Source: Planctomycetota bacterium
GTDB taxonomy: Bacteria > Planctomycetota > UBA1135
Assembly (NCBI GenBank): GCA_021776925.1
Contig: JAJFFB010000084.1
Location: 10,365 to 74,364 of the forward strand
Length of the DNA stretch: 64,000 nucleotides
Reading direction: 5' to 3'
Below the pieces are notes generated by a model, which worked only from the letters and a program-made list of their open reading frames with translations, was not told where the DNA came from and ran no database searches. The position numbers and the translations under genes are program-made. Position 1 is the stretch's first letter. Every line of letters begins with the position of its first letter. This document shows positions 1 to 64,000 of the stretch, one piece after another.

Positions 1-403
1 CCTGGTTCTTGCGCGGATACCACACCGAAGTGAAGGCTATGCCGATAGAGAACGACGCTCCCGTAAGTCCAAAGCCAAAACTGCACAGCGCAAAAGTGAG
101 GAAGGAGTCGGCGTAGGACAGCAGGAATAGGGGCACCGCCGACAACAGCAGCAAGGTGGCGAACACCGGCTTGCCACCAAAACGATCGGTCAACATGCCG
201 GCAGGCAGACGGAAGATCGAACCGGTCAGGACCGGGATTCCCAACAACCAGCCGATTTCCACCGGCCCCCAATCGAAGACCTGGTTGCTGGAAAGAAAGG
301 TGACCAGCACACCATTCAGCATCCAGGCTGCAAAACAGACCGTGAATGCCAGCGTATTCAAGGCCAGGGCCTTGTGGGATGAGGTGGTAGCGACTTCCTT
401 CAT
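1..403 (-). CDS. MFS transporter, NarK/NasA-like nitrate/nitrite porter (N-terminal ~134 aa only; gene runs off the left edge)
   Basis: Hand translation of the minus strand from ATG 403-401 gives MKEVATTSSHKALALNTLAFTVCFAAWMLNGVLVTFL...GIPVLTGSIFRLPAGMLTDRFGGKPVF. This is a TM1-loop-TM2 arrangement with the MFS D-R-x-G-G-[KR] loop signature and looks NarK-like overall. It is absent from the ORF track because the window edge truncates it. Confidence 0.55.
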   Translation of the reverse strand, partial: MKEVATTSSHKALALNTLAFTVCFAAWMLNGVLVTFLSSNQVFDWGPVEIGWLLGIPVLTGSIFRLPAGMLTDRFGGKPVFATLLLLSAVPLFLLSYADSFLTFALCSFGFGLTGASFSIGIAFTSVWYPRKNQ

Positions 404-526
404 GGTGACCGGGCGGAGTCCTTGTTCCGGCGAATAACCCCAACCAATGGAAACACAAGGTCAGGCGGTCCATGCCCCCCAGGCAGCATTTTCACGGAGC
501 CAGGGCTGAGAGATCCCAACGCCCGG

Positions 527-3298
527 CTACCGAGGCAGCCGGGCGAGGAGTTCTTGCGGAATGGGAATCTCCAGCAGAGTCAGCGCGTCCAGTGCCTCCT
601 CGCTGACAGAAACCTGAGACGCGGACGCCTCGCGCCATCCGGCAGCACGATTGCGCACACTCCAGAAAATGGTGTAGTCACCGGCTCCGGGCCAACGCAC
701 CACCTGGCGTACAGACCCGACTTTCTCCAGGATGAACTGGGCGTCGTGGCTGCTGTGCATGCTGACGTTCATGGTCAGTTCACTGCCCTCTGGCAAGGCA
801 CCGAAGCCCACAATGTGAATCTCCGAGGCCGCGTAGCGATGCATGGTGATGTCTTGTAATGAAGGAAGCACTTCTTCCAATCGGACTGCCTTCCATCCTT
901 CTGCCCGGAGGGTCAGTGTGGCCGGAGTCTGCCGCGACAAGGGGACCACGATTTCGCTTCCCACCCAATTTGCCCTGCCCGTCATCGTCCCACCGCCAGG
1001 CTTATGGAAACTCATGCGCGGCGAGAATTCATCACCATCCGCTTTGCCAAGGGGCCGCCCGTTCTGGTCGCGCAGTCGCAAGCGCAGCAGTCCAACGAAG
1101 GGGGAGAGATCCAGGTTTTGAAGCCTGGAGTCCTCCCCTGCCACGCCCCCATAGAAAACCACATTTTCCACCCGCAACACCTCCCTGGTGCCGAGCTCCC
1201 GAAGGCTGAACAATACGTCCCAGGTTCCTGCAGGTACCGAGGTCAACTTGAAGGAGACCGCAGGGGGCAAGGTGGCCGCTCGGAAATCGACGAATTCGCT
1301 TCCCACTCCGGTGGTTGAGCGTTCCTTGATCAGGCCGCCGACGGGGACCACCGAGACATCGATGTAGCGCAGCCCCTCCAAGGGCTGGATCGATCCGGTG
1401 ATCGACCCGGCGCGCTTCAGCTGGATGACCACCTCGCGCGTGGTCAGAGCGATCTCGGTAGATCGGGTGACCGCCTGCGGGTGACTGGCTTCGACTCGGA
1501 TCTTGCGAATCGAGACACTTCTGGGACTGGGGGAGTCAGGTGGAAATGCACCGAACTCGGTGTACCAGTCCCGGTCCAGAAACCAGGCTTCTCCCATGCC
1601 ATCCGTAGATGCGCCCCTTGACTGGCCGTTTTCGAATCGGTCGAGCTGCCCCGACCTCTCGGACTTCTCGGATAGGAAGCTCAATTGAACCGAGGCTCCT
1701 GCAAGGGGTTGCTCAGCCTCGTCCACCACGCGGACCTTGAGCAGGGGATCGGTGTCCATCAATTGGACTTCCCCGAGATCAACGGTGGCGTCAGGTGAGG
1801 GCAGGTGCGCCTCCGTGAAGGCCCAATAACGGGATCCCCTCCAATCCTCGCGGTCGGCTGCACTTCTTGGGGGGGGCTCAATCCACTCGAATCCAACTCC
1901 GGTCAGGCAGGCGGTATTGAGGGTGCCGCCGCTTGCGTTGGGATGGCTGGGAAGGATGAAGGTGCCGTCGGAAAAGACAAATGCATTGATCCAAAGCCGT
2001 GCATGATCACCGCATTCCAGAAAGGCGTTGGCTCGGCCATAACCTCGATTGGAATCAAGAATGAAGCGCTCCACCGGCACTGTCATTTCAGGAGGGAAGA
2101 CAAAGCGCCCGTGAAAACCGGGAGGATATTGGAATGTCAACTGGTGTTCGACCCGTTCGCCAGGAAGCACCGGCCCGGCTACCCGTTGTTTGGGGAGGCG
2201 GGTCCTGCCACGCCCTGCTTGCGGGTCGGCGCCGACGCCCACGAGGATCTCCATGTCAAATTCCCGACCGAGGGGAACCTGGTCGAATTCGAACCACCCG
2301 TCGTCTTCACTGCGGGTATAGGCGGAGGAATAGGGAACCCTGGCTTCATCGTCCGTGACCAGATTGAGGGCGGGAAAGGAATGGGCGGGAAAGTCGACCA
2401 GCTGCAGCGCCAGGCGCCCGGTCCCTGGCAGCTGAAAAATGAGGGGACCGACTTCATCGATCCCGAATTCGTGTACAGGCAATTCCGACAGGCCGAATTC
2501 AAGGCCCACCCGGAAACGCAACGGTTGCGGTGCCTCACCAAGCCGAGGAATTGCGCGCGGCGCAGGGATCATGACCATCATGGTGCGGCCATCGCCGATC
2601 TTCCCGATCTGATTGCTGTGATAGATCCAGACCTGGTCGCGGTCCCAGCCGCTGGCGTTGCCAGGTAGCTCCTCGGCTGCAGCGGCGCTGGCCACCTTTG
2701 CATGGAAACGGAATCCCTCGTCCACGGGATTGCCGTTGGCGTCACGGACGATCAACTCGACCATGGGCACCACGCGGAGTTGCAACACGTGCAGCTCAGG
2801 CTCGGAACCTTCAGGTTCCGCCGCGCAGACCAGGTGCCCATAAAGCCCCTGCTCGCAGACCCCCGCCATGCAAGGAGCCAGCGTCGGGATCACCACGCGC
2901 CCGCTTTCGTCGCTTTGTTGAGAGGCGGAAGCCCCGCGCATCCACGAAATCGCCGTGGGGTTCTCCCGGAAATGGTTCAGGATCTCCTCACCGCTCTCAT
3001 TCTCCTGCACCCACCATTGGACCTTGATTCCGGTCGCGGGGTTTCCATCGGGCCCAATCACCTGGACCTGATGCCCGCGCACGATTTCATCACGCTGCGT
3101 GGAGGCTTCGTCGGCTTCAGTCGGATCCGAAATTGAATCCACCGGATCACGGGCTTCGGCAAGCACCGGCAACTCCTCTGTCTTCTCCGCTCCATCGCTG
3201 GTGGTAGGAATGGAGGAACCCCAGGGAAAGAACACAGCCACCACCACAGCACCAAGCAGGACAAAAACCGTGATCAGGATCGCGAGGGGTCCGCGCAT
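527..3298 (-). CDS. Large membrane-anchored, probably extracytoplasmic beta-rich protein, tandem paralog 1 (923 aa), function unknown
   Basis: 923-aa ORF with an N-terminal hydrophobic anchor (MRGPLAILITVFVLLGAVVVAVFF) and an acidic linker. It has a carboxypeptidase-regulatory-like stretch, LKVRVVDEAEQPLAGASVQL. It shares blocks with the neighbouring gene (DLGEVQL..DP.L.V.V.DE, REVLRV). Confidence 0.7.
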   Translation of the reverse strand: MRGPLAILITVFVLLGAVVVAVFFPWGSSIPTTSDGAEKTEELPVLAEARDPVDSISDPTEADEASTQRDEIVRGHQVQVIGPDGNPATGIKVQWWVQENESGEEILNHFRENPTAISWMRGASASQQSDESGRVVIPTLAPCMAGVCEQGLYGHLVCAAEPEGSEPELHVLQLRVVPMVELIVRDANGNPVDEGFRFHAKVASAAAAEELPGNASGWDRDQVWIYHSNQIGKIGDGRTMMVMIPAPRAIPRLGEAPQPLRFRVGLEFGLSELPVHEFGIDEVGPLIFQLPGTGRLALQLVDFPAHSFPALNLVTDDEARVPYSSAYTRSEDDGWFEFDQVPLGREFDMEILVGVGADPQAGRGRTRLPKQRVAGPVLPGERVEHQLTFQYPPGFHGRFVFPPEMTVPVERFILDSNRGYGRANAFLECGDHARLWINAFVFSDGTFILPSHPNASGGTLNTACLTGVGFEWIEPPPRSAADREDWRGSRYWAFTEAHLPSPDATVDLGEVQLMDTDPLLKVRVVDEAEQPLAGASVQLSFLSEKSERSGQLDRFENGQSRGASTDGMGEAWFLDRDWYTEFGAFPPDSPSPRSVSIRKIRVEASHPQAVTRSTEIALTTREVVIQLKRAGSITGSIQPLEGLRYIDVSVVPVGGLIKERSTTGVGSEFVDFRAATLPPAVSFKLTSVPAGTWDVLFSLRELGTREVLRVENVVFYGGVAGEDSRLQNLDLSPFVGLLRLRLRDQNGRPLGKADGDEFSPRMSFHKPGGGTMTGRANWVGSEIVVPLSRQTPATLTLRAEGWKAVRLEEVLPSLQDITMHRYAASEIHIVGFGALPEGSELTMNVSMHSSHDAQFILEKVGSVRQVVRWPGAGDYTIFWSVRNRAAGWREASASQVSVSEEALDALTLLEIPIPQELLARLPR

Positions 3299-3318
3299 TG
3301 TCCTTCAGCTTGAATGGG

Positions 3319-6090
3319 TCATCGGGTTTTGAACAGCGATTCCGGGACTGGCAGATCGTGAATCTGGGAGCTGTCCAAGATGGAATCATCCAAGGTGGTC
3401 TCGGACAATTCCATGTTGATCAGGCTTTGGTCGGCGCCGCGCAGGAACCAGGTCAATCGGTAGCGCCCGGCCTCTCCCATCTCGAGGACCAGATCGCAAC
3501 CGCTCTCGGTTTCAAGTGCCTGCGGGCTGCGACGGCTGGCCAGGGAATGCAGTTGCAAGGACAGCGTCGCCCCGGCAGGAAGCTCGACCTGGTGAACAAA
3601 GCGGAAACGGACCTTGACAATGGGATGGAGTTGGACGGTGTGACGCCCTGGGTCGAGATCGGAAAGGAAAATGGGGCGATAGCCCTCGCAGGCCAGGAAG
3701 CCTTGGAACTTCTGGCCACGCGGCATCGCCGCGTAGGCGTATCCATCGCGCCACAGAATTCCGGTGCCGCTGCGCCCGTTCCCTTCCAGCGCGTTCTCCG
3801 TCAAAACCAGAGTCCGGTTGCGGAAGTCCTCTTTGCTCCAGACCTCGCCGGTTGGTGAAAGAACCTGCAATTCAAGGTGGTCCAGGTAGGGAGCCAGGTC
3901 GACCACGGTCTCGGCACCCGAAGGATCACTTGGATCGACTCCCAAGACCCGTAGTACTTCCCGGTCCGAACCTGAGAAATAGAAAAGAAGGTCATGCAGC
4001 CGGGGCTCCACCGGACCCAGTTCAAACGAGACCAGAGTGCCCTGCTCGACCTGCTCCGCAGTAGGACTGCTTCCATGGAGTTGTTTTCGCGCAGGCGCGA
4101 CCACTCCAGGCTGCTTCTGGGAGCCTTCGGGGAGCAGCGCCATGACCGAAATATCGCGCAGGAAGTCCGGGAGTTCTGCCCTGCCGCGGATGATGGAAGC
4201 CGGTTTCAGAGAAAGGGTGAGGGTCCGCTCCGAGGAATCGAACTCGTGCACGACCGGAAGGAAATCCGGGTGACGGGCCTTGACCTGGCAGCGTCCGGTC
4301 GCTTCACCGATTCCGCCGTACAAGGGGAAGGTGCGTGTGAAATCGAAACCTGGAAATCCGACACTGCCGTCCTCCAGCGTCTTCACAACCCGGTAGGAAG
4401 GATGGGCGGGCAAGCGAGTCGATTGCCACCGCGTTTTTACTGGCCCATAGGGTGAGGTGATCTGGCGCTCGATGGAAACCATGGCCCCAGTGATCGCCTG
4501 TCCGAGTTCGTCTTGGACCTGGACCCTCAAGACTGGATCCTCCCTGGCGAGCTGGACTTCGCCGAGGTCGGCCTGCAGGGTGGTCGAGGACAGGGCCAGT
4601 TCCACCCGTGCCCAGTCCGGGAGCAGATCACTGGATTGTCCAACAGTTCCCAGCCGGAGGTTGCGTGTGAACAGGAGCTCGGTCAAATCGTGCAGCCGCA
4701 AGTCCTCGGCATTCTGGGTGGGCAAGCGTGCAACAAAGCGACCGTCCGCCGTCAGGTCGAGCGGCAAACGCAGGGATGCAGCTGCTGGATCCGCGGTGCG
4801 GCCAAGCAGGGTGATTTGCCAGGCACGATCGGTGGGCGGTACGAGTGGATTGCCTTGGGAACCCACCAGGCGGCCGATGAAGGTCCCTGCGACCTGTTGA
4901 CTGAAGGTCCCGAACACAACCTCGCCCTCAACGCCAGGCCCGTCCATGCGATGAGGCTCGAAGGAGGTCGAGGATATTGAATAACCGCCTCGTTCTGTGA
5001 TCGAACGACGCTGCAACTCCACCTTCAATTTCTTTCCCAATGGAAGATGGCGAAATACCCATTGACCTTCTTCGTTGGGCATCTCTTCAGGAATTGCGTT
5101 GCTAAATGAACTGCGGAAACCAAAACGCGGATCAACGTCCTCCCTCAAGCGCGGCACGATGTCGTCGGGGTATCCGTTCAGGACCACGCGCGCCTCGCCG
5201 GTCGGTGGCATGGTCAGCCGGATTTCCTGGGTCTGATTCAGGGTGATGGGCGCAGTGGTTTTCTCTCCGAGCGGAAGGGAAATCTGGACCCAGATCATTG
5301 TTCCTGCGTCGCGAAGGCCGAGTTCGGAGATGCGTTCCTCCGGCACCACCGAGGACATCCAGGCGCGGCCTTCGTCATTGGTGGTTCGAGCCGCCCCAAG
5401 TGGAGATGGGAAGTAAAAGCCCTGGCTTCGATCCTGCGCACGTTCCAACCTGTCCTTCTGTCCGTGAAAAACCATGATGCTCTGGCCAGGGAGGGGTTGG
5501 CCGGCAGCATCAAGGGCGATGACAGGGAACTGGATCGCCTTACGCAATTCAAGGCGCACCGGGTTGCTGGAATCCCCGTCCCAAACTCCGAAGGCCACGC
5601 CTCCCTCCAAGCCTTCTTCGGTAACCACGGCGAAACCAACACCGCTCTTGGGCAACCAAGCCAGGCCGTCACCATCGGTCCACACTCCCGGAGAGTTCAA
5701 GGAAAAAGAAGAGGGCCTGATCAAACCTGAGTCTGCGAGCAGGGGCACAAATCCAGGATCCTCTGCGAATTCCTCGGGAGCCATGCTGAAAAAGACCTGC
5801 ATGTTCTGGCCAGGGGACCCGTCGGGCCGTAACACAAGAACCGGGCGCCCCTTCCCTTCAGCGCCGACCCGGCCTGTCGGAGCAACTCCGTCTGGACTCG
5901 ATTCCGCCGAGGAGCGCGCTGGCGCCGCGCTGGCCTTTGCTATGTCGGGTGCCCCTTGTTCTTCGGAGGGAATCTCTGCGGACGGATCGCCTGACGCCAG
6001 TTCGGGATTGGCTTTGGAAAAGGGGTTGCCGAAAATTACAACCAGGACCCCAACCAAGATGAGTGCGCAAGAAAGGAAAAATCTGTTCAT
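3319..6090 (-). CDS. Large membrane-anchored beta-rich protein, tandem paralog 2 (923 aa), function unknown
   Basis: 923-aa ORF with an N-terminal anchor (MNRFFLSCALILVGVLVVIFG) and a low-complexity Ala/Ser/Pro linker. DLGEVQLAREDPVLRVQVQDELGQAITGAMVSI aligns with DLGEVQLMDTDPLLKVRVVDEAEQPLAGASVQL of paralog 1. There is a 20-nt gap to paralog 1 on the same strand. Confidence 0.7.
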   Translation of the reverse strand: MNRFFLSCALILVGVLVVIFGNPFSKANPELASGDPSAEIPSEEQGAPDIAKASAAPARSSAESSPDGVAPTGRVGAEGKGRPVLVLRPDGSPGQNMQVFFSMAPEEFAEDPGFVPLLADSGLIRPSSFSLNSPGVWTDGDGLAWLPKSGVGFAVVTEEGLEGGVAFGVWDGDSSNPVRLELRKAIQFPVIALDAAGQPLPGQSIMVFHGQKDRLERAQDRSQGFYFPSPLGAARTTNDEGRAWMSSVVPEERISELGLRDAGTMIWVQISLPLGEKTTAPITLNQTQEIRLTMPPTGEARVVLNGYPDDIVPRLREDVDPRFGFRSSFSNAIPEEMPNEEGQWVFRHLPLGKKLKVELQRRSITERGGYSISSTSFEPHRMDGPGVEGEVVFGTFSQQVAGTFIGRLVGSQGNPLVPPTDRAWQITLLGRTADPAAASLRLPLDLTADGRFVARLPTQNAEDLRLHDLTELLFTRNLRLGTVGQSSDLLPDWARVELALSSTTLQADLGEVQLAREDPVLRVQVQDELGQAITGAMVSIERQITSPYGPVKTRWQSTRLPAHPSYRVVKTLEDGSVGFPGFDFTRTFPLYGGIGEATGRCQVKARHPDFLPVVHEFDSSERTLTLSLKPASIIRGRAELPDFLRDISVMALLPEGSQKQPGVVAPARKQLHGSSPTAEQVEQGTLVSFELGPVEPRLHDLLFYFSGSDREVLRVLGVDPSDPSGAETVVDLAPYLDHLELQVLSPTGEVWSKEDFRNRTLVLTENALEGNGRSGTGILWRDGYAYAAMPRGQKFQGFLACEGYRPIFLSDLDPGRHTVQLHPIVKVRFRFVHQVELPAGATLSLQLHSLASRRSPQALETESGCDLVLEMGEAGRYRLTWFLRGADQSLINMELSETTLDDSILDSSQIHDLPVPESLFKTR

Positions 6091-6147
6091 GGAATGGTGC
6101 CGATCATAGCGTCATTCCGCGCCGTGGGCACGGTGCGCAAGGCTCGG

Positions 6148-7155
6148 CTAGCGTCCTGTCGCCAGCATGCCGTCGAGCATTTCGACGAGTTCGTCACGGG
6201 TGTAGGTGTAGGGCTGGTCCTGATTGAGTTGCACCACCTTGTTCATGGCGGCGCGGATGGTGAGCGCGGCTTCCTGTTGATTGGGTACGACCATGTAGCG
6301 GAGCTTGGGTTGCTCCGAGGTCAGGGCGTGCACGAAGGCCTCGGCGACTTCGTCAGGGTCCTTGTACTGACCGCGATCGAGGCGACTGCGCAGCAGGCCC
6401 TCGAGCTGACCCTGGTACCGCGATCCTTCGGTGGTGTAGCCGCGAGCCTCAAGGCGTTCCTTCATGCTGGTGGTGATCTTCGATTTGTAGTTGCCCGGCT
6501 CGACCACACTGACCTTTACGCCGAACGGCGCGAGTTCCATCGCCAACGCGTCGGTGTAGGCCTCAACCGCGTGTTTGCTCATCGCATACAAACCGCCGAG
6601 CCCCCACGCCATGATGCCGGAGATCGAACCGGTGGTGATCACCCGGCCCTTGCTTTCGATCAGCAGCGGCGCAAAAGCCTTGGTCACGCGGTAAGGCCCG
6701 GCGACGTTGACGTCCATCTGAAAATCGAAATCCTCTTGGGTCACTTCGATCAACGGTGCCACCACCACCACTCCGGCGTTGTTGATCAAGCCGTAAAGGC
6801 CACGCCCGCTTTCCTCAACGATTTTGAACGCCGCATCGATCTCGGCAGGAACCGTGACGTCGAGGCGGATCGCCTGCACGTTTTCGATCGCATCGAGTTC
6901 CTTCAGGTCCGTCTCCTTGCGCGCGCCGGCATAGACGAAGAAACCCTTCTTGGCCAGCACCTCGGCGGTGGTGCGCCCGATGCCGCTGCTGGCCCCGGTC
7001 ACCAGCACCGCGCGTTGCGGCGCGGGAGTGGTTGCGGGTTCTTGCACCCCAGTCACCCCATCCACCCCAGGCGCAGGACTACCCGGACCCAGGGCGGAGG
7101 TCCAACCGATCAAGGTGCACGCAAGGAGGATGGCGATGGCTCTCATGACAGCCAC
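6148..7155 (-). CDS. Short-chain dehydrogenase/reductase (SDR) with N-terminal signal-like segment
   Basis: TGASSGIG cofactor motif (VLVTGASSGIGRTTAEVL), NNAG, and the catalytic Y-x3-K in YAMSKHAVEAYTDALAMEL. The N-terminus MRAIAILLACTLIGWTSALG looks like a signal peptide, so the start may be M4 at 7146. Confidence 0.85.
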   Translation of the reverse strand: MAVMRAIAILLACTLIGWTSALGPGSPAPGVDGVTGVQEPATTPAPQRAVLVTGASSGIGRTTAEVLAKKGFFVYAGARKETDLKELDAIENVQAIRLDVTVPAEIDAAFKIVEESGRGLYGLINNAGVVVVAPLIEVTQEDFDFQMDVNVAGPYRVTKAFAPLLIESKGRVITTGSISGIMAWGLGGLYAMSKHAVEAYTDALAMELAPFGVKVSVVEPGNYKSKITTSMKERLEARGYTTEGSRYQGQLEGLLRSRLDRGQYKDPDEVAEAFVHALTSEQPKLRYMVVPNQQEAALTIRAAMNKVVQLNQDQPYTYTRDELVEMLDGMLATGR

Positions 7156-7194
7156 CGTAACCCCAAAATGGAGGATCTGGTGTCTAATGGAATC

Positions 7195-8475
7195 ATGAAG
7201 ATGCGCCTCATCTCCGCAGTAGCCCTGTTCCTGGCAAGTAGCACCACATCCGCTTTTCCTGCCCAGAACCCGGATCTGGCCATCTTCGATCTGACCGAGG
7301 GAAAAGACACGACGGTCGAGGTCAGCAACAACAACCCCGGCGACATCGTGCGAGTGGCGGCCTCATTACACGGGCCTGGACCCACCTCGACGATCTTCGG
7401 CATGGTCGACCTGACACCGCCGTGGATGAACTTCCCTCCCTTGGTGGCGGATGCCGCCGGAGTCGCATCGATGACCAAGTCGGTGCCCGCGGGAACCGCA
7501 GGCGTTCCGGTCTGGATTCAGGCGGTCAACGTGAGCAGTGGTCTGCTCAGCAACAGCCTCGCCGAGGTCATCGCTCCCGACGCCTCCATCGACGTGGTAT
7601 TTGTTCCTGCAGGGACCTTCGTCATGGGCGACCATTTTGGCGTTGGCAGGCCGGATGAACTGCCCTTGCACAGCGTCACTGTCGACGGTTTCTGGATGGA
7701 CCAATTCGAAGTGACCAACGCGGTCTACGCGAACTACCTGAATGCAGCCTATGCCGCAGGTGAAGTCACGGTGACCTCCAACGTCGTTTATCAGGTCGGC
7801 GGCGCCGGCCAGGTGATCTGCAGCACCACCTTGAGTTCGATATTCAGCCGGATCGTCTGGAGTGGTTCCGACTTCTCAGTGACCCCAGGCAAGGAAGACC
7901 ACCCGATGGTAGATGTCTCGTGGTATGGATCCTGCGCCTACGCCAATTGGCGCAGCGTTCAAGAGGGCCTGACTCCCTGTTATGACCCCTTGACCTGGGG
8001 GTGCAATTTTGCCGCCGACGGGTTGCGCCTGCCGACCGAGGCCGAATGGGAATACGCTGCCCGTGGAGGAGCAGCCACCGCCACCCAGTACCACTGGGGA
8101 AACACCATCAACGACTCCCACGCCAATTACTTCGATTCGGGCGACCCCTTCGAATCGGATCCCGATCCCAAGACGACTCCGGTGGGTTACTACGATGGCA
8201 ACCAGATTCCAGCCGGCGTCGACATGGCCAACGCCTACGGCCTTTATGACATGTCGGGCAACATGGTGGAATGGTGCAACGACTGGTATGACGCGGCCTA
8301 CTACGCTTCCAGCCCCGCGGTCAATCCGACCGGACCCGCTACCGGCACCTTCAAAGTGACTCGTGGAGGCAGCTGGGATCGCACTCCAATCGGCCTGCGT
8401 TCGGCCTGGCGCGCATTCATCTTCCCCTTCTTCCGCTTCATGAGCAACGGCTTCCGCCTGGTCTCCGTTCGTTAG
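7195..8475 (+). CDS. Secreted FGE-sulfatase (SUMF1/DUF323) fold protein with an N-terminal ~100-aa extra module
   Basis: In-frame ATG at 7195 inside the over-long 6094..8475 ORF, whose upstream part is antisense to the SDR. Signal peptide MKMRLISAVALFLASSTTSAFPA. FGE-family blocks are FVPAGTFVMGD, VTVDGFWMDQFEVTN, RLPTEAEWEYAARGG, YGLYDMSGNMVEWCNDWY and RGGSW. There is no Cys pair after RGGSW. Confidence 0.8.
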   Translation: MKMRLISAVALFLASSTTSAFPAQNPDLAIFDLTEGKDTTVEVSNNNPGDIVRVAASLHGPGPTSTIFGMVDLTPPWMNFPPLVADAAGVASMTKSVPAGTAGVPVWIQAVNVSSGLLSNSLAEVIAPDASIDVVFVPAGTFVMGDHFGVGRPDELPLHSVTVDGFWMDQFEVTNAVYANYLNAAYAAGEVTVTSNVVYQVGGAGQVICSTTLSSIFSRIVWSGSDFSVTPGKEDHPMVDVSWYGSCAYANWRSVQEGLTPCYDPLTWGCNFAADGLRLPTEAEWEYAARGGAATATQYHWGNTINDSHANYFDSGDPFESDPDPKTTPVGYYDGNQIPAGVDMANAYGLYDMSGNMVEWCNDWYDAAYYASSPAVNPTGPATGTFKVTRGGSWDRTPIGLRSAWRAFIFPFFRFMSNGFRLVSVR

Positions 8476-9587
8476 TGTATTCGGCCGGTGCCTTCTTCGC
8501 TTTGGCAACGAAAGGAGGTCGGGGTGAGTCCAAATTGCTGACGGAAGGCGTTGGCGAAGTACTGGCTGGACGAGAAGCCAACTTCAAAGGCGATGGCGGC
8601 GATGCGCCGTTGGGGGGAATTGAGCAGCAGCCGCGCGGCGCGCTCCAAGCGACAACGATTGAGGAAGCGCACCGGAGTGTCGTTCTTGAGTCGCTTGCAA
8701 TGGTCGGTGAAGTGGGTCGGCCCCAGGCTGCACTCTGCCGCCATGGACTCCAGCGTCCAGGGCATTGCCAGGGATTGCGCAGACCGGGTGAGGTCGTCAA
8801 GGAACAATTCAACCGTGCGTGCGGTGCTGGAGAGAGTCTGGTCCAGGGGCAGGTCGGCGCGCTCAAGCAGCTCCAGGACCAGGAGCAACAACTCGTTGAT
8901 CAAGAGGACAAGCCAGGGATTCGGGGCGGGCGAAGCGCCTCCGCGCAGTGCGGTCGCGATCTTGCGGAAGCAACGACCGATGTCTTCTCCGGCGCGCAAC
9001 ACCGGCTGCTCGTTATAACGCAAGAGCTCGGTTAAGCGGGAGAGAACCGCAGTCTCGAGGACCACCCACTTCGGCCACTTCCACGCGTGGTTCGGATGCC
9101 GCACGCCGACGTCGAGGATCAGCCAGTGCAGGCGGCCGGCGTCGAGCAGCGGCTTGCCGAGGGCATGGGGTTGCCACGGCCGAGTGATGGTCAGATCGTC
9201 CGGTTTGAGGAACCCGGCGCTGCAGTCGGTCTGAAAAAAGTGTCGACCGGTCTCGAGGAAGGTGATCTCGATGCCTTCGTTGCGGTGCCACGGCAACCCC
9301 CAATGCTGCTTGCCGACCAGATCCCAATTGCCGATGGTACACAGGCCCGGCAACTCGTCGCGCCCCAGCGGGCGTCCGGGGTATTGGCCGCGGGACAAAG
9401 CATCGAGTCGCGCTTCTCCGCTCTCAACCGCCGCACGCAGAGGCCGGCAGCTGTCGGCTTCGTGGACCAGGTCGTGGTCGACGAAACGAGGAAGAAGAGG
9501 ACTCTGCGCAGCCACGTGGTACCTGGAGGGGGTCAGGTCGAGCCATTGAGCGCTTTGCAGGGTAAGCCGAAGGCCTGCTTTGTGCAA
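8472..9587 (-). CDS. AraC/XylS-family transcriptional regulator
   Basis: C-terminal double HTH: LESMAAECSLGPTHFTDHCKRLKNDTPVRFLNRCRLERAARLLL....IAAIAFEVGFSSSQYFANAFRQQFGLTPTSFR. It is divergent from the 9681 cluster. Confidence 0.85.
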   Translation of the reverse strand: MHKAGLRLTLQSAQWLDLTPSRYHVAAQSPLLPRFVDHDLVHEADSCRPLRAAVESGEARLDALSRGQYPGRPLGRDELPGLCTIGNWDLVGKQHWGLPWHRNEGIEITFLETGRHFFQTDCSAGFLKPDDLTITRPWQPHALGKPLLDAGRLHWLILDVGVRHPNHAWKWPKWVVLETAVLSRLTELLRYNEQPVLRAGEDIGRCFRKIATALRGGASPAPNPWLVLLINELLLLVLELLERADLPLDQTLSSTARTVELFLDDLTRSAQSLAMPWTLESMAAECSLGPTHFTDHCKRLKNDTPVRFLNRCRLERAARLLLNSPQRRIAAIAFEVGFSSSQYFANAFRQQFGLTPTSFRCQSEEGTGRIH

Positions 9588-9680
9588 AATCCTTCAGTGG
9601 GCTCTACGCGAAGACGGCCCCGTATTGGGCTGATAGCTTGTGGTTGGAATCCCTAACCCAAGACCCAGCGGAGATGGAAG

Positions 9681-10550
9681 ATGTCTGCACGCTTTCGGAT
9701 CAGTCTGAACATGGAATATTGTCGCAGCGCCGACATGTCCTTCGAAGCCGGAGTCAAGCAAGCAGCCGAGCTTGGCTACTCATTTGTCGAGCCGATGGTC
9801 CACACCGGTTGGGAGCTGCTCAGCGAAGTGAACTACTTTCACTCCTTCTCAATGGAGGAGGATCCGTTGCTGATGCAGGAGATCTGCCACGCTGCCGGGC
9901 TCGAGGTCAGCAGCCTGAGCGGTCATAGCCCATTGATGAAACCCGAAGCCGCGATTCCCCGGCTGACGCGGGCGATCGTCCTGGCTTCGAACCTCGGCGC
10001 CAAGTTCGTCAACTCCGACGAAATGGTCAAGCCGGAATGGATGAGCGACGACTTCGCCCACGAGGTCATGCGCTACACCCTGACCAAGGCCGAGATGGTC
10101 GCCCGTCGCCACGGCGTGTATCTGTGCATCGAACCGCACGGGATCTACACCCAGACCGCCAAGGGACTGCTGAAGATCGTCGGCCTGGTCGACTCGCCCT
10201 GGATTGGGGTGAACTGGGATACCGGAAACTCCTATCTGGCTGGGGTTGAGGATCCCTATGAGGGGCTTGAGCAGGTGCGCGATCATGTCCGCCACGTTCA
10301 CGCCAAGGACATCAGCCTTGAGCACAGCGAACGTGCGCGAGGCAAGGTCACGGGCACCCCTGTGGGCTGCGCCTGCGGCGATGGTGAGGTCGATTGGCAG
10401 AGGGTATTCGAGATCCTGGCGCCACTGGACCGCGAGATCTTCTTGAGCGTTGAGTGCGGCACGATCGACCAAGCACGCCGCAGTCTTACCTTCCTGCGTT
10501 CGGCCCTCGGCGATCGCTTGATCGAAACCAACCAGACTCTGGTCTCGTGA
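9681..10550 (+). CDS. Sugar phosphate isomerase/epimerase (xylose isomerase-like TIM barrel)
   Basis: 289 aa with a GGAG 7 nt upstream of the ATG. Typical AP-endonuclease-2/TIM-barrel blocks: YLCIEPHG, NWDTGNSYLAG, HVHAKD. Confidence 0.8.
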   Translation: MSARFRISLNMEYCRSADMSFEAGVKQAAELGYSFVEPMVHTGWELLSEVNYFHSFSMEEDPLLMQEICHAAGLEVSSLSGHSPLMKPEAAIPRLTRAIVLASNLGAKFVNSDEMVKPEWMSDDFAHEVMRYTLTKAEMVARRHGVYLCIEPHGIYTQTAKGLLKIVGLVDSPWIGVNWDTGNSYLAGVEDPYEGLEQVRDHVRHVHAKDISLEHSERARGKVTGTPVGCACGDGEVDWQRVFEILAPLDREIFLSVECGTIDQARRSLTFLRSALGDRLIETNQTLVS

Positions 10551-10556
10551 TAAAAA

Positions 10557-12947
10557 ATGGCGCGTAACGCTCATTCCCCACTTCTGGCCTTGGCCTTGGC
10601 CATAGGCGTCGGGTCGTGCACTCCTCCTCAGCCGCAAACCGATCTACGCTGGGAGCAGACCGCGACCAGCCTGGCGCTGTACAAAAACGACCACGTCGTG
10701 TGGGAATTCCACTGTCAGCGCGGAGAAGGGAAACCTGCATTCCATCCTCTCGCCACCGTAGATGGAGTCGTGCTTACCGATTTTCGCCCCGCCGATCATC
10801 CGTGGCATCGAGCGGCCTGGTTTTGTTTGCACAGCATTAACGGTGTCAACTACTGGGAGGAGGATCCGGTCAGCGGGCTGGCCGCAGGACGAACCCGTGT
10901 GGTTGATTTTGATTTCCGCCCAGCTGAGGACTTTTCCGCGGAATTGGATCTCGATCTCAGTTATGCGCCGGCAGAAGGCGCGGAAGTCTTGGTCGAACGC
11001 CGCCGGATCCGCTTGAGCGCGCCGGCGGAAGATGGCAGCTACAGCATGGATTGGCAGCTGGTCTTCACCGCGCGCACCGCACTCGAACTTCAGCGTACAC
11101 CCCGGCCAGGAGAAGAAGGCGGCGCTTCCTGGGGGGGGTATGCCGGGATTTCACTGCGTCTGGATCCGAAGCTGAAAGGCTGGAGCTTCCTCGACAGCGA
11201 AGGCCGAGATGATGGTTCCTTCGGCAAGTGTGCCGGTTGGTTGAGCTTTCACGGCGCGCTCGAGGACAGGGCCGCCGGGCTGACGATCTTTGACCACCCA
11301 CAGAATCTGACCTTCCCCAGCGCCTGGTTCACCGAACTCGGCATGCCGTACTTCAGTCCGGCCTTCCTTTTCTACAAACCGATCAAGCTGATCCAGGGAG
11401 AAGAACTGAAGCTCTTCTACCGCGTGAAGATCGATTCCACTCTGCCGGAAGCCGCTGACCTGGATGCTGAGGCTGCCGACTTCGCCGAGCAGGAGTTCGA
11501 GCTCAGTGGTCCAGGCCAAATCGATCTGGTAGAACTGGGCGAGCACGTCTTTTCCACCAATTGCGAAGCCTGCCACGCGCGTGATCCGGATTCCGTTGAA
11601 TTCAGGACCGGGCCGAACCTCTACGCCGCGATCAGCACCACGCCGCATTGGCATGAAGTGCTGGAGGATGGCGTGCCTGCCCGTGTTCTCGCCGACGAAG
11701 ACTTCCTGCGCCACTCGCTGCACGATCCGGCGCGCCGCCTGGCCTTGCACAGCTCTGGTCCGCAAAGGGGCCAGCCCTTTCTTCCGCTCATGCCGACCTT
11801 TGACAACATCCTCAGCGATCAGCAGGTCGACGCTTTGGTCGCCTACCTGCTGACCTTGAACCCTGAGCAGAGTCGCGGCCCGATGCATCTTTGGGCCGGT
11901 GTCGAAAGAGCAGTTTCAAGCTTGAATCCGCATGAAGTCGTGGTGCGAGACAAGCCTTTGGTGAGACGCGTCATCGTCGATGGCTATGCACCGCGCGCCT
12001 TCGCGGTGGGCCATACCGACCACTTCAGCTACCTTTTCGACCCAGAAGATTGCAGCGTGCGGCACGCATGGCGAGGCGGTTTCCTCGACCTCAGCGGCGA
12101 GCGGATGGGGCGCGGCACCGGACCCAACCGGCCGGCGCGCGAGCAGTCGATCGGCTTTAGGCCTTTCTTGACACCGCTTGACGAGGAGACCGGAACCGGA
12201 GGTCGGGTTCACTTTGAAGCCTATTCGATGCAGCCGGGCCGGGCGCCGCAGATTCACTACTCGATGGGGGGTGGATTGGTCCGGCAACGGTTGGTTTATT
12301 CGGGCGCCGGTACCTTGCAATTCCAATTCGAATGCGAAGGGGTGACCGCACCCTTGCGCTTCCGCTTCGATCAGGAAAAGATCCTGGGCTTCACTTGTCC
12401 CTCCGCAAGCGTGAGCGAGGGCGTGCTGTTGATTCCGACCCAGGCTGCAACCGACTTCACTCTCGACGTTCGCTTGGCTGCAGTTCCGCCCTCGGTTGGT
12501 GCGTCGAACCTCGCGGCACAGGCAATTGGTTTCAGTAATGGCCGTGACGACGGCTCCTCGATCGGGCCGTGGGGCGCGATCGACGGAAATCCGATGAGCT
12601 GGTGGGACGAAACCGACCAGCAGGATGAGTACAGCTTGCGCCTGATTCTGGATCAGCGACGCGCCTTCAACCAGCTGCGTATCAGCGGTTATCAACATCA
12701 CGATTTCGCCCCAAAGAGTTTCCAGGTCTTCGTAGACGGAAACCTGGCGGCCGAGATCGTCGACGCCGAGTACCGTGACAACCTTCTGCTGGTCGACTTG
12801 CCAGAGACCTTGGGGCAGGCGCTCGAGTTGCGCATCCATGATTACTACGGCGGAAGCCCGGCGATTCGGGAACTTGAGATCTACCATCAATCGACCGCTG
12901 CCGGCCAGGATGACACGCTTGAGGCCAATGGTGAAGGACATGAATAA
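10557..12947 (+). CDS. Lipoprotein fusion: DUF6807 (PmoA-like) domain + mono-heme cytochrome c + galactose-binding/discoidin-like domain
   Basis: Lipobox ALAIGVGSC. DUF6807-like FHPL....LTDFRPADHPWHRAAWF. Heme-binding CEACH with a downstream LPLMPTF (Met ligand context). The C-terminus (AIDGNPMSWWDE...LRISGY...IRELEIY) resembles F5/8 type C. Confidence 0.7.
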   Translation: MARNAHSPLLALALAIGVGSCTPPQPQTDLRWEQTATSLALYKNDHVVWEFHCQRGEGKPAFHPLATVDGVVLTDFRPADHPWHRAAWFCLHSINGVNYWEEDPVSGLAAGRTRVVDFDFRPAEDFSAELDLDLSYAPAEGAEVLVERRRIRLSAPAEDGSYSMDWQLVFTARTALELQRTPRPGEEGGASWGGYAGISLRLDPKLKGWSFLDSEGRDDGSFGKCAGWLSFHGALEDRAAGLTIFDHPQNLTFPSAWFTELGMPYFSPAFLFYKPIKLIQGEELKLFYRVKIDSTLPEAADLDAEAADFAEQEFELSGPGQIDLVELGEHVFSTNCEACHARDPDSVEFRTGPNLYAAISTTPHWHEVLEDGVPARVLADEDFLRHSLHDPARRLALHSSGPQRGQPFLPLMPTFDNILSDQQVDALVAYLLTLNPEQSRGPMHLWAGVERAVSSLNPHEVVVRDKPLVRRVIVDGYAPRAFAVGHTDHFSYLFDPEDCSVRHAWRGGFLDLSGERMGRGTGPNRPAREQSIGFRPFLTPLDEETGTGGRVHFEAYSMQPGRAPQIHYSMGGGLVRQRLVYSGAGTLQFQFECEGVTAPLRFRFDQEKILGFTCPSASVSEGVLLIPTQAATDFTLDVRLAAVPPSVGASNLAAQAIGFSNGRDDGSSIGPWGAIDGNPMSWWDETDQQDEYSLRLILDQRRAFNQLRISGYQHHDFAPKSFQVFVDGNLAAEIVDAEYRDNLLLVDLPETLGQALELRIHDYYGGSPAIRELEIYHQSTAAGQDDTLEANGEGHE

Positions 12948-15285
12948 AGCCGCGCTCAACACCATTGCACTTGCCGGCCTCATGCTTCCCGGCTGGGCGG
13001 TTGCGCATCCCCAAGGAGATCATCCGGAAATCATTCCGGCGGGCTATACCGTGACCACGATCCCGCCGCCGATCGGCGCCGACGGCCGCGAGCTGCAGTT
13101 CGGGATCGGTGCGATTGGATTCAGTGCCGATGGCACGGCGTTCGTCGCCTCGCGCGTGGAGGGGGTCTGGACGCTGAAAGACGGAGTCTGGCGCCAGTTT
13201 GCCACTGGCCTCCATGACCCGCAGGGAATCCGGGTGTCGGCCGATGGCGGCACCGTCTACGTCTGCCAGAAACCGGAACTGACCCTGCTCAGGGACCTCG
13301 ATCTCGATGGCAGTGCCGACCTCTATCACAACTTCTGTGACCAGTGGTTGTTCGCGGGGAACTACTGCGAATACGTACATGGCATCGCCACCGATCGTCG
13401 CGGAAATATGTTCCTGACCATCAATTTGGCCGATGGTGGCGGATCCGACAATACGCCCGGCCTCACTAATACCGAACGCGCGGTCTCCATGGGGACCACC
13501 GGTGGCTTCGACGGCTGGGTGGTGAGGGTCGACCCTGACGGAGTAATGACTCCTTGGGCCTATGGCCTGCGCTCGCCCGCCGGCATCGGCATCAGTCGCG
13601 ACGACGAAGTCTTCTACACCGACAACCAGGGGGGCTGGGTGCCCACATCACCGCTCTATTTCGTCGAGCCGGGCGCTTTCTATGGCTATCCGTCGTCGAT
13701 GGCCGACCTGCCGGACTTCGCTTCCGGAAAACGCGAACTGGCCACGGTGAGTGACGAGGATCTGGTCAGGCGCAGCCACCTGCCAGTGGTCTGGATGCCT
13801 CACGGGGAACTGATGAACTCCCCCGGCAATCCGGAGTGGGATTACTCGGAGGGTTCCTTTGGCCCTTTCCAGGGCCAGATTTTCATCGGCTGCCAGGCGC
13901 GTTCGAACATCGTGCGCGTCGCGCTGGATCGTGTCCGTGGCCATTATCAGGGAGCGGTCTTCAATTTCATCGACTATCTTCATTGCGGCGTCATCCGACT
14001 GGCGTTCGACGCGCAGGGCCGCCTATGGGCAGGGGAAACCGGCCGCGGCTGGGCGTCGCGCGGAGGCCAGCTCTACGGCCTGCAGCGCATCGAGTGGGAC
14101 GGACGAACCACGCCCTTCGAGATGCTCGACATGAAGCTGACCGATCGCGGTTTCGCCGTGCGCTTCACCCAGCCAGTGGATCCGGAGAGCATCACCGATG
14201 ACACCTTCGCGTTCACCACCTGGCATTACCATTACCATCAGCAGTACGGTTCCCCCAAGGTGGACCAGAAGCGCTTGGCCAGCCGGCTCGAGCGCGTTTC
14301 CGCCGACCGCAAAACGGTCTGGTTCGAGGTTCCCCTGCAGACTGGAAAGGTCTACCACCTGCTCTGCACAGGCTTGATCAGCGCGAGCGGCGCTGCGATG
14401 AGCAACCGCAACGCCTACTACACGCTCAATTACCTTCGCGAGAGCGCCGACATGAAGGAGGGCGAAGAAGAGCGGATGCGTGCCGCGGTTTCCACGCTGA
14501 CTTCCGCACCGGCCGGTCAGCGGCGACGGGTCCTGGCTTTCTCCCGTACCGATGGATACCGCCACAGCGCGATCTCCTATGCCACCCGCGCTTTCGAACT
14601 CATGGCCGCGCGCAGCGGCTCGGTTGAGCTTGTGGTCAGCGAGGACATCGGCGCGTTCGAACCCGATCGCCTGGTGCATTTCGACGCAGTGATCCTCAAC
14701 AACGTGGTCGGTGACGTTTTCCGCCCTGCCAACTTCGCCGAGTTGCCACCGGGATCTCAAGCGGGGATGCTGGAATACGAAGCACTTCTACAACAGAGCC
14801 TGGCCGATTTCGTCGCTTCCGGAAAAGGGCTCCTCGCCCTCCACGGCAGCGCCGCCGCCTTTCCAGGGTGGGCTGAGTTCGGCCAGATCCTGGGAGCCCG
14901 CTTCGATAACCATCCGTGGCCTGCCGGCTCCAACGTGACGATTCGCCGCGAGGACCCCGACTCGCCGTTGACGCGGAGTTTCTCAGCTGCCCCCTTCTCC
15001 TTCCGCGACGAGATCTATCAATTCCGTGATTTCGAGCGAGAGCAACTGCACGTGCTTCTAAGTCTGGTCCCGGAACAAAGTGACATTACCAAGCCATCCA
15101 TCCAGGAACTGATCCACCGCCAGGATGGCGATTTCCCGCTGAGCTGGTGGAAACCCTACGGCAAGGGCCGTGTCTTCTACTCGGCACTGGGCCACCAACA
15201 CGAGGTCTTCCAGGACAGTGCGGTCCTTGACCACTGGTTCGCTGGCCTGCAGTTCGTATCAGGAGACCTGTCGGCTGGCAACTGA
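12940..15285 (+). CDS. Secreted fusion: sorbosone/glucose dehydrogenase-like beta-propeller + ThuA-like domain
   Basis: I prefer the ATG at 12940 (MNKAALNTIALAGLMLPGWAVA signal peptide), which overlaps the upstream stop by 8 nt; ATG 12928 is also possible. Propeller-type repeats (GLRSPAGIGISRDDEVFYTDNQGGW). The C-terminal ThuA blocks are RVLAFSRTDGYRHSAI, GKGLLALHGSAAAF and GKGRVFYSALGH. Confidence 0.7.
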   Translation: MNKAALNTIALAGLMLPGWAVAHPQGDHPEIIPAGYTVTTIPPPIGADGRELQFGIGAIGFSADGTAFVASRVEGVWTLKDGVWRQFATGLHDPQGIRVSADGGTVYVCQKPELTLLRDLDLDGSADLYHNFCDQWLFAGNYCEYVHGIATDRRGNMFLTINLADGGGSDNTPGLTNTERAVSMGTTGGFDGWVVRVDPDGVMTPWAYGLRSPAGIGISRDDEVFYTDNQGGWVPTSPLYFVEPGAFYGYPSSMADLPDFASGKRELATVSDEDLVRRSHLPVVWMPHGELMNSPGNPEWDYSEGSFGPFQGQIFIGCQARSNIVRVALDRVRGHYQGAVFNFIDYLHCGVIRLAFDAQGRLWAGETGRGWASRGGQLYGLQRIEWDGRTTPFEMLDMKLTDRGFAVRFTQPVDPESITDDTFAFTTWHYHYHQQYGSPKVDQKRLASRLERVSADRKTVWFEVPLQTGKVYHLLCTGLISASGAAMSNRNAYYTLNYLRESADMKEGEEERMRAAVSTLTSAPAGQRRRVLAFSRTDGYRHSAISYATRAFELMAARSGSVELVVSEDIGAFEPDRLVHFDAVILNNVVGDVFRPANFAELPPGSQAGMLEYEALLQQSLADFVASGKGLLALHGSAAAFPGWAEFGQILGARFDNHPWPAGSNVTIRREDPDSPLTRSFSAAPFSFRDEIYQFRDFEREQLHVLLSLVPEQSDITKPSIQELIHRQDGDFPLSWWKPYGKGRVFYSALGHQHEVFQDSAVLDHWFAGLQFVSGDLSAGN

Positions 15286-15323
15286 TTGAGCCAGAGCGCG
15301 GACCCGGTTGCTATCTTCCGTTC

Positions 15324-16208
15324 ATGCACAGCAAGCGATGGCTCCACGCACTGCCGCCGGGCCTGCTCGCAGCATGCGCTCTGTCGGGCATCCTCACTTC
15401 CTGCGCCGGCGCTCCACAGGCTCAAGAGCCGCGGTCTCCGTCGCCGCCGAGCAAGATCCGGGTTGCTGCCTGCCAGCTTGAGGTGCGCAGCGACCCAGCC
15501 CTTACCCTGGAAGACGTTGAGCGCGCGCTTGCCGAAGCTGCCGCCGCCGGCGCCGACATCGCCTGTTTCCCCGAGACTTGTCTGTATGGGTGGGTCAATC
15601 CTGAAGCGCACCAGCTGGCCGATCCGATTCCCGGTCCGACCACCGATCGCCTTGGGGAAATGGCGCGACGTCATGGCTTGATGATCGCGGTGGGGCTGGC
15701 CGAACGTGACGGCGAACGTCTGCACGATTCCGCTGTGTTGATCGACCGCGATGGCACCCTCCTGCTGCATCATCGCAAGGTCAACATCCTCAGCGAACTG
15801 ATGGACCCGCCGTACACCCCAGGCCCCGGCGCATCTGATTCCGTTGCCGACACTCGTTTCGGCCGCATCGGCGTGCTGATCTGCGCCGACACCTTCAAGG
15901 ACGAACTCGTCGCTCAAATCGCCGCGGCCGAACCCGACTTGTTGCTGGTGCCCTACGGTTGGGCGGCGCCGCAGAAGGACTGGCCCGATCACGGCAACAG
16001 CCTGCACTCCTGGGTCAGTCATACCGCGCGGCGGTCCGGCGCGCCGGTGGTCGGCGTCGACGCCACCGGCTCCATCGCCCACGGACCCTGGACCGGATTC
16101 CTCTACGGCGGTCAGAGCATTGCCGTCAACGCCCAAGGCGAATCCCTCGGCATCCTTGCCGATCGCCGTCCTGAAGTGCGCGTTTTCGAGATCGAGCTCC
16201 GTCGCTAG
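15324..16208 (+). CDS. Carbon-nitrogen hydrolase (nitrilase superfamily) lipoprotein
   Basis: Lipobox GILTSC. The Glu-Lys-Cys triad contexts are CFPE, HRKVN and VLICAD. Confidence 0.8.
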   Translation: MHSKRWLHALPPGLLAACALSGILTSCAGAPQAQEPRSPSPPSKIRVAACQLEVRSDPALTLEDVERALAEAAAAGADIACFPETCLYGWVNPEAHQLADPIPGPTTDRLGEMARRHGLMIAVGLAERDGERLHDSAVLIDRDGTLLLHHRKVNILSELMDPPYTPGPGASDSVADTRFGRIGVLICADTFKDELVAQIAAAEPDLLLVPYGWAAPQKDWPDHGNSLHSWVSHTARRSGAPVVGVDATGSIAHGPWTGFLYGGQSIAVNAQGESLGILADRRPEVRVFEIELRR

Positions 16209-16246
16209 ATACCAGCCCGTGGTTTTTTCCCGGACCGATGAGTTCC

Positions 16247-18616
16247 TCATTCTTTCACCAGGCGAAATCCCAGGTGATCCGCTCGGGCGCGGACTTCGCC
16301 GCTGGTCATGTCGCCGTCGATCAGGCGCACGCGCCAATACAGACTGCGGCTGCCGTCGGCGTGTTCATCGATGAAACACTTCCCGGTCCATCCCAAGCCG
16401 GCCGGCACGTCGCCGATCGGCTCTACTGTGTCGACGCGGTGCCGTGTCCGCGCTTCCACGATCAGAAAAAGGTCGTCCTGGTTGCGCTTCTCCGGGTCAT
16501 ACCAGGTCGACTCCACCCCCATACCGGTTCCGCGCCAGGTGTAGAGCTGAGGAAAGGAGCAACCCCACTCCTCCGAAGGCGCATATTCGAAACGGTGCCA
16601 CACCTCTGGAGCATGCACCTCGACGCGTAGCCCACGCTGCTCCACCCGTGCTTGAGGTCTGGCATCTTCATGCGCAAACCCGAGCTGCAGCGCCGGATCG
16701 CCATAAACCGCGTGGTTGTACAACTGATAGTAATAGAGGCCTCCGGAGGTCTGGCCTTTCTCCAGCATCGTGACCGTGACCCGGTTCAAGGCGGCGCGTT
16801 GAGCTTCGCCCAAGGTGGCGCCCGACAGCAAGGCGTTCCACAGTTCGCTTTGAAAGAGATTCTGCTGCGCCACCGCACGACGGGTGTTGCCGGCGAAGGC
16901 GACCGCGCCATTGCGTAGCAACCGCGCCGCGACCGATCGGTGCTCGGCGTCTTGATCCAAGGATGCGGTGCTGCAGCCGGAGGAATCCACCAAGGCCGGC
17001 GCCAGCAGGGTGGTCGAGTCCCACGCGTAGGTTTCACCGAGCACGGTCCACATCGCGTGGGACCCGTGCACGATCAGTTCGGCTTCGGCCAACGGCGAAG
17101 AGGCATCGAAGGGGCCGCCGCCAGGGTGGTGACCGAGGTGTTGAAAGCCGGCGTCTTCCATAGGCCCCCGGCAAGCGCCCGCCCATTCTGCGGTGGCAAA
17201 GGTCGAAGCCCACGCACGTTCGGGCAGGTCATCGCGCGCCAGGCCACGGCAGGCGAGCAGCGTTGCCGAAGGCAGGTCCTCGGCGACAAAACGCGCCACG
17301 GCGAGTTCGACAAAGGGGTCCTCATCGGTCTGACCGAAGGGCAGGTCGGAAACCAGGTCGGCGTCGATGCCCTGGCCGTGATCGATCACCGCCATCGGCA
17401 AGGCTTCGGGCCAGCCGATCAGACACAGATAACGGGCTCGGTTCTTGGCCGCCTTGCGCAGGCGGCCGAGGTCGGCGCAGATCTCGCTGGCGGTCGGCGA
17501 TGTCAGCCACGCTGCCTGCCCGCGCGCGTGTTCGTTGGCGTCCAGATCGGCGGTCCAGTTCATTCCGCCGAGGTCAAAATCATCTCCAGTGAATAGAGTT
17601 CCTTCCCCATTACCCCTGAAATCTCCGTCTCCATCACGATCCAACTGCAACCACCACCGCCCATCGGTGGGATCTTGTCCGGTCACGAAGGCGATGGACT
17701 TGTCACCAAGCTGGATCGAACCCTGACGCCAACCGCTGGTGCTCTCGGCCGCACCACGCGGAGCCTTTTTGGCGACTTCCTCCGCAGCGAAGCGGGTTTT
17801 CCATTGCGTTTCGTACGGCAGAGGCGCGACCACTCCCGCGCGCCCCGCGGCCAGAATGGGAGCTGCTAGAGCCAGATGCCGGTCCCGCCCGGCGACGGTT
17901 TCATTGGGGTTGACCGCCGCCAAGTAATCGACGTCGAAGCCGTGCCGCACCAGCCAGCGGACAACGCCCTCGGCGTTTTTGATGCCCTCGACGCGCACGC
18001 CCTCGAATTGAGGAGGCCTGCGTTTGCCGACAAAAAGTGCAGTTTTGGCCTTGAGCGCGCCGATTGCCTCGAGCACCGGTTCGTTGGTCTGTTCGTCAGT
18101 CCAAGGAAATAACGGAACTCCCAGGCGTGCGGCGAAGGCCGCTGCGGCGAGAGCGACGGAGCGGTCCTCGGCATCAAACAGCACCACCCGTTTGGCGGTC
18201 GGCCAGGCCAACGAAGAGAGCGCCACCGCCGCCTCAACTTGGTTGTCTGCCGGTAGACACTCCAGGGTCACCCAGGCAGGGGAGGGCACCGGTGGAGGCT
18301 GCGGACCCACCCACAACAGGCGCGTGGGCGAAAAACGATCCAGGAAATCGACCAGTTCTGCGCGCCAGGGTGCCGCCGCATCCACCGCAAGAACGATCGG
18401 TTCGCCGTTGCCGAGCACCGCGGCGGCAGGAACAGCACATAGAAAGGCGTCGTCCAGCCAAGACGCATGCGCGGCGATTGGAACCAGGACCGCGACGCGC
18501 TTCCCATCACCCTGGCGCAGCTCTGATTCACTGTCCAGGACGCTACCGGTGCCATCAATGCCGAAGGTATGCAGGAGCAATGCAGCCAGCAGGAACGGCG
18601 GGAAAAGCACCTTCAT
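16247..18616 (-). CDS. Secreted protein with clan-CD cysteine-peptidase-like (C25/gingipain-type) His-Cys dyad region
   Basis: Signal peptide MKVLFPPFLLAALLLHTFG. ELIVHGSHAMW, then about 30 residues, then LVDSSGCSTAS: each catalytic-type residue follows a hydrophobic strand, as in C25-type enzymes. The N-terminal part has VLVP..A....AVPAAA..G.PIVL repeats that look like cell-wall-binding repeats. Coding status is good; the function call is tentative. Confidence 0.5.
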   Translation of the reverse strand: MKVLFPPFLLAALLLHTFGIDGTGSVLDSESELRQGDGKRVAVLVPIAAHASWLDDAFLCAVPAAAVLGNGEPIVLAVDAAAPWRAELVDFLDRFSPTRLLWVGPQPPPVPSPAWVTLECLPADNQVEAAVALSSLAWPTAKRVVLFDAEDRSVALAAAAFAARLGVPLFPWTDEQTNEPVLEAIGALKAKTALFVGKRRPPQFEGVRVEGIKNAEGVVRWLVRHGFDVDYLAAVNPNETVAGRDRHLALAAPILAAGRAGVVAPLPYETQWKTRFAAEEVAKKAPRGAAESTSGWRQGSIQLGDKSIAFVTGQDPTDGRWWLQLDRDGDGDFRGNGEGTLFTGDDFDLGGMNWTADLDANEHARGQAAWLTSPTASEICADLGRLRKAAKNRARYLCLIGWPEALPMAVIDHGQGIDADLVSDLPFGQTDEDPFVELAVARFVAEDLPSATLLACRGLARDDLPERAWASTFATAEWAGACRGPMEDAGFQHLGHHPGGGPFDASSPLAEAELIVHGSHAMWTVLGETYAWDSTTLLAPALVDSSGCSTASLDQDAEHRSVAARLLRNGAVAFAGNTRRAVAQQNLFQSELWNALLSGATLGEAQRAALNRVTVTMLEKGQTSGGLYYYQLYNHAVYGDPALQLGFAHEDARPQARVEQRGLRVEVHAPEVWHRFEYAPSEEWGCSFPQLYTWRGTGMGVESTWYDPEKRNQDDLFLIVEARTRHRVDTVEPIGDVPAGLGWTGKCFIDEHADGSRSLYWRVRLIDGDMTSGEVRARADHLGFRLVKE

Positions 18617-18932
18617 AAGCTCATGCTACATGCCAGCAGGGTGTCCGCTAATTCCGGCAGCTCGAAGCCTCGTAACAGGCCCTGTGCAGCCCCGGCCAAA
18701 CCAATGCACAACTCCCGCCGATCCCTTGGCGGCCGGCGCTCCGCGCGATCTGGTGTGAGGTAGGTCCTGCTTCGTGTTTGGAGAACTCGAACGCCTGCAC
18801 GGCCCAGGAGCACTGGCCATGTGCTTTCGCACCAAGCGCCGCCTATTGCAGCCAGGTCGCTCCAACCTGCCGCATGGGCCTGTCCTCGCGCCAACGCTTG
18901 ATAGGGCTGACGGCGGGGCGTAGGCTCGCGGG

Positions 18933-21900
18933 GTGGCGAAGTTATGGCTAGCGCATGGCGCGCGCGCGGCTGAAAGGCGGCTGGTGGCCGGTGTCCTGGC
19001 CGATCTGCGGGCGGCGCGCGCAAGATCGGACGGATTTGCCCGGCCGCTGCTGGTGGTGGTGCCCTCGGCAGAGTTGCGCCAGCACCTCGCCGCGGTGCTG
19101 GCGCGCGGCGGCGCCACCCTCGGCGTTGCGGTGGTGACCTTGCACGGTCTGGCCATGGAGGTTCACCAGCGCGCCGGACAGCCCAGCGCAGGAAGCGGTG
19201 CACTATTTGAAGTGCTGGCCCGCCGTGCTGCCGCCGCCCAGCCGCAGATCGCCAAGCAGGTCGAAGGCCTCGACGACGGCTACGGGCTCGCTGCCGCCGG
19301 CATCCGCGACCTGCTCAGCGCTGGAATGAACCCTGACGACTGCGGCGACACTCCGATGGAAGCGGCCGCCGCCACCACCCGGAAGTGGATGGATGAGCGT
19401 GGTTGTCAGCGTTCCGGCGACATGCTGGTGCGCGCTGCTGACCTGCTTGAACAAGGCTTGAACGCCAGCAAGGTCTGGATCCACGGTTTCGCCGACGCCA
19501 CCGGCCAGGCATCTGTTCTTTTGAGTGCGCTGCTTCAGGCCGGCGCCGAAATGGTCTTGGACCTGCCGCCCGACCCGGCCAGTCAAGCCGGTGCCCTGGA
19601 CCGTGGCGCCACTTTTGCCCGCCGCTTCGTGCAGCGGCTCGGGGTGAACGAAATCACCGCCGCCGCCCAAGATTCTGCCGCCGGTTCGATTCCGTCGCAG
19701 CCTGCCGACCAGCCACTGGAAGCGGCGTGCAAGCCGAGCTCAGAGGTCCACTACTTCCACGCCGCCGGCGCCCAGGACGAAGCGCGTGAGGTGGCCTACC
19801 GAATCCGCGCGCTGCTCGAAGGCGGCGCCGATCCCGACCGCATCCTGGTGGTGGCGCGATCGATGCAGGATTACGCGATCCCGCTGCGCGAATGGTGCGA
19901 GAACCTCGGCGTGCCCTTCTGTGGAGGCCGCTCGCCGGCGGCGCTGTCGCCGGTCCACCGGAGGCTGCAGGCGGTGATCGAACTGCTCGAAGACGGCGCC
20001 GATGCCGCGGTCGACCGCTGGCTCGACGCGCGCCCGCACCACGCCTGGCTCGAGGACTTCCGCGTCGCTATGCGCAGCCTCGGCGTCACGCGGGTGCGCG
20101 AAGTCGCCGCCTTGCACGCCGAGATCATCCTCGCCGGGCGGGAGTCGCTGCCCTTGCCGGTGCGCTACGGCCTGACCGAAACCGCAGCCAGCCAGCAGGG
20201 GGGGGCTGAGGGGGGGGCGAACGGCGGTCTTCTGCCTTTTGAAAAAGACTTCCGCAATCGCCGCCGCAGCCTCGGCGGTACCTTGTTGATCCGCGAAATC
20301 GGCGCCGCCGACAGCCTGTGCCGGGCGCTGGATGAATGGCCACAAATCGGCTCCCTGGCTCAACACGCAGAGTGTCTGCGCCGCCTGCTCGACCAGGACG
20401 CGGGCTGGCCGGCCAATGAACGCGCACCTGAGGAGGAGAACTGGCCGCTCATGGTCGAGGCGCTGATCTCCTTGGATCCAGCCTCCGAGGACTACCAGCG
20501 CAGCGAGTTCTTGTTGCTGCTGCGCTCCTTCAGTAGCAACTTCGGCGCCGGACCGCTCGGCGGCCGCTCCGGAGTGCGCCTGCTCGACCTGCCGCACGCG
20601 CGCGGAATCACCGCCGACCATTTATTCCTGCTCGGGCTCAATCGCGGCAACCTGCCGCGGCGCATGCCCGATGACTGCTTGCTGCCCGATCGCCTACGGC
20701 GACCACTGCAACAACGCCTGCCGCATCTCGCTCTCACCGAACAACGGCAGGACGAAGAGCACTACCTATTCGCCCAGCTGCTCTCCGCCGCGCCCCAGGT
20801 CACGCTGTCGTGGCAGCGCATCAATGCCGAAGGCAAGGAAGCATCGCCCTCGCCCTTCCTGCTGCGCATGTGGCTGGAATTCGGCGACGAAGGCTCGATC
20901 GAGGCGGTGCCGCGCCTGCGCGATGAACTCTATGCTTGGTCGCCGTCGAGCGAAGACAGCACCCCACGGCCCCTGTGCGGCAGCGAAGCGCTGACCTGGA
21001 CCGCGCTGCGCCGTGACCGCGAGTCGTGGCGCGCCCTTCTGCAGGTGGTGCTCCAGGAAGCACATGATCTTGAAGAGAGTGCTGCTGCTGAACTCGCCGA
21101 CGCGCGCCTGCGGGTGCTCGAGGAATACGAGCCCGACCGCCGCCAACCGAGCGGGCGGGCGATCGCGCTGCAGCCGGGGCCCTACCTGGGCTGGCTGGGC
21201 AGTGATCCGGCGGCGGCGTCCAGGTTCTACGTGACGCGCCTCGAGGGCGTGGCGCGGTGTCCTTGGCAGGCCTTCCTGTCGCGCGGGCTCGGTCTTGAGC
21301 GCGGTCTCGATCCGCTGGCGGAACTGCCCGCGGTCGATCATCTGCTGCTCGGCAACACCGTGCATGCGGCGCTCGAAGCCCTGGTGCGTGCCGCGCTGCA
21401 ACGGGGCCGCCGCTCTCGTCCGTTGGACTCGGTGGTGGCCGAGGCGGTAGCCGAAGCAACAGTGCGCATGGCCCGCGAAAACGACCTGCACCTGTCCGGC
21501 CTGGTCGATTCTCTGCAGCTGCGGGCGCTGCCCTTGGTGCAACGCGCGGTCGAATTCGAATGGGCGGATGGCGGTCCATTGGCCGCCACGGCGTGCGAAG
21601 CCGACGGCCAGGTCACCGTGCACATGGCCGATGGTGGTCGCCGCACTCTGCACTTCCGCGCCGACCGCGTCGATGACGGCGACGATGGTCCGGTGCTGAC
21701 CGACTACAAGACCGGCAAACCGTTGAGCAGCGCCGTTTGGCAGAGGACCCGCGACCGGGACCTGTTGAAGAAGGTGATGCAGGGGAGTGCCTTGCAGGCC
21801 GCCGCCTACGCCGCATCGGCTGAGGGCGCCAGCGGTCGATACCTGTACCTCAAACAGCCGGACGACCGCGGCCTCGAGTTTGCCGAATTCCGCGTGCCGC

Positions 21901-22151
21901 CCGAGGCCGAAGAGATCTTGCGCCAATTCCACCTGACCGCTGGAGTGCTGCTCGAAGCGGTCGAGGCGGGGGTGGCGGTCCCCAGGCTGGAGCAGCTGGA
22001 CGGTACCGAGGGCAAGGCCTGCGCCCATTGTGATTTCTCTGAAGCCTGCCTGCGTCACGACTCCGGAGCGCGCCAGCGCCTGCGCGAAGTCATGACTGCT
22101 GACCTCGAACCCGCGCACAGCCTGTGGCACCTGGAGCAGCGCAAACCGTGA
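18933..22151 (+). CDS. addB: AddB-type helicase-nuclease subunit (PD-(D/E)XK nuclease with Fe-S cluster)
   Basis: GTG start at 18933 per the track. The C-terminus has VLTDYKTGKP (nuclease motif), one upstream Cys (GVARCPWQAF) and CAHCDFSEAC (C-x2-C-x5-C), the AddB iron-staple pattern. No Walker A motif is visible in the N-terminal helicase-like part. The stop overlaps the addA start (GTGA). Confidence 0.75.
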   Translation: MAKLWLAHGARAAERRLVAGVLADLRAARARSDGFARPLLVVVPSAELRQHLAAVLARGGATLGVAVVTLHGLAMEVHQRAGQPSAGSGALFEVLARRAAAAQPQIAKQVEGLDDGYGLAAAGIRDLLSAGMNPDDCGDTPMEAAAATTRKWMDERGCQRSGDMLVRAADLLEQGLNASKVWIHGFADATGQASVLLSALLQAGAEMVLDLPPDPASQAGALDRGATFARRFVQRLGVNEITAAAQDSAAGSIPSQPADQPLEAACKPSSEVHYFHAAGAQDEAREVAYRIRALLEGGADPDRILVVARSMQDYAIPLREWCENLGVPFCGGRSPAALSPVHRRLQAVIELLEDGADAAVDRWLDARPHHAWLEDFRVAMRSLGVTRVREVAALHAEIILAGRESLPLPVRYGLTETAASQQGGAEGGANGGLLPFEKDFRNRRRSLGGTLLIREIGAADSLCRALDEWPQIGSLAQHAECLRRLLDQDAGWPANERAPEEENWPLMVEALISLDPASEDYQRSEFLLLLRSFSSNFGAGPLGGRSGVRLLDLPHARGITADHLFLLGLNRGNLPRRMPDDCLLPDRLRRPLQQRLPHLALTEQRQDEEHYLFAQLLSAAPQVTLSWQRINAEGKEASPSPFLLRMWLEFGDEGSIEAVPRLRDELYAWSPSSEDSTPRPLCGSEALTWTALRRDRESWRALLQVVLQEAHDLEESAAAELADARLRVLEEYEPDRRQPSGRAIALQPGPYLGWLGSDPAAASRFYVTRLEGVARCPWQAFLSRGLGLERGLDPLAELPAVDHLLLGNTVHAALEALVRAALQRGRRSRPLDSVVAEAVAEATVRMARENDLHLSGLVDSLQLRALPLVQRAVEFEWADGGPLAATACEADGQVTVHMADGGRRTLHFRADRVDDGDDGPVLTDYKTGKPLSSAVWQRTRDRDLLKKVMQGSALQAAAYAASAEGASGRYLYLKQPDDRGLEFAEFRVPPEAEEILRQFHLTAGVLLEAVEAGVAVPRLEQLDGTEGKACAHCDFSEACLRHDSGARQRLREVMTADLEPAHSLWHLEQRKP

Positions 22152-25100
22152 CCGCGACCCTGCTGCACGACGAAGGCGCGCGTCGGCTCGGGCGCAGCTC
22201 CTTCGACCGCCCGTTGGTGCTCGAGGCCGGCGCCGGCACCGGCAAGACCGCGGTGCTGGTCGCCCGCATCGTGCACTGGTGCCTGGGGCCCGGCTGGAAT
22301 CGCCACGCCGAGCTGGAAGACGGCGAAGCCATCGCCGCGCGCGTGTGCGAACGCGTGGTCGCGATCACCTTCACCGACGCGGCCGCGGTCGAAATGCAGT
22401 CACGGGTGGCGCGCGCTCTGACCGATCTGCACCGCGGCAAGGAGCCGCTCGGCCTGGGCACCGACGACCTCGAGGTCAGCGGCGTCGAGCTCGAGCGACG
22501 CACGCGCCTGCTCCTGACCACTATCGACCGACTGCGCATCAGCACCATTCACAGCTTCTGCGCATCGATCCTGCGCGAAAACGCCCTGGTCCTCGGCCTG
22601 CACCCGCGCTTCGAAATCGATCGCGACAGGGTCATGCTCGAAGCGCTTGTCTTCGACCATTTCGGGCGTCAGCTGCCGGCCTTGTACGGAGTAGACGCCG
22701 ACCAAGACGCGGTCGCCCTCGCCGCTCTCGGTTACGGACCTCCAGAAATCGCCCGCGTGCTGCAGCGCGCCGCCGCCAGCCCACGGCGTGCCGCGCTGCT
22801 GCCGTCAGAGCCATACCCGCAAGCCGAGGTCGCGGCGTTCTGCACCGGCTTCCGCGCCGAAGTAGAGCGCGTCCGCACCACGCTGGTCGCTGCCATCGAG
22901 TGCCATGGTGCGATCCGCAATAACAACAACAAGGTGATGTTCGATCTCTGCGCCGGCCTGGCGCAACTTGAAGAGGCGCTGAACGGTGCGCCCGATCTGG
23001 AGACCTTGTGTCCGCTATTCCAGCAAGGCGGCGTCGCGCATGGCTGGCGCTCGAGCGGATCGCGCCTCGCCAAATGGGCCGGATCGGTCTACACCGGCAC
23101 CGAAGCGGACATCCTGGGCGAAGAAGGGTGCACCGCTCTGACCGCATCCTGCGTAGCGCTGATGCCCATGATCCGGGCCGCCGCAGCCGCCGATCCGGCA
23201 ACCCTGCCCGCGGTCTGCCGCCTGGTGAACAAGATCCTGCCGGGGGTGCTGCAGGAAATGCGCCGCCAGGGACTGATGACCTTCGACGCTCTGCTCGAGG
23301 AAGCGCGCGCGCTGGTCGAAGAACATCCACAGATCAGCAAGCGGCTGCGCGGCGGCATGGACCAGCTGCTGGTCGACGAATTTCAGGACACCGACCCCAA
23401 TCAGTGCGCTCTGCTTCAGCAGCTCGCCAGCGGCGACAACGCCCCCGGCCTGTTCCTGGTCGGCGACCCCAAGCAGTCGATCTATGGCTGGCGCCGCGCC
23501 GATCTGCGCGCCTATCACGACTTCGTGCAGTCCCTGATCGACCGTGGCGGCGAGCGTCACCACCTCGACGTCAACTTCCGTTCGGTTCCCGCGATCCTGA
23601 CAGAAGTCGAGAGCGTGATCGCACCGGTCATGCATGAGAGCCCCGGCATGCAGCCGGCCTTCCAGGCTCTGCATGCGGCGCCCCACAACGCCGACGCCAG
23701 CGGATACCAGCACGCCGGACGCGAGGCGGTCGAGTACTGGATCTCCTGGCAGCGCGGCGATCCCACCGCGCCGGTCAAGACCGGCGCGGAAACGCGCGCC
23801 GACCGCGCGCGCGAGATCGAAGCGGCGGCAGTCGCCGAAGACCTGGCCGACCTGCACGCGCGCGGCGCGCTTGAGTGGCACGACGCCGCCATCCTGATGC
23901 GCACCACCGGCGCCCAGGAGATGTACCTGCGTGCACTGCGGGCCGCCGGGGTGCCCTATCAGGTCGAGGGCAATCGCAGTTACTACCGCCGGCGCGAAGT
24001 CATCGATGCCGCCTGCCTGGTGCGCACCGTGGTCGATCCCAATGACCACCTGGCGCTGGTCGCCTTCCTGCGCTCGCCGGTGGTCGGCGTGCCCGACGCG
24101 GCGTGGCTGCCACTGTGGCGCGGCCACCTGCCCGGGCTGATGACCAAGCTGCAGGGGCCGCGCGACCACGAAATCCTTGAGCAGATCGCCCGCCTCGCTG
24201 AGCAGGTAGTCGAGGAACTGAGCAGCGCTGACGGTGTTCCCGGACTGGAGCGCATCGCTGGCTGGCAGCACTCTTTCGTCCACGCTGTGCGCGTGGTCGC
24301 CGAACTCAGGCAGTCCTTCCGCGTCGACCCGGCCGACCGTTTCGTGCGCCGCCTGCGTCAGGGTCTGCTCAGCGAAGCGACCGAAGCCGCGCGCTTTCCC
24401 GGCCCGCACCGCCTCGCCAATCTCGAAGGGTTTTTCCGCGTGCTGCTGCAGTCCCTCGGCAGCGCCGACGGCGGCCCGCAAGCGGTGCTGCGCGCCTTGC
24501 GCAGGGCGGTACAGGAACAAGAAGACAAACCGGACGAAGCACCGGGAGAAGAGAGCGTCGACGCGGTGCGGGTGATGAGCGTGCACAAGGCCAAGGGCCT
24601 CGACTTCGCCCACGTCTACCTGGTCGGCACCCACTCCGGTGGACGCTCCTCGGGCTTACCGGAGATCGATTTCGAGGAGAGCGACCACGGTCTTGAGTGC
24701 TGCATATTGGGTGCGGCCACGCTTGGCTATGGCATGGTCCTGGACTACCGCCGCCAGGTTGCCGAGTGCGAGCAGGTGCGTTTGCTCTACGTGGCCCTGA
24801 CTCGGCCGCAACAGCGCCTGGTGATCACTGGCAAGCAGGCGACCTCCCCCGGACCGCCGACGGCCGCGGCCGGCAATCTCGCCGGTCTGATGCAGCACCG
24901 TCTGCCCGCGGCGTTGTTGAGCTGGTTCCATGAGCACCCCGACGAGGCGGTGGCCGAGCGCGACGAAAACGGGGTGCTGTGGCGCATTCCGCTGCCCGCC
25001 GCGGATCAAGAAGGCCGCACCGATCGCAGTCACCCGCGCCTTGACCTGGCAAGATTGCAGCACGGGATGTCGGTCCTCGCTGGCGCGCGCGTGCGCGCCG

Positions 25101-25816
25101 CCGAACGCCAGCAACGGCGCTTCAAGGCGGTGGCGAGCGCCGCCGCGGCGCACTCCGCCGCTCCTCAGCCGTCGGCCGCCGACCACTCCGAAACCCACGA
25201 GGCGGCACGCGAACGCCGTCACCACACCGCCGCCGACCCCGAATTGGAATGGCGACTGCATCGAGGTGATCGCGAGATGTCCCTGGCGGTTGGCAGCCTG
25301 GTGCACCTGGCCCTGGAGCGGATCGATCTGGACCTCGACCTGGTCAACGCTTTGCAACAGGCCCACGCGCGGCTGCCCCAATGGGGGGGGGCGCTGCTCA
25401 GCGCCAGCGGACTTGCGGCGCCGCGCAGCGAACGAGCGATCGAAGCCGCGCGCCGCCTGCTGGCGCGGATAGACGCCAACGGCATCTTGCCCGAACTCTT
25501 CGAACGCCGTCAGCAGGTGCTCGGCCGCGAGGTCCCGATGCTGCTGCCGGGCGGGGCCGTCAGCGGACCCAGCGGAGTCGTCATCGGCACCCTCGACCTG
25601 CTCTATCGCGACCCGGCCTCGGGCCAGTTGGTGGTCGCCGACTACAAGACCGACCAGGTCGAGGATCAAGCCGACATCCAACGGCTGTGCGCGCATTACG
25701 AAGCGCAGGGGCGCCTCTATCTCGAGGCGGTCGCGCGCGCATTTCCTGATGAAGAGCCGCCGCGCTTCGAGTTGTGGTTCCTGGCCGCAGGCCAGATCAC
25801 CCCTCTGCGCATCTAG
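22148..25816 (+). CDS. addA: AddA/UvrD-type ATP-dependent helicase-nuclease subunit
   Basis: GTG 22148 overlaps the addB stop. Walker A is LEAGAGTGKTAVL. DEFQDTDPNQ and VMSVHKAKGLDF are UvrD motifs. The C-terminal RecB-type nuclease motif is LDLLYRD....VVADYKTD. Confidence 0.85.
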   Translation: MTATLLHDEGARRLGRSSFDRPLVLEAGAGTGKTAVLVARIVHWCLGPGWNRHAELEDGEAIAARVCERVVAITFTDAAAVEMQSRVARALTDLHRGKEPLGLGTDDLEVSGVELERRTRLLLTTIDRLRISTIHSFCASILRENALVLGLHPRFEIDRDRVMLEALVFDHFGRQLPALYGVDADQDAVALAALGYGPPEIARVLQRAAASPRRAALLPSEPYPQAEVAAFCTGFRAEVERVRTTLVAAIECHGAIRNNNNKVMFDLCAGLAQLEEALNGAPDLETLCPLFQQGGVAHGWRSSGSRLAKWAGSVYTGTEADILGEEGCTALTASCVALMPMIRAAAAADPATLPAVCRLVNKILPGVLQEMRRQGLMTFDALLEEARALVEEHPQISKRLRGGMDQLLVDEFQDTDPNQCALLQQLASGDNAPGLFLVGDPKQSIYGWRRADLRAYHDFVQSLIDRGGERHHLDVNFRSVPAILTEVESVIAPVMHESPGMQPAFQALHAAPHNADASGYQHAGREAVEYWISWQRGDPTAPVKTGAETRADRAREIEAAAVAEDLADLHARGALEWHDAAILMRTTGAQEMYLRALRAAGVPYQVEGNRSYYRRREVIDAACLVRTVVDPNDHLALVAFLRSPVVGVPDAAWLPLWRGHLPGLMTKLQGPRDHEILEQIARLAEQVVEELSSADGVPGLERIAGWQHSFVHAVRVVAELRQSFRVDPADRFVRRLRQGLLSEATEAARFPGPHRLANLEGFFRVLLQSLGSADGGPQAVLRALRRAVQEQEDKPDEAPGEESVDAVRVMSVHKAKGLDFAHVYLVGTHSGGRSSGLPEIDFEESDHGLECCILGAATLGYGMVLDYRRQVAECEQVRLLYVALTRPQQRLVITGKQATSPGPPTAAAGNLAGLMQHRLPAALLSWFHEHPDEAVAERDENGVLWRIPLPAADQEGRTDRSHPRLDLARLQHGMSVLAGARVRAAERQQRRFKAVASAAAAHSAAPQPSAADHSETHEAARERRHHTAADPELEWRLHRGDREMSLAVGSLVHLALERIDLDLDLVNALQQAHARLPQWGGALLSASGLAAPRSERAIEAARRLLARIDANGILPELFERRQQVLGREVPMLLPGGAVSGPSGVVIGTLDLLYRDPASGQLVVADYKTDQVEDQADIQRLCAHYEAQGRLYLEAVARAFPDEEPPRFELWFLAAGQITPLRI

Positions 25817-25890
25817 CCGCCCCTCGGCCGCCCCTTGGCCGCCAGTTGGCCGCCAGTTGCGCACCTGGCCTTGGCGCACGTGGTGGTCTG

Positions 25891-28590
25891 CTAGTGGCGC
25901 AGGTGGCCTTCGTGTTCGTGGCGGTCTTCCAGGCCGTCGTCCTCGCCATGAATCTTGCGGATCAGCGCTTCGGCCAGTTCGAAGCCCGGCTGCAGATCCA
26001 ACGCCTCGTGCGCCAGTTTCTCCGCTTCCTCGGGCTCCAACATCTCGTTCAAGACTTCGCCATAAGCCCACAGCAGCTGAGGGGAACGCCATCCACACTC
26101 GTCGACCAGGACTTCGAGGAACTGCAGGTTCCATTCAACTTCGCGTTGCTGCACCAGCAGCCAGGCGAAACTCTCGCAGGTGCGCCGTAACAGGTCGGAG
26201 CTGCGGTTGGCACGCGCCAGCCGCGCCAGCTCATCCAGGATTTCGTGCTGGACGTCGACCTTGCGGTCCAGCGGAATCTGCTGCAGGTCCTTCAAGGACC
26301 ACGTCTGGCTGGCCATGTAGTCGCTCAGGATCGCGGCGATGCCGAGCTGATTCTCAGAGTTCGCTGTGGCCGGATCCAGTCCGCTGAGCACGCCAGCCGC
26401 GCGTCTCCATGGCAGCAGCTCTTCGGTGGGGAAGGGGGGGGTAGAGCTCAAGGCCAGGGAAAGATGCGGCAGCGGACCGGCGAGCAGCATGGCAAAGCTG
26501 TCGGAGCGATCGCGATCGGCAACCACCTCGAACAAGGTCAGATCGGTAGGCGGGTGGATCGGGTGCGTGGTGTCGTTGAGCGCCGCGAGTACGCCGATGC
26601 GCGCTGCCGCTGGCTGCGCTTGTGGCGACAACGGCAACCCTTTGCGCGCCAGTACCAGCACCGTCGGTGCTTGCAGGCCGTGGGGCATGACCATGATCTT
26701 GGCTGGGTTGCCGGTCGCCGCGCTCAGGGTATCGGCGATCGGGCGGATCAGTCCGGGTACCAGTCGCATGGGATCGAGGGCCACGGCAATCACCCCGCCG
26801 CTGGCCAGCCGCTGCACCGCATGACGCAATTGAGCCGGCAGGAAGTTGCTGCGGCGTCGCTCCCACACCGCGTCCTCGCGCAGCAGGACGTAATCGAAGC
26901 CGTCGTCCGCTTCGGCCACGGTGGCAGAAAGCCCATCGAGTGCCAGGCCAGCCCAATCCGGATGGAACCGCCAGGCGAGGTTGGCGAGTTCGGGTGGATC
27001 CACCGCCCAGTGCACCTGGCGAACACCGGCCTGGCGCAGAGCGCGCAGCGTGCCGGCGTGCGGGGTCCCGGCGACCAGCGCACGTTTGGGCTGATCGACA
27101 AAAAGCAGAGGCAGCAGCGCGTCGGCGCGCCGGTCCATTTCCAATTCTGGACTGACCTGCACCAGGTTGCGCGCGTCGGCGAGCAGGTGACGGCCGAGAA
27201 ACTCACTGGCGTTGCGTTCGAAAACCCGCTCGACCGATTGCAGCGCGTGGACTTCGGCGCGCCGCCCGCCGGCGTCTTCGACCAGGTGGTAATCGAAATA
27301 ACCGAAGAAGGGGAAGCCGGTCTGCGGTGTACCCGGAAGACCCTGCCAGGCGAGCGGCACCAGGACGGCGAGACCGGCGACCGTGGCGGCAAGGTTGCGT
27401 GGTCTGATCTCAAGCGCGGCAACCACCGCGGTGGCGAGCAGCAGACACACGGCGGCAGCCAGGCGCGAGCCGCCCAGGAGCGGATGCGCGACCAGGCCGA
27501 AAACCAGCACAGCCAAGGAAGCGCCGCACAACATGAGGCTGATGGCTTGATTGGCGGGCAGCGCCGATTCGCGCGCGCCAATGGTGGTGCGCAGCACCGC
27601 GCCGAGGGCGATCAAGGGCAGGGCGGCGCTGACCGTGGTCAGGATCGGGGTCCAGGCCCAGTGGATTTCGCTCAGCCGTGTCTCTTCACCGAGGATATTC
27701 AGCAAGGGCAACCAGCCCATCAGGCTGTTGAAGATTTCGGCTTCGCCCAGACGATCCAGGGTGGTCGCGGCCTTGACCAGGCCGATCGCCGCAACCGCGC
27801 ACATCAGCGCGGCGTAGAGTGGGCGGTTGCGGCCGACGCCGAATCCGGCGCCCAGGGTGGACCAGCCCAGCACCAGCAGGGCCGACACCGTGACCAGGCG
27901 GCGGATGTCCTGCACCACCGAGCCGGAGTCGAAGGTCAGCCAGAAGGGAAGCAGCGCGAATATGGCGTAGCTGGTAGCAGCCGCTCCCAGCAACACGCTC
28001 AGGCGGCGGACCGGAGTGACGGCGAGAATGTCAGCAGGATTGCCTTGCGCAGAGGTGGCGGGCGGTCGCGGCATTGGCGGCAGGGCGACGCCGAGCACCA
28101 TCAGCAGATAGAGCCACGGCCCGGTGCCGATCTGGCACAGCAAGGCGGCGCACAGGGTTGCGGTAAAGATCAGCGGCCACCCACCGCGGACCTGACGGCC
28201 CCAGCACCAGGCGAAGCGACGGCCGAGGACCGCGACCGGAAAGACCAGGCCGGCGAGCATTACCATGCCCAGCCACGGCGGGACGTTGTTGAGTACAAAC
28301 GCACCCCCCCCCACGCAGACCGCCGCTGCCAGGTGCACGCGTCCGCCCACGCTGGGTCGCAGCATGCCGACGCCGACGGCGAGCGCAAGCAGGGTCCAGG
28401 CCAGCAGACCGTGGGCGGTACTGCCGCCGAGGGCGAGGGCGGCGCTCGAAGCCGCACCCGCGACCACTACCATCAGGGAGAAGGCGTAGCCGAAGAGTCG
28501 GAAGGAGTGGGGGATCAAGGCTTTGCTTCGAGAACCAGCAGGACGTTTTCGGACAACAGCGGGAAGACCTGGTGCTGACTGCGCAGGCAC
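25891..28590 (-). CDS. Polytopic membrane protein with spermidine-synthase-like (class I MTase fold) domain and helical His-rich C-terminus
   Basis: More than 10 hydrophobic helices in the first ~430 aa. Then KRALVAGTPHAGTLRALRQAGVRQVHWAVDPPELANLA...DYVLLRED...LASGGVIAV resembles a spermidine synthase core, but without a clean GxGxG. A likely alternative start is TTG 28518, which forms a TTGA overlap with the upstream methyltransferase stop. Confidence 0.5.
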   Translation of the reverse strand: MPAQSAPGLPAVVRKRPAGSRSKALIPHSFRLFGYAFSLMVVVAGAASSAALALGGSTAHGLLAWTLLALAVGVGMLRPSVGGRVHLAAAVCVGGGAFVLNNVPPWLGMVMLAGLVFPVAVLGRRFAWCWGRQVRGGWPLIFTATLCAALLCQIGTGPWLYLLMVLGVALPPMPRPPATSAQGNPADILAVTPVRRLSVLLGAAATSYAIFALLPFWLTFDSGSVVQDIRRLVTVSALLVLGWSTLGAGFGVGRNRPLYAALMCAVAAIGLVKAATTLDRLGEAEIFNSLMGWLPLLNILGEETRLSEIHWAWTPILTTVSAALPLIALGAVLRTTIGARESALPANQAISLMLCGASLAVLVFGLVAHPLLGGSRLAAAVCLLLATAVVAALEIRPRNLAATVAGLAVLVPLAWQGLPGTPQTGFPFFGYFDYHLVEDAGGRRAEVHALQSVERVFERNASEFLGRHLLADARNLVQVSPELEMDRRADALLPLLFVDQPKRALVAGTPHAGTLRALRQAGVRQVHWAVDPPELANLAWRFHPDWAGLALDGLSATVAEADDGFDYVLLREDAVWERRRSNFLPAQLRHAVQRLASGGVIAVALDPMRLVPGLIRPIADTLSAATGNPAKIMVMPHGLQAPTVLVLARKGLPLSPQAQPAAARIGVLAALNDTTHPIHPPTDLTLFEVVADRDRSDSFAMLLAGPLPHLSLALSSTPPFPTEELLPWRRAAGVLSGLDPATANSENQLGIAAILSDYMASQTWSLKDLQQIPLDRKVDVQHEILDELARLARANRSSDLLRRTCESFAWLLVQQREVEWNLQFLEVLVDECGWRSPQLLWAYGEVLNEMLEPEEAEKLAHEALDLQPGFELAEALIRKIHGEDDGLEDRHEHEGHLRH

Positions 28591-29171
28591 CAGCCGGCGG
28601 CCTCAACCTCGGTGCGTATGCGGGCGGGCGGAATGGATTCGCGCACCAGCCGGACCGGCAGGCGCAGGCGGTGGCGCAGGCGTCGGAAGCGGTTTTTCCA
28701 GTCCCACCCAGGGTAGTAGGCGACCACGGCGCGCGCCGCCATTTGCCGTAGCCCGCGCAGTGCGGCGATGCGTTGCGCGGGGTCGAGATGCTGCATCAGG
28801 CGCAGATTGAGGACTACGACCCCCTCAATCGGAGTGCACGGCGGATGCAGCAGATCGCCGACCACCTCGTGGCCAGCGCCATGTTTGGCGCGCAATTGAG
28901 CCAGCATGGTTGCGCTCCGGTCCAGATTCAGAACGCGACAGCCAAGAACGCGCAGCCGGTCGCTGAAGCGTCCGGTGCCGGCGGGCGCATCGATCACCCA
29001 CGGTGGTGCCGCGCCTCCTCCGGCCTCGATCAGGCAGCGGCGCACCACCGTCCACACGCGTTCGTTGTTGCGGCGGCGGATCGGGCCCCGGTAGCGGCGG
29101 TCGTAGGCGTGCGCGACCTCGCTGCTGTGATAGGCAGCGGTCCAGTCGGGCGGAGTTGCGTCCACCGGCAT
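28515..29171 (-). CDS. Class I SAM-dependent methyltransferase
   Basis: Motif I is VIDAPAGTGRFS, with an acidic post-I residue in VLNLDRS. 218 aa. Confidence 0.8.
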   Translation of the reverse strand: MPVDATPPDWTAAYHSSEVAHAYDRRYRGPIRRRNNERVWTVVRRCLIEAGGGAAPPWVIDAPAGTGRFSDRLRVLGCRVLNLDRSATMLAQLRAKHGAGHEVVGDLLHPPCTPIEGVVVLNLRLMQHLDPAQRIAALRGLRQMAARAVVAYYPGWDWKNRFRRLRHRLRLPVRLVRESIPPARIRTEVEAAGWCLRSQHQVFPLLSENVLLVLEAKP

Positions 29172-29182
29172 ACGGTAGCCTT

Positions 29183-30358
29183 GTGGCCGCAGTGGCAGTA
29201 CCCACCACCTCAGCGGTCGCCGACCGCTTGCTCAACTGGTTCGAGCAGCATCGCCGCGACCTGCCGTGGCGACGCCCCGGTGCGCGCAAGGTGGCAGGGA
29301 GCCGAAGTGCTTACGCCACCTGGATCTCCGAGATCATGTTGCAGCAGACCCGGGTCGAGGCGGTGATTCCGTATTTTGAGGCGTGGATGCGGAGCTTTCC
29401 GGATCTGGGCAGCCTGGCCGAGGCCGCCGAAGAGGATGTCTTGCGTCATTGGGCCGGCCTCGGTTACTACCGGCGCGCGCGGCTGCTCCATGCCGCCGCC
29501 AAGCAGGTGTACGCCGAGCACGGCGGCAGGATTCCGACGACCGCGACCGCCTTGCGCGCCCTGCCGGGAATCGGTGAATACACCGCCGCAGCGATTGCCT
29601 CCATTGCCTTTGGGGAAGCGGTTCCGGTAGTCGACGGCAACGTCAAACGCGTTGCCGCGCGCTTCCTGGCCCGGGCCCTGCGCCTGGATGAACCCGCTCT
29701 GCACCGTTCGGCGCGCGATTGGGTGGCTGGGCTCCACGCTCAACTTGAAGGGGGTGGCGAGGCCGGCGACTCGGACGTGGGGGGGGGCGAGGCCGGCAAC
29801 TTGAACGAAGCGCTGATGGAGCTGGGCGCCACCGTGTGCACGCCCAAGGATCCGCAGTGCGCGAATTGCCCTCTGCATGGCTCTTGCCGCGCTTTCGCCG
29901 CCGGCACTCCTTTGGCCTATCCCGCGGCGCGCCGACCCAAGCAGTGGACCGAGGTGGAATTGTGGTACGGCCTTGGCATCGGCGCCGACGGAGTCTGCCT
30001 GGTGCAGCGTCAAGAGGGCTGGAATCCAGGCTTGTGGGAGCCTCCGTCCATGCGCGCCGAGGTTGCCGGCCTGACCTCTGCGCAAGTCGCCTCTAGGTGG
30101 TCCCAGCCATCCAAGTGGTTGCAGCCATCCGCGTGGTCCCAGCCACCGTCGACCGAGCTTGATGATGAGGTCGGTGAGACCACCGCCTCGGCGCCAGGAC
30201 TCGGGGCCGAACTGGGCCTTGTCCGCCACACCATCACCCATCACCGCATCCGCGCGCGTGTGTTCGAGCTGCAGGACTGGCCGACCGCCATGGAGCACGA
30301 TGCGGCAGGCGTGGCCCTGACCGGACTCGCGCGCAAGATCTTGAGCCAATTCGCCTGA
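29183..30358 (+). CDS. mutY: A/G-specific adenine DNA glycosylase MutY
   Basis: DLPWRR, YATWISEIMLQQT, GLGYYRRAR, LPGIGEYTAAAI and VDGNVKRV, plus the Fe-S motif CTPKDPQCANCPLHGSC. The start is uncertain: GTG 29183 or 29192. The track start at 29003 overlaps the divergent methyltransferase and translates to Arg/Gly-rich junk. Confidence 0.9.
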   Translation: MAAVAVPTTSAVADRLLNWFEQHRRDLPWRRPGARKVAGSRSAYATWISEIMLQQTRVEAVIPYFEAWMRSFPDLGSLAEAAEEDVLRHWAGLGYYRRARLLHAAAKQVYAEHGGRIPTTATALRALPGIGEYTAAAIASIAFGEAVPVVDGNVKRVAARFLARALRLDEPALHRSARDWVAGLHAQLEGGGEAGDSDVGGGEAGNLNEALMELGATVCTPKDPQCANCPLHGSCRAFAAGTPLAYPAARRPKQWTEVELWYGLGIGADGVCLVQRQEGWNPGLWEPPSMRAEVAGLTSAQVASRWSQPSKWLQPSAWSQPPSTELDDEVGETTASAPGLGAELGLVRHTITHHRIRARVFELQDWPTAMEHDAAGVALTGLARKILSQFA

Positions 30359-30364
30359 CGGCTC

Positions 30365-31534
30365 TCAGGAGCAGTCGCCGCCTTTTTTCTTCGCCCGTGT
30401 CGGTGGCGGGGTTTTGACCTTGGGCACCGGCGGCGGCGCGCTGCCGTCGAGCAACGGGCTTTTGCCGGAACTCATCATGCGTAGCGCGCGTGCCGCGGGG
30501 CCGCCGTCCTCGGCTTCCAGAATGTCGCGGTGCCAGGCCTTCGCTCCTCCCGCGAGAGCGCGCGCATCCATTCCGGAGTCGCGCAATACGTCTGCAACTT
30601 CGCGCGCACTGCCGTCGTCGCTCGCGTCCACCAGCAGCAGAACGCGGTCAGTGGGCAGATCAGGGCGCTGTCGCAGATCGGTCAATTGCACCGCGGCCAT
30701 GACCCAGGCCTGTGGGAATTCGACCGCGTCCACGGCGCTTCGAAGATCGATCATCAGGTAGCCATTGTCGCCTTCGACCATCCAGGCGGCCAAGGTCTGC
30801 GGCGTGATGGCCGTGGACGAGAGCGAAGCGTCGGCGGGGTCAGGGCCCATCGGACGCGCATCGCCGGGACCGGCGAACTGCACCGCGGCGACCAGGACTG
30901 CTCCGGCGACTGCCGAACCGCTGCCAGCCCATCTGCGCAGCGGCCTTAGATTTGCCTGCCGCTGGCGTTCCAGCCAGCCGACCAGGGCGAAAGCGCCGAG
31001 CGCCATCGCCACCACCATCAGCACGACGATCCCGGTCGGGATGCCCATCCAGTCGGACAAGCTGACGCGGCCCATTTCCCCCCAATCGCGCAAGCCGACG
31101 AAGGTCGTGAAGAATTCCTCGAATACGCCGATGCCGAGCAGGATGCCGAGCATGACGAAGGCGGCGTCGATCTTGCCGCTGACCAGGCCGACCATCGAAG
31201 TTCCGGGGCAATAGCCAGCAGTGACGAAGCCGATGCCGAGCAATAGTCCGCCGACCACCTGGCCGCCCAGATAGGTCGGGCGGAAGGCGATCTGATCCAT
31301 CATCACCCAGCCCATTCCCTGAGCTGCGTAGAGCCCGATCATGGCGGTGACGATGGCGGTGAACATCACCTTCAGCACGCGCCAGTCCCTGGCATAGAAG
31401 ATCCCTGACAAGACCTTGCTGCTGCCGAAACCACCGCGTTCGAGCATGAAGCCGAAGCCGACGCCGATCAGCAAGGAGATCAGCAGGGTGGCGTCGAGGC
31501 CGATGGCGTGAAAAGCGTTGAGAGGGAAGTTCAT
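30365..31534 (-). CDS. YeeE/YedE-family sulfur-transport membrane protein fused to a C-terminal rhodanese-like domain lacking the catalytic Cys
   Basis: ATG 31534 forms an ATGA overlap with the upstream gene stop. ERGGFGSS and GYCPGTS are YeeE/YedE signatures. The C-terminus (IDLRS....RVLLLVDASDDGSAREVA...LAGGAKAW) matches the rhodanese layout, with Asp (codon 30628-30626) where the active-site Cys sits. Confidence 0.75.
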   Translation of the reverse strand: MNFPLNAFHAIGLDATLLISLLIGVGFGFMLERGGFGSSKVLSGIFYARDWRVLKVMFTAIVTAMIGLYAAQGMGWVMMDQIAFRPTYLGGQVVGGLLLGIGFVTAGYCPGTSMVGLVSGKIDAAFVMLGILLGIGVFEEFFTTFVGLRDWGEMGRVSLSDWMGIPTGIVVLMVVAMALGAFALVGWLERQRQANLRPLRRWAGSGSAVAGAVLVAAVQFAGPGDARPMGPDPADASLSSTAITPQTLAAWMVEGDNGYLMIDLRSAVDAVEFPQAWVMAAVQLTDLRQRPDLPTDRVLLLVDASDDGSAREVADVLRDSGMDARALAGGAKAWHRDILEAEDGGPAARALRMMSSGKSPLLDGSAPPPVPKVKTPPPTRAKKKGGDCS

Positions 31535-32055
31535 TGCCACTGCTTGCGTACGAACCACGCGAATCCGAACCCGCCGGCGAAGACCGCGAACATGAACGCC
31601 CAGCTGCCCAGCGAGAGCATCGCTCCGCCGGTGAGGGCCTGGCCGCTGGTGCAGCCGCGGGCGATGCGCGCGGCCAATCCCATCATCAAGCCGCCTGCGA
31701 TCGCCATGAACAGGCGTCGCCGCCGGCTGGTGGTCGGGCCGCGTTCGACTACGCCCCGACGGGCGACGCGGCCGCTGCTGAAGGCGCTGAAGAAGCCCCC
31801 AATCGCCACTCCGATCAGGACGAAGACCAGTTCATCCTTCATGAAGAAGGACTCGCCAGCCATGATCGAGGGTGCGTTGGCCAGGCCCTGGACGTGGTCC
31901 GGCGCGACGCTGTTGACCGCCAGCAGGCCGACCTTGGCAAAGCCGCCCGAGGCGCCCAGGCCGTTGCCCAGGAGCAGAATCGAGGCGAGCAGGACCAGGC
32001 CGAGGCCGAAGCCGGCGAGATAGGGAGACCAATAAGTTTGGGCGCGCTGTTGCAT
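31531..32055 (-). CDS. YeeE/YedE-family sulfur-transport membrane protein (half-size)
   Basis: Preferred start is ATG 32055 (MQQRAQTYWSPYLAG), 4 nt after the NrfD-like stop. It has GASGGF and ARGCTSGQALTGGA motifs. Confidence 0.75.
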   Translation of the reverse strand: MQQRAQTYWSPYLAGFGLGLVLLASILLLGNGLGASGGFAKVGLLAVNSVAPDHVQGLANAPSIMAGESFFMKDELVFVLIGVAIGGFFSAFSSGRVARRGVVERGPTTSRRRRLFMAIAGGLMMGLAARIARGCTSGQALTGGAMLSLGSWAFMFAVFAGGFGFAWFVRKQWQ

Positions 32056-32059
32056 TGCT

Positions 32060-32953
32060 TTACACGCTGAGGTGCTGACCGGCCTGGACCAGGACGAAAC
32101 GCAAGGCCAGGCCACCGACGAGAATCAGAGCAGGCGCCACCGCCGTTGCCGGCCAGCGTTGCCGCCAAGTTTGCATTTCGAGCAGCGCCGGCAGCAAGAT
32201 GCCGGCAACCACCACCAGCGACCAGAAGGCCGCCGTGTAAGGCCCGCCCATAATCAGGGCGAGCGCTTCACTGCCACTGGCACCGCTGGTGGCAAGGTGC
32301 ACGCAGTAGAACAAGACCAGCACCGCTTCCGCTGCGAGCAGAACGAGGGTGGCCGCGGCAAAGCTGCGGCGTTCGGTCCGGTTGCGGCTCCAGAAGCCGG
32401 CCAGAGCAAGTGCGGAGAGCAGGCCGGTGACCAGGAACAGAGGCAGCAGCACCGGCGAGTTCCACGCCGGCCGCGCCTGTACCGAGGACAGGAGCACGCC
32501 GGTGTAGATCACCAGGCCTACGCCGAGGACCAGGTTGGCCCAGGCCAGGCGCTTGAGCGGGATTGGTTCGGAACGCGTGTACGTGGCCAGCGCGGTCAGG
32601 CCAGTGCTGATGGAAAGCAGCAGGTAGAGCCACGACCCCCATGACATCGGCGAAGTGACCTGGAAGGTGGTAAAGAAACGGAACAGGTGCAGTTTGTATT
32701 CCAGATCCAGGAATAGAGCCCCAAGCGCCATACCGAGGGCCAGCGGCGGCACCAAGGTTGCCCAACGGATCAGGGATGGATAGCGCTGTTGACGGCCACT
32801 GAGGACTACCGTCGCGTGCAAGATCGCCATGCCTGCCGCCAGGGCGGCGAGAAACAGATCCACCGGCACCTCCCATCCCCAGGCGTGCAGCGTCGGGTCG
32901 ACGTGCGGATTCAATCGGGTGGTTGTTATTTCAACCGGTCCTTGGATGAACAT
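32060..32953 (-). CDS. NrfD/PsrC-type polytopic membrane anchor subunit of a molybdopterin oxidoreductase
   Basis: 297 aa with about 8 hydrophobic helices. It lies immediately downstream of the 4Fe-4S subunit in the A-B-C order typical of Psr/Phs/Ttr-type enzymes. Confidence 0.75.
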   Translation of the reverse strand: MFIQGPVEITTTRLNPHVDPTLHAWGWEVPVDLFLAALAAGMAILHATVVLSGRQQRYPSLIRWATLVPPLALGMALGALFLDLEYKLHLFRFFTTFQVTSPMSWGSWLYLLLSISTGLTALATYTRSEPIPLKRLAWANLVLGVGLVIYTGVLLSSVQARPAWNSPVLLPLFLVTGLLSALALAGFWSRNRTERRSFAAATLVLLAAEAVLVLFYCVHLATSGASGSEALALIMGGPYTAAFWSLVVVAGILLPALLEMQTWRQRWPATAVAPALILVGGLALRFVLVQAGQHLSV

Positions 32954-32962
32954 CCTCGACTC

Positions 32963-33517
32963 CTAGTCAACCAGGAAGAACTTGGGATTGGTTCCCGCAG
33001 CGGTTTTCTGCTGGCGCCACTTCCTCAGGCGCAGCATCCGCGACACACGGGAAGCCGGGTCATTGAGGTCGCCGACCACGATGGCTGAAGCCGGGCAGAC
33101 TTCGGCACAGGCGGTGCTGCGTCCTTGTTCGAGTCTGTGCAGACACAAGGTGCACTTGTCGACGAAACCGTCCGGGTGCACGAATCGAGCGTTGTAGGGG
33201 CACGAAACCATGCACGCCTTGCAGCCGGTGCAGCGGCTTCGGTCCACTTGCACAGTGCCACTGGCCGAGTCGACGTGACTGGACCCGGTCGGGCAATTGC
33301 TGACACAGGGGGCGTCGTCGCAGTGCTGACAACTGTCGGACCAAATGCTCATCTTGAGCTCGGGAAAGGTCCCGCTGACGATCTGGTTGACCCAGCGCCT
33401 TGCATGACCGTCGGGCACGTCATTTTCGCTCTTGCAGGCGAGGACGCATGCGCTGCAACCCACACAGCTGCGCGTATCCACCGCCATGCCGTAGCGCACG
33501 GAGCCGTCACGCTTCAT
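32963..33517 (-). CDS. 4Fe-4S ferredoxin-type electron-transfer subunit (PsrB/DmsB family)
   Basis: Four Cys clusters: CVGCSACVLACK, CQHCDDAPCVSNCP, CTGCKACMVSCP and CTLC.....C..VCP. It overlaps the catalytic subunit stop by 11 nt. Confidence 0.9.
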   Translation of the reverse strand: MKRDGSVRYGMAVDTRSCVGCSACVLACKSENDVPDGHARRWVNQIVSGTFPELKMSIWSDSCQHCDDAPCVSNCPTGSSHVDSASGTVQVDRSRCTGCKACMVSCPYNARFVHPDGFVDKCTLCLHRLEQGRSTACAEVCPASAIVVGDLNDPASRVSRMLRLRKWRQQKTAAGTNPKFFLVD

Positions 33518-35750
33518 TTCCGGACTCCTGTTTCTCGAGGCTGACGAAATTGAGGTTCATGCCGGTACCGCCCATCAGCGGGTCGGTCTTGAATCTCGTG
33601 GTCACGGCGGTGTCGTCGCCGCCGTTGCGGTAGGCGCGGCGCAGGCGCCGGTCCTGATGGCCGAAGCCGTGCACCATGTAGACGCAGTCGGCGCGGATGC
33701 GCTCGGTCGCCTTGACTTTGACCGGTCCGGTGGTGACGTCGTCTTGATTGCGCAGCATCACCCGATCGCCGCTGCGCAGGCCGAGGTCTGCTGCTGCGCG
33801 GCGATTGACCCAGACTTCGTTTTCCGGGAACTGCTCAAGCAACATCGCGTTGTTGGTGGTGCGGCCGAAGGTGTGCACCGGCGCGCGGCCGGTCAGCAGG
33901 CGGAACTGCCCGGGACCGGGTTGTTCGGGTCGCCGGTAGACCGGGACCGGGTCGAAGCCCTGGTCGGCGAGTTGCTGCGACCAGAACTCGATCTTGCCGC
34001 TCGGCGTGGCGAACTGGTAAAGGGCGTCCTTGGGCTGGTAAAGCGGGTCTGCGTCCACGCGCAACACGCCGCGCTGTTTCAGGCTCTGGTACTGCTCAAG
34101 GCTGAAACCGCTGGCGAGCAGACGCGCCTGGTGCAGATCGGTCGGATGCTCCCACGGGAAGTGCGACTCGAGGCCGAGCCGGCGCGCGAGTTCCTTGGCC
34201 ATCCACCAGCCGGGCTTGGACTCTCCCAAGGGCTCGATCACCGGCTGGCGCAGCGCCACGTAGGGCTCGCGGTACCAAGGCGCGATCAGATCGTCGTGGC
34301 GCTCGAGGTAGGTGCATTCCGGTAGCACCACGTCGGCCCAGCCAGTGATCTCGGCCGGCAGGATGTCGATGGCGACAAGGAAGTCGAGCTTCTGGATGGC
34401 CGCCCGCGTACGCCGCGGATCGGGCAGCACCATCGGCAGGTTGGAGCTGTAGACCATCCACGCCTTCAACGGGTAGGGCTTGCCAGTGAGGGTGGCCTCG
34501 CGCAAACCGCTGGCCAGGGTGCTGCCGGCGAAGGGGAACTGACCCGCCTCGCGATCAGCTGGTGCTCGGTGTGCTGGCGCCGGCGGCTGCTGCGGATGAC
34601 CCTTCAGGCCGGCACTCGACGACAGATAGAAGCCACCAGGTTGCCCCCAATTGCCGAGCAGTGCGTTGACCAGTGCCACCGCCCGGCTGCGCTGTGCGTC
34701 ATCGCCGTACCAGGTGGTCTTGCGCCCGGGGTGGATCACCGCGTGCGGTGCCGCCTGAGCGAGCTCGCGCGCGGTATCGACCAGCACCTGCGGCTTGATC
34801 CCGGTTTCCAGGTAGACAGCATCCGGCGTGTATCGCGCCACCTCGGCAGCAAACTGGTCGAAGCCCACCGAGTTGCTGGCGACGTATTCGCGGTCGTACC
34901 AGTCGTTCTGGATGATGACGTTGGCCCAGCCCAGCAGCAGGGCGATGTCGGTCCCTGGGCGCACTGGCAGCCAGTAATCTGCCTTGCCAGCGGCGACCGA
35001 GTAGCGTGGATCAGCGACAATCAGGCGCATGCCGCGGCGCAATCCGTCGGTGAAATCCTGCACCGCGGTGTTGTGCATGTTTTCGCCGAGGTGCGTGCCG
35101 ATCAGTGCCATCGCCCGCGCGTTGGCCATGTCCACCACTTCTGGCGAGCCGACGCTTTCGCCGTAGGTCAGCTCGAAACCGACGTCGCGCGGTCCCCGGC
35201 ACTGGGCGTAGGAAGGCGCCGCGATGTTGGCTGATCCCAGTCCCTTGACCAGGGTTTTGAAGAAGCTGCCCCCAGCCCCGTGATAGAAGAGCGCGATGGC
35301 CTCCGGGCCGTAGTGCGCGGCGACTCCGCGCAGGCCCTCGGCGGTGCGATCGAGCGCCTCCTCCCAGGTTGCGGGGCGCCATTTCTGACCGCCGCGCTCG
35401 CCGACGCGGATCATCGGCTGCGACAGACGATCGGGATCGTAGAGGCTGCCGAGCCCGCCCACGCCGCGCGGGCACAGGCGTCCGCGGCTCAGTGGATGGT
35501 CCGGGTTGCCGCTCAGTGCCTGAACGCGTCCGTCACGGAGCTGCGCCTTGATCCCGCATTTCCAGAAGCACATTTCACAAACAGTGGCGATGCTGTCGCT
35601 GTCGCCTGCGTTCTCAGAGGGCTTTGCCGCCGCCGTGGCGGCCGAGTCAGGCATCCAGTTGAGACCGGAATGGGCTGCCCAGGCCGCGCCCAGGCTGCAG
35701 CTGGCGCATGCAGAAAGAAATCGCCGACGGTCGAGGACGGACTCATTCAT
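33507..35750 (-). CDS. Molybdopterin oxidoreductase catalytic subunit, Tat-exported (polysulfide/thiosulfate/tetrathionate reductase-like)
   Basis: Preferred start is ATG 35750 (MNESVLDRRRFLSACASCSLGAAWAA, twin-arginine signal). The track start at 35870 lies in an AT-rich non-coding stretch. N-terminal Fe-S motif CEMCFWKCG....C. The substrate cannot be assigned from sequence alone. Confidence 0.9.
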   Translation of the reverse strand: MNESVLDRRRFLSACASCSLGAAWAAHSGLNWMPDSAATAAAKPSENAGDSDSIATVCEMCFWKCGIKAQLRDGRVQALSGNPDHPLSRGRLCPRGVGGLGSLYDPDRLSQPMIRVGERGGQKWRPATWEEALDRTAEGLRGVAAHYGPEAIALFYHGAGGSFFKTLVKGLGSANIAAPSYAQCRGPRDVGFELTYGESVGSPEVVDMANARAMALIGTHLGENMHNTAVQDFTDGLRRGMRLIVADPRYSVAAGKADYWLPVRPGTDIALLLGWANVIIQNDWYDREYVASNSVGFDQFAAEVARYTPDAVYLETGIKPQVLVDTARELAQAAPHAVIHPGRKTTWYGDDAQRSRAVALVNALLGNWGQPGGFYLSSSAGLKGHPQQPPAPAHRAPADREAGQFPFAGSTLASGLREATLTGKPYPLKAWMVYSSNLPMVLPDPRRTRAAIQKLDFLVAIDILPAEITGWADVVLPECTYLERHDDLIAPWYREPYVALRQPVIEPLGESKPGWWMAKELARRLGLESHFPWEHPTDLHQARLLASGFSLEQYQSLKQRGVLRVDADPLYQPKDALYQFATPSGKIEFWSQQLADQGFDPVPVYRRPEQPGPGQFRLLTGRAPVHTFGRTTNNAMLLEQFPENEVWVNRRAAADLGLRSGDRVMLRNQDDVTTGPVKVKATERIRADCVYMVHGFGHQDRRLRRAYRNGGDDTAVTTRFKTDPLMGGTGMNLNFVSLEKQESGNEA

Positions 35751-35870
35751 AGGCCTTTTGGTTGGTGGCAGAACGCCTGCCACATCTGAATAATCCTGCG
35801 AAGGAGGCCCAACAGAGGGAAAATCTAGATTTATCAATACATATCGATATTTCATATTATATAATGGCAT
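35751..35870 (-). promoter_or_regulatory. AT-rich leader/promoter region of the psr-like operon with a 10-bp palindrome and a 5-prime UTR hairpin
   Basis: The stretch aatctagatttatcaatacatatcgatatttcatattatataatgg is very A/T-rich for this genome. It holds the perfect palindrome ATATCGATAT at 35841-35850. A 7-bp-stem hairpin (gtggcag-aacgc-ctgccac) lies at 35765-35783, just upstream of the ATG. Confidence 0.35.
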
Positions 35871-35905
35871 AAAACAAGGCGCACACAGGACTTATGCGCG
35901 CCTTG
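35871..35905 (-). terminator. Rho-independent terminator candidate downstream of the FadL-like gene
   Basis: On the minus strand the sequence reads caaggcgcgcataagtcctgtgtgcgccttgtttta. The GC-rich stem (aaggcgc/gcgcctt) is followed by TTGTTTTAT, about 25 nt after the stop at 35928. Confidence 0.5.
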
Positions 35906-35927
35906 CCCCAAAGGAACAGGAATCTGC

Positions 35928-37244
35928 TCAGAAAACCACTCGGAAACCTAGAATCAGGCTGTCGGTCGACATCGTGTTTTCCACGCTCGAACCTGGAACC
36001 GCACCTATCGACGGATGCCCCATCGGGCCCTCGATCGAATTTTCGAAGCCATGACGGTAGGCAACGTCCAGGAACCAGTCCTTACCTACGCAGTAGGAAA
36101 AACCCATGCTGGCATGGTGCTGGATGATTGCCGGTGCCGGCACGTTGAAGGTCGAATTCAGGTCAGGAATCGGATTATCGTTGTAGGCGTATCCGCAACG
36201 CACTGCGAGGCAGTCGCTCACGTCATACTGCGCTCCCAGCGCCAGAACCATGATCGAGTCCCAGCCGAAACCGTTGACTGAACCGTCTGGGTTGAACACC
36301 GCGGCGTCGAAGCCATCGGTGTTCTCGTAGTCGATCCAGCGCACGTCGAGACCGAAGAGCCAATTCTCAAAGCCGCGATAGGCAGTGCCGATCGAGGCAA
36401 TCGCAGGGAAGTCCAAATCCAGCTCGAGTTGGCGGAACGCTCCGTTGGCATCCGTCGAATTGAACTCAAAGGTTTGAAACTGTTGCTGCGTCTTGTAGGA
36501 GGCTCCGAAATCCCAGTCGCTGTCCCCACGGAAGTAGACTCCGACCTGGGCTCCATAGCCCCAGGCCTGGTCTGCGTGGGCCGCCGACGGATAGACTTCG
36601 TCGCCGTTGCCGAAAACGCCGTCAGGGTCGTTGGGCGCCGCAAAACACCCAGGAGCGACGGCCAGTTGCGCCTGATTGATATTCGGCGCAAAGCCGACCG
36701 ACCAGTGCGAGTCCAGCTGGTAGGCCAAGGTGGGGGCGATCTGCAGCATCTGGAACTGCGAATAGACTCCGCCGAAGCCGTTGGGGGGTGGTGTCAGCAG
36801 CGGATTGGTGCTGCTGGTGGGGTAGTTCACGCCGAATCCGCTGATCCCACACGCACCGATTCCCAAGGTCCACGGCGAGTCTTCTACGTCGTAGACCATG
36901 GCGAAACTGGGGATTGCAGAAACGCCTGAATCGCTCGAGGTCTCTCCCGACATCGGCCCAGGAAAGGAAACCGAGGACCCAAGGGTGATGTCCGGCATGA
37001 GCAATTCCATGCCGAACTGGATGCTGTTGGAACTCAGCCCGGTAATACTGGCCGAGTTCCACAGAAGAGCCCCGGAAGCATCTACCGGGGCTGCGGTTGC
37101 GACGCCGGCCATGGACTGGTTCACGGCGCCTTCTCCATTCAATACGTGTCCGGTCTGCGCGGTCAGGGTGGCGGAGATCAGTCCGGCGCAAACCAGCCCG
37201 TACAGTGCGAGCCGAGTGTGGTTCCGAAGCATTTTTTTCTCCAT
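35928..37244 (-). CDS. Outer-membrane transport protein, FadL/OMPP1/TodX family
   Basis: Signal peptide ...LALYGLVCAGLISATLTAQ. The N-terminal block GEGAVNQSMAGVATAAPVDASGALLWNSASITGL is FadL-like. The alternating beta-strand pattern ends in GFRVVF (C-terminal Phe). The start may be ATG 37232, which is preceded by GGAGAAAAAA. Confidence 0.7.
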   Translation of the reverse strand: MEKKMLRNHTRLALYGLVCAGLISATLTAQTGHVLNGEGAVNQSMAGVATAAPVDASGALLWNSASITGLSSNSIQFGMELLMPDITLGSSVSFPGPMSGETSSDSGVSAIPSFAMVYDVEDSPWTLGIGACGISGFGVNYPTSSTNPLLTPPPNGFGGVYSQFQMLQIAPTLAYQLDSHWSVGFAPNINQAQLAVAPGCFAAPNDPDGVFGNGDEVYPSAAHADQAWGYGAQVGVYFRGDSDWDFGASYKTQQQFQTFEFNSTDANGAFRQLELDLDFPAIASIGTAYRGFENWLFGLDVRWIDYENTDGFDAAVFNPDGSVNGFGWDSIMVLALGAQYDVSDCLAVRCGYAYNDNPIPDLNSTFNVPAPAIIQHHASMGFSYCVGKDWFLDVAYRHGFENSIEGPMGHPSIGAVPGSSVENTMSTDSLILGFRVVF

Positions 37245-37442
37245 GGGAGGGGCGGAAGCCGTCCCATCCCAACGCGGCTTAAGCTCCTTTGCGGTGGCCG
37301 CAAGGATTGCGAAATGAGGAAAAAATGGGAGGGAAAGCGCCTCGCGGCAAAAAAGGGTATAAGCTCGTGTATATGCAAATATATGAATAACCTATAATGT
37401 CTGAGGATTTGGGTAAATCCCCCTTTTTCCAACCCTCTTCCC

Positions 37443-39665
37443 TTGGTAATTGGGCCCTGGCCTTTTTTGGGCGGATTGCCGAAGCGGCCTATAATTTGCG
37501 GCTTGCCTCATTTCACCCTGCTTTTACTGAGCTGGATCGCTCAGGATGCGCCCGCGGACCAGGCGGTTCCGCAGCTGGCCGTGCCAACGCTGGATCAAGC
37601 AGTGGAAATCGACGGGCGTCTGGATGATCCGGTGTGGCAGCAGGCTGCGCTGGTCGACGGCTTCCGCGAGGTCGAACCCTTTGAGGGCCGCCCGGCGGAA
37701 CATCGCACCGAAGTGCTGATGTGGAAATCCGAGACGCATCTGTACGTAGGATTCCGGTTTTTTGAGCCCGAACCTGAACAGATGGTCAGGCAGAACATGG
37801 TGCGCGATGCGCGCCTGATGGAGGACGACCGCATTCAATTCGTCCTCGACACCTTTCATGACGGCAAGACCGCATATTTCTTCCAGCTCTCCGCCGCTGG
37901 ATCTCGCGGCGACGCCCTCATCGGTGACAATGGATCGAGCTTCAACAAGCGTTGGGACGGTTTCTGGGAAGGGCGCACCTGGATCGGTCCGGATCGTTGG
38001 AGCGGCGAGATCGCGATCCCCTTCCGCACCATGGCGGTGGGCAAGGACGGCCGCTGGCGCGCCAACTTCGAGCGTTATCGCGGCTCCAGCCGCACGCGCT
38101 ACCGCTGGGCTTCTCCGCAGAGGGAATATCGCACCTTCAACGTCAGCGTTGGTGGCGAGCTGACCGGCTTTGATGACGTCGACCAGGGCCTCGGTTTGAC
38201 CTTCGCACCCTACGCCAAGGCCAAACGACTCAGCCAACACGGCGGCAGCCGTGAGTGGGACACCGGCTTCGGCGGCGAGATCGATTGGCGGATGACTCCC
38301 CAGCTCAAGCTCTCGGTTACGCGCAATACCGATTTCGCAGAAACCGAAGTCGACGACCGCCAGGTCAACCTCACCCAGTACAGCTTGTTCTTCCCCGAGA
38401 AGCGAGATTTCTTCCTCGAGGACGCCAACCTATTCGATTTCGGCCCGCGCGGTTTCCGCGGCCGTGGCGGCAACGCGGTCATCCCTTTCTTCAGCCGCCG
38501 CATCGGCCTGGTCGACGGCGAAGAGGTGTCGGTCGACAGCGGCGTGCGCCTGTCCGGGCGCGCCGGTCCATGGGATCTCGGTCTGCTCGCCGTCGACACA
38601 CCTGACACCCGCTTGGAGGACGGTTCCACCGTGCCCGCTAGCCAGATGTTCGTGCTGCGGCCTAAGTACAACCTCAGCGACCGCGTCGCCATTGGCGGTC
38701 TGCTCACTCACGGCGACCCCGACAGCGACCGCACCAACCTGGTCACCGGTCTCGACCTCACCTACACCACGCCGGACCTGTTCGACGGCCTGTTCAACAT
38801 GACCACCTATGCGGTGCGTAGCGAGGACGAGGCCAGCGCCGAGATCGGCGGCGTGGTCGGAACCCGTGCCAATCTCACCACCAGCAATTGGGAAATCACC
38901 GGCGAGGCGCTTGTGGCGCAAAATGAATTCAATCCCGGTCTGGGTTTCGTGCAGCGGCCGGGGCAGTCCAACCTCGGGCTCAACCTGCAATGGAGCCCGC
39001 GCCCTGCCGACCAGTCGAGTTCGGTGCGCAAGTACGAATTCCGCCTCAACCCCTTCGTCTGGTACCAGAGTGGCAGGATCATGTCGCAAAACCTGCGCAT
39101 GACCCTATTCGGCATCGAGTGGCACAACGGCTACGAGTTCCAGGTCGATGCCAACCTCCAGGGCGACCGCGTCGACGACGTCTTCGACCCAGGCGGAGTC
39201 CTGGTCGACCAGGGCTTCTACCACTGGGCCAACGCGCGCATCAATCTGCAGTCGCCCGAGGGCGACGACCTGTCCTGGGAGGCTTCCCTCGGCAGCGGCG
39301 GCTGGTACGACGGCGGTCGCACCGACTATTCCTTCGAGTTGAACTGGCGCCCTGGCCCGTGGCTTAGCCTGTCGCTGGATTACAGCGAGAACCTGATCGA
39401 CCTCGAGCGCGGTGACTTTGCCAATCGCATTGTCGCGCTGGGCGGCGACTTTTTCTATTCGCCCCAGGTGAGCTGGCAGAACCTGATCCAGTTCGACAAC
39501 GATTCCGACGAACTCGGCTGGCAGAGCCGGTTGCGCTGGATCCACCAGGACGGGCAGGAGCTCTTCCTGGTCTTCAACGCCGGTTGGGAAGAGCGCTTCG
39601 ATGGAGCGATCGTTCCCCAAGAGAAGGACCTCGCTCTTAAAGTGGTGTACTCGATCCGCTTCTGA
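37443..39665 (+). CDS. CBM9-like + DUF5916 domain protein (secreted or outer-membrane associated)
   Basis: IDGRLDDPVWQQAALVDGFREVEPFEGRPAEHRTEVLMWKSETHLYVGFRF...DDRIQFVLDTFHDGKTAYFFQLSAAGSRGD is the CBM9-like head typical of DUF5916 proteins, followed by a long beta-rich tail. The start is uncertain: TTG 37443, 37476 or 37503. Confidence 0.65.
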   Translation: MVIGPWPFLGGLPKRPIICGLPHFTLLLLSWIAQDAPADQAVPQLAVPTLDQAVEIDGRLDDPVWQQAALVDGFREVEPFEGRPAEHRTEVLMWKSETHLYVGFRFFEPEPEQMVRQNMVRDARLMEDDRIQFVLDTFHDGKTAYFFQLSAAGSRGDALIGDNGSSFNKRWDGFWEGRTWIGPDRWSGEIAIPFRTMAVGKDGRWRANFERYRGSSRTRYRWASPQREYRTFNVSVGGELTGFDDVDQGLGLTFAPYAKAKRLSQHGGSREWDTGFGGEIDWRMTPQLKLSVTRNTDFAETEVDDRQVNLTQYSLFFPEKRDFFLEDANLFDFGPRGFRGRGGNAVIPFFSRRIGLVDGEEVSVDSGVRLSGRAGPWDLGLLAVDTPDTRLEDGSTVPASQMFVLRPKYNLSDRVAIGGLLTHGDPDSDRTNLVTGLDLTYTTPDLFDGLFNMTTYAVRSEDEASAEIGGVVGTRANLTTSNWEITGEALVAQNEFNPGLGFVQRPGQSNLGLNLQWSPRPADQSSSVRKYEFRLNPFVWYQSGRIMSQNLRMTLFGIEWHNGYEFQVDANLQGDRVDDVFDPGGVLVDQGFYHWANARINLQSPEGDDLSWEASLGSGGWYDGGRTDYSFELNWRPGPWLSLSLDYSENLIDLERGDFANRIVALGGDFFYSPQVSWQNLIQFDNDSDELGWQSRLRWIHQDGQELFLVFNAGWEERFDGAIVPQEKDLALKVVYSIRF

Positions 39666-39667
39666 CC

Positions 39668-42091
39668 TTGCACCGTCGAGTCCTGCCCGCGCTGCTGGCG
39701 GCATTGATCTGTGCCGCGTTGTCGTGGGCGGTGCGCGAAGCCGCGGCGCAGCGTTTCGCCGGTGCACCCGGAACCGCACACGCCGGAAGCTGGTTCAGCG
39801 CCGAGCCCGACGGCCTCTATCACCTGCGCCGGGTCGAGCGCACCTTCCAAGAAGGCTGGCCGGTTGCCGCGCGCGACGCCCACCTCAACGCTCCGCATGG
39901 CGCCGCCATTCCGTGGCCGCCTTATTACGACACGGTGCTGGCCCTGCTCAGTTCGGCGGGTGCTCCCAGCGAGGAAGCCGCACGCCGCGCCTATCTGGAG
40001 CGCTTCCTGGCCACCTTGCCGATGCTTTTCGGCATCCTCACCAGTGCGCTGGCGGCGCTGCTCGCCTACTTCCTGACCCGGCGGCACCGATTCGCCGCCG
40101 CGCTGGCCGCCGGCGCCGGCCACGCCGCCAGTTTTGCCGCGGCGCAATACGCAGCTCCCGGCAGCGCCGATCATCACGCCTGGGTCAGTCTCGTCACCCT
40201 GAGCCTGTTCGGCGTGTTGTCACTGGGTCTGCGCCACGGCGCGATGTGGCGTGCGCGCCCGGCGAGGATCACGGGCATTCTCGGCGGCGCTCTGGCCGGG
40301 GTCCTGATCGGGTCGTGGGTCGCAGGACTGGTGGCCCTGGTGCTGATCCAGCTCGTCTTCGGCTGGTTATTGCTGTGGCAGCGGAAGACCCCGCGCCCGG
40401 CGCTGGCCCAACTCGGCGTGACCTTCCATCTGACCGCCGCTGTGGTCTTGCTCCCCGCAGTGTGGGCCAGCCCCTGGCGGCTCGAGCATCCGTGGATGGT
40501 GGTCAACCTGTCCTGGTTCCACCTGCTGGAACTCGGCCTCGGCGCGCTGGTCTTTGTGCCGCTCCGCCGCGATCCAAGCGGCGGGCGCTGGCACCCGCTG
40601 CTGCTGCCGGGCCTGATTCTGGCCCTTGGGGGGGGGCTGGTCGCCGCGGGCATCGGACCGGGAGCTGGCATCCGCGCCAGCTTCGAATGGGTCTCGCGCG
40701 CGGACTCCTTCATGTCCGGCATCGCCGAATCGGAACCGCTCTGGGGTGGCGATACCACCGGCAGCGGCGGAGCTTTGCGCTGGCTGGGGTATGGACTGCT
40801 GCTCGCTCCTCTGGCGTGGGCCTGGATCGTGGTGCAGGCCTTTTGGAAAGGGCGCAGCCAGCACCTGATCTGGGCGATCGCCCTGCCGGTCGTAGTGATG
40901 CAAGCCCTCGGTCAACGGCGCTTCGCCGAGGCCGCGGCGGCTCCGCTGGCGCTGGTGATCGCGCTTTTCCTGGCCGAGAGCGTGCTGCCGCGCCTGCTGG
41001 CGAAGCTGCGCCTCGCTCCCGCCGAAGCGAAGCAGGCGCGCAGCCAATCTGCCAGCGGGAACGGCTCCTCGACCCCGCGGACCCTCGGCTCGGTGTTCGC
41101 CGCGGTCCTGGCTCTGGTCATCGGCGCCGGCCTGCACGGCGGCCAGGCACTCGGCGGCCTCGCCGCTTGGGGCGATCGGCCGAACAGCCGCGCCGACAAC
41201 TATCAGGCCGGCTTGCGCCAGTGCGTGGAGTGGTTGCAGCATCAACCTCAGCATGCACCGCTGGTGCTGGCTCCGTGGGATATGGGTCATCTGCTCGAGT
41301 GGGGCGCGGGCGCCCGCACCCTGGCGACCAATTTCGGCAGTTACGTGGGTGAGCAGTCTTTCCTCGCCCCGGCGCGCTTCTTCCTTCACCCGCTGACTCC
41401 CGACGGCGGCGCGGCGCAAGCCGAAGCGATGCTGGCAGCCCACCAGGTGGATTACGTCCTGCGTCCGGCGCGCCTGACCATGAGCATCGACGACATGGTG
41501 CGGCGCGTACTTCCGCAAGGAGACAATCCCTTCGTCGAAAAGCGGCCAGCGGCCAAGGGTGGGCGCAGCATCAGTCGTCTGACCCCGGCCTGGTTCGCGA
41601 CCGCGGGCGCGGCCCTGGCACTCCCGCATCCGTCTGACGCCGGCAGCGGAGTCGGCGCCTACGCCTTTGAGGGGGGGGTCTATCCACTGCCCTTCCTGCG
41701 CCTGGTCTTCCTCTCGCCGCTCGCCGACGCGGACCCGCGCCACGGCATCGATCCGCAACCGTCCGCCATGGTGTGGCAACGCGTTGCCGGCGCCCGGCTC
41801 AGCCGTGACGCGCGCAGCGGCGACAGCCTCGAAGTGGTGGTGCCGGTGCAGCTCACCTGGGAGGGCAGAGAGGTCTTCCGCTTCGAGTACGGCAACACCG
41901 TGGTCGCTGCCGCGGACGGTCCGCTGCTAGTGCGTGTGCCCTATGCCACGGGCAGCCAGGGTGCGGCCACCGCGCGGCCGGCGAGCTGGCGCCATCTGCG
42001 CGCGGGCGAGGTGCTTGCCAGCGCCCAGATCATGATTGCAGAAGCCGCGGTGATCGCTGGCGAGGTCATTTCGCTCAACCCAACGCAGTGA
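39668..42091 (+). CDS. Polytopic membrane protein resembling STT3/AglB/PglB oligosaccharyltransferases
   Basis: TTG start 2 nt after the upstream stop. The first-loop motif AEPDGLYHLRRVE (39802-39830) resembles the D-x-D..YH.R loop of AglB/STT3. More than 10 TM helices. PWDMGHLLEW (W537-H541, 41276-41290) sits where WWDYG is expected, ahead of a ~260-aa soluble C-terminal domain. Confidence 0.55.
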   Translation: MHRRVLPALLAALICAALSWAVREAAAQRFAGAPGTAHAGSWFSAEPDGLYHLRRVERTFQEGWPVAARDAHLNAPHGAAIPWPPYYDTVLALLSSAGAPSEEAARRAYLERFLATLPMLFGILTSALAALLAYFLTRRHRFAAALAAGAGHAASFAAAQYAAPGSADHHAWVSLVTLSLFGVLSLGLRHGAMWRARPARITGILGGALAGVLIGSWVAGLVALVLIQLVFGWLLLWQRKTPRPALAQLGVTFHLTAAVVLLPAVWASPWRLEHPWMVVNLSWFHLLELGLGALVFVPLRRDPSGGRWHPLLLPGLILALGGGLVAAGIGPGAGIRASFEWVSRADSFMSGIAESEPLWGGDTTGSGGALRWLGYGLLLAPLAWAWIVVQAFWKGRSQHLIWAIALPVVVMQALGQRRFAEAAAAPLALVIALFLAESVLPRLLAKLRLAPAEAKQARSQSASGNGSSTPRTLGSVFAAVLALVIGAGLHGGQALGGLAAWGDRPNSRADNYQAGLRQCVEWLQHQPQHAPLVLAPWDMGHLLEWGAGARTLATNFGSYVGEQSFLAPARFFLHPLTPDGGAAQAEAMLAAHQVDYVLRPARLTMSIDDMVRRVLPQGDNPFVEKRPAAKGGRSISRLTPAWFATAGAALALPHPSDAGSGVGAYAFEGGVYPLPFLRLVFLSPLADADPRHGIDPQPSAMVWQRVAGARLSRDARSGDSLEVVVPVQLTWEGREVFRFEYGNTVVAAADGPLLVRVPYATGSQGAATARPASWRHLRAGEVLASAQIMIAEAAVIAGEVISLNPTQ

Positions 42092-42113
42092 CCTCGCGTC
42101 AATCGGCGCACAC

Positions 42114-42857
42114 TTACCAGGCGAGGACCATGGGCAGCAGACGGAAGGTGTAGACCAGCACCACGGCGCCGAGGAAACTGGCCAGCGTGCCAAGCAGGTA
42201 GTACTCGCTGAAGCGCCGTTGATCCAGTTCGCGGAAGCGCACGATCGACTTGGCGGTGATCACCAGACCGGCTGCGCCCCACTGCCCCTCGAGCATGAGC
42301 AGAAAGAGCAGGGTGCGTTCGAGTACGCCGATCATCCAGCCCATGCGCAACTGCTCTTCACTCGCGCTGGCGCCGCCTTCGTGCGGATTCCAACGGCGCA
42401 AGAATTCGGCGACCAGGAAGCCCACCCCGCGCGTGTTGAATGCCAGGCAAGCGATCAGCAGGCCGGCGCTGCCGCGCAGGTTCAAATCCCCGGGATGCAT
42501 CCTGAAGTCTTCGCTGAAGAAGGTGGCGAGCACCGCCAGGCTGGCCCAATGGGCGGCCTGATCGAGTGCGAACCAGCCCAGCGGTGCCGGACGCCAGTCT
42601 TCGAGCATCAGCTTCAGGGCGTCAATGACCGCGTGGGCAAGCGCGGCGAACAGCGCGAGTAGCACTCCCAAGGAACCGAACATCGGCGCCAATAGCAGGG
42701 CGTGCCCCAGGAAGACCTGCAGCACGTGGCCGAGCAGTGCGCGCCGCCTGGTAGAGCGCTGCAGCTTGGCCGCCACCATGGCGTTGCTCTGCAGGACGAA
42801 GTCGGCGAGCATGTGTCCGCCGAGCAGGACGAAGAATAGGGCGTATTCAGGATTCAC
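42114..42857 (-). CDS. DUF3307-family membrane protein
   Basis: The N-terminus MNPEYALFFVLLGGHMLADFVLQS is the characteristic DUF3307 start (H..ADF.LQ). There are several further TM helices. It overlaps the SatD-like gene stop by 11 nt. Confidence 0.6.
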   Translation of the reverse strand: MNPEYALFFVLLGGHMLADFVLQSNAMVAAKLQRSTRRRALLGHVLQVFLGHALLLAPMFGSLGVLLALFAALAHAVIDALKLMLEDWRPAPLGWFALDQAAHWASLAVLATFFSEDFRMHPGDLNLRGSAGLLIACLAFNTRGVGFLVAEFLRRWNPHEGGASASEEQLRMGWMIGVLERTLLFLLMLEGQWGAAGLVITAKSIVRFRELDQRRFSEYYLLGTLASFLGAVVLVYTFRLLPMVLAW

Positions 42858-43719
42858 GAGCTTGTCGGATCTTCCAGGCGAGAACCGCCGTTGCGGCGAT
42901 CATGCCGCTCTGGAAGGAACGATAGCTCGCCGCCTGCAGGGCCTTGGTGATATTCGGCGCGGTGACCCCGCGCTCCGCCGCCACCTCGGTACGTGGTACG
43001 TCGTGCTGCAGTTTCGCTGCAGGAGTCTGCAGGTGCGCGGCTGGAGTTTGCAGGCGCAGGTCCTTCGAGGTGCGCAGAACGGTATCCGCCTGGGTCGAAG
43101 TCCAGCCGGTGATCAGCGCGCCCAGGGGATTGAAGACTCCGGCGACCACCTGGTTTGCGTCTGGCCAACCGGGGTCGCCGCCGCCTGCGGGCGGGAATCC
43201 GCGCGTGGCGAGGAACAATCCATCTTTCTTGGCCTCGGCCAGGGCCCGTTGGGCGCGATGAAAACACGGGCCGTCCAGCGTGCCGATGCGCTCGATCATG
43301 CCCAACGGCCGGCTGGGGTCCAGGGTGCTGAGTGAGCCGATCCCCATGCCAAAGGTGAAGCGCACCCTGTGGGTGGGAAACTGCGCCGCCCCGGCGGCCA
43401 GCCCGAGGATCAGGCGCATCACGATTTCGGCGGATTGGCGCAGCGGAGCTGCATCCGAATTGCCCGCACTTGGAAGAAGAAACAAGGCCTGGACCTCGTC
43501 CCCGCCGACCAATTCCGGCCCCGCCCTAAGGCCCCCGCGGTGGGCCAACAGGTGTGCCTGGCCCTGGACCAGCTTGGTCATGTTCTCCTGGACCAGTTTG
43601 GTTATGTGGCCCTGCAGGGAACGGCGGGCCTCGGGCTCCAACTCGCGGGAGCCGTCCAGGTCAGCGGTCAGAGCCAGGAAGGTCGGAGGTTTCATTGCCC
43701 TAATAAGGGAAATATACAT
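42847..43719 (-). CDS. SatD-family protein (cyclase-fold-like N-domain + C-terminal HTH-like region)
   Basis: ALTADLDGSRE, GGDEVQALF, FGMGIGSL and LDGPCFHRAQRAL follow the SatD layout. The C-terminus PRTEVAAERGVTAPNITKALQAA looks like an HTH. The start is either ATG 43719 or ATG 43695 (MKPP). Confidence 0.6.
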   Translation of the reverse strand: MYISLIRAMKPPTFLALTADLDGSRELEPEARRSLQGHITKLVQENMTKLVQGQAHLLAHRGGLRAGPELVGGDEVQALFLLPSAGNSDAAPLRQSAEIVMRLILGLAAGAAQFPTHRVRFTFGMGIGSLSTLDPSRPLGMIERIGTLDGPCFHRAQRALAEAKKDGLFLATRGFPPAGGGDPGWPDANQVVAGVFNPLGALITGWTSTQADTVLRTSKDLRLQTPAAHLQTPAAKLQHDVPRTEVAAERGVTAPNITKALQAASYRSFQSGMIAATAVLAWKIRQARES

Positions 43720-43721
43720 TT

Positions 43722-43765
43722 AAAAAGCCAAAAAAGACTAAAAACATGAAAAATAACCGAAAAAA
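43722..43765. promoter_or_regulatory. Five phased A-tracts in the divergent SatD / hbd-like intergenic region
   Basis: A5-A6 runs start at 43722, 43730, 43740, 43749 and 43760, a spacing of 8-11 nt. They sit in a 117-nt intergenic region that is exceptionally A-rich for this genome. Confidence 0.5.
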
Positions 43766-43836
43766 GGCAATAGATCCTCGAGGGCAAAAGGCGCAGGGCT
43801 AGAATCCTGCCCCCCGGAGCTCCGGGGCCGCAATCC

Positions 43837-44703
43837 ATGCACAACGCTAGCGAAATCCAACGAGCCGCCGTTCTTGGAGCAGGAACCATGGGAGCTGGAA
43901 TTGCCCAGGTCCTGGCCCAGGCCGACTGCCAGGTCGTGCTTTTCGACGTCCAGGAGCGGGCTACCGCCGCTGGCCTGGAGCGGATCGGGGCAATGCTTGC
44001 CAAGGCGGTGGCCAAGGGCAAGGCCAGTACTGAGGATGCCGACGCAGCACGCGCGCGGATCTGCCCGGGGCAGGACCTGGCGACGGCGTGCGACGGCGTC
44101 GATCTGGTGGTCGAGGCGGTGCCGGAAATCCTCGAGCTCAAGTGCAGCCTGCTGGCCCAGGCCGAGGCGGCCGCGCCTGCACATGCGCTGCTGGCCAGCA
44201 ACACCTCCTCGTTGTCGATCGACGCCCTGGCGGCGTCCCTGAACGACCCCAGCCGCTTCCTCGGCCTACACTTTTTCAATCCGGTGCCGGTGATGAAGCT
44301 GCTCGAGATCGTCGTCGGAGCCGCCACCGCCGAGGAAAGGGTGCAGGTGGCCCGCCAGCTGGCCCAGCGCCTGCACAAGGACGGCATCGTGGTGCGCGAC
44401 ACCCCCGGCTTCGCCAGTTCGCGCCTGGGCCTGGCGATCGGGCTCGAAGCCATGCGCATGGTGGAACAGGGGGTGGCCTCGCCTGAGGACATCGACACCG
44501 CCATGATCCGTGGCTACGGCTTCCCGATGGGTCCGCTGAAGCTGACCGACCTGGTCGGTCTGGACGTGCGCCTCGGCATCGCCGAATACCTCGCCTCGAC
44601 GCTGGGACCGCGCTTTGAGCCGCCCTCGCTGCTGCGCGAAATGGTGGCTCAGGGCAAGCTCGGCAAGAAGAGCGGCGAGGGTTTCTATCACTGGGAAACC
44701 TGA
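43837..44703 (+). CDS. 3-hydroxybutyryl-CoA / 3-hydroxyacyl-CoA dehydrogenase
   Basis: NAD-binding AVLGAGTMGAGIAQVLA, NTSSLSI, HFFNPVPVMKLLEIV, PGFASSRL, and a C-terminal dimerisation domain GYGFPMGPLKLTDLVGLDV. Confidence 0.85.
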   Translation: MHNASEIQRAAVLGAGTMGAGIAQVLAQADCQVVLFDVQERATAAGLERIGAMLAKAVAKGKASTEDADAARARICPGQDLATACDGVDLVVEAVPEILELKCSLLAQAEAAAPAHALLASNTSSLSIDALAASLNDPSRFLGLHFFNPVPVMKLLEIVVGAATAEERVQVARQLAQRLHKDGIVVRDTPGFASSRLGLAIGLEAMRMVEQGVASPEDIDTAMIRGYGFPMGPLKLTDLVGLDVRLGIAEYLASTLGPRFEPPSLLREMVAQGKLGKKSGEGFYHWET

Positions 44704-44730
44704 ACCCACCGGCGGGGTTCCTGAGCTAGC

Positions 44731-46311
44731 ATGGACGGCATGTCGATCCAGGATCCAGGGGCGCCGCTCAGCCCGCGCGAGCGCGCGATCCATCTACTTT
44801 CCAGGCTCAGCTTCGGCGCCACCGAAGAGAGCGTCGAACAGGTCCTGCAACAGGGAGAATCAGCCTGGCTTGACGCCCAGCTCGAGCCCGCTGTCGAAGG
44901 ATCACCCGCGCTGATCGCGGCGCTGTCCGAGTTGCCCACCGTCAACATGGATTCGCCGGCGATCTATGAATGGGTCAACGGCGAACCCAGCGAAGAGGAA
45001 CTCAGCCTGGAAAAACGGCGCGAGCTCAATCGCCGTCGGCGCCTGCCGCGCGAGCACCTGCTCAAGGCGGTGCACCTGCGCTCGGTCCTGAGCACGCGCC
45101 AGGTGTTCGAGGTGCTGGCCGACTTCTTCCGCAATCACTTCAACGTCAGCTTCACCAAGGGGGGGGTGTCGGACTATCTAATCACCGACTACGAGAACCA
45201 GGTGGTGCGGATGCACCTGCTCGGCACCTTCGCCGACATGCTGCGTGCCTCTGCTTCGCATCCGGCGATGCTCTATTTCCTCGACAACCACCTGTCACGA
45301 AGGCCGCCGAGCAAGCAGGAACTTGCCGAGATCGAACGCAACACGCGGCGCAGTACCGGGTCGCGGCAGCGCGGCGCCGAAGCCGCCCTGATCGCCGCGC
45401 AGCGCGGCCTCAACGAGAACTACGCGCGCGAGCTGCTTGAACTGCACACCCTCGGCGTAGACAACTACTACAAACAACGCGACGTGATCGCGGTCGCCGA
45501 AGCGCTCACCGGCTGGACCTTCAACAGTGGCCGCTACGCCGAATGGGATTTCCGTTTCCGCAGCGACATGCACGTCGAGGGGCCGAAGAAGGTCCTCGGG
45601 CACCTGGTGCGCGAAGACCGCGATGGCGGTCTCGAGGAGGGGCACGACATCCTGAAGATGTTGATCGAACACAAGGGCACCGCCGACTTCATCGCCATGA
45701 AACTGGTGCGCTACCTGGTTGCCGATCAGCCCCCCCCCGACCTGGTCAAAAGCGTTGCCAAGGTGTTCCGCAAGAGCGAGGGCGACATTCAGGCCCTGTT
45801 GCGCGCGATCATCGAGAGCGACGATTTCTGGCTGCGCCGCAACTACCGCACCAAGTTCAAGACGCCGAATGAATTCCTGTGCAGTGCCTTGCGCAGCCTC
45901 GGCGCGGAGATCATCGATCCGACCCGCGTATTACGCGTCATGGCCGACATGGGGCAGCCGCTCTACCACTGTGACGACCCCACCGGCTGGTACGACACCG
46001 CCGAATCGTGGCTCGACCCCGGTGTGATGGCGCGGCGCTGGCAGTTCGCCGAAGAACTCGCCGCCAACCGCATCGATGGCGTCACCATTCCACCCGACTT
46101 CTACCAATCGCTGCCCGCCGAAGTCCCACGGCTGTGGCAGCACCACCTGACCAAGCGTCTGCTGCCCAGCGGCGCCGGCCAGCGCACCCGCAACGCGCTG
46201 TCCACCGTGACCGACCAGTACCTGGCCAAGGCCAAGGTCGCCGACGTTCAGGAACTCGGCCCGCCCCTGGTCGGGCTCCTCCTCGGATCCCCGGAATTCC
46301 AGCAGCAATGA
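44731..46311 (+). CDS. DUF1800 domain protein
   Basis: HLLSRLSFGAT....WLDAQLEP at the N-terminus and ENYARELLELHTLGVDNYY in the core are DUF1800 hallmarks. It forms an ATGA overlap with the downstream DUF1501 gene. Confidence 0.8.
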   Translation: MDGMSIQDPGAPLSPRERAIHLLSRLSFGATEESVEQVLQQGESAWLDAQLEPAVEGSPALIAALSELPTVNMDSPAIYEWVNGEPSEEELSLEKRRELNRRRRLPREHLLKAVHLRSVLSTRQVFEVLADFFRNHFNVSFTKGGVSDYLITDYENQVVRMHLLGTFADMLRASASHPAMLYFLDNHLSRRPPSKQELAEIERNTRRSTGSRQRGAEAALIAAQRGLNENYARELLELHTLGVDNYYKQRDVIAVAEALTGWTFNSGRYAEWDFRFRSDMHVEGPKKVLGHLVREDRDGGLEEGHDILKMLIEHKGTADFIAMKLVRYLVADQPPPDLVKSVAKVFRKSEGDIQALLRAIIESDDFWLRRNYRTKFKTPNEFLCSALRSLGAEIIDPTRVLRVMADMGQPLYHCDDPTGWYDTAESWLDPGVMARRWQFAEELAANRIDGVTIPPDFYQSLPAEVPRLWQHHLTKRLLPSGAGQRTRNALSTVTDQYLAKAKVADVQELGPPLVGLLLGSPEFQQQ

Positions 46312-47558
46312 AACCCGTCACACGTCGTAACTTCCTCCTCCAGGCCGGCGCCCTCGGCGCGTCGATCCCGAGCCTGGCTTCCATCGGCGGTGCGCGCTGG
46401 TCGGGCGCCCTCGGCGGCGACGGTTCCGCCCTGGTGTGTATCTACCTGCGCGGTGGCGCCGACTGGCTCAACATGGTGGTGCCGTTCAAGGACAAGAATT
46501 ACCAAGCGGTGCGCCCGACCCTGGCCCTGGGCGAAGACGACGGCGTGATCGCAATCGATCGCAAGTGGGCGCTGCACCCGGCGCTGACGCCGCTGGCCGA
46601 ACTCTACAAGCAGAAGAGGTTCGCCCCTGTGGTGTGCGTGGGATCACCGCACACGACGCGCAGCCACTTCGACGCCCAGGATTTCATGGAATTCGGCGCT
46701 CCCGGCAACCGCACGGTGCGTTCGGGCTGGCTCAACCGTTACCTCGGCCGCAGTTCGACCGCCGAGAGTTCGGAGTTTCGGGCGATGGCGCTGCAGGAAC
46801 TGCTGCCGCGCTCTTTGCGCGGTGAGTACCCGGTGCTGGCGGTGCCCAGCGGGCTCGATCGCAAGAAGGGTTCCAGTACTCTTGATCGCTTCGAGGAGTT
46901 CTACGGCGACGGCATGCCCGCCGGCGGCGAAATGGAGGGCGAACGCACCGAGGACAATGATCCGGCTGGCATCGTGCGCAGCGGGCGGGTGACGATCGAG
47001 ACCTTGCGCCGTTACCAAGAGATCGTCACCAAGAGCAAGTCCGAGGTCGAATACCCGAAAAGCCGCTTCGGCGCCGGCATGCAGAACATTGCCAAGGTGC
47101 TGAAGGCCGGCGAAGGCATGGAGGTCGCTGGTCTGGATTACACCGGCTGGGATCACCACGCCGGACAGGGCGGCGCCGAAGGGCGCCAGGCCAACATGCT
47201 GCGTGACCTTGCCGGCTCGATTGCGAGCTTCGGCAAAGACCTCGGCCCGCGCCTCGATCAGACCTCGATCATTGTCATGACCGAGTTCGGCCGCACCGTG
47301 CGCGAGAACGGCAACAATGGCACCGACCACGGCCACGGCAGCGGGGTGTTCGTAATCGGCGGCGGCGTCAAGGGAGGCGAGGTGCACGGCAGCTGGCCGG
47401 GCCTGAAAGATGACGACCTCTACGAAGGCCGCGACCTGCAGGTCACCACCGACTTCCGCGACGTCTTCCATTCGGTGCTCGAGTCGACCTTCTCGTTCAA
47501 GGTCAAGAAGGGCTTCTTCCCTGACTACGCCTCGCGCAAGGTTTCCGGCCTCTACTGA
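46308..47558 (+). CDS. DUF1501 domain protein (sulfatase-fold, Tat signal)
   Basis: In-frame ATG 46308 (MKPVTRRNFLLQAGALGAS, twin-arginine-like signal). It has LRGGADWLNMVVP and TEFGRTVRENGNNGTDHGHG. Confidence 0.85.
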   Translation: MKPVTRRNFLLQAGALGASIPSLASIGGARWSGALGGDGSALVCIYLRGGADWLNMVVPFKDKNYQAVRPTLALGEDDGVIAIDRKWALHPALTPLAELYKQKRFAPVVCVGSPHTTRSHFDAQDFMEFGAPGNRTVRSGWLNRYLGRSSTAESSEFRAMALQELLPRSLRGEYPVLAVPSGLDRKKGSSTLDRFEEFYGDGMPAGGEMEGERTEDNDPAGIVRSGRVTIETLRRYQEIVTKSKSEVEYPKSRFGAGMQNIAKVLKAGEGMEVAGLDYTGWDHHAGQGGAEGRQANMLRDLAGSIASFGKDLGPRLDQTSIIVMTEFGRTVRENGNNGTDHGHGSGVFVIGGGVKGGEVHGSWPGLKDDDLYEGRDLQVTTDFRDVFHSVLESTFSFKVKKGFFPDYASRKVSGLY

Positions 47559-47581
47559 TCAGCCAATAGGCGCCGGCGGTT

Positions 47582-48097
47582 TCAACCGGTCAGCTGAGCC
47601 AGCGTGCTCGCGGCGATCAGCACGCAGCGCTGGCGGCTTGCGCTGGGCACGTGCAGCAGGCCCTCGGCGTCGCCGAGGCGGTCGAGGGCTTCGTCGAAAT
47701 CCAGATAAGCGGTGAGAATCCAGCCGCGCACCTCGCGCGCGTAGACCGAGGCCAGCATCCAGGCGTCCTCGCGCGAAGCGGCATCGCCCCAGGTCTCGAT
47801 GGTGATCGCCGACTGCGCACGGAAGCCGTGTTTGCTCAATTCGACCATCGCCGCTCGTGGGGCGGTGTTGGCCGGCCGCGCGCGCACCCTGACGTCGCGG
47901 ACGTCGCGGTCGAATTCGGCGTCGCCGTAGCTGTGGATGGCGGTCAGCCCGTCGGGAGAGATCGCCCCGGCCAGGCTGCTGCGGCTGATATCCAGCAGCA
48001 GACCGCGGAAACGGCTCGGATCGAGGGGGAGATCGGTAAGGAGGGTAGCGACAAGTTCCACCGGCTCTGCGAAGCTATCAGGCTCGCCCGCCGCCAC
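47582..48097 (-). CDS. Hypothetical protein (~171 aa), no recognisable family
   Basis: Only the C-terminal ~170 codons of the 47582..48643 ORF look protein-like (VELVATLLTDLPLDPSRF...ITIETWGDAASREDAWMLASVYAREVRGWILTAYLDFDEAL). Upstream the ORF is Arg-rich junk antisense to the hydrolase. Start candidates are GTG 48097, TTG 48100 or GTG 48061. Confidence 0.4.
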   Translation of the reverse strand: MAAGEPDSFAEPVELVATLLTDLPLDPSRFRGLLLDISRSSLAGAISPDGLTAIHSYGDAEFDRDVRDVRVRARPANTAPRAAMVELSKHGFRAQSAITIETWGDAASREDAWMLASVYAREVRGWILTAYLDFDEALDRLGDAEGLLHVPSASRQRCVLIAASTLAQLTG

Positions 48098-48102
48098 CAA
48101 CC

Positions 48103-48828
48103 ATGGTTCGCGACCTCGACACTCATCCTCCCGAACGGCTGTACCTTCCTGGACCGGCCGGGCGTCTGCACGCCACGCTGGAGCGCCCGCGCGCGGCACC
48201 GCGGGCCGGAGTGCTGCATCTGCATCCGCATCCGCTGCACGGGGGCAGCCGCCAGAACAACGTGGTGCGCTATGGCGCCTTGGGATCGCTGGCCGCCCAC
48301 TGCACAGCGCTGCGCATCGATTTTCGCGGCGTCGGGCGCAGCGACGGCAGTTACGACGAAGGCACCGGCGAGGTCGATGACGCCGCCGCGGCGCTGGAGT
48401 GGCTGGGCGGACAGTTCCCCGGCGTGCCGTTGTTCGTGTGGGGCTTCTCCTTCGGCTCCCGCGTCGGCCTCGACCTTGCCCTGCGCGCGGATGCCGGGCA
48501 CGGCACTGACGCCGCTGCCGCTGGCACTGCCGCTGCCAGTGAAGCTTCCGCTGCCGCTGCCGAAACCGTTGGCGCTGCCGAGCCGGCCGGCTACCTCGGC
48601 GTGGCGTGGCCGACCAATTTCTACGCCTGGCCCGAGACCACACCGTGGCCGCGGCGCAGCGCCTTCCTGGCCGGCAGCGACGACGAGTTCGTTAATCTCG
48701 AAGCGATGCAGCGCGCCCGCGACGAGGGCGCCGCGCTGCAAATCGTCGCCGGCGCCACCCATTTCTTCCACCACCGTCTCGACGCGGTCCGCGACTGGAC
48801 CCGCGCAACCCTGGAATCCTGGCTGTGA
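48103..48828 (+). CDS. Alpha/beta hydrolase (COG2945-like)
   Basis: LHLHPHPLHGGSRQNNVV, RIDFRGVGRSDGSYDEGTGEVDDAAAALEWL and the nucleophile elbow GFSFGS. It carries a low-complexity Ala-rich insertion (DAAAAGTAAASEASAAAAE). Confidence 0.75.
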   Translation: MVRDLDTHPPERLYLPGPAGRLHATLERPRAAPRAGVLHLHPHPLHGGSRQNNVVRYGALGSLAAHCTALRIDFRGVGRSDGSYDEGTGEVDDAAAALEWLGGQFPGVPLFVWGFSFGSRVGLDLALRADAGHGTDAAAAGTAAASEASAAAAETVGAAEPAGYLGVAWPTNFYAWPETTPWPRRSAFLAGSDDEFVNLEAMQRARDEGAALQIVAGATHFFHHRLDAVRDWTRATLESWL

Positions 48829-49220
48829 CCGAATACCCACGAGAACTGGCGCTACGCACCATACTGCTGCCGCGCGATACCAACGCCCAAGGCACCGTTT
48901 TTGGCGGTGTGATTCTGTCCCACATCGACCTCGCCGGTGTGGTGCAGGTGCGCAAGCTGAACCCGGCGCGGCGCTTCGTCACCGTGGCGATGGACGAAGT
49001 CATCTTCCACGAACCGGTCTTTGTCGGCGACCTGGTTTCCTTTTACACCCAGGTTGTTCATGTCGGCCGCACTTCGGCGAAGGCCCAGGTGTGTGTCTTC
49101 GTACAGCGCACCGACGACGCGGATGGTGAAGAGGTGCGCGTCACCGAGGCCGAAGTCACCTACGTCGCGGTCGACGAGAACCGGCGCCCGATCCCGGTGC
49201 TGCGGGCCTCGCAGCGCTGA
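48825..49220 (+). CDS. Acyl-CoA thioesterase, hotdog fold (YciA-like)
   Basis: GTGA overlap with the hydrolase stop. It has LPRDTNAQGTVFGGVILSHIDLAG and VTVAMDEVIFHEPVFVGDLV. Confidence 0.8.
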   Translation: MTEYPRELALRTILLPRDTNAQGTVFGGVILSHIDLAGVVQVRKLNPARRFVTVAMDEVIFHEPVFVGDLVSFYTQVVHVGRTSAKAQVCVFVQRTDDADGEEVRVTEAEVTYVAVDENRRPIPVLRASQR

Positions 49221-49233
49221 AGCCGAAGTCCGT

Positions 49234-50037
49234 TCAGCGGTGGAAAACCAGCGCCGTAAGGCTGAGCGCGCGCACCCGCTCGGCGATCTGCTCCAGACGC
49301 TCGAGCGGCACCGCCTCGGCCTCGGCCTCGTGGCTCGGCGGCCGGTCAAGGGTGTAGATCTCGACCTGGCGGATCTGGTCCTGGAAGCGTTCGAGGTGGC
49401 GCAGCCAGGCTTCGACCTCGACCTCGCTGGCGTTGTGCGCGGTGGGGGTGCGCACGAATAGCGACTGGATGACGAAAGAGTCGAGGTGGGACAGGCCCTC
49501 GAGGGTGCGTTCGAGCCCCCCCCGTGAAACGCGGTAGAGCGCCGCAAACCCGTCCGGGGTGCCGGTTTCGAGCTTGATCGCCGCTTCGTCGTAATAAGTC
49601 TGGATGGCTTCGAGCACGTCGCCGCTGAGCAGATGCATGCCGTTGGTCAGCAGGCCGATTTTGGTACCTGGTCCGAAGTGCTCATCGCGCGCCATCGCCA
49701 GGTGGCGGCTGAGGTGCAGGAATTCAGGATGCAGCGTCGGTTCACCATTGCCGGCCACGGTGATCTGGTCGGGCACGTCCTTGTCGCGGGCCAGCCGCGC
49801 GAATTCCTCGTCGAAGGCGCGGCGCAGATCGTGGACCGTAGGCACCTCACCCTTGCCCGCAGATTGCTGCGCGCGGGTGAAACCATATTGGCAATAAAGG
49901 CAGTCGAGCGAACACACCTTTTGATCGACCGGCAGCGGGTTCACCCCCAAGCTGCGGCCGTAGCGGCGCGAGTCGACCGGACCGTAGAGCCAACCGTCCT
50001 GAAGCGCGATGGGCATCCATTCAGGGATAGCCTCCAT
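49234..50037 (-). CDS. Radical SAM protein (small, single-cluster)
   Basis: CSLDCLYCQYG (C-x3-C-x2-C) and GNGEPTLHP (GGE-like motif). 267 aa, with no SPASM-type extra Cys clusters. Confidence 0.8.
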   Translation of the reverse strand: MEAIPEWMPIALQDGWLYGPVDSRRYGRSLGVNPLPVDQKVCSLDCLYCQYGFTRAQQSAGKGEVPTVHDLRRAFDEEFARLARDKDVPDQITVAGNGEPTLHPEFLHLSRHLAMARDEHFGPGTKIGLLTNGMHLLSGDVLEAIQTYYDEAAIKLETGTPDGFAALYRVSRGGLERTLEGLSHLDSFVIQSLFVRTPTAHNASEVEVEAWLRHLERFQDQIRQVEIYTLDRPPSHEAEAEAVPLERLEQIAERVRALSLTALVFHR

Positions 50038-50080
50038 GGGGGGATCTGTCCACCCCAGAACCGGCTAGACTGAGGCAGTC

Positions 50081-50734
50081 ATGTCCACCCTCAAGCTGTT
50101 TGAACTTGCTCCCTCGCCGAACAACGTCAAGGTCCGCGTGACTCTTGGCTACAAAGGCATCGACTACGAGAGCCACCCGGTCGATCCGATGAACCGGCAG
50201 GCAGCGATCGACGCCTACGGCGTTCCCTTGACCCCGGGCGTGGTGATGGGCGATTTCCGCCTTTACGACTCCGGCGCGATCATGCGCTGGCTGGACTGCA
50301 ATTTCGACGGGCCGCGCATCTACCCGAGCGACGCCGATGCCATGCGCGAGGTCGAGAGCTGGGAACGCTGGGGGCGTACCGGTCTGCTCGACGCTGCGGG
50401 GCCGGCCTTCGCCATGGCCTTCGGTCGCGAACCGCACGACCCGGCGGTCACCGACCTATGCCGCGAGGGCGTCACCGAAATCAGCCGCAAGCTGGAAGAC
50501 GCGCTCGATGGGCGCGAGTGGCTGGTCGGCGACAGCCTCAGCGGCGCCGACATCGTTGGCGCATCGCGCGCCGTCATGGTGTGTCCTCCGGACACTTTGC
50601 GGGATCAGGTCGCGGCTGCCGGCGTGCCGTTCTGGCCCTATTTCCATGAGCACGTCAGCGTTCAGGAAGAGCGCCCGCGCACCCGCGAGTGGGTCGGCCG
50701 GGTCATGGCCTACGACCGCTGGCTGCAGGCATGA
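50081..50734 (+). CDS. Glutathione S-transferase family protein
   Basis: The thioredoxin-like N-domain has SPNNVKVRV and LYDSGAIMRWL, followed by a helical C-domain. 217 aa. Confidence 0.65.
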   Translation: MSTLKLFELAPSPNNVKVRVTLGYKGIDYESHPVDPMNRQAAIDAYGVPLTPGVVMGDFRLYDSGAIMRWLDCNFDGPRIYPSDADAMREVESWERWGRTGLLDAAGPAFAMAFGREPHDPAVTDLCREGVTEISRKLEDALDGREWLVGDSLSGADIVGASRAVMVCPPDTLRDQVAAAGVPFWPYFHEHVSVQEERPRTREWVGRVMAYDRWLQA

Positions 50735-51911
50735 TGTTCTGAAAGCGCTGCCGGACCGCTGCTTCCTCGAGACCAAAGTCCTGCAATCGATAGGGGTGCG
50801 GACCGAAACTGTGCTGCGGTCGGTCGGCGATCAGGCGCTCAACACACTGGCGGTCGGCGCGGTCGAAGGGCAAGCCAAAGGCCTCATGAATCGCTTCCAC
50901 GGTTTGCAGCGGCCGGGTCACCCATTGGTCGTAGTGAAACTGCACGGCCGCATCCTCGCCAGCGTTCGCCAGCCACTCGCCCATGCGTTGTGCGCTGAGC
51001 GCGAGCATGTCCAGGTTCGCCGCACCCATGCGTAAATGGTCGATGCTGGTGCTGACCAGACTGTGCAAGGTGTGGAACAGGCTGTTGCAGCTCGCGGTCA
51101 CCACCACCGGATCGCGGTGGGTGATGACGATGCGCGCCTCGGGAACCGCCGCGGTCAGGGCAGCGAGGTGCGGGGCGTGGGCGGGAGCCTTCAACACCAG
51201 GCGCTGGTCTGGGGCCGCGGCCTGGAAGAACTGCAGGAACTGGCGGTATTCCTGGTAGGGCTGGGTGCCTTCTTGCTCGGTGAGCCAGGCAAGATAGGAG
51301 TAGGCCGGCTGCATGACCCAGTAGGCCACGCTGTGCATGCTCGGATTCAACAGCAGCATGCACTCCTCGGCGGCGTCGGCGCTGGTGAAGTGCTTGGCGT
51401 CGAGGCTGGGCGCAGCGGCTTTGACCATCTTCAGGTCCTTGACCGTGCCTCGGCGGCGGCGATCACGCCGCGGCGGGGGCAGCGGCTCGAGCAGCTCCCA
51501 CAGCTTTAGCGCGCGGGTGCCACGCGCCCGGCACAGCAGGCGGTGCATCCAGGTGGTGCCTGAGCGCGGCAGGCCGACTACGATCAGTGGCTGATGCAGG
51601 GGTTGCTGGCGCAGTTCGGGTCGCTGGCGCAACAGCTGCACCATGCGCAGGCGTGAAAGCAGCGCGGTGGTGATCTGCTGGCGGCAGGCGATGCGCCCGA
51701 ACAGGTTGAGCCGGGCGTCGTCCTGGACCGATGTGCACAGGCGCTCCAGGGCCGGTTCGAAGTAGGGGTCGCCGAAATCGGATAGGCCACTGCGCCGCAT
51801 CGCGCGCATTTTCAGGGCATCCGGCTCGATGCGCACCAAGCTGGACGCGTGGGCGGCGGTCAGCCGATTGAGGATGCGGACGGGCAGGCGGTGGTGGACG
51901 CGCTCGAGCAC
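50703..51911 (-). CDS. Sulfotransferase family protein
   Basis: The 5-prime-PSB loop is VVGLPRSGTTWMHRLL, with ITHRDPVVV further downstream. It converges on and overlaps the GST gene by 32 nt. Confidence 0.7.
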   Translation of the reverse strand: MLERVHHRLPVRILNRLTAAHASSLVRIEPDALKMRAMRRSGLSDFGDPYFEPALERLCTSVQDDARLNLFGRIACRQQITTALLSRLRMVQLLRQRPELRQQPLHQPLIVVGLPRSGTTWMHRLLCRARGTRALKLWELLEPLPPPRRDRRRRGTVKDLKMVKAAAPSLDAKHFTSADAAEECMLLLNPSMHSVAYWVMQPAYSYLAWLTEQEGTQPYQEYRQFLQFFQAAAPDQRLVLKAPAHAPHLAALTAAVPEARIVITHRDPVVVTASCNSLFHTLHSLVSTSIDHLRMGAANLDMLALSAQRMGEWLANAGEDAAVQFHYDQWVTRPLQTVEAIHEAFGLPFDRADRQCVERLIADRPQHSFGPHPYRLQDFGLEEAAVRQRFQNIMPAASGRRP

Positions 51912-51929
51912 GGGGTGACGGTATACGGG

Positions 51930-52862
51930 TCAGCGGATTGCCAGGACGCGGTCGCTTTCACGGCCGAAGCCCTCGATCAGGATCTGGTCCTGGTGAATGC
52001 GGACGATGGCGAAGCTGTTGTCGTGGGTGTCCACCATTCCTTTCAGGGTCACAAAGTGCAGGCCCTCGACCGCGCCGTAGGCACCGGCGTGATTGTGCCC
52101 GTTGAGGTAGAGCTTGACGCAGCGGTGCTCAACCAGGATGCGGCGCAGCTCGGCGGCGTTCCACAGTTCGTGCACCCCCTGCGGATGCACCGGGAAATGG
52201 CACATGACGATGACTTTGGCGCGCTCGGCGGCGGCGGCGCGCAGTTGTTGTTCGAGCCACCCCAGCTGCTCGGCGCCGGCGGCACCGTTCCAACGCGGCG
52301 CATCGAGCTGATGGTCCTGGTAGTAGTCCTCGGCCTGCTGGTAGCCCGGGGTTCCCTGCGGCTGGGCGTAGAAACTGATGTCGTTGCCGTCGAGCACGAT
52401 GAAGCGCCAGTCATGCAAGGACCAGGTGTAGTAGTTTTCGGTCAGGCCAAGCAGCTCAGGCACACGGCTCTTCCACTCGTCGGCGACCGAGTAATCGTGG
52501 TTGCCGAGCACGTGGCGCCCGGGGCTGCTCAGGCTGGCGAAGATCGGGTCGACGACGTCGAAGCTGGCGCGGCCTTGGTCGATGAAATCTCCGAGGTGGA
52601 CGACAAAGTCCAAGGGGTGGCGATTGAGCTCGGTCACTGCCTGGCGCAGCTTGTCGTCGGCCTGGCGGTAGTAACGCTGCCCGCCGTCTGGCTGGTTGGC
52701 GTACTGGCAGTCGGCGATGGCGCCAAAAAGGATTTCATGACGGGGACTTTGGCAGGAGGTCATGGCCAGCAGCAACGCCGCGAGGGTGGTCCCCACCCAG
52801 CGACGGGACCAGGGAGCGAGGACCGCCACCTGAGGGGACCAGGGAGCGAGGAGCGCCCCCAT
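51930..52862 (-). CDS. Metallophosphoesterase (ADP-ribose/CDP-alcohol diphosphatase-like), secreted or lipoprotein
   Basis: In-frame ATG 52862. The upstream part of the 570-aa track ORF overlaps the esterase gene in another frame. Motifs are FGAIADCQY, HLGDFID, GNHD and NGHNH. The N-terminus contains an in-frame duplication, LAPWSPQVAV/LAPWSRRWVG. Confidence 0.75.
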   Translation of the reverse strand: MGALLAPWSPQVAVLAPWSRRWVGTTLAALLLAMTSCQSPRHEILFGAIADCQYANQPDGGQRYYRQADDKLRQAVTELNRHPLDFVVHLGDFIDQGRASFDVVDPIFASLSSPGRHVLGNHDYSVADEWKSRVPELLGLTENYYTWSLHDWRFIVLDGNDISFYAQPQGTPGYQQAEDYYQDHQLDAPRWNGAAGAEQLGWLEQQLRAAAAERAKVIVMCHFPVHPQGVHELWNAAELRRILVEHRCVKLYLNGHNHAGAYGAVEGLHFVTLKGMVDTHDNSFAIVRIHQDQILIEGFGRESDRVLAIR

Positions 52863-52887
52863 GATGGTCCGAGAGGGGCGCACCAGA

Positions 52888-54099
52888 TCAGCGGATGAGG
52901 AAGGGGGTCGGTCCAGACTGGCTGAGCAGAACATCGACCTCGAGGGTGCCGGTGAGCGGATCCCAGCGGAAGTCGGGCCACGGCTGTCCGCCGCGCTCGA
53001 CTCGGTAGCTGTGGCCGGGGTCGAGGCCGCTGAGGCGGAAGGTCGCGTCAACCGTCTGGGCGAAGACGACTTCGAGGTCGGCGAAGACGTCGAGGCCGGC
53101 GCGCACGGTGTCGATGGTGATCGAGGCGGCGTTGGCGGTCTGCAGCTGCAGAGAGTTGGAGCCCGGACTGGGAATCGCGGCGACCTCGCGCCATTCCTGC
53201 TCGGCCGCGCCGCTGACTGACATCCACCACACGCTCTGATCCTCGTCGCTGCGGAAGAGGATGTCCGGCGGGTCGCCGCCAAGACGGAAATGGCTGAGGA
53301 AGTCGAGGGTGCGCGCGTTGTCACCCGGCAGCATGAAGTGCGCGCCGTTGTTCCAGTGGATGCCGTAGAAGGCCTGCGGCTGGAAGGAGTTGATCGCCGC
53401 CGCCAGATCGCGCGAGTGGTGCGGCGCAACGACGAAATCGAAACGCCCCTGGCCGATGGCGAAGGGCACGTGGCGCAGATTGGGAGCGTAGTGGATGGGG
53501 GAGCGGCGTTCGTACTCCCACGGGAACTGGCTCGGGGAGCCGCCGATCTCGGCGCGCATGTTGGCGCGGAAGCTGCCCCACCACAACTCATCCCAACCCT
53601 GGAACAGATCGGCCGGACCGAACCATTCGGCGGCGGCGGCAAAACGATCGGGGAACTTGGCCGCCATGATCGTCGTGGTCATGCCGCCCATCGAACCGCC
53701 AGTCAGGTAGATTCGCTGTGGATCGACGCTCCAATTGCCCTGCATGTGCGCCACCAGGTCCATGATGTCGGCCTGCGCCGCACGCGCGGCGAGAGCGTTC
53801 TGCCCGCTGAGGTCGTTTTCACCGTGCTGATCGGGCGCCGCGGCGAGCCAGCCGCGACCGTTGGCGGGTACCGAATAGGTGTTGATCGCCGACCAGCCGT
53901 CGCCGCCCATGCCGTGCAGGCAGATGACCAGCGGCCGCGGAGTGCCGTCGTAGCTGGCCGGTTCCATCACCACCGAGCGGGTGACCACGCCGTCGTAGCT
54001 CGACGGCAGCCATACCTCGCTGAAGGTCTGCGCGTTCAGGCCTGGGAGGGCCAGCAGCCAGAGGAAACAGGCAAGCAACAATCTGAGGGGTGTAGACAA
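52888..54099 (-). CDS. Secreted alpha/beta-fold esterase (PHB-depolymerase/feruloyl-esterase-like) with C-terminal beta-sandwich
   Basis: Signal peptide MSTPLRLLLACFLWLLALPGLNA, LVICLHGMGGDG, and the nucleophile elbow LTGGSMGGMTT. Confidence 0.7.
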   Translation of the reverse strand: MSTPLRLLLACFLWLLALPGLNAQTFSEVWLPSSYDGVVTRSVVMEPASYDGTPRPLVICLHGMGGDGWSAINTYSVPANGRGWLAAAPDQHGENDLSGQNALAARAAQADIMDLVAHMQGNWSVDPQRIYLTGGSMGGMTTTIMAAKFPDRFAAAAEWFGPADLFQGWDELWWGSFRANMRAEIGGSPSQFPWEYERRSPIHYAPNLRHVPFAIGQGRFDFVVAPHHSRDLAAAINSFQPQAFYGIHWNNGAHFMLPGDNARTLDFLSHFRLGGDPPDILFRSDEDQSVWWMSVSGAAEQEWREVAAIPSPGSNSLQLQTANAASITIDTVRAGLDVFADLEVVFAQTVDATFRLSGLDPGHSYRVERGGQPWPDFRWDPLTGTLEVDVLLSQSGPTPFLIR

Positions 54100-54251
54100 G
54101 GCGCACTCCTGGTTCAGGGTCCATCTACTTTACCCCATGGGCGGAAAGAGGTTGGAGCGGTCCCGGCGCCTCATTCCTGGCTTCAGATCAGGAGCCGGAC
54201 GGCCGATAGAGGGAAGTCAATCAGCTCTCTCGCTGTTTCGCGACCAGACTT

Positions 54252-54476
54252 ATGCCCGCTGAATCCTTGGACTGCACCGGCCTCGTCTTCCCGATGCCCA
54301 TCGTGAAGATCAGCCGCGCCATGCGTGAAATGAGTAACGGCCAGGTCCTGGTGGTGCGCGCGGATGACCCTGGTTTCCTCGAGGATCTGCGTTCGTGGGC
54401 CGGCATGACTGGAACCGAGATTCTTTCCTTCGCGGACGGCCAGGTCAAGGAAGTGCAGCTACGCCGGGCAGCCTGA
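54252..54476 (+). CDS. TusA/SirA-fold small protein lacking the canonical Cys-Pro active-site cysteine
   Basis: LDCTGLVFPMPIVKISRAMREM...GQVLVVRADDPGFLEDLRSWAGMTG matches the TusA layout. Phe (54288-54290) replaces the Cys of the C-P-x-P motif. Confidence 0.6.
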   Translation: MPAESLDCTGLVFPMPIVKISRAMREMSNGQVLVVRADDPGFLEDLRSWAGMTGTEILSFADGQVKEVQLRRAA

Positions 54477-54492
54477 GCGCGCAGCCCTTAAC

Positions 54493-54771
54493 ATGCGGGG
54501 CATGGCGCGAGCCACCCACTTCCAGCGCATTGAAGCCGTGGTCCGCAGAGGGCGGACCAGATATATGGTTGTGCATGGTGCCTTGTTGTGGGGCAGCATC
54601 ACCGCCATCGTCAGCGCCTTGCTGATGGGAGCCTTCAACGGCTGGGACAGCTTTCCTCGTACCCTCGGGTTCTCGCTGCTGATCTATCCGCTCGTCGGCC
54701 TGGCCTGGGGTGCGGTGATGTTCAGCGTCATCCAGCGCTATTACCAGCGCATGCGGTCGGGCTCGTCCTGA
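54493..54771 (+). CDS. Small membrane protein (two predicted TM helices)
   Basis: 92 aa with hydrophobic segments ALLWGSITAIVSALLMGAF and FSLLIYPLVGLAWGAVMFSVI. It is tightly spaced between the TusA-like and sulfatase genes. Confidence 0.4.
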   Translation: MRGMARATHFQRIEAVVRRGRTRYMVVHGALLWGSITAIVSALLMGAFNGWDSFPRTLGFSLLIYPLVGLAWGAVMFSVIQRYYQRMRSGSS

Positions 54772-54783
54772 TAGATTGGCGCC

Positions 54784-56295
54784 ATGCAGACTTCCCCCCT
54801 GGTCATGCTGGCGAGTTTCCTGTTTCCTCTGGCGCTGGCGGCGTGCCAGGTGCCGCCCGACGCCGACGGCGAGGCCGGGGTGCGGCCGCGGCCGAACATC
54901 CTGTTCATCTTTACCGATGACCACGCCTCCCATGCGATCTCCGCCTATGGCTCGCGCATCAACACCACGCCGAACTTGGATCGCATCGCTGCTGAAGGCA
55001 TGCTGTTCCGCAACGCCTTCTGCACCAATTCGATCTGCGGCCCGAGCCGTGCGGTGATCCTGACCGGCAAACACAGCCATCTCAATGGCTTCCGCACCAA
55101 TGGCGACAAGTTTGATGGCAGCCAGCAGACCGTGGCCAAGCTGCTGCAACAGGCCGGCTATCAGACCGCGATGATCGGCAAGTGGCATTTGAAGACCGAG
55201 CCGACCGGATTCGATTTCTGGCGCGTGCTGATCGGCCAGGGCCCGTACTACAACCCGATATTCAAGACGCCGGCAGGGAAGGAGAAAATCGAAGGCTACA
55301 CCACCGACGTGATCACCGACGTCGCGCTCGAATGGCTGCAGAAAGACCGCGACCCAGAGCGCCCCTTTCTGATGATGTACCAGCACAAGGCGCCGCACCG
55401 CAACTGGCAGCCGGCGCCGCGCCATCTGAATCTCTACGACGACGTTGAGATTCCAGAACCCGACACGCTGTTCGATGACTATCAGGGGCGCACCACCTTC
55501 GCCGCTGAGACCGAGATGACCCTGGCGGACCATTTCTTCCCCTTCGACGCCAAGTTCGAAGCGCCGAAAAACCTCACCGAAAGCCAACGCGCCGCGTGGG
55601 ACGCGGCCTACGACCCCAAGAACGAAAAGTTCTTCGCCGCCCGCGACTCGATGAGCAAGGACGAGATCACGCGCTGGCGCTATCAGCGTTACATCAAGGA
55701 CTACCTGCGCTGCATCAAGGCGGTCGATGAAAACGTCGGGCGCGTGCTCGAGTATCTTGAGGAAAGCGGCCTCGCCGACAACACCGTGGTCATCTACAGC
55801 AGCGACCAGGGCTTCTATCTCGGCGACCACGGCTGGTACGACAAGCGCTGGATGTACGAGGAATCACTGCGCATGCCGTTGATCGTGCGCTGGCCCGGCC
55901 AGGTCGAAGCCGGTGCCGTCGATGAACACCTGGTGCAGAACCTCGACTACGCTGAGACTTTTCTGGATCTGGCTCAGGCCGAAATTCCTGACGACATGCA
56001 AGGACGGAGTTTTCTGCCGTTGATGCTCGGGCAGGACGTGCCCTGGCGCCCGTCGATCTATTACCGCTACTTCGAGTACCCGCAGCCGCACCGCGTGCCG
56101 CCGCACTACGGCGTGCGCACCCAGCGGCACAAGCTCATCTACTATCCGCTGCGCGAGGAATGGGAACTGTTCGACCTGGTCCAGGACCCGGATGAATTAC
56201 GCAGCGTTTACTCGGATCCTGCCAACGCCGATCTTGTTCAGGAGCTCAAGAACGAATTGAATCGATTGCGCGAGCTGTATCAAGATGTGGATTGA
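54784..56295 (+). CDS. Cys-type sulfatase (arylsulfatase / N-acetylglucosamine-6-sulfatase-like) lipoprotein
   Basis: Lipobox [17 protein letters not shown] and [17 protein letters not shown] (the C-x-P-S-R formylglycine motif), then MIGKWHL and [15 protein letters not shown]. Confidence 0.9.
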
Positions 56296-56304
56296 TTGTT
56301 CTCT

Positions 56305-56383
56305 CGCCCGGGCCGCGCTCCACTGGGGCTAAAGCGGCGGCGCAACGCCGCCGAAGTCGCCCCAGCGAAGCGCGGCCCGGGCG
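56305..56383 (+). terminator. 79-nt compound hairpin immediately after the sulfatase stop
   Basis: The outer arms cgcccgggccgcgctccactggggc (56305-56329) and gccccagcgaagcgcggcccgggcg (56359-56383) pair at 23 of 25 positions by hand. The apical part contains a second perfect 8-bp stem, cggcggcg-caa-cgccgccg. There is no T-run directly after it, so a terminator role is only a guess. Confidence 0.45.
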
Positions 56384-56418
56384 GAAGCGACGTCATTCTT
56401 AATGAGGGTTTCTTCAGG
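56359..56418 (+). repeat. Direct repeat copy 1 (~60 nt), upstream of the lectin-sigma-kinase operon
   Basis: gccccagcgaagcgcggcccgggcggaagcgacgtcattcttaatgagggtttcttcagg. Its 5-prime half is the 3-prime arm of the compound hairpin. Confidence 0.7.
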
Positions 56419-56492
56419 ATTGGGCCTGTGTTTTGGGTCACAGGACGACCGCTGGGGCCTTGTAATGGGGAAACCCTAATCCTGGAGTTCTC

Positions 56493-58403
56493 ATGTTGTC
56501 CGCGGTTGTTCTTGCACTTTTTTCTCCCATTCAGGGGCCCCCAGCCGGTTACAACTGGGTTCAGAACCCAGATAATGGTCATTACTATGCGCTGACCAAT
56601 AGCAAAATCCGCTGGACCGAAGCGGAAGCGGAAGCAGCTTCAATTGGTAGCCATCTGGCTACTGTCAGGAATCTGAGCGAACATCAGTGGATTGAAGCGA
56701 ACTTGATATTCCAATCGAGTTGGATTGGATATTCCGATGCAAATGTCGAGGGTGAGTGGGAGTGGATTAGCGGCGAAGTGTTCTCATGGTGGCAGGATAA
56801 TGGGCACTTCGGCGCGGATGGCTCACCAGGCTATTGGAGTCCAGGGGAGCCGAATGACCAGGGCAACGAGGATTACGCGGTGATCAGGGGGGATGGATGG
56901 AATGACCTCCCGAATGATGGCTGGAGTGGGGATCCTATGAGATTCGGCGTCTTGGAGTGGGTCGGATTGGACAGTGACGGGGACGGGCTGCTGGACTCGG
57001 AGGAAGACCTGGATGGTGACGGCGTGGTGGATGCTGGAGAGACCGATCCATTTGATCAGGATACGGATGATGATGGTCTTGGGGATGGCGAGGAGTTTTC
57101 GCCAGTCAGGAATTGGATCCAAAACCCGGTGACTGGGAACTGGTATCGCTTGACCTCGGAGCCGAAGACTTGGACCGATGCTGAGGCGGAGGCCATTTCC
57201 TTGGGCGGGCATCTGGTTGGGTTGGAGAACCTGGTTGAGAATGACTGGGTGTTCAATACTTTCGGCGGCTTTGGCGAATTCCTCTGGATTGGTGTCAATG
57301 ACGTGCAGCAGGAAGGAGATTGGGTTTGGGCGAACGGCGAGTCCAGCTCCTGGTGGGCTCAGAATGGGTACTTCGGAGCCCAGGGTGAGCCGGGGTACTG
57401 GGCGGCTGGAAACCAGCCTCTGAACTACGACGATGGCTTCGATTATGGATATATGGACGGCCAAACAGTTGGCTGGCCATCCATGTGGGGTGCGGTGCTC
57501 AATGACACAGGGGTGCCGGGTCGGCTGTTTCAGGGTGTCATCGAAGTCGGACGAGTGCCGATGACCGATCCGTTGGCGGTCGACAGCGACGGCGATGGCG
57601 TGCAGGATGGGACCGAATCGGGGCTCGATCAGATCCGTTGGTTCGGCGATCCGGGAAATGGGATTGCGGGGACCGACCCTGCCATTTTCGTGGCCGATCA
57701 GGACCCTCAGACTACGACCAGCCCACTGGACATGGACTCAGATGAGGACGGGCTCGCCGATGGCGTTGAAGACCTGAATGCGGATGGTGCGCAGGGGATA
57801 TTGGAAACCGATCCATCGGCGTTGGACTCCGATGGAGATGGAATCCAGGATGGCACCGAGCTTGGCTTGGTCGTGGGGACTGCGGACACGGATCTGGACG
57901 TTTTCCTGGCAGATGCTGATCCTGCGACCACCACCAACCCCCTGGCGGTGGATACCGATGGGGGTGGAGTGAGCGACGGAGAAGAGGATCAGAATCTAGA
58001 TGGCGCATTCGACAGCTGGGATACCGATCCGCTGCTGGCCGCCGATGATGAACTCGCCTTCTATGTCTACAATCTGATTCCTGGGGAGCGGGTCAGGTAC
58101 AAGGTGTTTCAAGCGAAGCCATTCATCAACGTCATTCCGGTGTATTCCCTGGTGGGGGCTGGACCGACCAGCATCGGGCTTGGGGTGGTGCTTGATTTGT
58201 CCATGCCCATTCATCAGTTGGATGGATTTAGAACCGATGGGAACGGTTTCGGAGATGCGGCGGCGTGGGGTGCAGGCGGCAATGTGCCGGATTCGGCGCC
58301 TCCGGGGATGCCGGTCTACTTTCAGGCGGTCGAAGTCCCGACGCGGCCGGGTGAAACGGTACGCGTGTCCAATGCCCTGGTGGTGCCGGTGGGAGCCAAC
58401 TGA
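56493..58403 (+). CDS. Secreted protein with two C-type-lectin-like domains, thrombospondin type-3-like Ca-binding Asp-rich repeats and a C-terminal beta module
   Basis: GGAG lies 8 nt upstream of the ATG. CTLD 1 is WTEAEAEAASIGSHLATV...WIGYSD...GEWEWISGE...GEPND (EPN 56847-56855)...NEDYAVI...GWNDLPND (WND 56898-56906). CTLD 2 is degenerate (QPL). Repeats are of the DSDGDGLLDSEEDLDGDGVVDAGETDP type. No cysteine occurs anywhere in the 636 aa. Confidence 0.8.
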   Translation: MLSAVVLALFSPIQGPPAGYNWVQNPDNGHYYALTNSKIRWTEAEAEAASIGSHLATVRNLSEHQWIEANLIFQSSWIGYSDANVEGEWEWISGEVFSWWQDNGHFGADGSPGYWSPGEPNDQGNEDYAVIRGDGWNDLPNDGWSGDPMRFGVLEWVGLDSDGDGLLDSEEDLDGDGVVDAGETDPFDQDTDDDGLGDGEEFSPVRNWIQNPVTGNWYRLTSEPKTWTDAEAEAISLGGHLVGLENLVENDWVFNTFGGFGEFLWIGVNDVQQEGDWVWANGESSSWWAQNGYFGAQGEPGYWAAGNQPLNYDDGFDYGYMDGQTVGWPSMWGAVLNDTGVPGRLFQGVIEVGRVPMTDPLAVDSDGDGVQDGTESGLDQIRWFGDPGNGIAGTDPAIFVADQDPQTTTSPLDMDSDEDGLADGVEDLNADGAQGILETDPSALDSDGDGIQDGTELGLVVGTADTDLDVFLADADPATTTNPLAVDTDGGGVSDGEEDQNLDGAFDSWDTDPLLAADDELAFYVYNLIPGERVRYKVFQAKPFINVIPVYSLVGAGPTSIGLGVVLDLSMPIHQLDGFRTDGNGFGDAAAWGAGGNVPDSAPPGMPVYFQAVEVPTRPGETVRVSNALVVPVGAN

Positions 58404-58404
58404 C

Positions 58405-59127
58405 ATGAACGAGTCTGATCCGGTGCAGCAGGCGGTGGCGGGATTTCGGTCGCGCCTGGTGATCCTCGCCGACCGCCATCTCGGCAGCCGTGCACTGGAA
58501 GTCATCGAAGCCTCCGATCTTCAGGTTGCTCTTCAGACGCAGGCAAGCGGCCAGGACGACTTGGATTCATTGCTGGCGCAGGTCTTTGAGGGTGCGGAAG
58601 GAGACCCTGAGCTGCGTGCGGAGTTCTTTGCGTTCTTCTGGGATCGCATGCCGACGGGTGGGTCCACCAGCCGGTATCCGATCCTGCGCCGGTTTCTGGA
58701 CAGTGGCGACCTTTTGGCAAGCGCCTTTGGCGACATGATGGAAGGTCTCAGTCGATTGGAGTTCCGTGGCCGCCATTCCTTCCAGGCCATGTTGGTGCAG
58801 CGGATGAAATGGAAGACCTATTCCCAATTACGCAGAGCCAACCGCGACACTCCAGTTCTTGGCAGTTCGGGGCCCGAATTTGTAGACGGGAATCAAGCCA
58901 GCGACCCAGCAACGGCTTATGAGGATTCCGAGGCCAACAGCGAAATCATTTCCGCGATCGCATCCTTGCGGCCTCGGGAGCGGTCCTTGATTCGCCTATT
59001 CCTGAACGGTGCGACCGGCCAGGAAATGGCTCTTGAGGTCGGAATGAGGCCGGCCGCGTCGCGCAAAGCCCTGCAACGAGCCTTGACAGGGCTGCGTGCC
59101 ATTCTTATCAATGCAGATCGTGGGTGA
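58405..59127 (+). CDS. ECF-type sigma-70 family factor
   Basis: ATG 58405 lies 1 nt after the lectin stop (TGAcATG). The N-terminus RLVILADRHLGSRALEVIEASDLQ resembles the PF07638-type ECF region 2. Region 4 HTH is LRPRERSLIRLFLNGATGQEMALEVGMRPAASRKALQRALTGLRAIL. Confidence 0.7.
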   Translation: MNESDPVQQAVAGFRSRLVILADRHLGSRALEVIEASDLQVALQTQASGQDDLDSLLAQVFEGAEGDPELRAEFFAFFWDRMPTGGSTSRYPILRRFLDSGDLLASAFGDMMEGLSRLEFRGRHSFQAMLVQRMKWKTYSQLRRANRDTPVLGSSGPEFVDGNQASDPATAYEDSEANSEIISAIASLRPRERSLIRLFLNGATGQEMALEVGMRPAASRKALQRALTGLRAILINADRG

Positions 59128-61270
59128 CTCGATTGATCCTGATGCGACGGCCGGTGGCGAGGAGTACTTTCAGGATTACGTGCAATTATTGCGTACTGGA
59201 GACGCTCCTGGCCTCGAAGAATTCCTGGCCGGCCTTCCGCCTGATGCGCGCCCGGCAACAAGGCTGAAGATCAGCGAATTCGAGGAGATCTGGCGTACCT
59301 TCCATCAAGCCAGTCACGCACTCAAGGCCGGGCGGTCCTTCGGCCATTACCTTTTGGTCCGAGAGCTTGGACGTGGCGGTTTCAGCACGGTGTGGGAAGC
59401 CGAAGACCGCAATTTGCATCGCCAGGTTGCCCTCAAGATCTTGCACCTGGCGTTCAGCTTGGATGACCGAGCCGAGATCCGGCTGCAGCGCGAGGCGGAG
59501 GCGCTGGCACGGATGCACCACCCGGGCATCCTCAAGGTCTATGGCCTGTACCGGATCGAGGGTCAGCTCGCCCTTGCGGTCGAATTGGTTGAGGGAGGGC
59601 AATCCCTGCTCGACGAGATCTCGCAACGGGCGCCGGACGCTCTCGGGCCGTTTCGGGTGCGCCAAATGGCCCAGCGCTTCGCAGTCGTTGCCGAGGCACT
59701 GGAAGAAGCGCACCAATCCGGCATCCTGCATCGTGACATCAAGCCATCGAATCTTCTCTTGACCAAGGATGGGGGCTTGAAGCTGGCCGACTTCGGCCTC
59801 GCCATGTTGGAGGGGAATAGCGACGAGCTCACCCGGACCACAGAATCCATCGGTACCGTCCCGTATGTGCCACCCGAACCCTTGGCGGGCAGGGGCTTCA
59901 GTCCGCAGACCGATGTCTGGTCGCTCGGGGTCACTTTATTTGAGTCTTTATGCGGGAGCCGCCCCTTCCAGGGGCAAACCGCGCACGATGTTCGCACCAG
60001 GATTCTGAACTCCGAACCCCAGTGGCCGCGAAGCGCACGGAAACTGCCAGCGGACTTACGGGCAATTTGCTCCATGGCCCTGGCCAAGAATCCGCATGAT
60101 CGCTATGCGAGCATGCAGGCGATGGCGACCGACCTCCGAAACTGGTTGGATGGGCATCCAGTGGTTGCGCGTAGGGCCAGCCTCTCCCGACAAGCCGTGG
60201 CTTGGGTCAGACGCAACGTTCCTGCGGTCGTCCTCGTGGTCAGCGTGATGGTGGTCGCAGGTGTCCTTGCCGCTCTGCTCAAGCAGTCGGTCCAGAATGA
60301 AAGGCGCGCCAAGGAATCGGTGCGCATCATGAGCCAGATGCTGACCCCGCTGGATCCAGCAGCCCTGGACAGGTCTGGTGCCCGCATGCTGGAACTGGCT
60401 GACCAGGCCCACGATTTCGCCAATGAGGAGCTGGTGGGTCAGCCTGCCGAACGCGCGCGACTCCTGAAGGCAGTCGGCGGAGCCAGGATGTACCTGGAAG
60501 ATTTTGCCCAGGCCGAGGTCTCCTACCGAAACAGCTACGCAATTCAACCCGATGAAGAGACCTTGGTCAGGATTGCCTGGTGCCTGGGGCAACTGGAAAA
60601 AGTGGAAGAGGCAGCGCGCATCCTGGAGCCCATCGCCAACAGGCCTCTCCATGGAGATCTTCACCGGGATTCCCTGACCCTATTGGCACGCAACCGGCTG
60701 GGCGGGGTGGAATTGGGAGTCGGCGATGCCAAGTCGGTGGAAAATGCGCGCAAGCGATTCGAGGACCTTGCGCAATCCTTGCAGGGCATGCCCCAGGATC
60801 TTCCATTCCTGCGCTGCCTCAACCTGCTCAATCTGGCCACTTCCCATTATCAATCCAGGGATTTCGAGTTGGCTCTGGCCGGTTTCAAGAAAGCCAGAGG
60901 AGCCTTCTATGACTCAGGCCTGTTTTCCCACCCTGACGTTTTCTTCACCTACGTAGGCGAGCACCATGTCTTGAAAATGAAAGGTGACCTGGACCATTCT
61001 GTGGAAGCCCTGCTCAACGGACTCGACCACCGTCGCGAGCACCATGGTCCCTTCATGATGAACACCCTGCGCGCCCAGCTCACCATCGCCCGAGACCTGT
61101 TTGCGTGCGGCAGACAGGAAGAGGCCCGGACACTCTTCCTTGATTACCGGTCCAAGTTTCCCAATCGGATTGGATCCTATGCTTTGCGCCAACAGAAGGA
61201 CATCTGGACTGATCTAGCGGCCCAACTTGGAGAACCAGGCGCCCTGCCCGGACTGACCACGGAACCCTGA
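59111..61270 (+). CDS. Ser/Thr protein kinase (Hanks type) with one TM helix and a C-terminal TPR-like sensor domain
   Basis: ATG 59111 overlaps the sigma gene end by 17 nt. Kinase motifs are LGRGGFSTVWEA, VALKIL, HRDIKPSNLLL, DFGLA, GTVPYVPPE and DVWSLGVTLFE. The TM helix is VPAVVLVVSVMVVAGVLAALL, followed by about 330 aa that are helical-repeat-like. Confidence 0.9.
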   Translation: MQIVGDSIDPDATAGGEEYFQDYVQLLRTGDAPGLEEFLAGLPPDARPATRLKISEFEEIWRTFHQASHALKAGRSFGHYLLVRELGRGGFSTVWEAEDRNLHRQVALKILHLAFSLDDRAEIRLQREAEALARMHHPGILKVYGLYRIEGQLALAVELVEGGQSLLDEISQRAPDALGPFRVRQMAQRFAVVAEALEEAHQSGILHRDIKPSNLLLTKDGGLKLADFGLAMLEGNSDELTRTTESIGTVPYVPPEPLAGRGFSPQTDVWSLGVTLFESLCGSRPFQGQTAHDVRTRILNSEPQWPRSARKLPADLRAICSMALAKNPHDRYASMQAMATDLRNWLDGHPVVARRASLSRQAVAWVRRNVPAVVLVVSVMVVAGVLAALLKQSVQNERRAKESVRIMSQMLTPLDPAALDRSGARMLELADQAHDFANEELVGQPAERARLLKAVGGARMYLEDFAQAEVSYRNSYAIQPDEETLVRIAWCLGQLEKVEEAARILEPIANRPLHGDLHRDSLTLLARNRLGGVELGVGDAKSVENARKRFEDLAQSLQGMPQDLPFLRCLNLLNLATSHYQSRDFELALAGFKKARGAFYDSGLFSHPDVFFTYVGEHHVLKMKGDLDHSVEALLNGLDHRREHHGPFMMNTLRAQLTIARDLFACGRQEEARTLFLDYRSKFPNRIGSYALRQQKDIWTDLAAQLGEPGALPGLTTEP

Positions 61271-61303
61271 CGCCGCTTGATCGATCTCCTGCCCGGCCGG
61301 GGC

Positions 61304-62989
61304 TCAGGAATCCAGGATGGGTTGCAGCTCGGCTGGGGGGATCTTGATATGGATGAGTTGACCTGGGGCCGGTTTTTGGATGGTGAAGGGTTGGCCGACG
61401 GATATTGGCCAACTTCCGAATGGGGAAAGCCAGAGTTGGCATTGGGTCCCGGAAAAGAAACGGTATTGGGGCCAGCTATGGGACCCGGTGAGGAAAGAGG
61501 CTGGGTCTTCGATCGGGCCTTTTTCTTCGGTGAGGAGTCCGCCCATTTCCAGTGGGAGCCCGGAAGTGTTTTCCAGAACGTAGCCGGCGTAGAAGCAGTC
61601 TGGTTTTAGGGTGGCAATCACGGAGATCGGAGGGGCTACGTTTCCCGTGACTTGGATATTGGAGAGAGTTTCGATCTGAGGTCCTTTGCCGAACTTCTGG
61701 TTCCACGTGTCCACGGAGGTGGAAAGGTCATAGAACCCTGGGGGAATAAAGAACAGGAATCCTGGTTTTCCGTCTGCCCGTCGGCGGCCTTGCCGATCAA
61801 GGTACTCGGTTTGGGATTGATGTTGATTCCAACGGACATTCAGGGAATCGGGAATCACTCCGGAGACAAAGTGGGCGGTTGGTTCGAGGTGTACCACCAC
61901 CGGCACGAGTTCTTTGGGCCAATCGCCGGGGAAGCGCTGGATGGTCAGCGTAGGGTCCATGATGTGCTTTAATTCGACGACCATGGTCTCAGGGTCCACC
62001 AGGTTGTCTGGATGGATCCGGGTGATCCTGTAGGACGATTCCGTCCACTCCTTTTCCGTTATGAGCTGCCAATCCACCTTTTCGAATTCGGGATCGAAAT
62101 CGGCTTCCGATTCAATGACTTCCAGGCGGCTGGTGTAGTCCGGCGTCCTGAACGGAAATGAGGTTTGTGTGGTTGGATTCACTTCGTGTCCGGAGCAACC
62201 CCAGAATTCGCGCATGTCTTCGACGACGCCGTAGGCAAGCAACCTTCCGAGTTGGAGGTCGAACGAGGTAGGGCCAGAATCCTGGAAAGTGACCTTGGCA
62301 TGGGTCTGCCCATATCCCTCGGCACGTGCAATCAGGCGGATGCATTGAGCGCCGTAGATGCGGCCCCGCCAAGTCCCATGTTCATCAACCGACCGGCGCT
62401 GCTTGGTCGGGCTGAGGGCGCCGAAGACCTGCAGCCGGGCTGTGGGAATGGGGTCGCCTCTGAAGTCCGTGACCGTCACGATCACGTCGTTCCAACCACC
62501 CAGATCCAGAACGAGCACGCGGCCAATCTCATCTCGGTCGGAAACCGTTGCTCGTTCCACTCGGGTGGGGAAGCCGTTATCTGGCAAAAACCACGCAGAA
62601 AAAACGGGGGTCAGGAGATGGCTCCACTGAGTCTCTTCCACCAAGCATTTCCCGGCTTCTACGGAAACGGTCTGGGGCTCTTGCAATTCTCCCTTGGTAA
62701 TGGCGTCGGCTTGCTCCAACACCGCAAAGCGGAGCCTTCCGTTGGCTTCTACGACTGTTCCAGAGGCGTGGATCTCTACGTTCCAGGCGGATTGTGCAGG
62801 CGTGGATACCAGGTCCCGACCAGAGGCCTTCTGTGCCTCAGACTCAGCAATAAGGCTTTGCCGGGGGAGGTCAATTTGAACCTTATCCTCCTTAGGCGGA
62901 GGAGAAGCCTTTTGAAATGCCCAGAAGACGGCCAAAAGGGCGAGAACCAAGAGAAATGCAAAGCCTCGAATGGAGGGAGTATTAGGCAT
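61304..62989 (-). CDS. Membrane-anchored hypothetical protein (561 aa), beta-rich ectodomain
   Basis: Preferred start is ATG 62989 (MPNTPSIRGFAFLLVLALLAVFWAF anchor). It has a carboxypeptidase-regulatory-like strand pattern, VIVTVTDFRGDPIPTARLQVFG. I recognise no family. G+C is lower than in most of the window. Confidence 0.6.
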   Translation of the reverse strand: MPNTPSIRGFAFLLVLALLAVFWAFQKASPPPKEDKVQIDLPRQSLIAESEAQKASGRDLVSTPAQSAWNVEIHASGTVVEANGRLRFAVLEQADAITKGELQEPQTVSVEAGKCLVEETQWSHLLTPVFSAWFLPDNGFPTRVERATVSDRDEIGRVLVLDLGGWNDVIVTVTDFRGDPIPTARLQVFGALSPTKQRRSVDEHGTWRGRIYGAQCIRLIARAEGYGQTHAKVTFQDSGPTSFDLQLGRLLAYGVVEDMREFWGCSGHEVNPTTQTSFPFRTPDYTSRLEVIESEADFDPEFEKVDWQLITEKEWTESSYRITRIHPDNLVDPETMVVELKHIMDPTLTIQRFPGDWPKELVPVVVHLEPTAHFVSGVIPDSLNVRWNQHQSQTEYLDRQGRRRADGKPGFLFFIPPGFYDLSTSVDTWNQKFGKGPQIETLSNIQVTGNVAPPISVIATLKPDCFYAGYVLENTSGLPLEMGGLLTEEKGPIEDPASFLTGSHSWPQYRFFSGTQCQLWLSPFGSWPISVGQPFTIQKPAPGQLIHIKIPPAELQPILDS

Positions 62990-63077
62990 GGTCGGACCCC
63001 AGCCTCGATAGAAAAGGCATGGCAGCAGGTAGCATGATTTTCCGACCAACGAGGCCCAAAGGACCGCAAGGCCTGAC

Positions 63078-63135
63078 GCCCCAGCGAAGCCCGGTCAGGG
63101 CGGAGGCAACGTCATTCTTCTTGAGGGAGTTCAGG
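63078..63135 (+). repeat. Direct repeat copy 2 (~58 nt), immediately upstream of the beta-lactamase-family gene
   Basis: gccccagcgaagcccggtcagggcggaggcaacgtcattcttcttgagggagttcagg. 43 of the first 50 positions are identical to copy 1 by hand alignment, in the same orientation. Confidence 0.7.
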
Positions 63136-63140
63136 TTAAT

Positions 63141-64000
63141 ATGGAAGCAATGCTTTTGATTGCCTTTTTATTGAGCGCGTTCGCGCAGTCTGTGGGGTCA
63201 CCAGGCATCGGTCCGCAGCAGGTTCTTGACCGGGTGGCGGGAGAGAACCTGGGTTATGGCGGGGCCGTGTTCCGCGCTGCGCAGGGGCCGGACCTGTTGT
63301 GGCAAGGAGCGTCGGGAAGCCTGACGCGCAACGGAGCGGCGATGACCAGCGAGGCGGTTTTTGAAATCGCCAGCACTTCCAAGGCGATGACTGCCGCCGC
63401 AGTGCTGTTGGAAGTGGAAGCCGGCCGCCTCGACCTCGACGCCCCTCTCAGCAACTACCTTGCGCCCGCCTTCACCGACAAGCTGCTCGTCATCGGCGGC
63501 CACAATTACGGCCCCGAACTCACCCTGCGCCAGCTCTTGTCCCACACCTCGGGCCTGCCCGATTATTGGTACGACCCGCCCTTCATCGTTCCCGGCTTGA
63601 CTCCGCTGTTCGTTCCCGGAAGCGGCTGGCACTACTCCGATTCCGGTTACCTTCTCGCCGGCCTGGTGCTGGAAAAGGTCACCGGCCTGCCCTTGCAGGA
63701 AATCTACCGCACCCGCATCTACCAGCCGCTCGGCATGCACCAGACCTGGCTCCAGTGGCGCGAGAACCCACCCCCCGGCGCCACCCAATCCCATCGCTAC
63801 GAAGGCGATTGGGACATGTACACCAAAGGCCACAACAGCGCCGACTGGGCCGGCGGCGGTCTCGGCAGCACCACCTACGACCTGCACCTCTTCCTGCGCG
63901 GCATCGCCGACGGCACCCTCTTCGCCAACCCCGCCACCCGCGACCAGATGATGGCCTGGACCCCAACCGGCGACCCCGGCGTCCACTACGGCCTCGGCCT
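63141..64000 (+). CDS. Serine hydrolase, beta-lactamase (class C / esterase EstB-like) family; C-terminus beyond the window
   Basis: Hand translation gives MEAMLLIAFLLSAFAQS (signal)...AVFEIASTSKAMTAAAVLLEVEAGRLDLDAPL (S-x-x-K), LLSHTSGLPDY and HYSDSGYLLAG (Y-x-N-like position). It is absent from the track because it has no stop in the window. The 63198..63986 minus-strand ORF is its antisense shadow. Confidence 0.8.
   Translation, partial: MEAMLLIAFLLSAFAQSVGSPGIGPQQVLDRVAGENLGYGGAVFRAAQGPDLLWQGASGSLTRNGAAMTSEAVFEIASTSKAMTAAAVLLEVEAGRLDLDAPLSNYLAPAFTDKLLVIGGHNYGPELTLRQLLSHTSGLPDYWYDPPFIVPGLTPLFVPGSGWHYSDSGYLLAGLVLEKVTGLPLQEIYRTRIYQPLGMHQTWLQWRENPPPGATQSHRYEGDWDMYTKGHNSADWAGGGLGSTTYDLHLFLRGIADGTLFANPATRDQMMAWTPTGDPGVHYGLG

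Follow-up and report, generated by a model that had tools for sequence, protein, structure and literature searches.

The locus considered here raises the question of how a block of four genes, poorer in G+C than its surroundings and bracketed by an imperfect direct repeat, came to lie between a sulfatase gene and a beta-lactamase-family gene in an uncultured Planctomycetota-like bacterium. To our knowledge, integrative elements have been little studied in Planctomycetota. By examining the repeat, the composition, the gene content and the mobility functions of the window (the whole 64-kb stretch of DNA that was analysed), we tentatively hypothesize that the 6.7 kb between the repeat copies are an old, now immobile insertion, or genomic islet, the best of the readings considered, which we regard as plausible rather than probable. 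The genes concerned are as follows.

54784 to 56295, + strand: sulfatase, left flank, intact (Sulfatase and SGSH_C, Pfam E 4e-56 and 1e-60; GC3 0.81)
56493 to 58403, + strand: cargo gene 1, secreted lectin/TSP3 protein (Pfam Lectin_C E 3.8e-14; GC3 0.64)
58405 to 59127, + strand: cargo gene 2, ECF-type sigma factor of 240 aa (Sigma70_r4_2; GC3 0.66)
59096 to 61270, + strand: cargo gene 3, Hanks-type Ser/Thr kinase (STK) with a C-terminal TPR region (Pkinase E 3e-50; GC3 0.70)
61304 to 62989, - strand: cargo gene 4, membrane-anchored protein, convergent with the kinase (GC3 0.64)
63141 to 64000, + strand: beta-lactamase-family serine hydrolase, right flank (Pfam Beta-lactamase E 1.5e-49; GC3 0.82)

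Both flanking genes are intact, which counts in favour of an insertion. Homologues of the sulfatase span 92-100% of its length, and its best non-self relative (71% identical) is found in unrelated contexts. The beta-lactamase-family gene, whose product carries a signal peptide, runs past the window to 64178 and is followed by a hairpin (hairpin B, below); on Logan contig L017, which matches the window without a difference for 7521 nt, its protein is 345 aa long. The four cargo genes fill the segment, leaving spacers of just 197, 33 and 151 nt. Seven proteins sampled from flank and cargo are all singleton 90% clusters, none having a relative that is 90% or more identical. The collections searched offered no close relative and hence no empty site or other setting of the segment, a point against insertion. 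The repeat and the hairpin that adjoins it are these.

56305 to 56383, no strand: hairpin A, a 79-nt near-perfect palindrome with 38-nt arms, 84% complementary
56358 to 56408, + strand: direct repeat copy 1, made up of 26 nt of hairpin A (its outer 3' arm) and a 25-nt tail ending in GAGGG
63077 to 63127, + strand: direct repeat copy 2, identical to copy 1 at 44 of 51 positions, its end forming the ribosome-binding site of the beta-lactamase-family gene

A repeat search of the window found the two copies to be an ungapped 51-nt direct repeat, 86% identical and the only repeat of its kind within the 64 kb; the original prediction had counted 43 identities in the first 50 positions from 56359 and 63078, a figure that was reproduced exactly. 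The pair has a blastn E value of 1.6e-7 within the window, the best other 51-mer matches copy 1 at only 28 of 51 positions, and the sub-motif ACGTCATTCTTNNTGAGGG occurs twice in the window against 0.03 occurrences expected. The edges are sharp, as the 62 nt upstream and the 62 nt downstream of the unit are no more similar than shuffled sequences. Within the unit, identity is arranged in blocks of 14, 7, 11 and 6 nt, and at the three differing positions of the arm it is the base of copy 1 that pairs with the 5' arm of the hairpin. At the other end of the unit, the GAGGG of copy 1 has no start codon behind it, whereas the GAGGGAG of copy 2 lies 11 nt before the ATG, a difference that speaks for insertion. 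The copies differ at 7 of 51 positions; such a divergence (14%) is more than is usual for a recent att duplication and counts against insertion. An integron cassette was also considered and rejected: the attC core patterns RYYYAAC and GTTRRRY are absent from both strands of 56296-56430 and 63040-63140, and a four-gene "cassette" of 6.7 kb would be atypical as well.

Hairpin A is the largest hairpin of the window; it contains an inner stem-loop, CGGCGGCG-CAA-CGCCGCCG, at 56335-56353, and folds as RNA at -81 kcal/mol (z = -7.4). The region of copy 2 does not fold (z = +1.2), and upstream of it no remnant of the hairpin's 5' arm or inner hairpin is found. Hairpin B, just beyond the window and 3' of the beta-lactamase-family gene, has a 21-nt core identical to that of hairpin A; the outer arms show weaker similarity, in opposite orientation (alignment score 45 versus a shuffle maximum of 34), and the 25-nt tail of the repeat is absent. 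Since hairpin B is related to hairpin A, the hairpin constitutes a small repeat family, with two full members and one half copy all within 8 kb. The family is local and has at least two members, so a dispersed-repeat origin is possible for part of the unit, a point against insertion. Several features escaped the original prediction: that copy 1 is half of a 79-nt hairpin, that a related hairpin B exists, that the window has a second block of low GC3 (below), and the 7 differences in 51 positions.

It could be supposed, then, that the two copies are members (one of them truncated) of a dispersed, REP/MITE-like palindrome family, placed around the segment by coincidence or by a preference for intergenic spacers. 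Consistent with this are the exact 21-nt core of hairpin B in opposite orientation, as with elements that insert either way, and the lack of a T-run behind the long hairpin, which is therefore no canonical intrinsic terminator. We nevertheless consider such an origin distinctly improbable, as the unit reaches 25 nt past the hairpin into sequence missing from hairpin B, copy 2 is entirely without the 5' arm and inner hairpin and is thus not the same structural unit, and chance placement in exactly the two bounding spacers out of about 38 would be improbable. Neither the repeat nor the hairpin core recurs in the remaining ~60 kb of readable sequence from this genome, so that within ~67 kb the motif is not a common element at many loci. 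Scans for the pattern in 185,579 species genomes and in the JGI metagenomes returned chance matches only, the source genome being missing from these collections. Because the 51-nt unit spans the junction between hairpin and non-hairpin sequence, it appears to be a locus-specific duplication; its crossing of the arm/tail boundary, the lack of the tail in hairpin B and the lack of the other hairpin half at copy 2 together point to one specific ancestral site and not to two element insertions. The course of the repeat, from the outer 3' arm into the tail ending in GAGGG, fits duplication of one specific site rather than a dispersed element present in two unrelated copies.

The first three cargo genes form a conserved module. 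The lectin/TSP3 protein has two C-type lectin domains and thrombospondin-type-3-like, Asp-rich repeats; its stop codon is followed after 1 nt by the start of the ECF gene, whose own stop is overlapped by the kinase gene. The sigma factor scores 43.1 bits against TIGR02937 (cut-off 42.9), its sigma-2 region being weak and Pfam being passed by region 4 only; it is 41% identical to its counterpart at locus L018, and the gene call on L017 is likewise 240 aa. The best non-self homologue of the kinase is 39% identical. An ECF gene lies immediately upstream of the kinase in five of the five related loci examined (L018, L019/L020, L021/L022, L025 and L026). All three genes occur together in L019, where a full-length lectin/TSP3 orthologue (43% identical) stands beside the ECF-STK pair, and in L025, where the lectin/TSP3 architecture recurs (636 aa), and the ECF-STK pair is found in L018, L021/L022 and L026, a distribution that favours insertion. 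The recurrence of the module in other genomes, in three gene orders, bears out the earlier description of the cargo as self-contained. An ECF-kinase pair in a conserved neighbourhood and with no anti-sigma factor is what characterizes Ser/Thr-kinase-associated ECF modules, and it is the arrangement found here; kinase-associated groups that have been described include ECF43, the planctomycetal ECF59-62, and ECF217/267/283 (PMC7826278). Upstream of the operon lies a possible promoter.

56417 to 56443, + strand: candidate promoter of ECF type for the lectin-ECF-STK operon (GGATT, 13 nt, GGGTCACAG), positioned 58 nt ahead of the lectin ATG

The element TGGGTCACAG is also found 65-66 nt upstream of the ECF gene starts in L018 and L025, and a 9-mer common to all three upstream regions arose in 5 of 20000 shuffles; this promoter-like element lies outside the repeat.

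The fourth gene, unrelated to the module, is a member of a rare family of membrane-anchored beta-sandwich proteins. Its product has an N-terminal membrane anchor followed by tandem beta-sandwich domains resembling pilins or adhesin stalks; the AlphaFold2 model built with an alignment (pLDDT 80.5) matches the TIE protein, BcpA, other pilins and carboxypeptidase regulatory domains in Foldseek. The gene content of the segment was as first described, except that this gene had been labelled an orphan, which is wrong: an exhaustive phmmer search found 20 homologous cluster representatives, the best of them 43% identical.

The G+C content of 56296-63140 is 58.7%, compared with 64.5% in the remaining window, and the three single-line counts on which the original prediction of a compositional shift had rested were right (51.7, 58.3 and 66.7%). 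The shift is real and significant, as measured against the 64 kb of host DNA in the window: GC3 is 0.64, 0.66, 0.70 and 0.64 in the four enclosed genes and 0.78 +/- 0.05 in the other 34 (Mann-Whitney p = 9.5e-5), with 0.81 and 0.82 in the adjoining sulfatase and beta-lactamase-family genes, and the tetranucleotide correlation between segment and rest (0.694) is the lowest among 6.8-kb windows (others 0.71-0.94). The drop in total G+C begins at about 54000, before the segment, because the GC2 of the sulfatase is low; the shift itself coincides with the gene boundaries beside both repeat copies. That the copies bracket exactly the four lowest-GC3 genes and the most deviant tetranucleotide signature counts for insertion. 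One might still attribute the repeat to chance similarity and the dip to ordinary gene-to-gene variation, given that the window is heterogeneous (1-kb G+C from 57 to 71%), but the uniqueness of the repeat (44/51 versus 28/51 for the next best), its E value and the GC3 and tetranucleotide tests effectively refute this.

A more serious alternative is that no insertion took place. The segment would then be native, fast-evolving accessory DNA, its low GC3 a property of a gene class (weakly expressed surface and signalling genes, as at 527-8475), and the repeat a duplicated cis-element, be it promoter, operator or 5' leader, common to two adjacent + strand transcription units, the lectin operon and the beta-lactamase-family gene. 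Genes at 527-8475 form the second low-GC3 block (0.67-0.71), with a signature like that of the islet (r = 0.864). The other low-GC3 genes of the window likewise encode large membrane-anchored or secreted proteins, with no recognisable flanking repeats, so a low GC3 could be the mark of a class of genes and not of foreign origin. Both copies, moreover, precede + strand genes and point the same way, and the block-wise identity would suit a cis-element. Yet the copies stand at very unequal distances from their start codons (85 versus 14 nt), and they differ in structure, the first 26 nt of copy 1 being tied up in the -81 kcal/mol hairpin and copy 2 having no fold. The ECF operon's conserved promoter-like element, moreover, lies outside the repeat, and no Rfam family is matched. 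Low GC3 is also not inherent to the module, since GC3 is host-typical elsewhere: 0.87-0.88 for the ECF and STK genes of L018, and equal to that of its neighbours for the module of L019. We therefore think a native origin unlikely, though it deserves to be taken seriously.

Functions that could have mobilized the segment were sought by domain search and with ARAGORN. As originally stated, the window has no integrase, transposase or tRNA: no gene of the 64 kb encodes an integrase or transposase domain, none of the four enclosed genes a recombinase domain, ARAGORN found no tRNA or tmRNA in the window, and Rfam gave no match. The would-be attP arms contain no arm-type repeats, and the segment has no similarity to plasmid and phage records. 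The lack of a recombinase, of a tRNA, of arm-type repeats and of similarity to plasmids or phages counts against insertion. Of the features expected of an integrase-mediated island, the locus has deviant composition and flanking direct repeats, and lacks a recombinase or its remnant and a tRNA, tmRNA or known att target. With regard to a CIME, the repeats are candidate att sites, and integration and transfer genes are absent. Genome and metagenome scans, in collections that do not include the source genome, gave no site related to the repeats beyond chance matches.

The integrated-islet reading of the original prediction is partly supported, by the repeat, the composition, the self-contained cargo and the lack of integrase and tRNA, and complicated by the 14% divergence, the hairpin family and the second low-GC3 block. 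Under an insertion, DNA would have entered the short spacer between the sulfatase and beta-lactamase-family genes at the 3' shoulder of a REP-like hairpin behind the sulfatase, leaving 51 bp (outer 3' arm, tail and GAGGG) at both sides, either because this site recombined with one like it on the entering DNA (attL/attR or Campbell-type) or because a long staggered break was filled in. The sulfatase-side copy would have kept its pairing with the 5' arm of the hairpin and the beta-lactamase-side copy the ribosome-binding site, the two then diverging at 7 of 51 positions. The cargo would have comprised the three-gene signalling module and the unrelated, rare beta-sandwich surface protein. By analogy with ECF43-type systems (PMC7826278), the TPR-bearing kinase presumably activates the anti-sigma-less ECF factor by phosphorylation, and the latter may drive its own operon, lectin/TSP3 gene included, from the candidate promoter ~10-35 nt downstream of copy 1.

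A bolder proposal, which we rate as a long shot, is that the duplication marks structure-directed integration. A recombinase that is of an unfamiliar kind, or whose gene lies elsewhere, would take the shoulder of a REP-like hairpin as its target and, acting in trans, carry gene modules lacking an integrase from one hairpin site to another. If true, Planctomycetota would have a type of mobilisation resembling that of CIMEs or cassettes, with hairpins A and B as vacant or occupied docking sites. Meanwhile the segment remains an ordinary genomic islet, itself unproven.

Among known systems, CIMEs resemble the islet in being blocks of distinct composition that are bounded by repeats of one orientation and contain neither recombinase nor transfer genes, and here too a crossover between the copies would leave a plain flank-repeat-flank site. 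Known CIMEs, however, derive from Firmicutes ICEs and IMEs, are located where a gene or tRNA has its 3' end and have att sites matching a live element. For the islet, no cognate element or integrase is known, its site is the shoulder of an intergenic hairpin, the copies have diverged by 14%, and decayed mobility genes would find no room. With tRNA-linked genomic islands the segment shares imperfect flanking repeats of 40-60 nt, deviant composition and accessory surface and signalling cargo; it differs in having no tRNA/tmRNA gene and no integrase and in its very small size (4 genes). Intergenic palindromic repeats of the REP/BIME type are known targets of some insertion sequences, and hairpins A and B are similarly related GC-rich palindromes directly behind stop codons, in either orientation. 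A length of 79 nt, though, is long for a REP, just two full copies occur in ~67 kb, no RAYT transposase gene is present in the window, and the repeat bracketing the islet is half a hairpin plus unique sequence. Finally, as in Ser/Thr-kinase-associated ECF systems (groups in PMC7826278), the ECF gene is coupled in translation with that of a Hanks-type kinase and has no anti-sigma partner, and the pairing is conserved in five related loci. The present system departs from them in its weak sigma-2 region and in its partnership with a C-type-lectin/TSP3 secreted protein. We know of no earlier description of such a conserved partnership.

The islet (56296–63140), a four-gene block of low G+C content between a sulfatase gene (54784–56295) and a beta-lactamase-family gene (from 63141), is bounded by two copies of a 51-nt ungapped direct repeat, which a search of the window for repeats places at 56358–56408 (copy 1) and 63077–63127 (copy 2), 86% identical (44/51). 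We tentatively hypothesize that 6.7 kb of DNA was inserted here at the shoulder of a large hairpin (hairpin A), the most economical reading of the locus. The islet is filled by its four genes, with spacers of 197, 33 and 151 nt, and the features on which the argument draws are these:

56305–56383: hairpin A, after the sulfatase gene; the largest hairpin in the window, with 38-nt arms that are 84% complementary
Copy 1, first 26 nt: outer 3' arm of hairpin A
Copy 1, last 25 nt: tail, GGAAGCGACGTCATTCTTAATGAGGG, outside the hairpin
56493–58403: gene 1, two C-type lectin domains and Asp-rich thrombospondin-type-3-like (TSP3) repeats
58405–59127: gene 2, ECF-type sigma factor, starting 1 nt past the lectin stop
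59096–61270: gene 3, Hanks-type kinase (Ser/Thr kinase, STK) with C-terminal TPRs, overlapping the ECF stop
61304–62989, minus strand: gene 4, membrane-anchored tandem beta-sandwich protein of a rare family
~64179–64265 (window-equivalent; L017:1–90, minus strand of the locus): hairpin B, a related hairpin ~60 nt past the beta-lactamase-family gene stop

The repeat pair has a blastn E-value of 1.6e-7 in a search inside the window, where the second-best 51-mer match to copy 1 reaches 28/51, and the identity originally counted for it, 43 over the first 50 positions from 56359 and 63078, was reproduced exactly; that the likeness arose by chance is scarcely credible. Similarity stops abruptly at the repeat borders: over the adjacent 62 nt on either side the alignment is no better than for shuffled sequence, and neither a longer repeat, extended upstream or downstream, nor the remnant of a 5' arm beside copy 2 received significant support. 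Copy 2 consists of the same arm and tail without the 5' arm and the inner hairpin, and its region shows no folding (z = +1.2). In copy 2 a GAGGGAG precedes the beta-lactamase-family ATG by 11 nt; in copy 1 the corresponding GAGGG is followed by no start codon. There are seven mismatches between the copies (56372, 56376, 56378, 56386, 56389, 56401 and 56402), and at the three inside the arm it is copy 1 that carries the base pairing with the 5' arm. The reverse complement of the repeat start (GCCCCAGCG, 56359–56367) occurs as CGCTGGGGC in the lectin leader at 56450–56458, a position that may be downstream of the transcription start predicted near 56447–56450, and could offer the 5' arm of hairpin A an alternative pairing partner. 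No Rfam family matched at its gathering score; the matches to hairpin A at E < 1 all fall far short of the score required by the family concerned. An integron attC reading of the repeat was rejected, as attC core sites are absent, and the search for arm-type repeats in a reconstructed attP returned only chance 8-mers.

Hairpin A folds at -81 kcal/mol (z = -7.4), with an inner stem-loop CGGCGGCG-CAA-CGCCGCCG. Hairpin B, inside which the Logan contig L017 terminates, carries the exact 21-nt core CGGCGGCGCAACGCCGCCGAA of hairpin A in opposite orientation, resembles it more weakly along the outer arm (alignment score 45 vs a shuffle maximum of 34), and has no counterpart of the repeat tail. Together the two indicate a small hairpin family in this genome, which we call REP-like because its members follow stop codons, in one orientation or the other. 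The existence of hairpin B suits the proposal that the two repeat copies are themselves members of a dispersed hairpin-element family, which we nevertheless consider quite improbable: the repeat includes the tail, half of the hairpin is missing from copy 2, and ~60 kb holds no further copies. Moreover, the 51-nt unit crosses the junction between hairpin and non-hairpin sequence, which argues for duplication of one specific site rather than two insertions of a palindromic element. Neither the core nor the repeat recurs elsewhere in the window or in the 3 kb leftward of it; the expectation that the motif is not a common genome-wide element thus holds for the ~67 kb of this genome that could be covered, and for that span only. 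The pattern GCCCCAGYGRAGCN{10,30}ACGTCATTC had 4 and 8 matches in collections of genome and metagenome contigs, from both of which the source genome is absent, all with the wrong spacing and with no likeness outside the seeded bases; the hairpin core CGGCGGCGCAACGCCGCCG had one chance match among viral contigs, inside a coding region.

Immediately beyond copy 1 lies a motif that is conserved at other loci. The 10-mer TGGGTCACAG is found 58–66 nt upstream of the operon's first start codon in three loci that are only distantly related, the window and two of the contigs compared (L018 and L025), preceded 13–14 nt earlier by GGATT, GCAATT or GGGAT; of 20,000 shuffles, 5 produced a 9-mer common to the three upstream regions. 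Two further loci, L019 and L026, have TGGTCTT at a comparable position. From these sequences we infer a candidate promoter (GGAWT, 13–14 nt, GGGTCACAG; window 56417–56443, L018:1805–1827, and, in L025, ~65 nt before position 487, where the ECF gene starts) that would be of ECF type and recognized by the module's own sigma factor, making the module autoregulated. In the window it begins 9 nt past copy 1, so that the left junction of the cargo is tightly placed. The 51-nt repeat itself was rejected as an ECF promoter: the conserved promoter-like motif is downstream of it, and by our own reading its GAAGC-to-CGTC spacing is ~3 nt above that usual for ECF promoters.

The base composition of the islet is distinct from that of its surroundings. 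Its G+C content is 58.7%, against 64.5% in the rest of the window, and three single-line spot counts of G+C made earlier were all correct. Third-codon-position G+C (GC3) sets the islet apart better than total G+C: the four enclosed genes have values of 0.64, 0.66, 0.70 and 0.64, the adjoining genes reach 0.81 (sulfatase, left) and 0.82 (beta-lactamase family, right), and the other 34 genes of the window have a mean of 0.78 (sd 0.05; Mann-Whitney p = 9.5e-5 vs the islet genes). The tetranucleotide correlation of the islet with the remaining window, 0.694, is the lowest found (other 6.8-kb windows, 0.71–0.94). The compositional shift claimed for the segment is thus borne out by G+C, GC3 and tetranucleotides with the 64-kb window as reference; the drop in total G+C begins ~2 kb before the islet because GC2 of the sulfatase gene is low. 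There is a second low-GC3 block, the genes at 527–8475 (GC3 0.67–0.71), with the tetranucleotide signature closest to that of the islet (r = 0.864). It consists of two tandem 923-aa membrane-anchored proteins without a Pfam match (527–6090), distant paralogues with 22% identity over their full length, followed by a 793-aa FGE-sulfatase-domain protein; no flanking repeat was noticed.

Such low-GC3 surface-protein genes elsewhere in the window, like the shared orientation of the repeat copies, are what one would expect if the repeat were a duplicated cis-regulatory element before two neighbouring plus-strand units and low GC3 a property of the gene class. We regard this alternative as unlikely but worth weighing: the distances from the two copies to a start codon are very unlike, copy 1 is locked into a hairpin, and the candidate promoter is outside the repeat. 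As to gene class, the ECF and kinase genes of L018 have a GC3 of 0.87–0.88 in a contig of 66% G+C, and the L019 module, at 0.64–0.71, is in line with its neighbours; in the window genome, the GC3 of the module agrees with that of neither adjoining gene. Low GC3 is not intrinsic to the lectin/TSP3-ECF-STK module.

The module recurs elsewhere in variable arrangements. The ECF gene is directly upstream of the kinase gene in all five related loci examined (L018:202–4742; L019:2539–7519, with L020; L021:1694–7124, with L022; L025:487–5513; L026:146–4689), and a full-length lectin/TSP3 orthologue is present in two: divergent from the ECF-STK pair in L019 (43% identical over 636 aa) and downstream of it in L025. 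In loci lacking the orthologue, other TSP3 or FG-GAP surface proteins are found beside the pair. The recurrence of lectin/TSP3, ECF and STK together, in three gene orders, argues for a conserved functional module, and points to the surface protein as the regulon target of the kinase-controlled sigma factor. In gene 2, region 4 is clear and the TIGR02937 match borderline; the closest non-self homologue of the gene 3 kinase is just 39% identical, and PADLOC returned generic kinase-domain matches only.

Gene 4 stands apart. It had been called an orphan, and a word-indexed search likewise suggested an ORFan; exhaustive phmmer searching overturned this, finding 20 homologous cluster representatives, the best of them 43% identical over the full length. 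The AlphaFold2 model built with an alignment of these (pLDDT 80.5) predicts a membrane helix at the N terminus and, after it, beta-sandwich domains in tandem, to which the stalks of pilins and adhesins and carboxypeptidase regulatory domains are the nearest among solved folds; the single-sequence model (pLDDT 36) was useless. Kinship with the two 923-aa proteins was considered, and none was found. The neighbourhood of one homologue, P0242, contains no ECF, kinase or lectin genes, which indicates that gene 4 is a separate passenger and not a member of the module; around P0242 there is a series of small hypothetical genes, and an rve_3 transposase gene is 3.3 kb away.

None of the genes in the window encodes an integrase or transposase domain, and the window has no tRNA, in agreement with the original observation. 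Searches against plasmids and phages returned nothing similar. Two Logan contigs of run SRR15505519 extend 265 nt past the right end and 3 kb past the left end; the former, L017, is identical to the window over 56480–64000 and gives a beta-lactamase-family product of 345 aa. The ends of L017 (56480 and inside hairpin B) were considered as hints that strains differ where the islet begins or ends, a reading that was rejected; such breaks say little, because another contig of the run ends mid-gene. The sulfatase has a best non-self relative 71% identical, and synteny through it was abandoned: the 70–71% homologues P0006 and P0003 are in unrelated contexts and the family is too paralogous. Seven proteins looked up from flank and cargo are all singleton 90% identity clusters among ~15 billion sequences, known from one NCBI contig and some also from the SRR15505519 Logan assembly: the lineage is one without a sequenced close relative.

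Several other genes of the window deserve mention. The window holds many sulfatase-related genes, a DUF1501/DUF1800 pair and the kinase-linked ECF; these, together with the source names of several among the best-matching sulfatase homologues, point to Planctomycetota. An AddAB-like pair (18933–25816, plus strand; a 1072-aa PD-(D/E)XK nuclease, then a 1230-aa UvrD-helicase/nuclease) sits in the part of highest G+C (68–69%), and an 807-aa oligosaccharyltransferase-like protein (39668–42091, plus strand) combines STT3 N-terminal and archaeal AglB_L1 domains in a bacterial genome. Runs of eight G or C occur inside coding regions at 1869–1876, 20199–20219 and 49518–49525, including two G8 runs 5 nt apart (~20199–20219) in the nuclease gene (18933–22151); such runs may be prone to slippage or may be artefacts of assembly.

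If the islet is an insertion, the ancestral order would have been sulfatase, hairpin A, tail, ribosome-binding site and beta-lactamase-family gene; 6.7 kb of DNA, foreign or in any case distinct, would have entered at the 3' shoulder of hairpin A and left 51 bp on both sides of the new DNA. There are three possible mechanisms: site-specific recombination in which the incoming DNA supplied an att-like site, homologous integration of the Campbell type through common hairpin-family sequence, and repair at a cruciform that had suffered a long staggered break. An insertion would explain why the repeat spans the hairpin boundary, why copy 1 ends like a ribosome-binding site with no gene following, why neither flanking gene was disrupted, and why the compositional break matches the repeat copies; it is unlikely that two unrelated elements came by chance to occupy exactly both bounding spacers, of ~38 in the window. 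The 14% divergence of the copies implies that the event was old or that the partner sites were non-identical from the start. The observation at the locus is correct, and its interpretation as an insertion plausible but unproven.

If true, the insertion would be a small, clean case of a complete sense-and-respond unit and a surface protein gained in one piece, at a hairpin site without a resident integrase, in an uncultured planctomycete-like bacterium, and its defined 51-bp junction could be used for finding the machinery. Of more practical use may be the lectin/TSP3-ECF-kinase module with its candidate promoter, as a testable regulon of kinase-controlled ECFs; as a mobile-element finding the case is ordinary. 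Classical islands are defined by a recombinase and a tRNA target, neither of which was found here, and the islet should be said to work like a decayed integrated islet, and not be placed in any named element family. Its signalling genes belong to the known class of kinase-associated ECF modules; what they add to that class is modest, a conserved lectin/TSP3 partner and a candidate promoter.

What the first reader, a model, noticed from the sequence alone, without database searches (positions are those of the whole stretch)
56493..61270. Secreted lectin co-transcribed with an ECF sigma factor and a transmembrane Ser/Thr kinase, with no anti-sigma factor
The three genes are essentially fused at the DNA level. 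The lectin stop and sigma start are TGAcATG, and the sigma end overlaps the kinase start by 17 nt. No anti-sigma factor gene is present. ECF sigma factors next to Hanks-type kinases form a known class, and direct phosphorylation control has been described for an ECF sigma/kinase pair in Vibrio parahaemolyticus. To my knowledge a Ca-dependent glycan-binding protein as the first gene of such an operon is not a described arrangement. It suggests a glycan-recognition, kinase and sigma signalling module, with the lectin as either extracellular co-sensor or output.
Basis: partly seen in the sequence, partly recalled or inferred. Interest (0 to 1): 0.65.

Follow-up and report, generated by a model that had tools for sequence, protein, structure and literature searches.

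The report
Lectin gene fused to sigma-kinase signalling pair
A Planctomycetota bacterium from a biofilm carries a three-gene unit in which a calcium-binding lectin is made together with a sigma factor and the membrane kinase that probably switches it on. Related genomes suggest the lectin is most likely an output of this known kind of switch, not a new kind of sensor.

Summary
The lectin ORF (56493-58403), the sigma ORF (58405-59127) and the kinase ORF (59111 or 59096 to 61270) are joined as described, and no anti-sigma gene is present.

- **Lectin:** two C-type lectin domains, aspartate-rich TSP3-type calcium repeats, and an unnamed C-terminal beta-sandwich. The first lectin domain keeps the EPN/E/WND sugar-calcium site.
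- **Sigma:** belongs to a small Planctomycetota family of about 214 clusters. It has a conserved helical N-terminal extension of about 65 residues. The acidic DAED patch of sigma2.2 reads D-[T/S]-G-D, and a near-invariant Ser replaces the Glu of "VQE".
- **Kinase:** catalytically intact, with one membrane helix and a TPR-like outer domain.

In 10 of 11 related loci the sigma sits beside such a kinase. In 8 of the 10 loci found through the sigma, it also sits beside genes for secreted proteins (RCC1, LamG, FG-GAP, C-type lectin, S8 protease).

In one clade a promoter-like motif, TGTCCC-N15-17-CGCT, lies upstream of both the sigma and these neighbours. This points to the neighbours being the sigma's local regulon.

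C-type lectin adjacency itself was seen in only one other locus. In another locus the kinase's outer LamG domain is 50% identical to that of the neighbouring secreted protein.

Verdict: a new variant of the known kinase-regulated ECF class, with the lectin probably an output. Co-transcription and phosphorylation remain untested.

The parts
56305..56383 (+). Strong hairpin directly after the sulfatase stop codon. It is a likely terminator or insulator that marks the 5' limit of the transcription unit. Its inner 33 nt recur elsewhere in the metagenome.
   Evidence: Arms of 38 nt, 84% complementary. RNA minimum free energy -76.8 kcal/mol, z -8.5, with 0 of 200 shuffles as stable. Logan contigs branch at 56328-56360.
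56358..56408 (+). Copy 1 of a 51-nt direct repeat. It is a candidate shared cis-regulatory element and ends 84 nt upstream of the lectin ATG.
   Evidence: 86% identical to 63077-63127. The core GGCGGARGCRACGTCATTCTT occurs 2 times against 0.01 expected.
56427..56455 (+). Weak candidate promoter TGTGTT-N17-CGCTG. An alternative -35-like GGTCAC lies at 56436-56441. This is not established.
   Evidence: It is the only match in the 197-nt upstream region to the relaxed form TGT-N20-CGCT of the sister-clade motif. That relaxed form is not enriched in the window (7 observed, 8.8 expected). The position-weight-matrix score is low.
56493..58403 (+). Lectin gene, 636 aa, no Cys, 114 Asp+Glu against 18 Lys+Arg. 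Layout: N-terminal hydrophobic stretch aa 1-13; CTLD1 aa ~20-157 (56550-56963) with EPN/E/WND; TSP3-type calcium repeats aa 158-204; CTLD2 aa 205-352 (57105-57548) with a degenerate site; TSP3-type repeats aa 353-516 (57549-58040); unnamed beta-sandwich aa 517-636 (58041-58400).
   Evidence: partial CglD-like hit of 113 bits over aa 357-516; AF2 pLDDT 79; beta-sandwich HMM.
58405..59127 (+). ECF-type sigma factor, 240 aa. Layout: helical N-terminal extension aa 1-~67; sigma2 aa 68-147; disordered linker aa 148-167; sigma4 aa 168-240.
   Evidence: 214 family clusters; profile alignment to solved ECF sigmas; AF2 pLDDT 87; Foldseek: SigE, SigH, AlgU, SigW.
58699..58722 (+). Sigma2.2 segment D99-S100-G101-D102-L-L-A-S106. 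These are the proposed phospho-acceptor sites.
   Evidence: It aligns to FTDAEDLVQET of the solved sigma 7qh5. Across 163 family members, position 100 is Thr or Ser in 133, position 102 is Asp in 161, and position 106 is Ser in 154.
59111..61270 (+). Hanks-type Ser/Thr kinase, 719 aa from the ATG at 59111 or 724 aa from the GTG at 59096. Layout: N-terminal helical region aa 1-78; kinase domain aa 79-345 (59345-60145) with VALK, HRD and DFG intact; single TM aa 371-392 (60221-60286); TPR-like extracytoplasmic domain aa 393-719 (60287-61267).
   Evidence: It is 32% identical over its full length to the L002 kinase.
63077..63127 (+). Copy 2 of the 51-nt repeat. It ends 13 nt upstream of the ATG (63141) of a + strand beta-lactamase-family gene that runs off the window.
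   Evidence: PF00144, E 1.5e-49.

Best explanation
This is an operon of an uncultured Planctomycetota bacterium from a biofilm. It couples a kinase-activated ECF sigma factor to one of its own target genes.

**Shown**
- The three genes abut or overlap.
- The sigma has sigma2 and sigma4 plus a family-specific helical N-terminal extension.
- Its sigma2.2 core-binding patch has lost two canonical glutamates. It carries Ser100 in D-S-G-D (canonical DAED) and Ser106 in place of the Glu of 'VQE'.
- The kinase has all catalytic motifs, one membrane helix and a C-terminal TPR-like domain that must lie outside the cytoplasm.

**Inferred**
1. An extracytoplasmic cue acts on the TPR-like domain and activates the kinase.
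2. The kinase phosphorylates the sigma at Ser100 and/or Ser106.
3. This restores the negative charge needed to bind the RNA polymerase beta' clamp helices, as shown for EcfP/PknT and EcfK/PknS.
4. The active sigma transcribes from a promoter between the hairpin (56383) and the lectin start (56493).
5. Lectin, sigma and kinase then rise together, which is positive autoregulation.

The lectin would be exported and bind mannose/GlcNAc/fucose-type glycans through CTLD1 in a calcium-dependent way, for example for attachment in the biofilm matrix or to a partner surface. On this view the lectin is one member of a variable set of secreted binding proteins that this sigma family controls locally.
For: **Gene coupling**
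- Junctions confirmed.
- Overlapping sigma-kinase genes recur in L002, L007, L008 and L009.

**Family and phospho-site logic**
-.
- Literature: PMC8999054, PMC8103513, PMC13147305.

**Kinase next to sigma**
- Present in 10 of 11 distinct loci.

**Neighbours are secreted binding proteins**
- L002: C-type lectin, RCC1-lectin, FG-GAP, LamG-TSP3.
- L007: TSP3 plus beta-sandwich.
- L009: LamG-TSP3-beta-sandwich.
- L011: two FG-GAP proteins.
- L012: LamG and RCC1.
- L017: FG-GAP.
- L018: RCC1 and LamG.
- L014 and L019: S8 protease.
- Sources.

**Direct link to regulation**
- TGTCCC-N15-17-CGCT occurs 3, 3 and 2 times in L012, L018 and L017.
- Every occurrence lies just upstream of the sigma gene or of the neighbouring LamG, RCC1 or FG-GAP gene, on the right strand.
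- Shuffle means are 0.31, 0.14 and 0.17. The numbers of shuffles reaching the observed count are 0/1000, 0/1000 and 7/1000.
- Only one match occurs in 206 kb of the other loci.
- A related TGTCAC-N16-GGCTC lies upstream of the sigma gene in L014 and L019, ranked 2 and 4 within those loci.

**Orientation**
- The lectin-type gene is upstream on the same strand (window), divergent (L002, L017), convergent (L007) or downstream (L009, L011).
- This fits regulon membership better than an obligatory subunit.

**Transcription unit boundary**
- A strong hairpin directly after the upstream gene fits a separate transcription unit starting before the lectin.
Against: - No transcript data exist, so the operon and promoter are inferred.
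- The sister-clade motif is absent from the window. The window's own promoter was not identified.
- The window sigma keeps two of the four DAED acidic residues (D99, D102). It is therefore not the fully uncharged ECF43 type. The need for phosphorylation is less obvious, and the acceptor residue is a guess.
- C-type lectin adjacency itself is seen in only one other locus.
- The closest lectin homologue (P0004, 46% identical) has no sigma or kinase within 8 kb.
- The sample of loci is small: 11 loci in about 9 clades. Secreted-protein genes are common in these genomes.
- The lectin's signal peptide is atypical.
Confidence: 0.55

Rival explanations
1. **Co-sensor model.** The secreted lectin binds a glycan and then docks on the kinase's TPR-like ectodomain, or is released from it. 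The lectin would be the ligand-recognition subunit of the receptor as well as being co-expressed with it.
For: - TPR domains are protein-binding modules, and this one lies outside the membrane (PMC11032199).
- In L009 the kinase of the same sigma family carries a LamG ectodomain instead of TPR. That domain is 50% identical over 232 residues (E 5e-80) to the LamG head of the next gene's secreted TSP3/beta-sandwich protein. Sensor and neighbour are therefore tuned to the same kind of ligand there.
- Tight translational coupling in the window would give fixed stoichiometry.
Against: - No interaction test was possible.
- The neighbour's head domain varies widely (RCC1, LamG, FG-GAP, C-type lectin, protease), while kinases of the window type keep a TPR-like domain.
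- Two of the loci found through the sigma (L008, L016) have the sigma-kinase pair with no such neighbour.
- Neighbour genes carry the sigma-type promoter motif in L012, L017 and L018, which output alone explains.
- The convergent orientation in L007 does not suggest a fixed complex.
Confidence: 0.2
2. **Passenger model.** The lectin gene merely lies in front of a sigma-kinase pair and is read through with it. The sigma's real targets are elsewhere and the pairing has no functional meaning.
For: - The closest lectin homologue and two more distant ones lack the pair nearby.
- Proteins with the same beta-sandwich domain occur elsewhere in the window (6094-8475), so the family is not rare.
- Assembly graphs branch in the repeat upstream of the lectin. 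This hints at a recombination-prone spot.
Against: - The one-base spacing (TGAcATG) implies co-expression at the least.
- L002 independently places a 43%-identical lectin next to a 37%-identical sigma and a 32%-identical kinase.
- In the loci found through the sigma, every ORF that matches the lectin's beta-sandwich HMM is the gene next to the sigma or kinase. These are L007, L009 and L017, out of about 114 kb.
- The FG-GAP neighbours in L011 share a related domain (hhalign 79%, E 1.6e-5).
Confidence: 0.15
3. **Regulation mainly by the sigma's N-terminal extension.** The conserved ~65-residue helical extension would hold the sigma inactive in cis, or dock a partner. The kinase would act on other substrates or only fine-tune the sigma.
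For: - The extension is conserved across the family and is modelled with pLDDT above 90.
- N-terminal extensions have been proposed as regulators in planctomycetal ECF groups (PMC8103513). They are reported to have arisen in a kinase-regulated ancestor (PMC7671368).
- D99 and D102 are retained, so core binding may not strictly need phosphate.
Against: - Near-universal kinase adjacency and overlapping reading frames.
- A near-invariant Ser at the position of the core-contacting Glu.
- No fold match gives the extension an anti-sigma-like role.
Confidence: 0.1

Closest known systems
EcfP/PknT of Vibrio parahaemolyticus and EcfK/PknS of Xanthomonas citri (ECF43; kinase-activated ECF sigma factors)
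   Same: - An ECF sigma encoded next to a transmembrane Hanks kinase, with no anti-sigma factor.
- Ser/Thr residues within or next to the sigma2.2 patch that contacts the beta' clamp.
- The proposed logic of charge restoration by phosphorylation (PMC8999054, PMC13147305).
   Different: - ECF43 sigmas lack all DAED acidic residues (STTA in EcfP). This sigma reads D-S-G-D and has Ser instead of the following 'VQE' Glu.
- It has a conserved ~65-residue N-terminal extension.
- The family is restricted to Planctomycetota as far as names are available.
- The targets are a lectin and other secreted binding proteins, not polymyxin-resistance or T6SS genes.
- Phosphorylation has not been tested.
Planctomycetal kinase-associated ECF groups (ECF59-62, ECF217) and planctomycetal ECFs with N-terminal extensions (original ECF87-89)
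   Same: - Same phylum, kinase adjacency and no anti-sigma factor.
- A serine is the predicted acceptor in ECF59 and ECF60.
- ECF60 is noted for a divergent sigma2. Here Pfam finds only sigma4 (PMC7826278, PMC8103513).
   Different: - Group assignment could not be made, because no ECF group models or reference sequences were available.
- Scores against the Planctomycete-specific NCBIfam models are far below their cut-offs: TIGR02984 29 against 184, TIGR02989 28 against 125.
- The held literature does not describe the neighbourhood of secreted lectin and propeller proteins.
Animal C-type lectin carbohydrate-recognition domains (DC-SIGN/DC-SIGNR, langerin)
   Same: - The fold (Foldseek TM 0.82 to langerin).
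- The calcium-site-2 residues EPN...E...WND in CTLD1.
   Different: - No disulfides; the protein has no cysteine at all.
- Bacterial origin.
- Fused to TSP3-type calcium repeats and a beta-sandwich.
- The second domain has lost the EPN site.
CglD-type and other bacterial TSP3-repeat surface proteins
   Same: Aspartate-rich DxDxDGxxDxxE calcium-binding repeats, with a partial NF033765 match of 113 bits over aa 357-516. Homologues carry Pfam TSP3_bac.
   Different: Far below the CglD equivalog cut-off of 400 bits, with a different domain content. There is no evidence of a role in gliding.

Membership tests
ECF (group 4) sigma-70 factors | Only sigma2 and sigma4 domains, homologous to known ECF sigmas | tested here: met
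   - Sigma70_r4_2 at 27 bits against a cut-off of 25.7.
- TIGR02937 at 43.1 bits against 42.9.
- The family profile aligns to solved ECF sigmas over sigma2 and sigma4 (9isn_F, E 8e-11).
- The AF2 model's best fold matches are SigE, SigH, AlgU and SigW.
- The Pfam sigma2 model itself does not hit, so sigma2 is divergent.
Kinase-regulated ECF sigma factors (ECF43-like phospho-switch) | Hanks-type Ser/Thr kinase gene adjacent, conserved across the family | tested here: met
   The window genes overlap by 17 nt. The kinase is adjacent in 10 of 11 distinct loci.
Kinase-regulated ECF sigma factors (ECF43-like phospho-switch) | No anti-sigma factor encoded nearby | tested here: met
   There is no free ORF within 56493-61270. 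The flanking genes are a sulfatase and a membrane-anchored CarboxypepD_reg-like protein with no cytoplasmic domain. No anti-sigma Pfam domain appears in any related locus table.
Kinase-regulated ECF sigma factors (ECF43-like phospho-switch) | DAED acidic motif of sigma2.2 replaced by uncharged residues that include the phospho-acceptor | tested here: inconclusive
   - The motif is D-S-G-D in the window and D/E-T/S-G-D in the family, so both Asp are kept and the Glu is lost.
- Ser/Thr at position 2 in 133 of 163 members.
- The next canonical Glu ('VQE') is Ser in 154 of 163 members.
- This is partly like ECF43, but not the same.
Kinase-regulated ECF sigma factors (ECF43-like phospho-switch) | Sigma is phosphorylated by the cognate kinase and is inactive without it | not testable with these tools
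   Needs a kinase assay, phosphoproteomics and mutants.
Named ECF groups (ECF43, 59-62, 217, 87-89) | Assignment by the group HMMs of the ECF classification | not tested
NCBIfam planctomycete subfamily models score far below their cut-offs.
Calcium-dependent C-type lectin carbohydrate-recognition domain | C-type lectin fold | tested here: met
   Pfam Lectin_C at 53.7 bits with two stretches. phmmer hit to DC-SIGNR at E 2.7e-13. Foldseek TM up to 0.82 to langerin.
Calcium-dependent C-type lectin carbohydrate-recognition domain | Calcium-site-2 and sugar ligands EPN (or QPD), Glu, and WND | tested here: met
   - CTLD1 reads GEPNDQGNEDYAVIRGDGWND, aligned to [28 protein letters not shown].
- CTLD2 reads NQP... 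and lacks WND, so the feature is not met there.
- Homologues vary between EPN and QPD.
Calcium-dependent C-type lectin carbohydrate-recognition domain | Conserved disulfide bonds | tested here: not met
   The protein has no cysteine. The Cys of 'NEDC' is Tyr.
Calcium-dependent C-type lectin carbohydrate-recognition domain | Measured calcium-dependent glycan binding | not testable with these tools
   Needs a glycan array or binding assay.
Hanks-type receptor Ser/Thr kinase | Intact catalytic motifs, single TM and an extracytoplasmic sensor domain | tested here: met
   - Pkinase at 171 bits.
- GRGGFS, VALK, HRD, DFG and a Thr-rich activation loop can be read in the sequence.
- One hydrophobic segment at aa 371-392.
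- The C-terminal 325 residues give only sub-threshold TPR hits (TPR_12 24.9 against 30.1). The L008 kinase, a more distant member of the same family, passes the cut-off (32.6).

The most novel reading that the evidence does not exclude
The secreted binding protein and the kinase ectodomain form a matched sensor pair. The lectin captures a specific glycan outside the cell, or in the L009 locus the kinase's own copy of the neighbour's LamG head does so. Ligand-bound lectin is then read by the TPR-like ectodomain. The cell would make more of a given adhesin or lectin only when that protein's ligand is present. This would be a modular 'ligand-matched' positive-feedback circuit built from an ECF sigma, a Hanks kinase and interchangeable secreted heads.
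Probability: 0.17. Interest if true: 0.75.

Novelty: new variant of a known kind. Interest (0 to 1): 0.45.

Why it matters
Kinase-activated ECF sigma factors are established, but what they sense and what they control is known for only two or three pairs. This family offers concrete, testable guesses.

- **Outputs:** its local targets appear to be secreted calcium-binding proteins with interchangeable binding heads (lectin, LamG, RCC1 and FG-GAP propellers).
- **Inputs:** in one locus the kinase's sensor domain is a close copy of its neighbour's head. This suggests that input and output recognise the same ligand.
- **Mechanism:** the family shows a partly acidic sigma2.2 patch (D-T/S-G-D...S), intermediate between canonical ECFs and ECF43. 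This is useful for testing how much charge the core-binding patch needs.

For Planctomycetota, which have many such kinases and sigmas and few genetic data, this gives a starting point for linking surface and adhesion proteins to signalling. It does not open a new category of system.

Tried and rejected
1. **RNA evidence.** No RNA run holds the region. Four DNA runs from one biofilm study do.
2. **Wider synteny.**
   - Word-based search with the sigma alone found only one relative.
   - The genome scan gave one locus and the metagenome scan three.
   - The closest sigma relatives from the exhaustive search (P0123-P0126, 38-41% identical) were not returned by the search for homologous proteins. 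Under the session's stated limit on that look-up they were not eligible, so I did not try to look up their contigs.
3. **Promoter of the window operon.**
   - De novo k-mer and bipartite searches over 16 upstream regions gave no motif shared by all.
   - The clade motif TGTCCC-N15-18-CGCT is absent from the window.
   - A relaxed form is not enriched.
   - Position-weight-matrix scores upstream of the lectin and in the L002 intergenic region are at background level.
   - GGAAC-like -35 boxes seen by eye had no common -10 element.
4. **The 581-aa downstream gene as an anti-sigma factor.** Rejected. Its membrane anchor is at the N-terminus, and it has no cytoplasmic domain.
5. **The lectin's C-terminal domain as a sorting tail.** Not supported. 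The same domain is internal in ORF 6094-8475. The 'QFWYRDP' C-terminal domain of the L012, L014, L018 and L019 neighbours is not detectably related.
6. **L009 kinase as a frameshift artefact.** Rejected. It has its own TM segment, LamG domain and stop codon, and the next gene has its own signal peptide.
7. **Fold search for the sigma N-terminal extension.** It gave only whole-sigma matches.
8. **Intrinsic terminator after the kinase.** None found.

Full report
**1. Observation**

The three ORFs exist as described.
- The lectin ends with TGA at 58401-58403, and the sigma ATG follows after one base.
- The sigma ends at 59127.
- The kinase can start at ATG 59111 (17-nt overlap) or at GTG 59096 (32-nt overlap).
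- The lectin start is fixed by an in-frame stop at 56463 and has a GGAG 5 nt upstream.

Pfam and NCBIfam give the following:
- Lectin_C, two stretches.
- Sigma70_r4_2, plus the ECF superfamily model just above its cut-off.
- Pkinase, with weak TPR hits.

The flanks do not supply an anti-sigma factor. A sulfatase gene lies upstream and a convergent gene for a membrane-anchored protein lies downstream.

Independent support comes from sequencing runs.
- A Logan contig of 7786 nt from a biofilm metagenome run covers 56480-61600 without a difference.
- Strain variants in a second run fall on third codon positions in 21 of 26 cases.
- Both long ORFs therefore behave as real genes.
- No RNA run was available, so co-transcription rests on gene spacing alone.

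**2. The lectin**

The 636-aa product has no cysteine and is very acidic.
- The AlphaFold model (pLDDT 79) and Foldseek show two C-type lectin folds.
- The first domain aligns with DC-SIGNR and keeps EPN, the following Glu and WND. These are the ligands of the sugar-binding calcium.
- The second domain has lost them.
- Between and after the lectin domains lie aspartate-rich TSP3-type repeats. There is a partial CglD-like match, and homologues carry TSP3_bac.
- The last 120 residues form a beta-sandwich with no Pfam family.

A profile of that sandwich finds it in many relatives whose N-terminal heads differ: C-type lectin, RCC1 propeller, FG-GAP, LamG and beta-helix. It is distantly related to the C-terminal domain of FG-GAP proteins in L001, L002 and L011 (hhalign 79%).

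The window protein's N-terminus is only a short hydrophobic stretch. Homologues have ordinary signal peptides. Export is therefore likely but not certain.

**3. The sigma**

An exhaustive HMMER search found 214 clusters at E <= 1e-3. They are of uniform length (about 225-250 aa) and match from about residue 20 to 235. Where names exist they are Planctomycetota.

The alignment and the model (pLDDT 87) show three parts:
- a conserved four-helix N-terminal extension of about 65 residues;
- a divergent sigma2;
- a normal sigma4.

The family profile aligns 'fldTgDLvqSv' with 'FTDAEDLVQET' of a solved ECF. The canonical DAED is therefore D-[T/S]-G-D, and the Glu of VQE is Ser.

Across 163 members:
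- position 100 is Thr or Ser in 133;
- position 102 is Asp in 161;
- position 106 is Ser in 154.

Reviews state that ECF43 sigmas lack DAED (STTA in EcfP) and are activated by phosphorylation there. They also state that a serine is the predicted acceptor in ECF59/60, and that planctomycetal ECFs with N-terminal extensions exist and arose in a kinase-regulated lineage (PMC8999054, PMC8103513, PMC7671368, PMC7826278).

The window sigma fits this landscape but could not be assigned to a named group.

**4. The kinase**

All catalytic motifs are present. There is one membrane helix (aa 371-392). The C-terminal 325 residues are TPR-like and must be extracytoplasmic. This architecture is reported as common in Planctomycetota (PMC11032199).

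**5. Related loci**

*Found through lectin homologues*
- L002 has a 37%-identical sigma and a 32%-identical full-length kinase. They are divergently transcribed from a 43%-identical lectin and an RCC1-lectin, with FG-GAP and LamG-TSP3 genes nearby.
- L001, L003 and L004 have no such pair.

*Found through the sigma (10 distinct loci)*

| Locus | Arrangement |
|---|---|
| L007 | sigma-kinase, then a convergent TSP3/beta-sandwich gene |
| L008 | pair only |
| L009 | sigma, a kinase with a LamG ectodomain, then a secreted LamG-TSP3-beta-sandwich gene |
| L011 | sigma followed by two FG-GAP genes, no kinase |
| L012 | pair, then LamG, plus RCC1 on the other strand |
| L014, L019 | kinase-sigma, then a 68-aa PEP-CTERM peptide, then convergent S8 protease |
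| L016 | pair only |
| L017 | kinase divergent from sigma, which is followed by FG-GAP with the lectin-type sandwich |
| L018 | pair, then RCC1, an unknown gene, and LamG |

The kinase is almost always present. A C-type lectin is rare. A secreted binding protein next door is the rule, in 8 of the 10 loci.

**6. Regulatory evidence**

A de novo search found TGTCCC-N15-17-CGCT. Exact matches occur three times in L012, three times in L018 and twice in L017.
- Each match lies just upstream, on the correct strand, of the sigma gene or of the neighbouring LamG, RCC1 or FG-GAP gene.
- Shuffles give means of 0.14-0.31 per locus and never or rarely reach the observed counts.
- The remaining 206 kb hold one match.
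- A related TGTCAC-N16-GGCTC lies before the sigma gene in L014 and L019.

This is the pattern expected of an autoregulated ECF sigma whose neighbours are its targets. By analogy, a promoter before the lectin would drive all three window genes.

The window promoter was not found. The clade motif is absent, and only weak candidates exist.

Upstream of the lectin there are two notable features:
- a very stable hairpin right after the sulfatase gene;
- a 51-nt repeat whose second copy precedes a neighbouring beta-lactamase-family gene.

The repeat may be a shared control element, but this is unproven.

**7. Sensor-output match**

In L009 the kinase's LamG ectodomain is 50% identical over 232 residues to the LamG head of the adjacent secreted protein. 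This is the best hint that input and output are matched. It keeps the co-sensor idea open for TPR-type kinases such as the window's.

**8. Verdict**

The unit is a new variant of the known kinase-regulated ECF class. It has a partly acidic sigma2.2 patch and an N-terminal extension, and it is linked to secreted lectin-like and propeller proteins.

The lectin is most likely an output under positive autoregulation (0.55). The alternatives are a co-sensor role (0.2), a passenger (0.15), and control mainly by the extension (0.1). Interest is moderate.

Noticed in passing
window 56305-56383: An exceptionally stable hairpin (-76.8 kcal/mol) between the sulfatase and lectin genes. Short-read contigs of three runs branch at 56328-56360 into other sequence, so the inner part is a repeated, REP-like element in this community.
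   Followed up: partly
window 56358-56408 and 63077-63127: A 51-nt direct repeat, 86% identical, in the same orientation. It lies upstream of the lectin operon and 13 nt upstream of a beta-lactamase-family gene. It may be a shared regulatory element and does not match the sister-clade promoter motif.
   Followed up: partly
window 63141-64000 (+): A beta-lactamase-family serine hydrolase gene (PF00144, signal peptide, STSK motif) runs off the window end. It is therefore missing from the ORF list, and the listed minus-strand ORF 63198-63986 is probably spurious.
   Followed up: yes
L009 8570-11441: The kinase has a degenerate C-lobe (HCD instead of HRD), one TM segment and a LamG ectodomain. That ectodomain is 50% identical to the LamG head of the next gene's secreted TSP3/beta-sandwich protein.
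   Followed up: yes
L014 8844-9050; L019 3420-3626: A conserved 68-aa gene directly after the sigma encodes a signal peptide plus a PEP-CTERM-like tail (TPEPITLVLLAGTLGGGAYLARRRR). This suggests an exosortase-sorted mini-protein in that clade's unit.
   Followed up: no
window 6094-8475 (+): This ORF combines the lectin-type beta-sandwich domain, here internal (E 2e-18), with a C-terminal FGE-sulfatase domain. The window also holds a sulfatase gene at 54784-56295.
   Followed up: partly
L004 12908-17605 versus L008 1549-9061: Both loci have the same Lon, SDF-symporter and 293-aa genes. The sigma-kinase pair sits between the symporter and the 293-aa gene only in L008, so the pair looks like an insertable module.
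   Followed up: no
window 527-3298 and 3319-6090 (-): Two tandem 923-aa ORFs with no Pfam match.
   Followed up: no
window 57659-58064 and 60181-60607: Run X2 carries a variant strain with clustered differences in the lectin's TSP3 region and around the kinase TM and ectodomain. 21 of 26 differences are at third codon positions.
   Followed up: partly
L012, L014, L018, L019 neighbour genes: A second, unrelated conserved C-terminal domain ending in ...W.FQFWYRDP......N.SDAL.V.F.P is shared by RCC1, LamG and S8-protease neighbours of the sigma. No Pfam match to this domain was reported for these proteins in these searches.
   Followed up: partly
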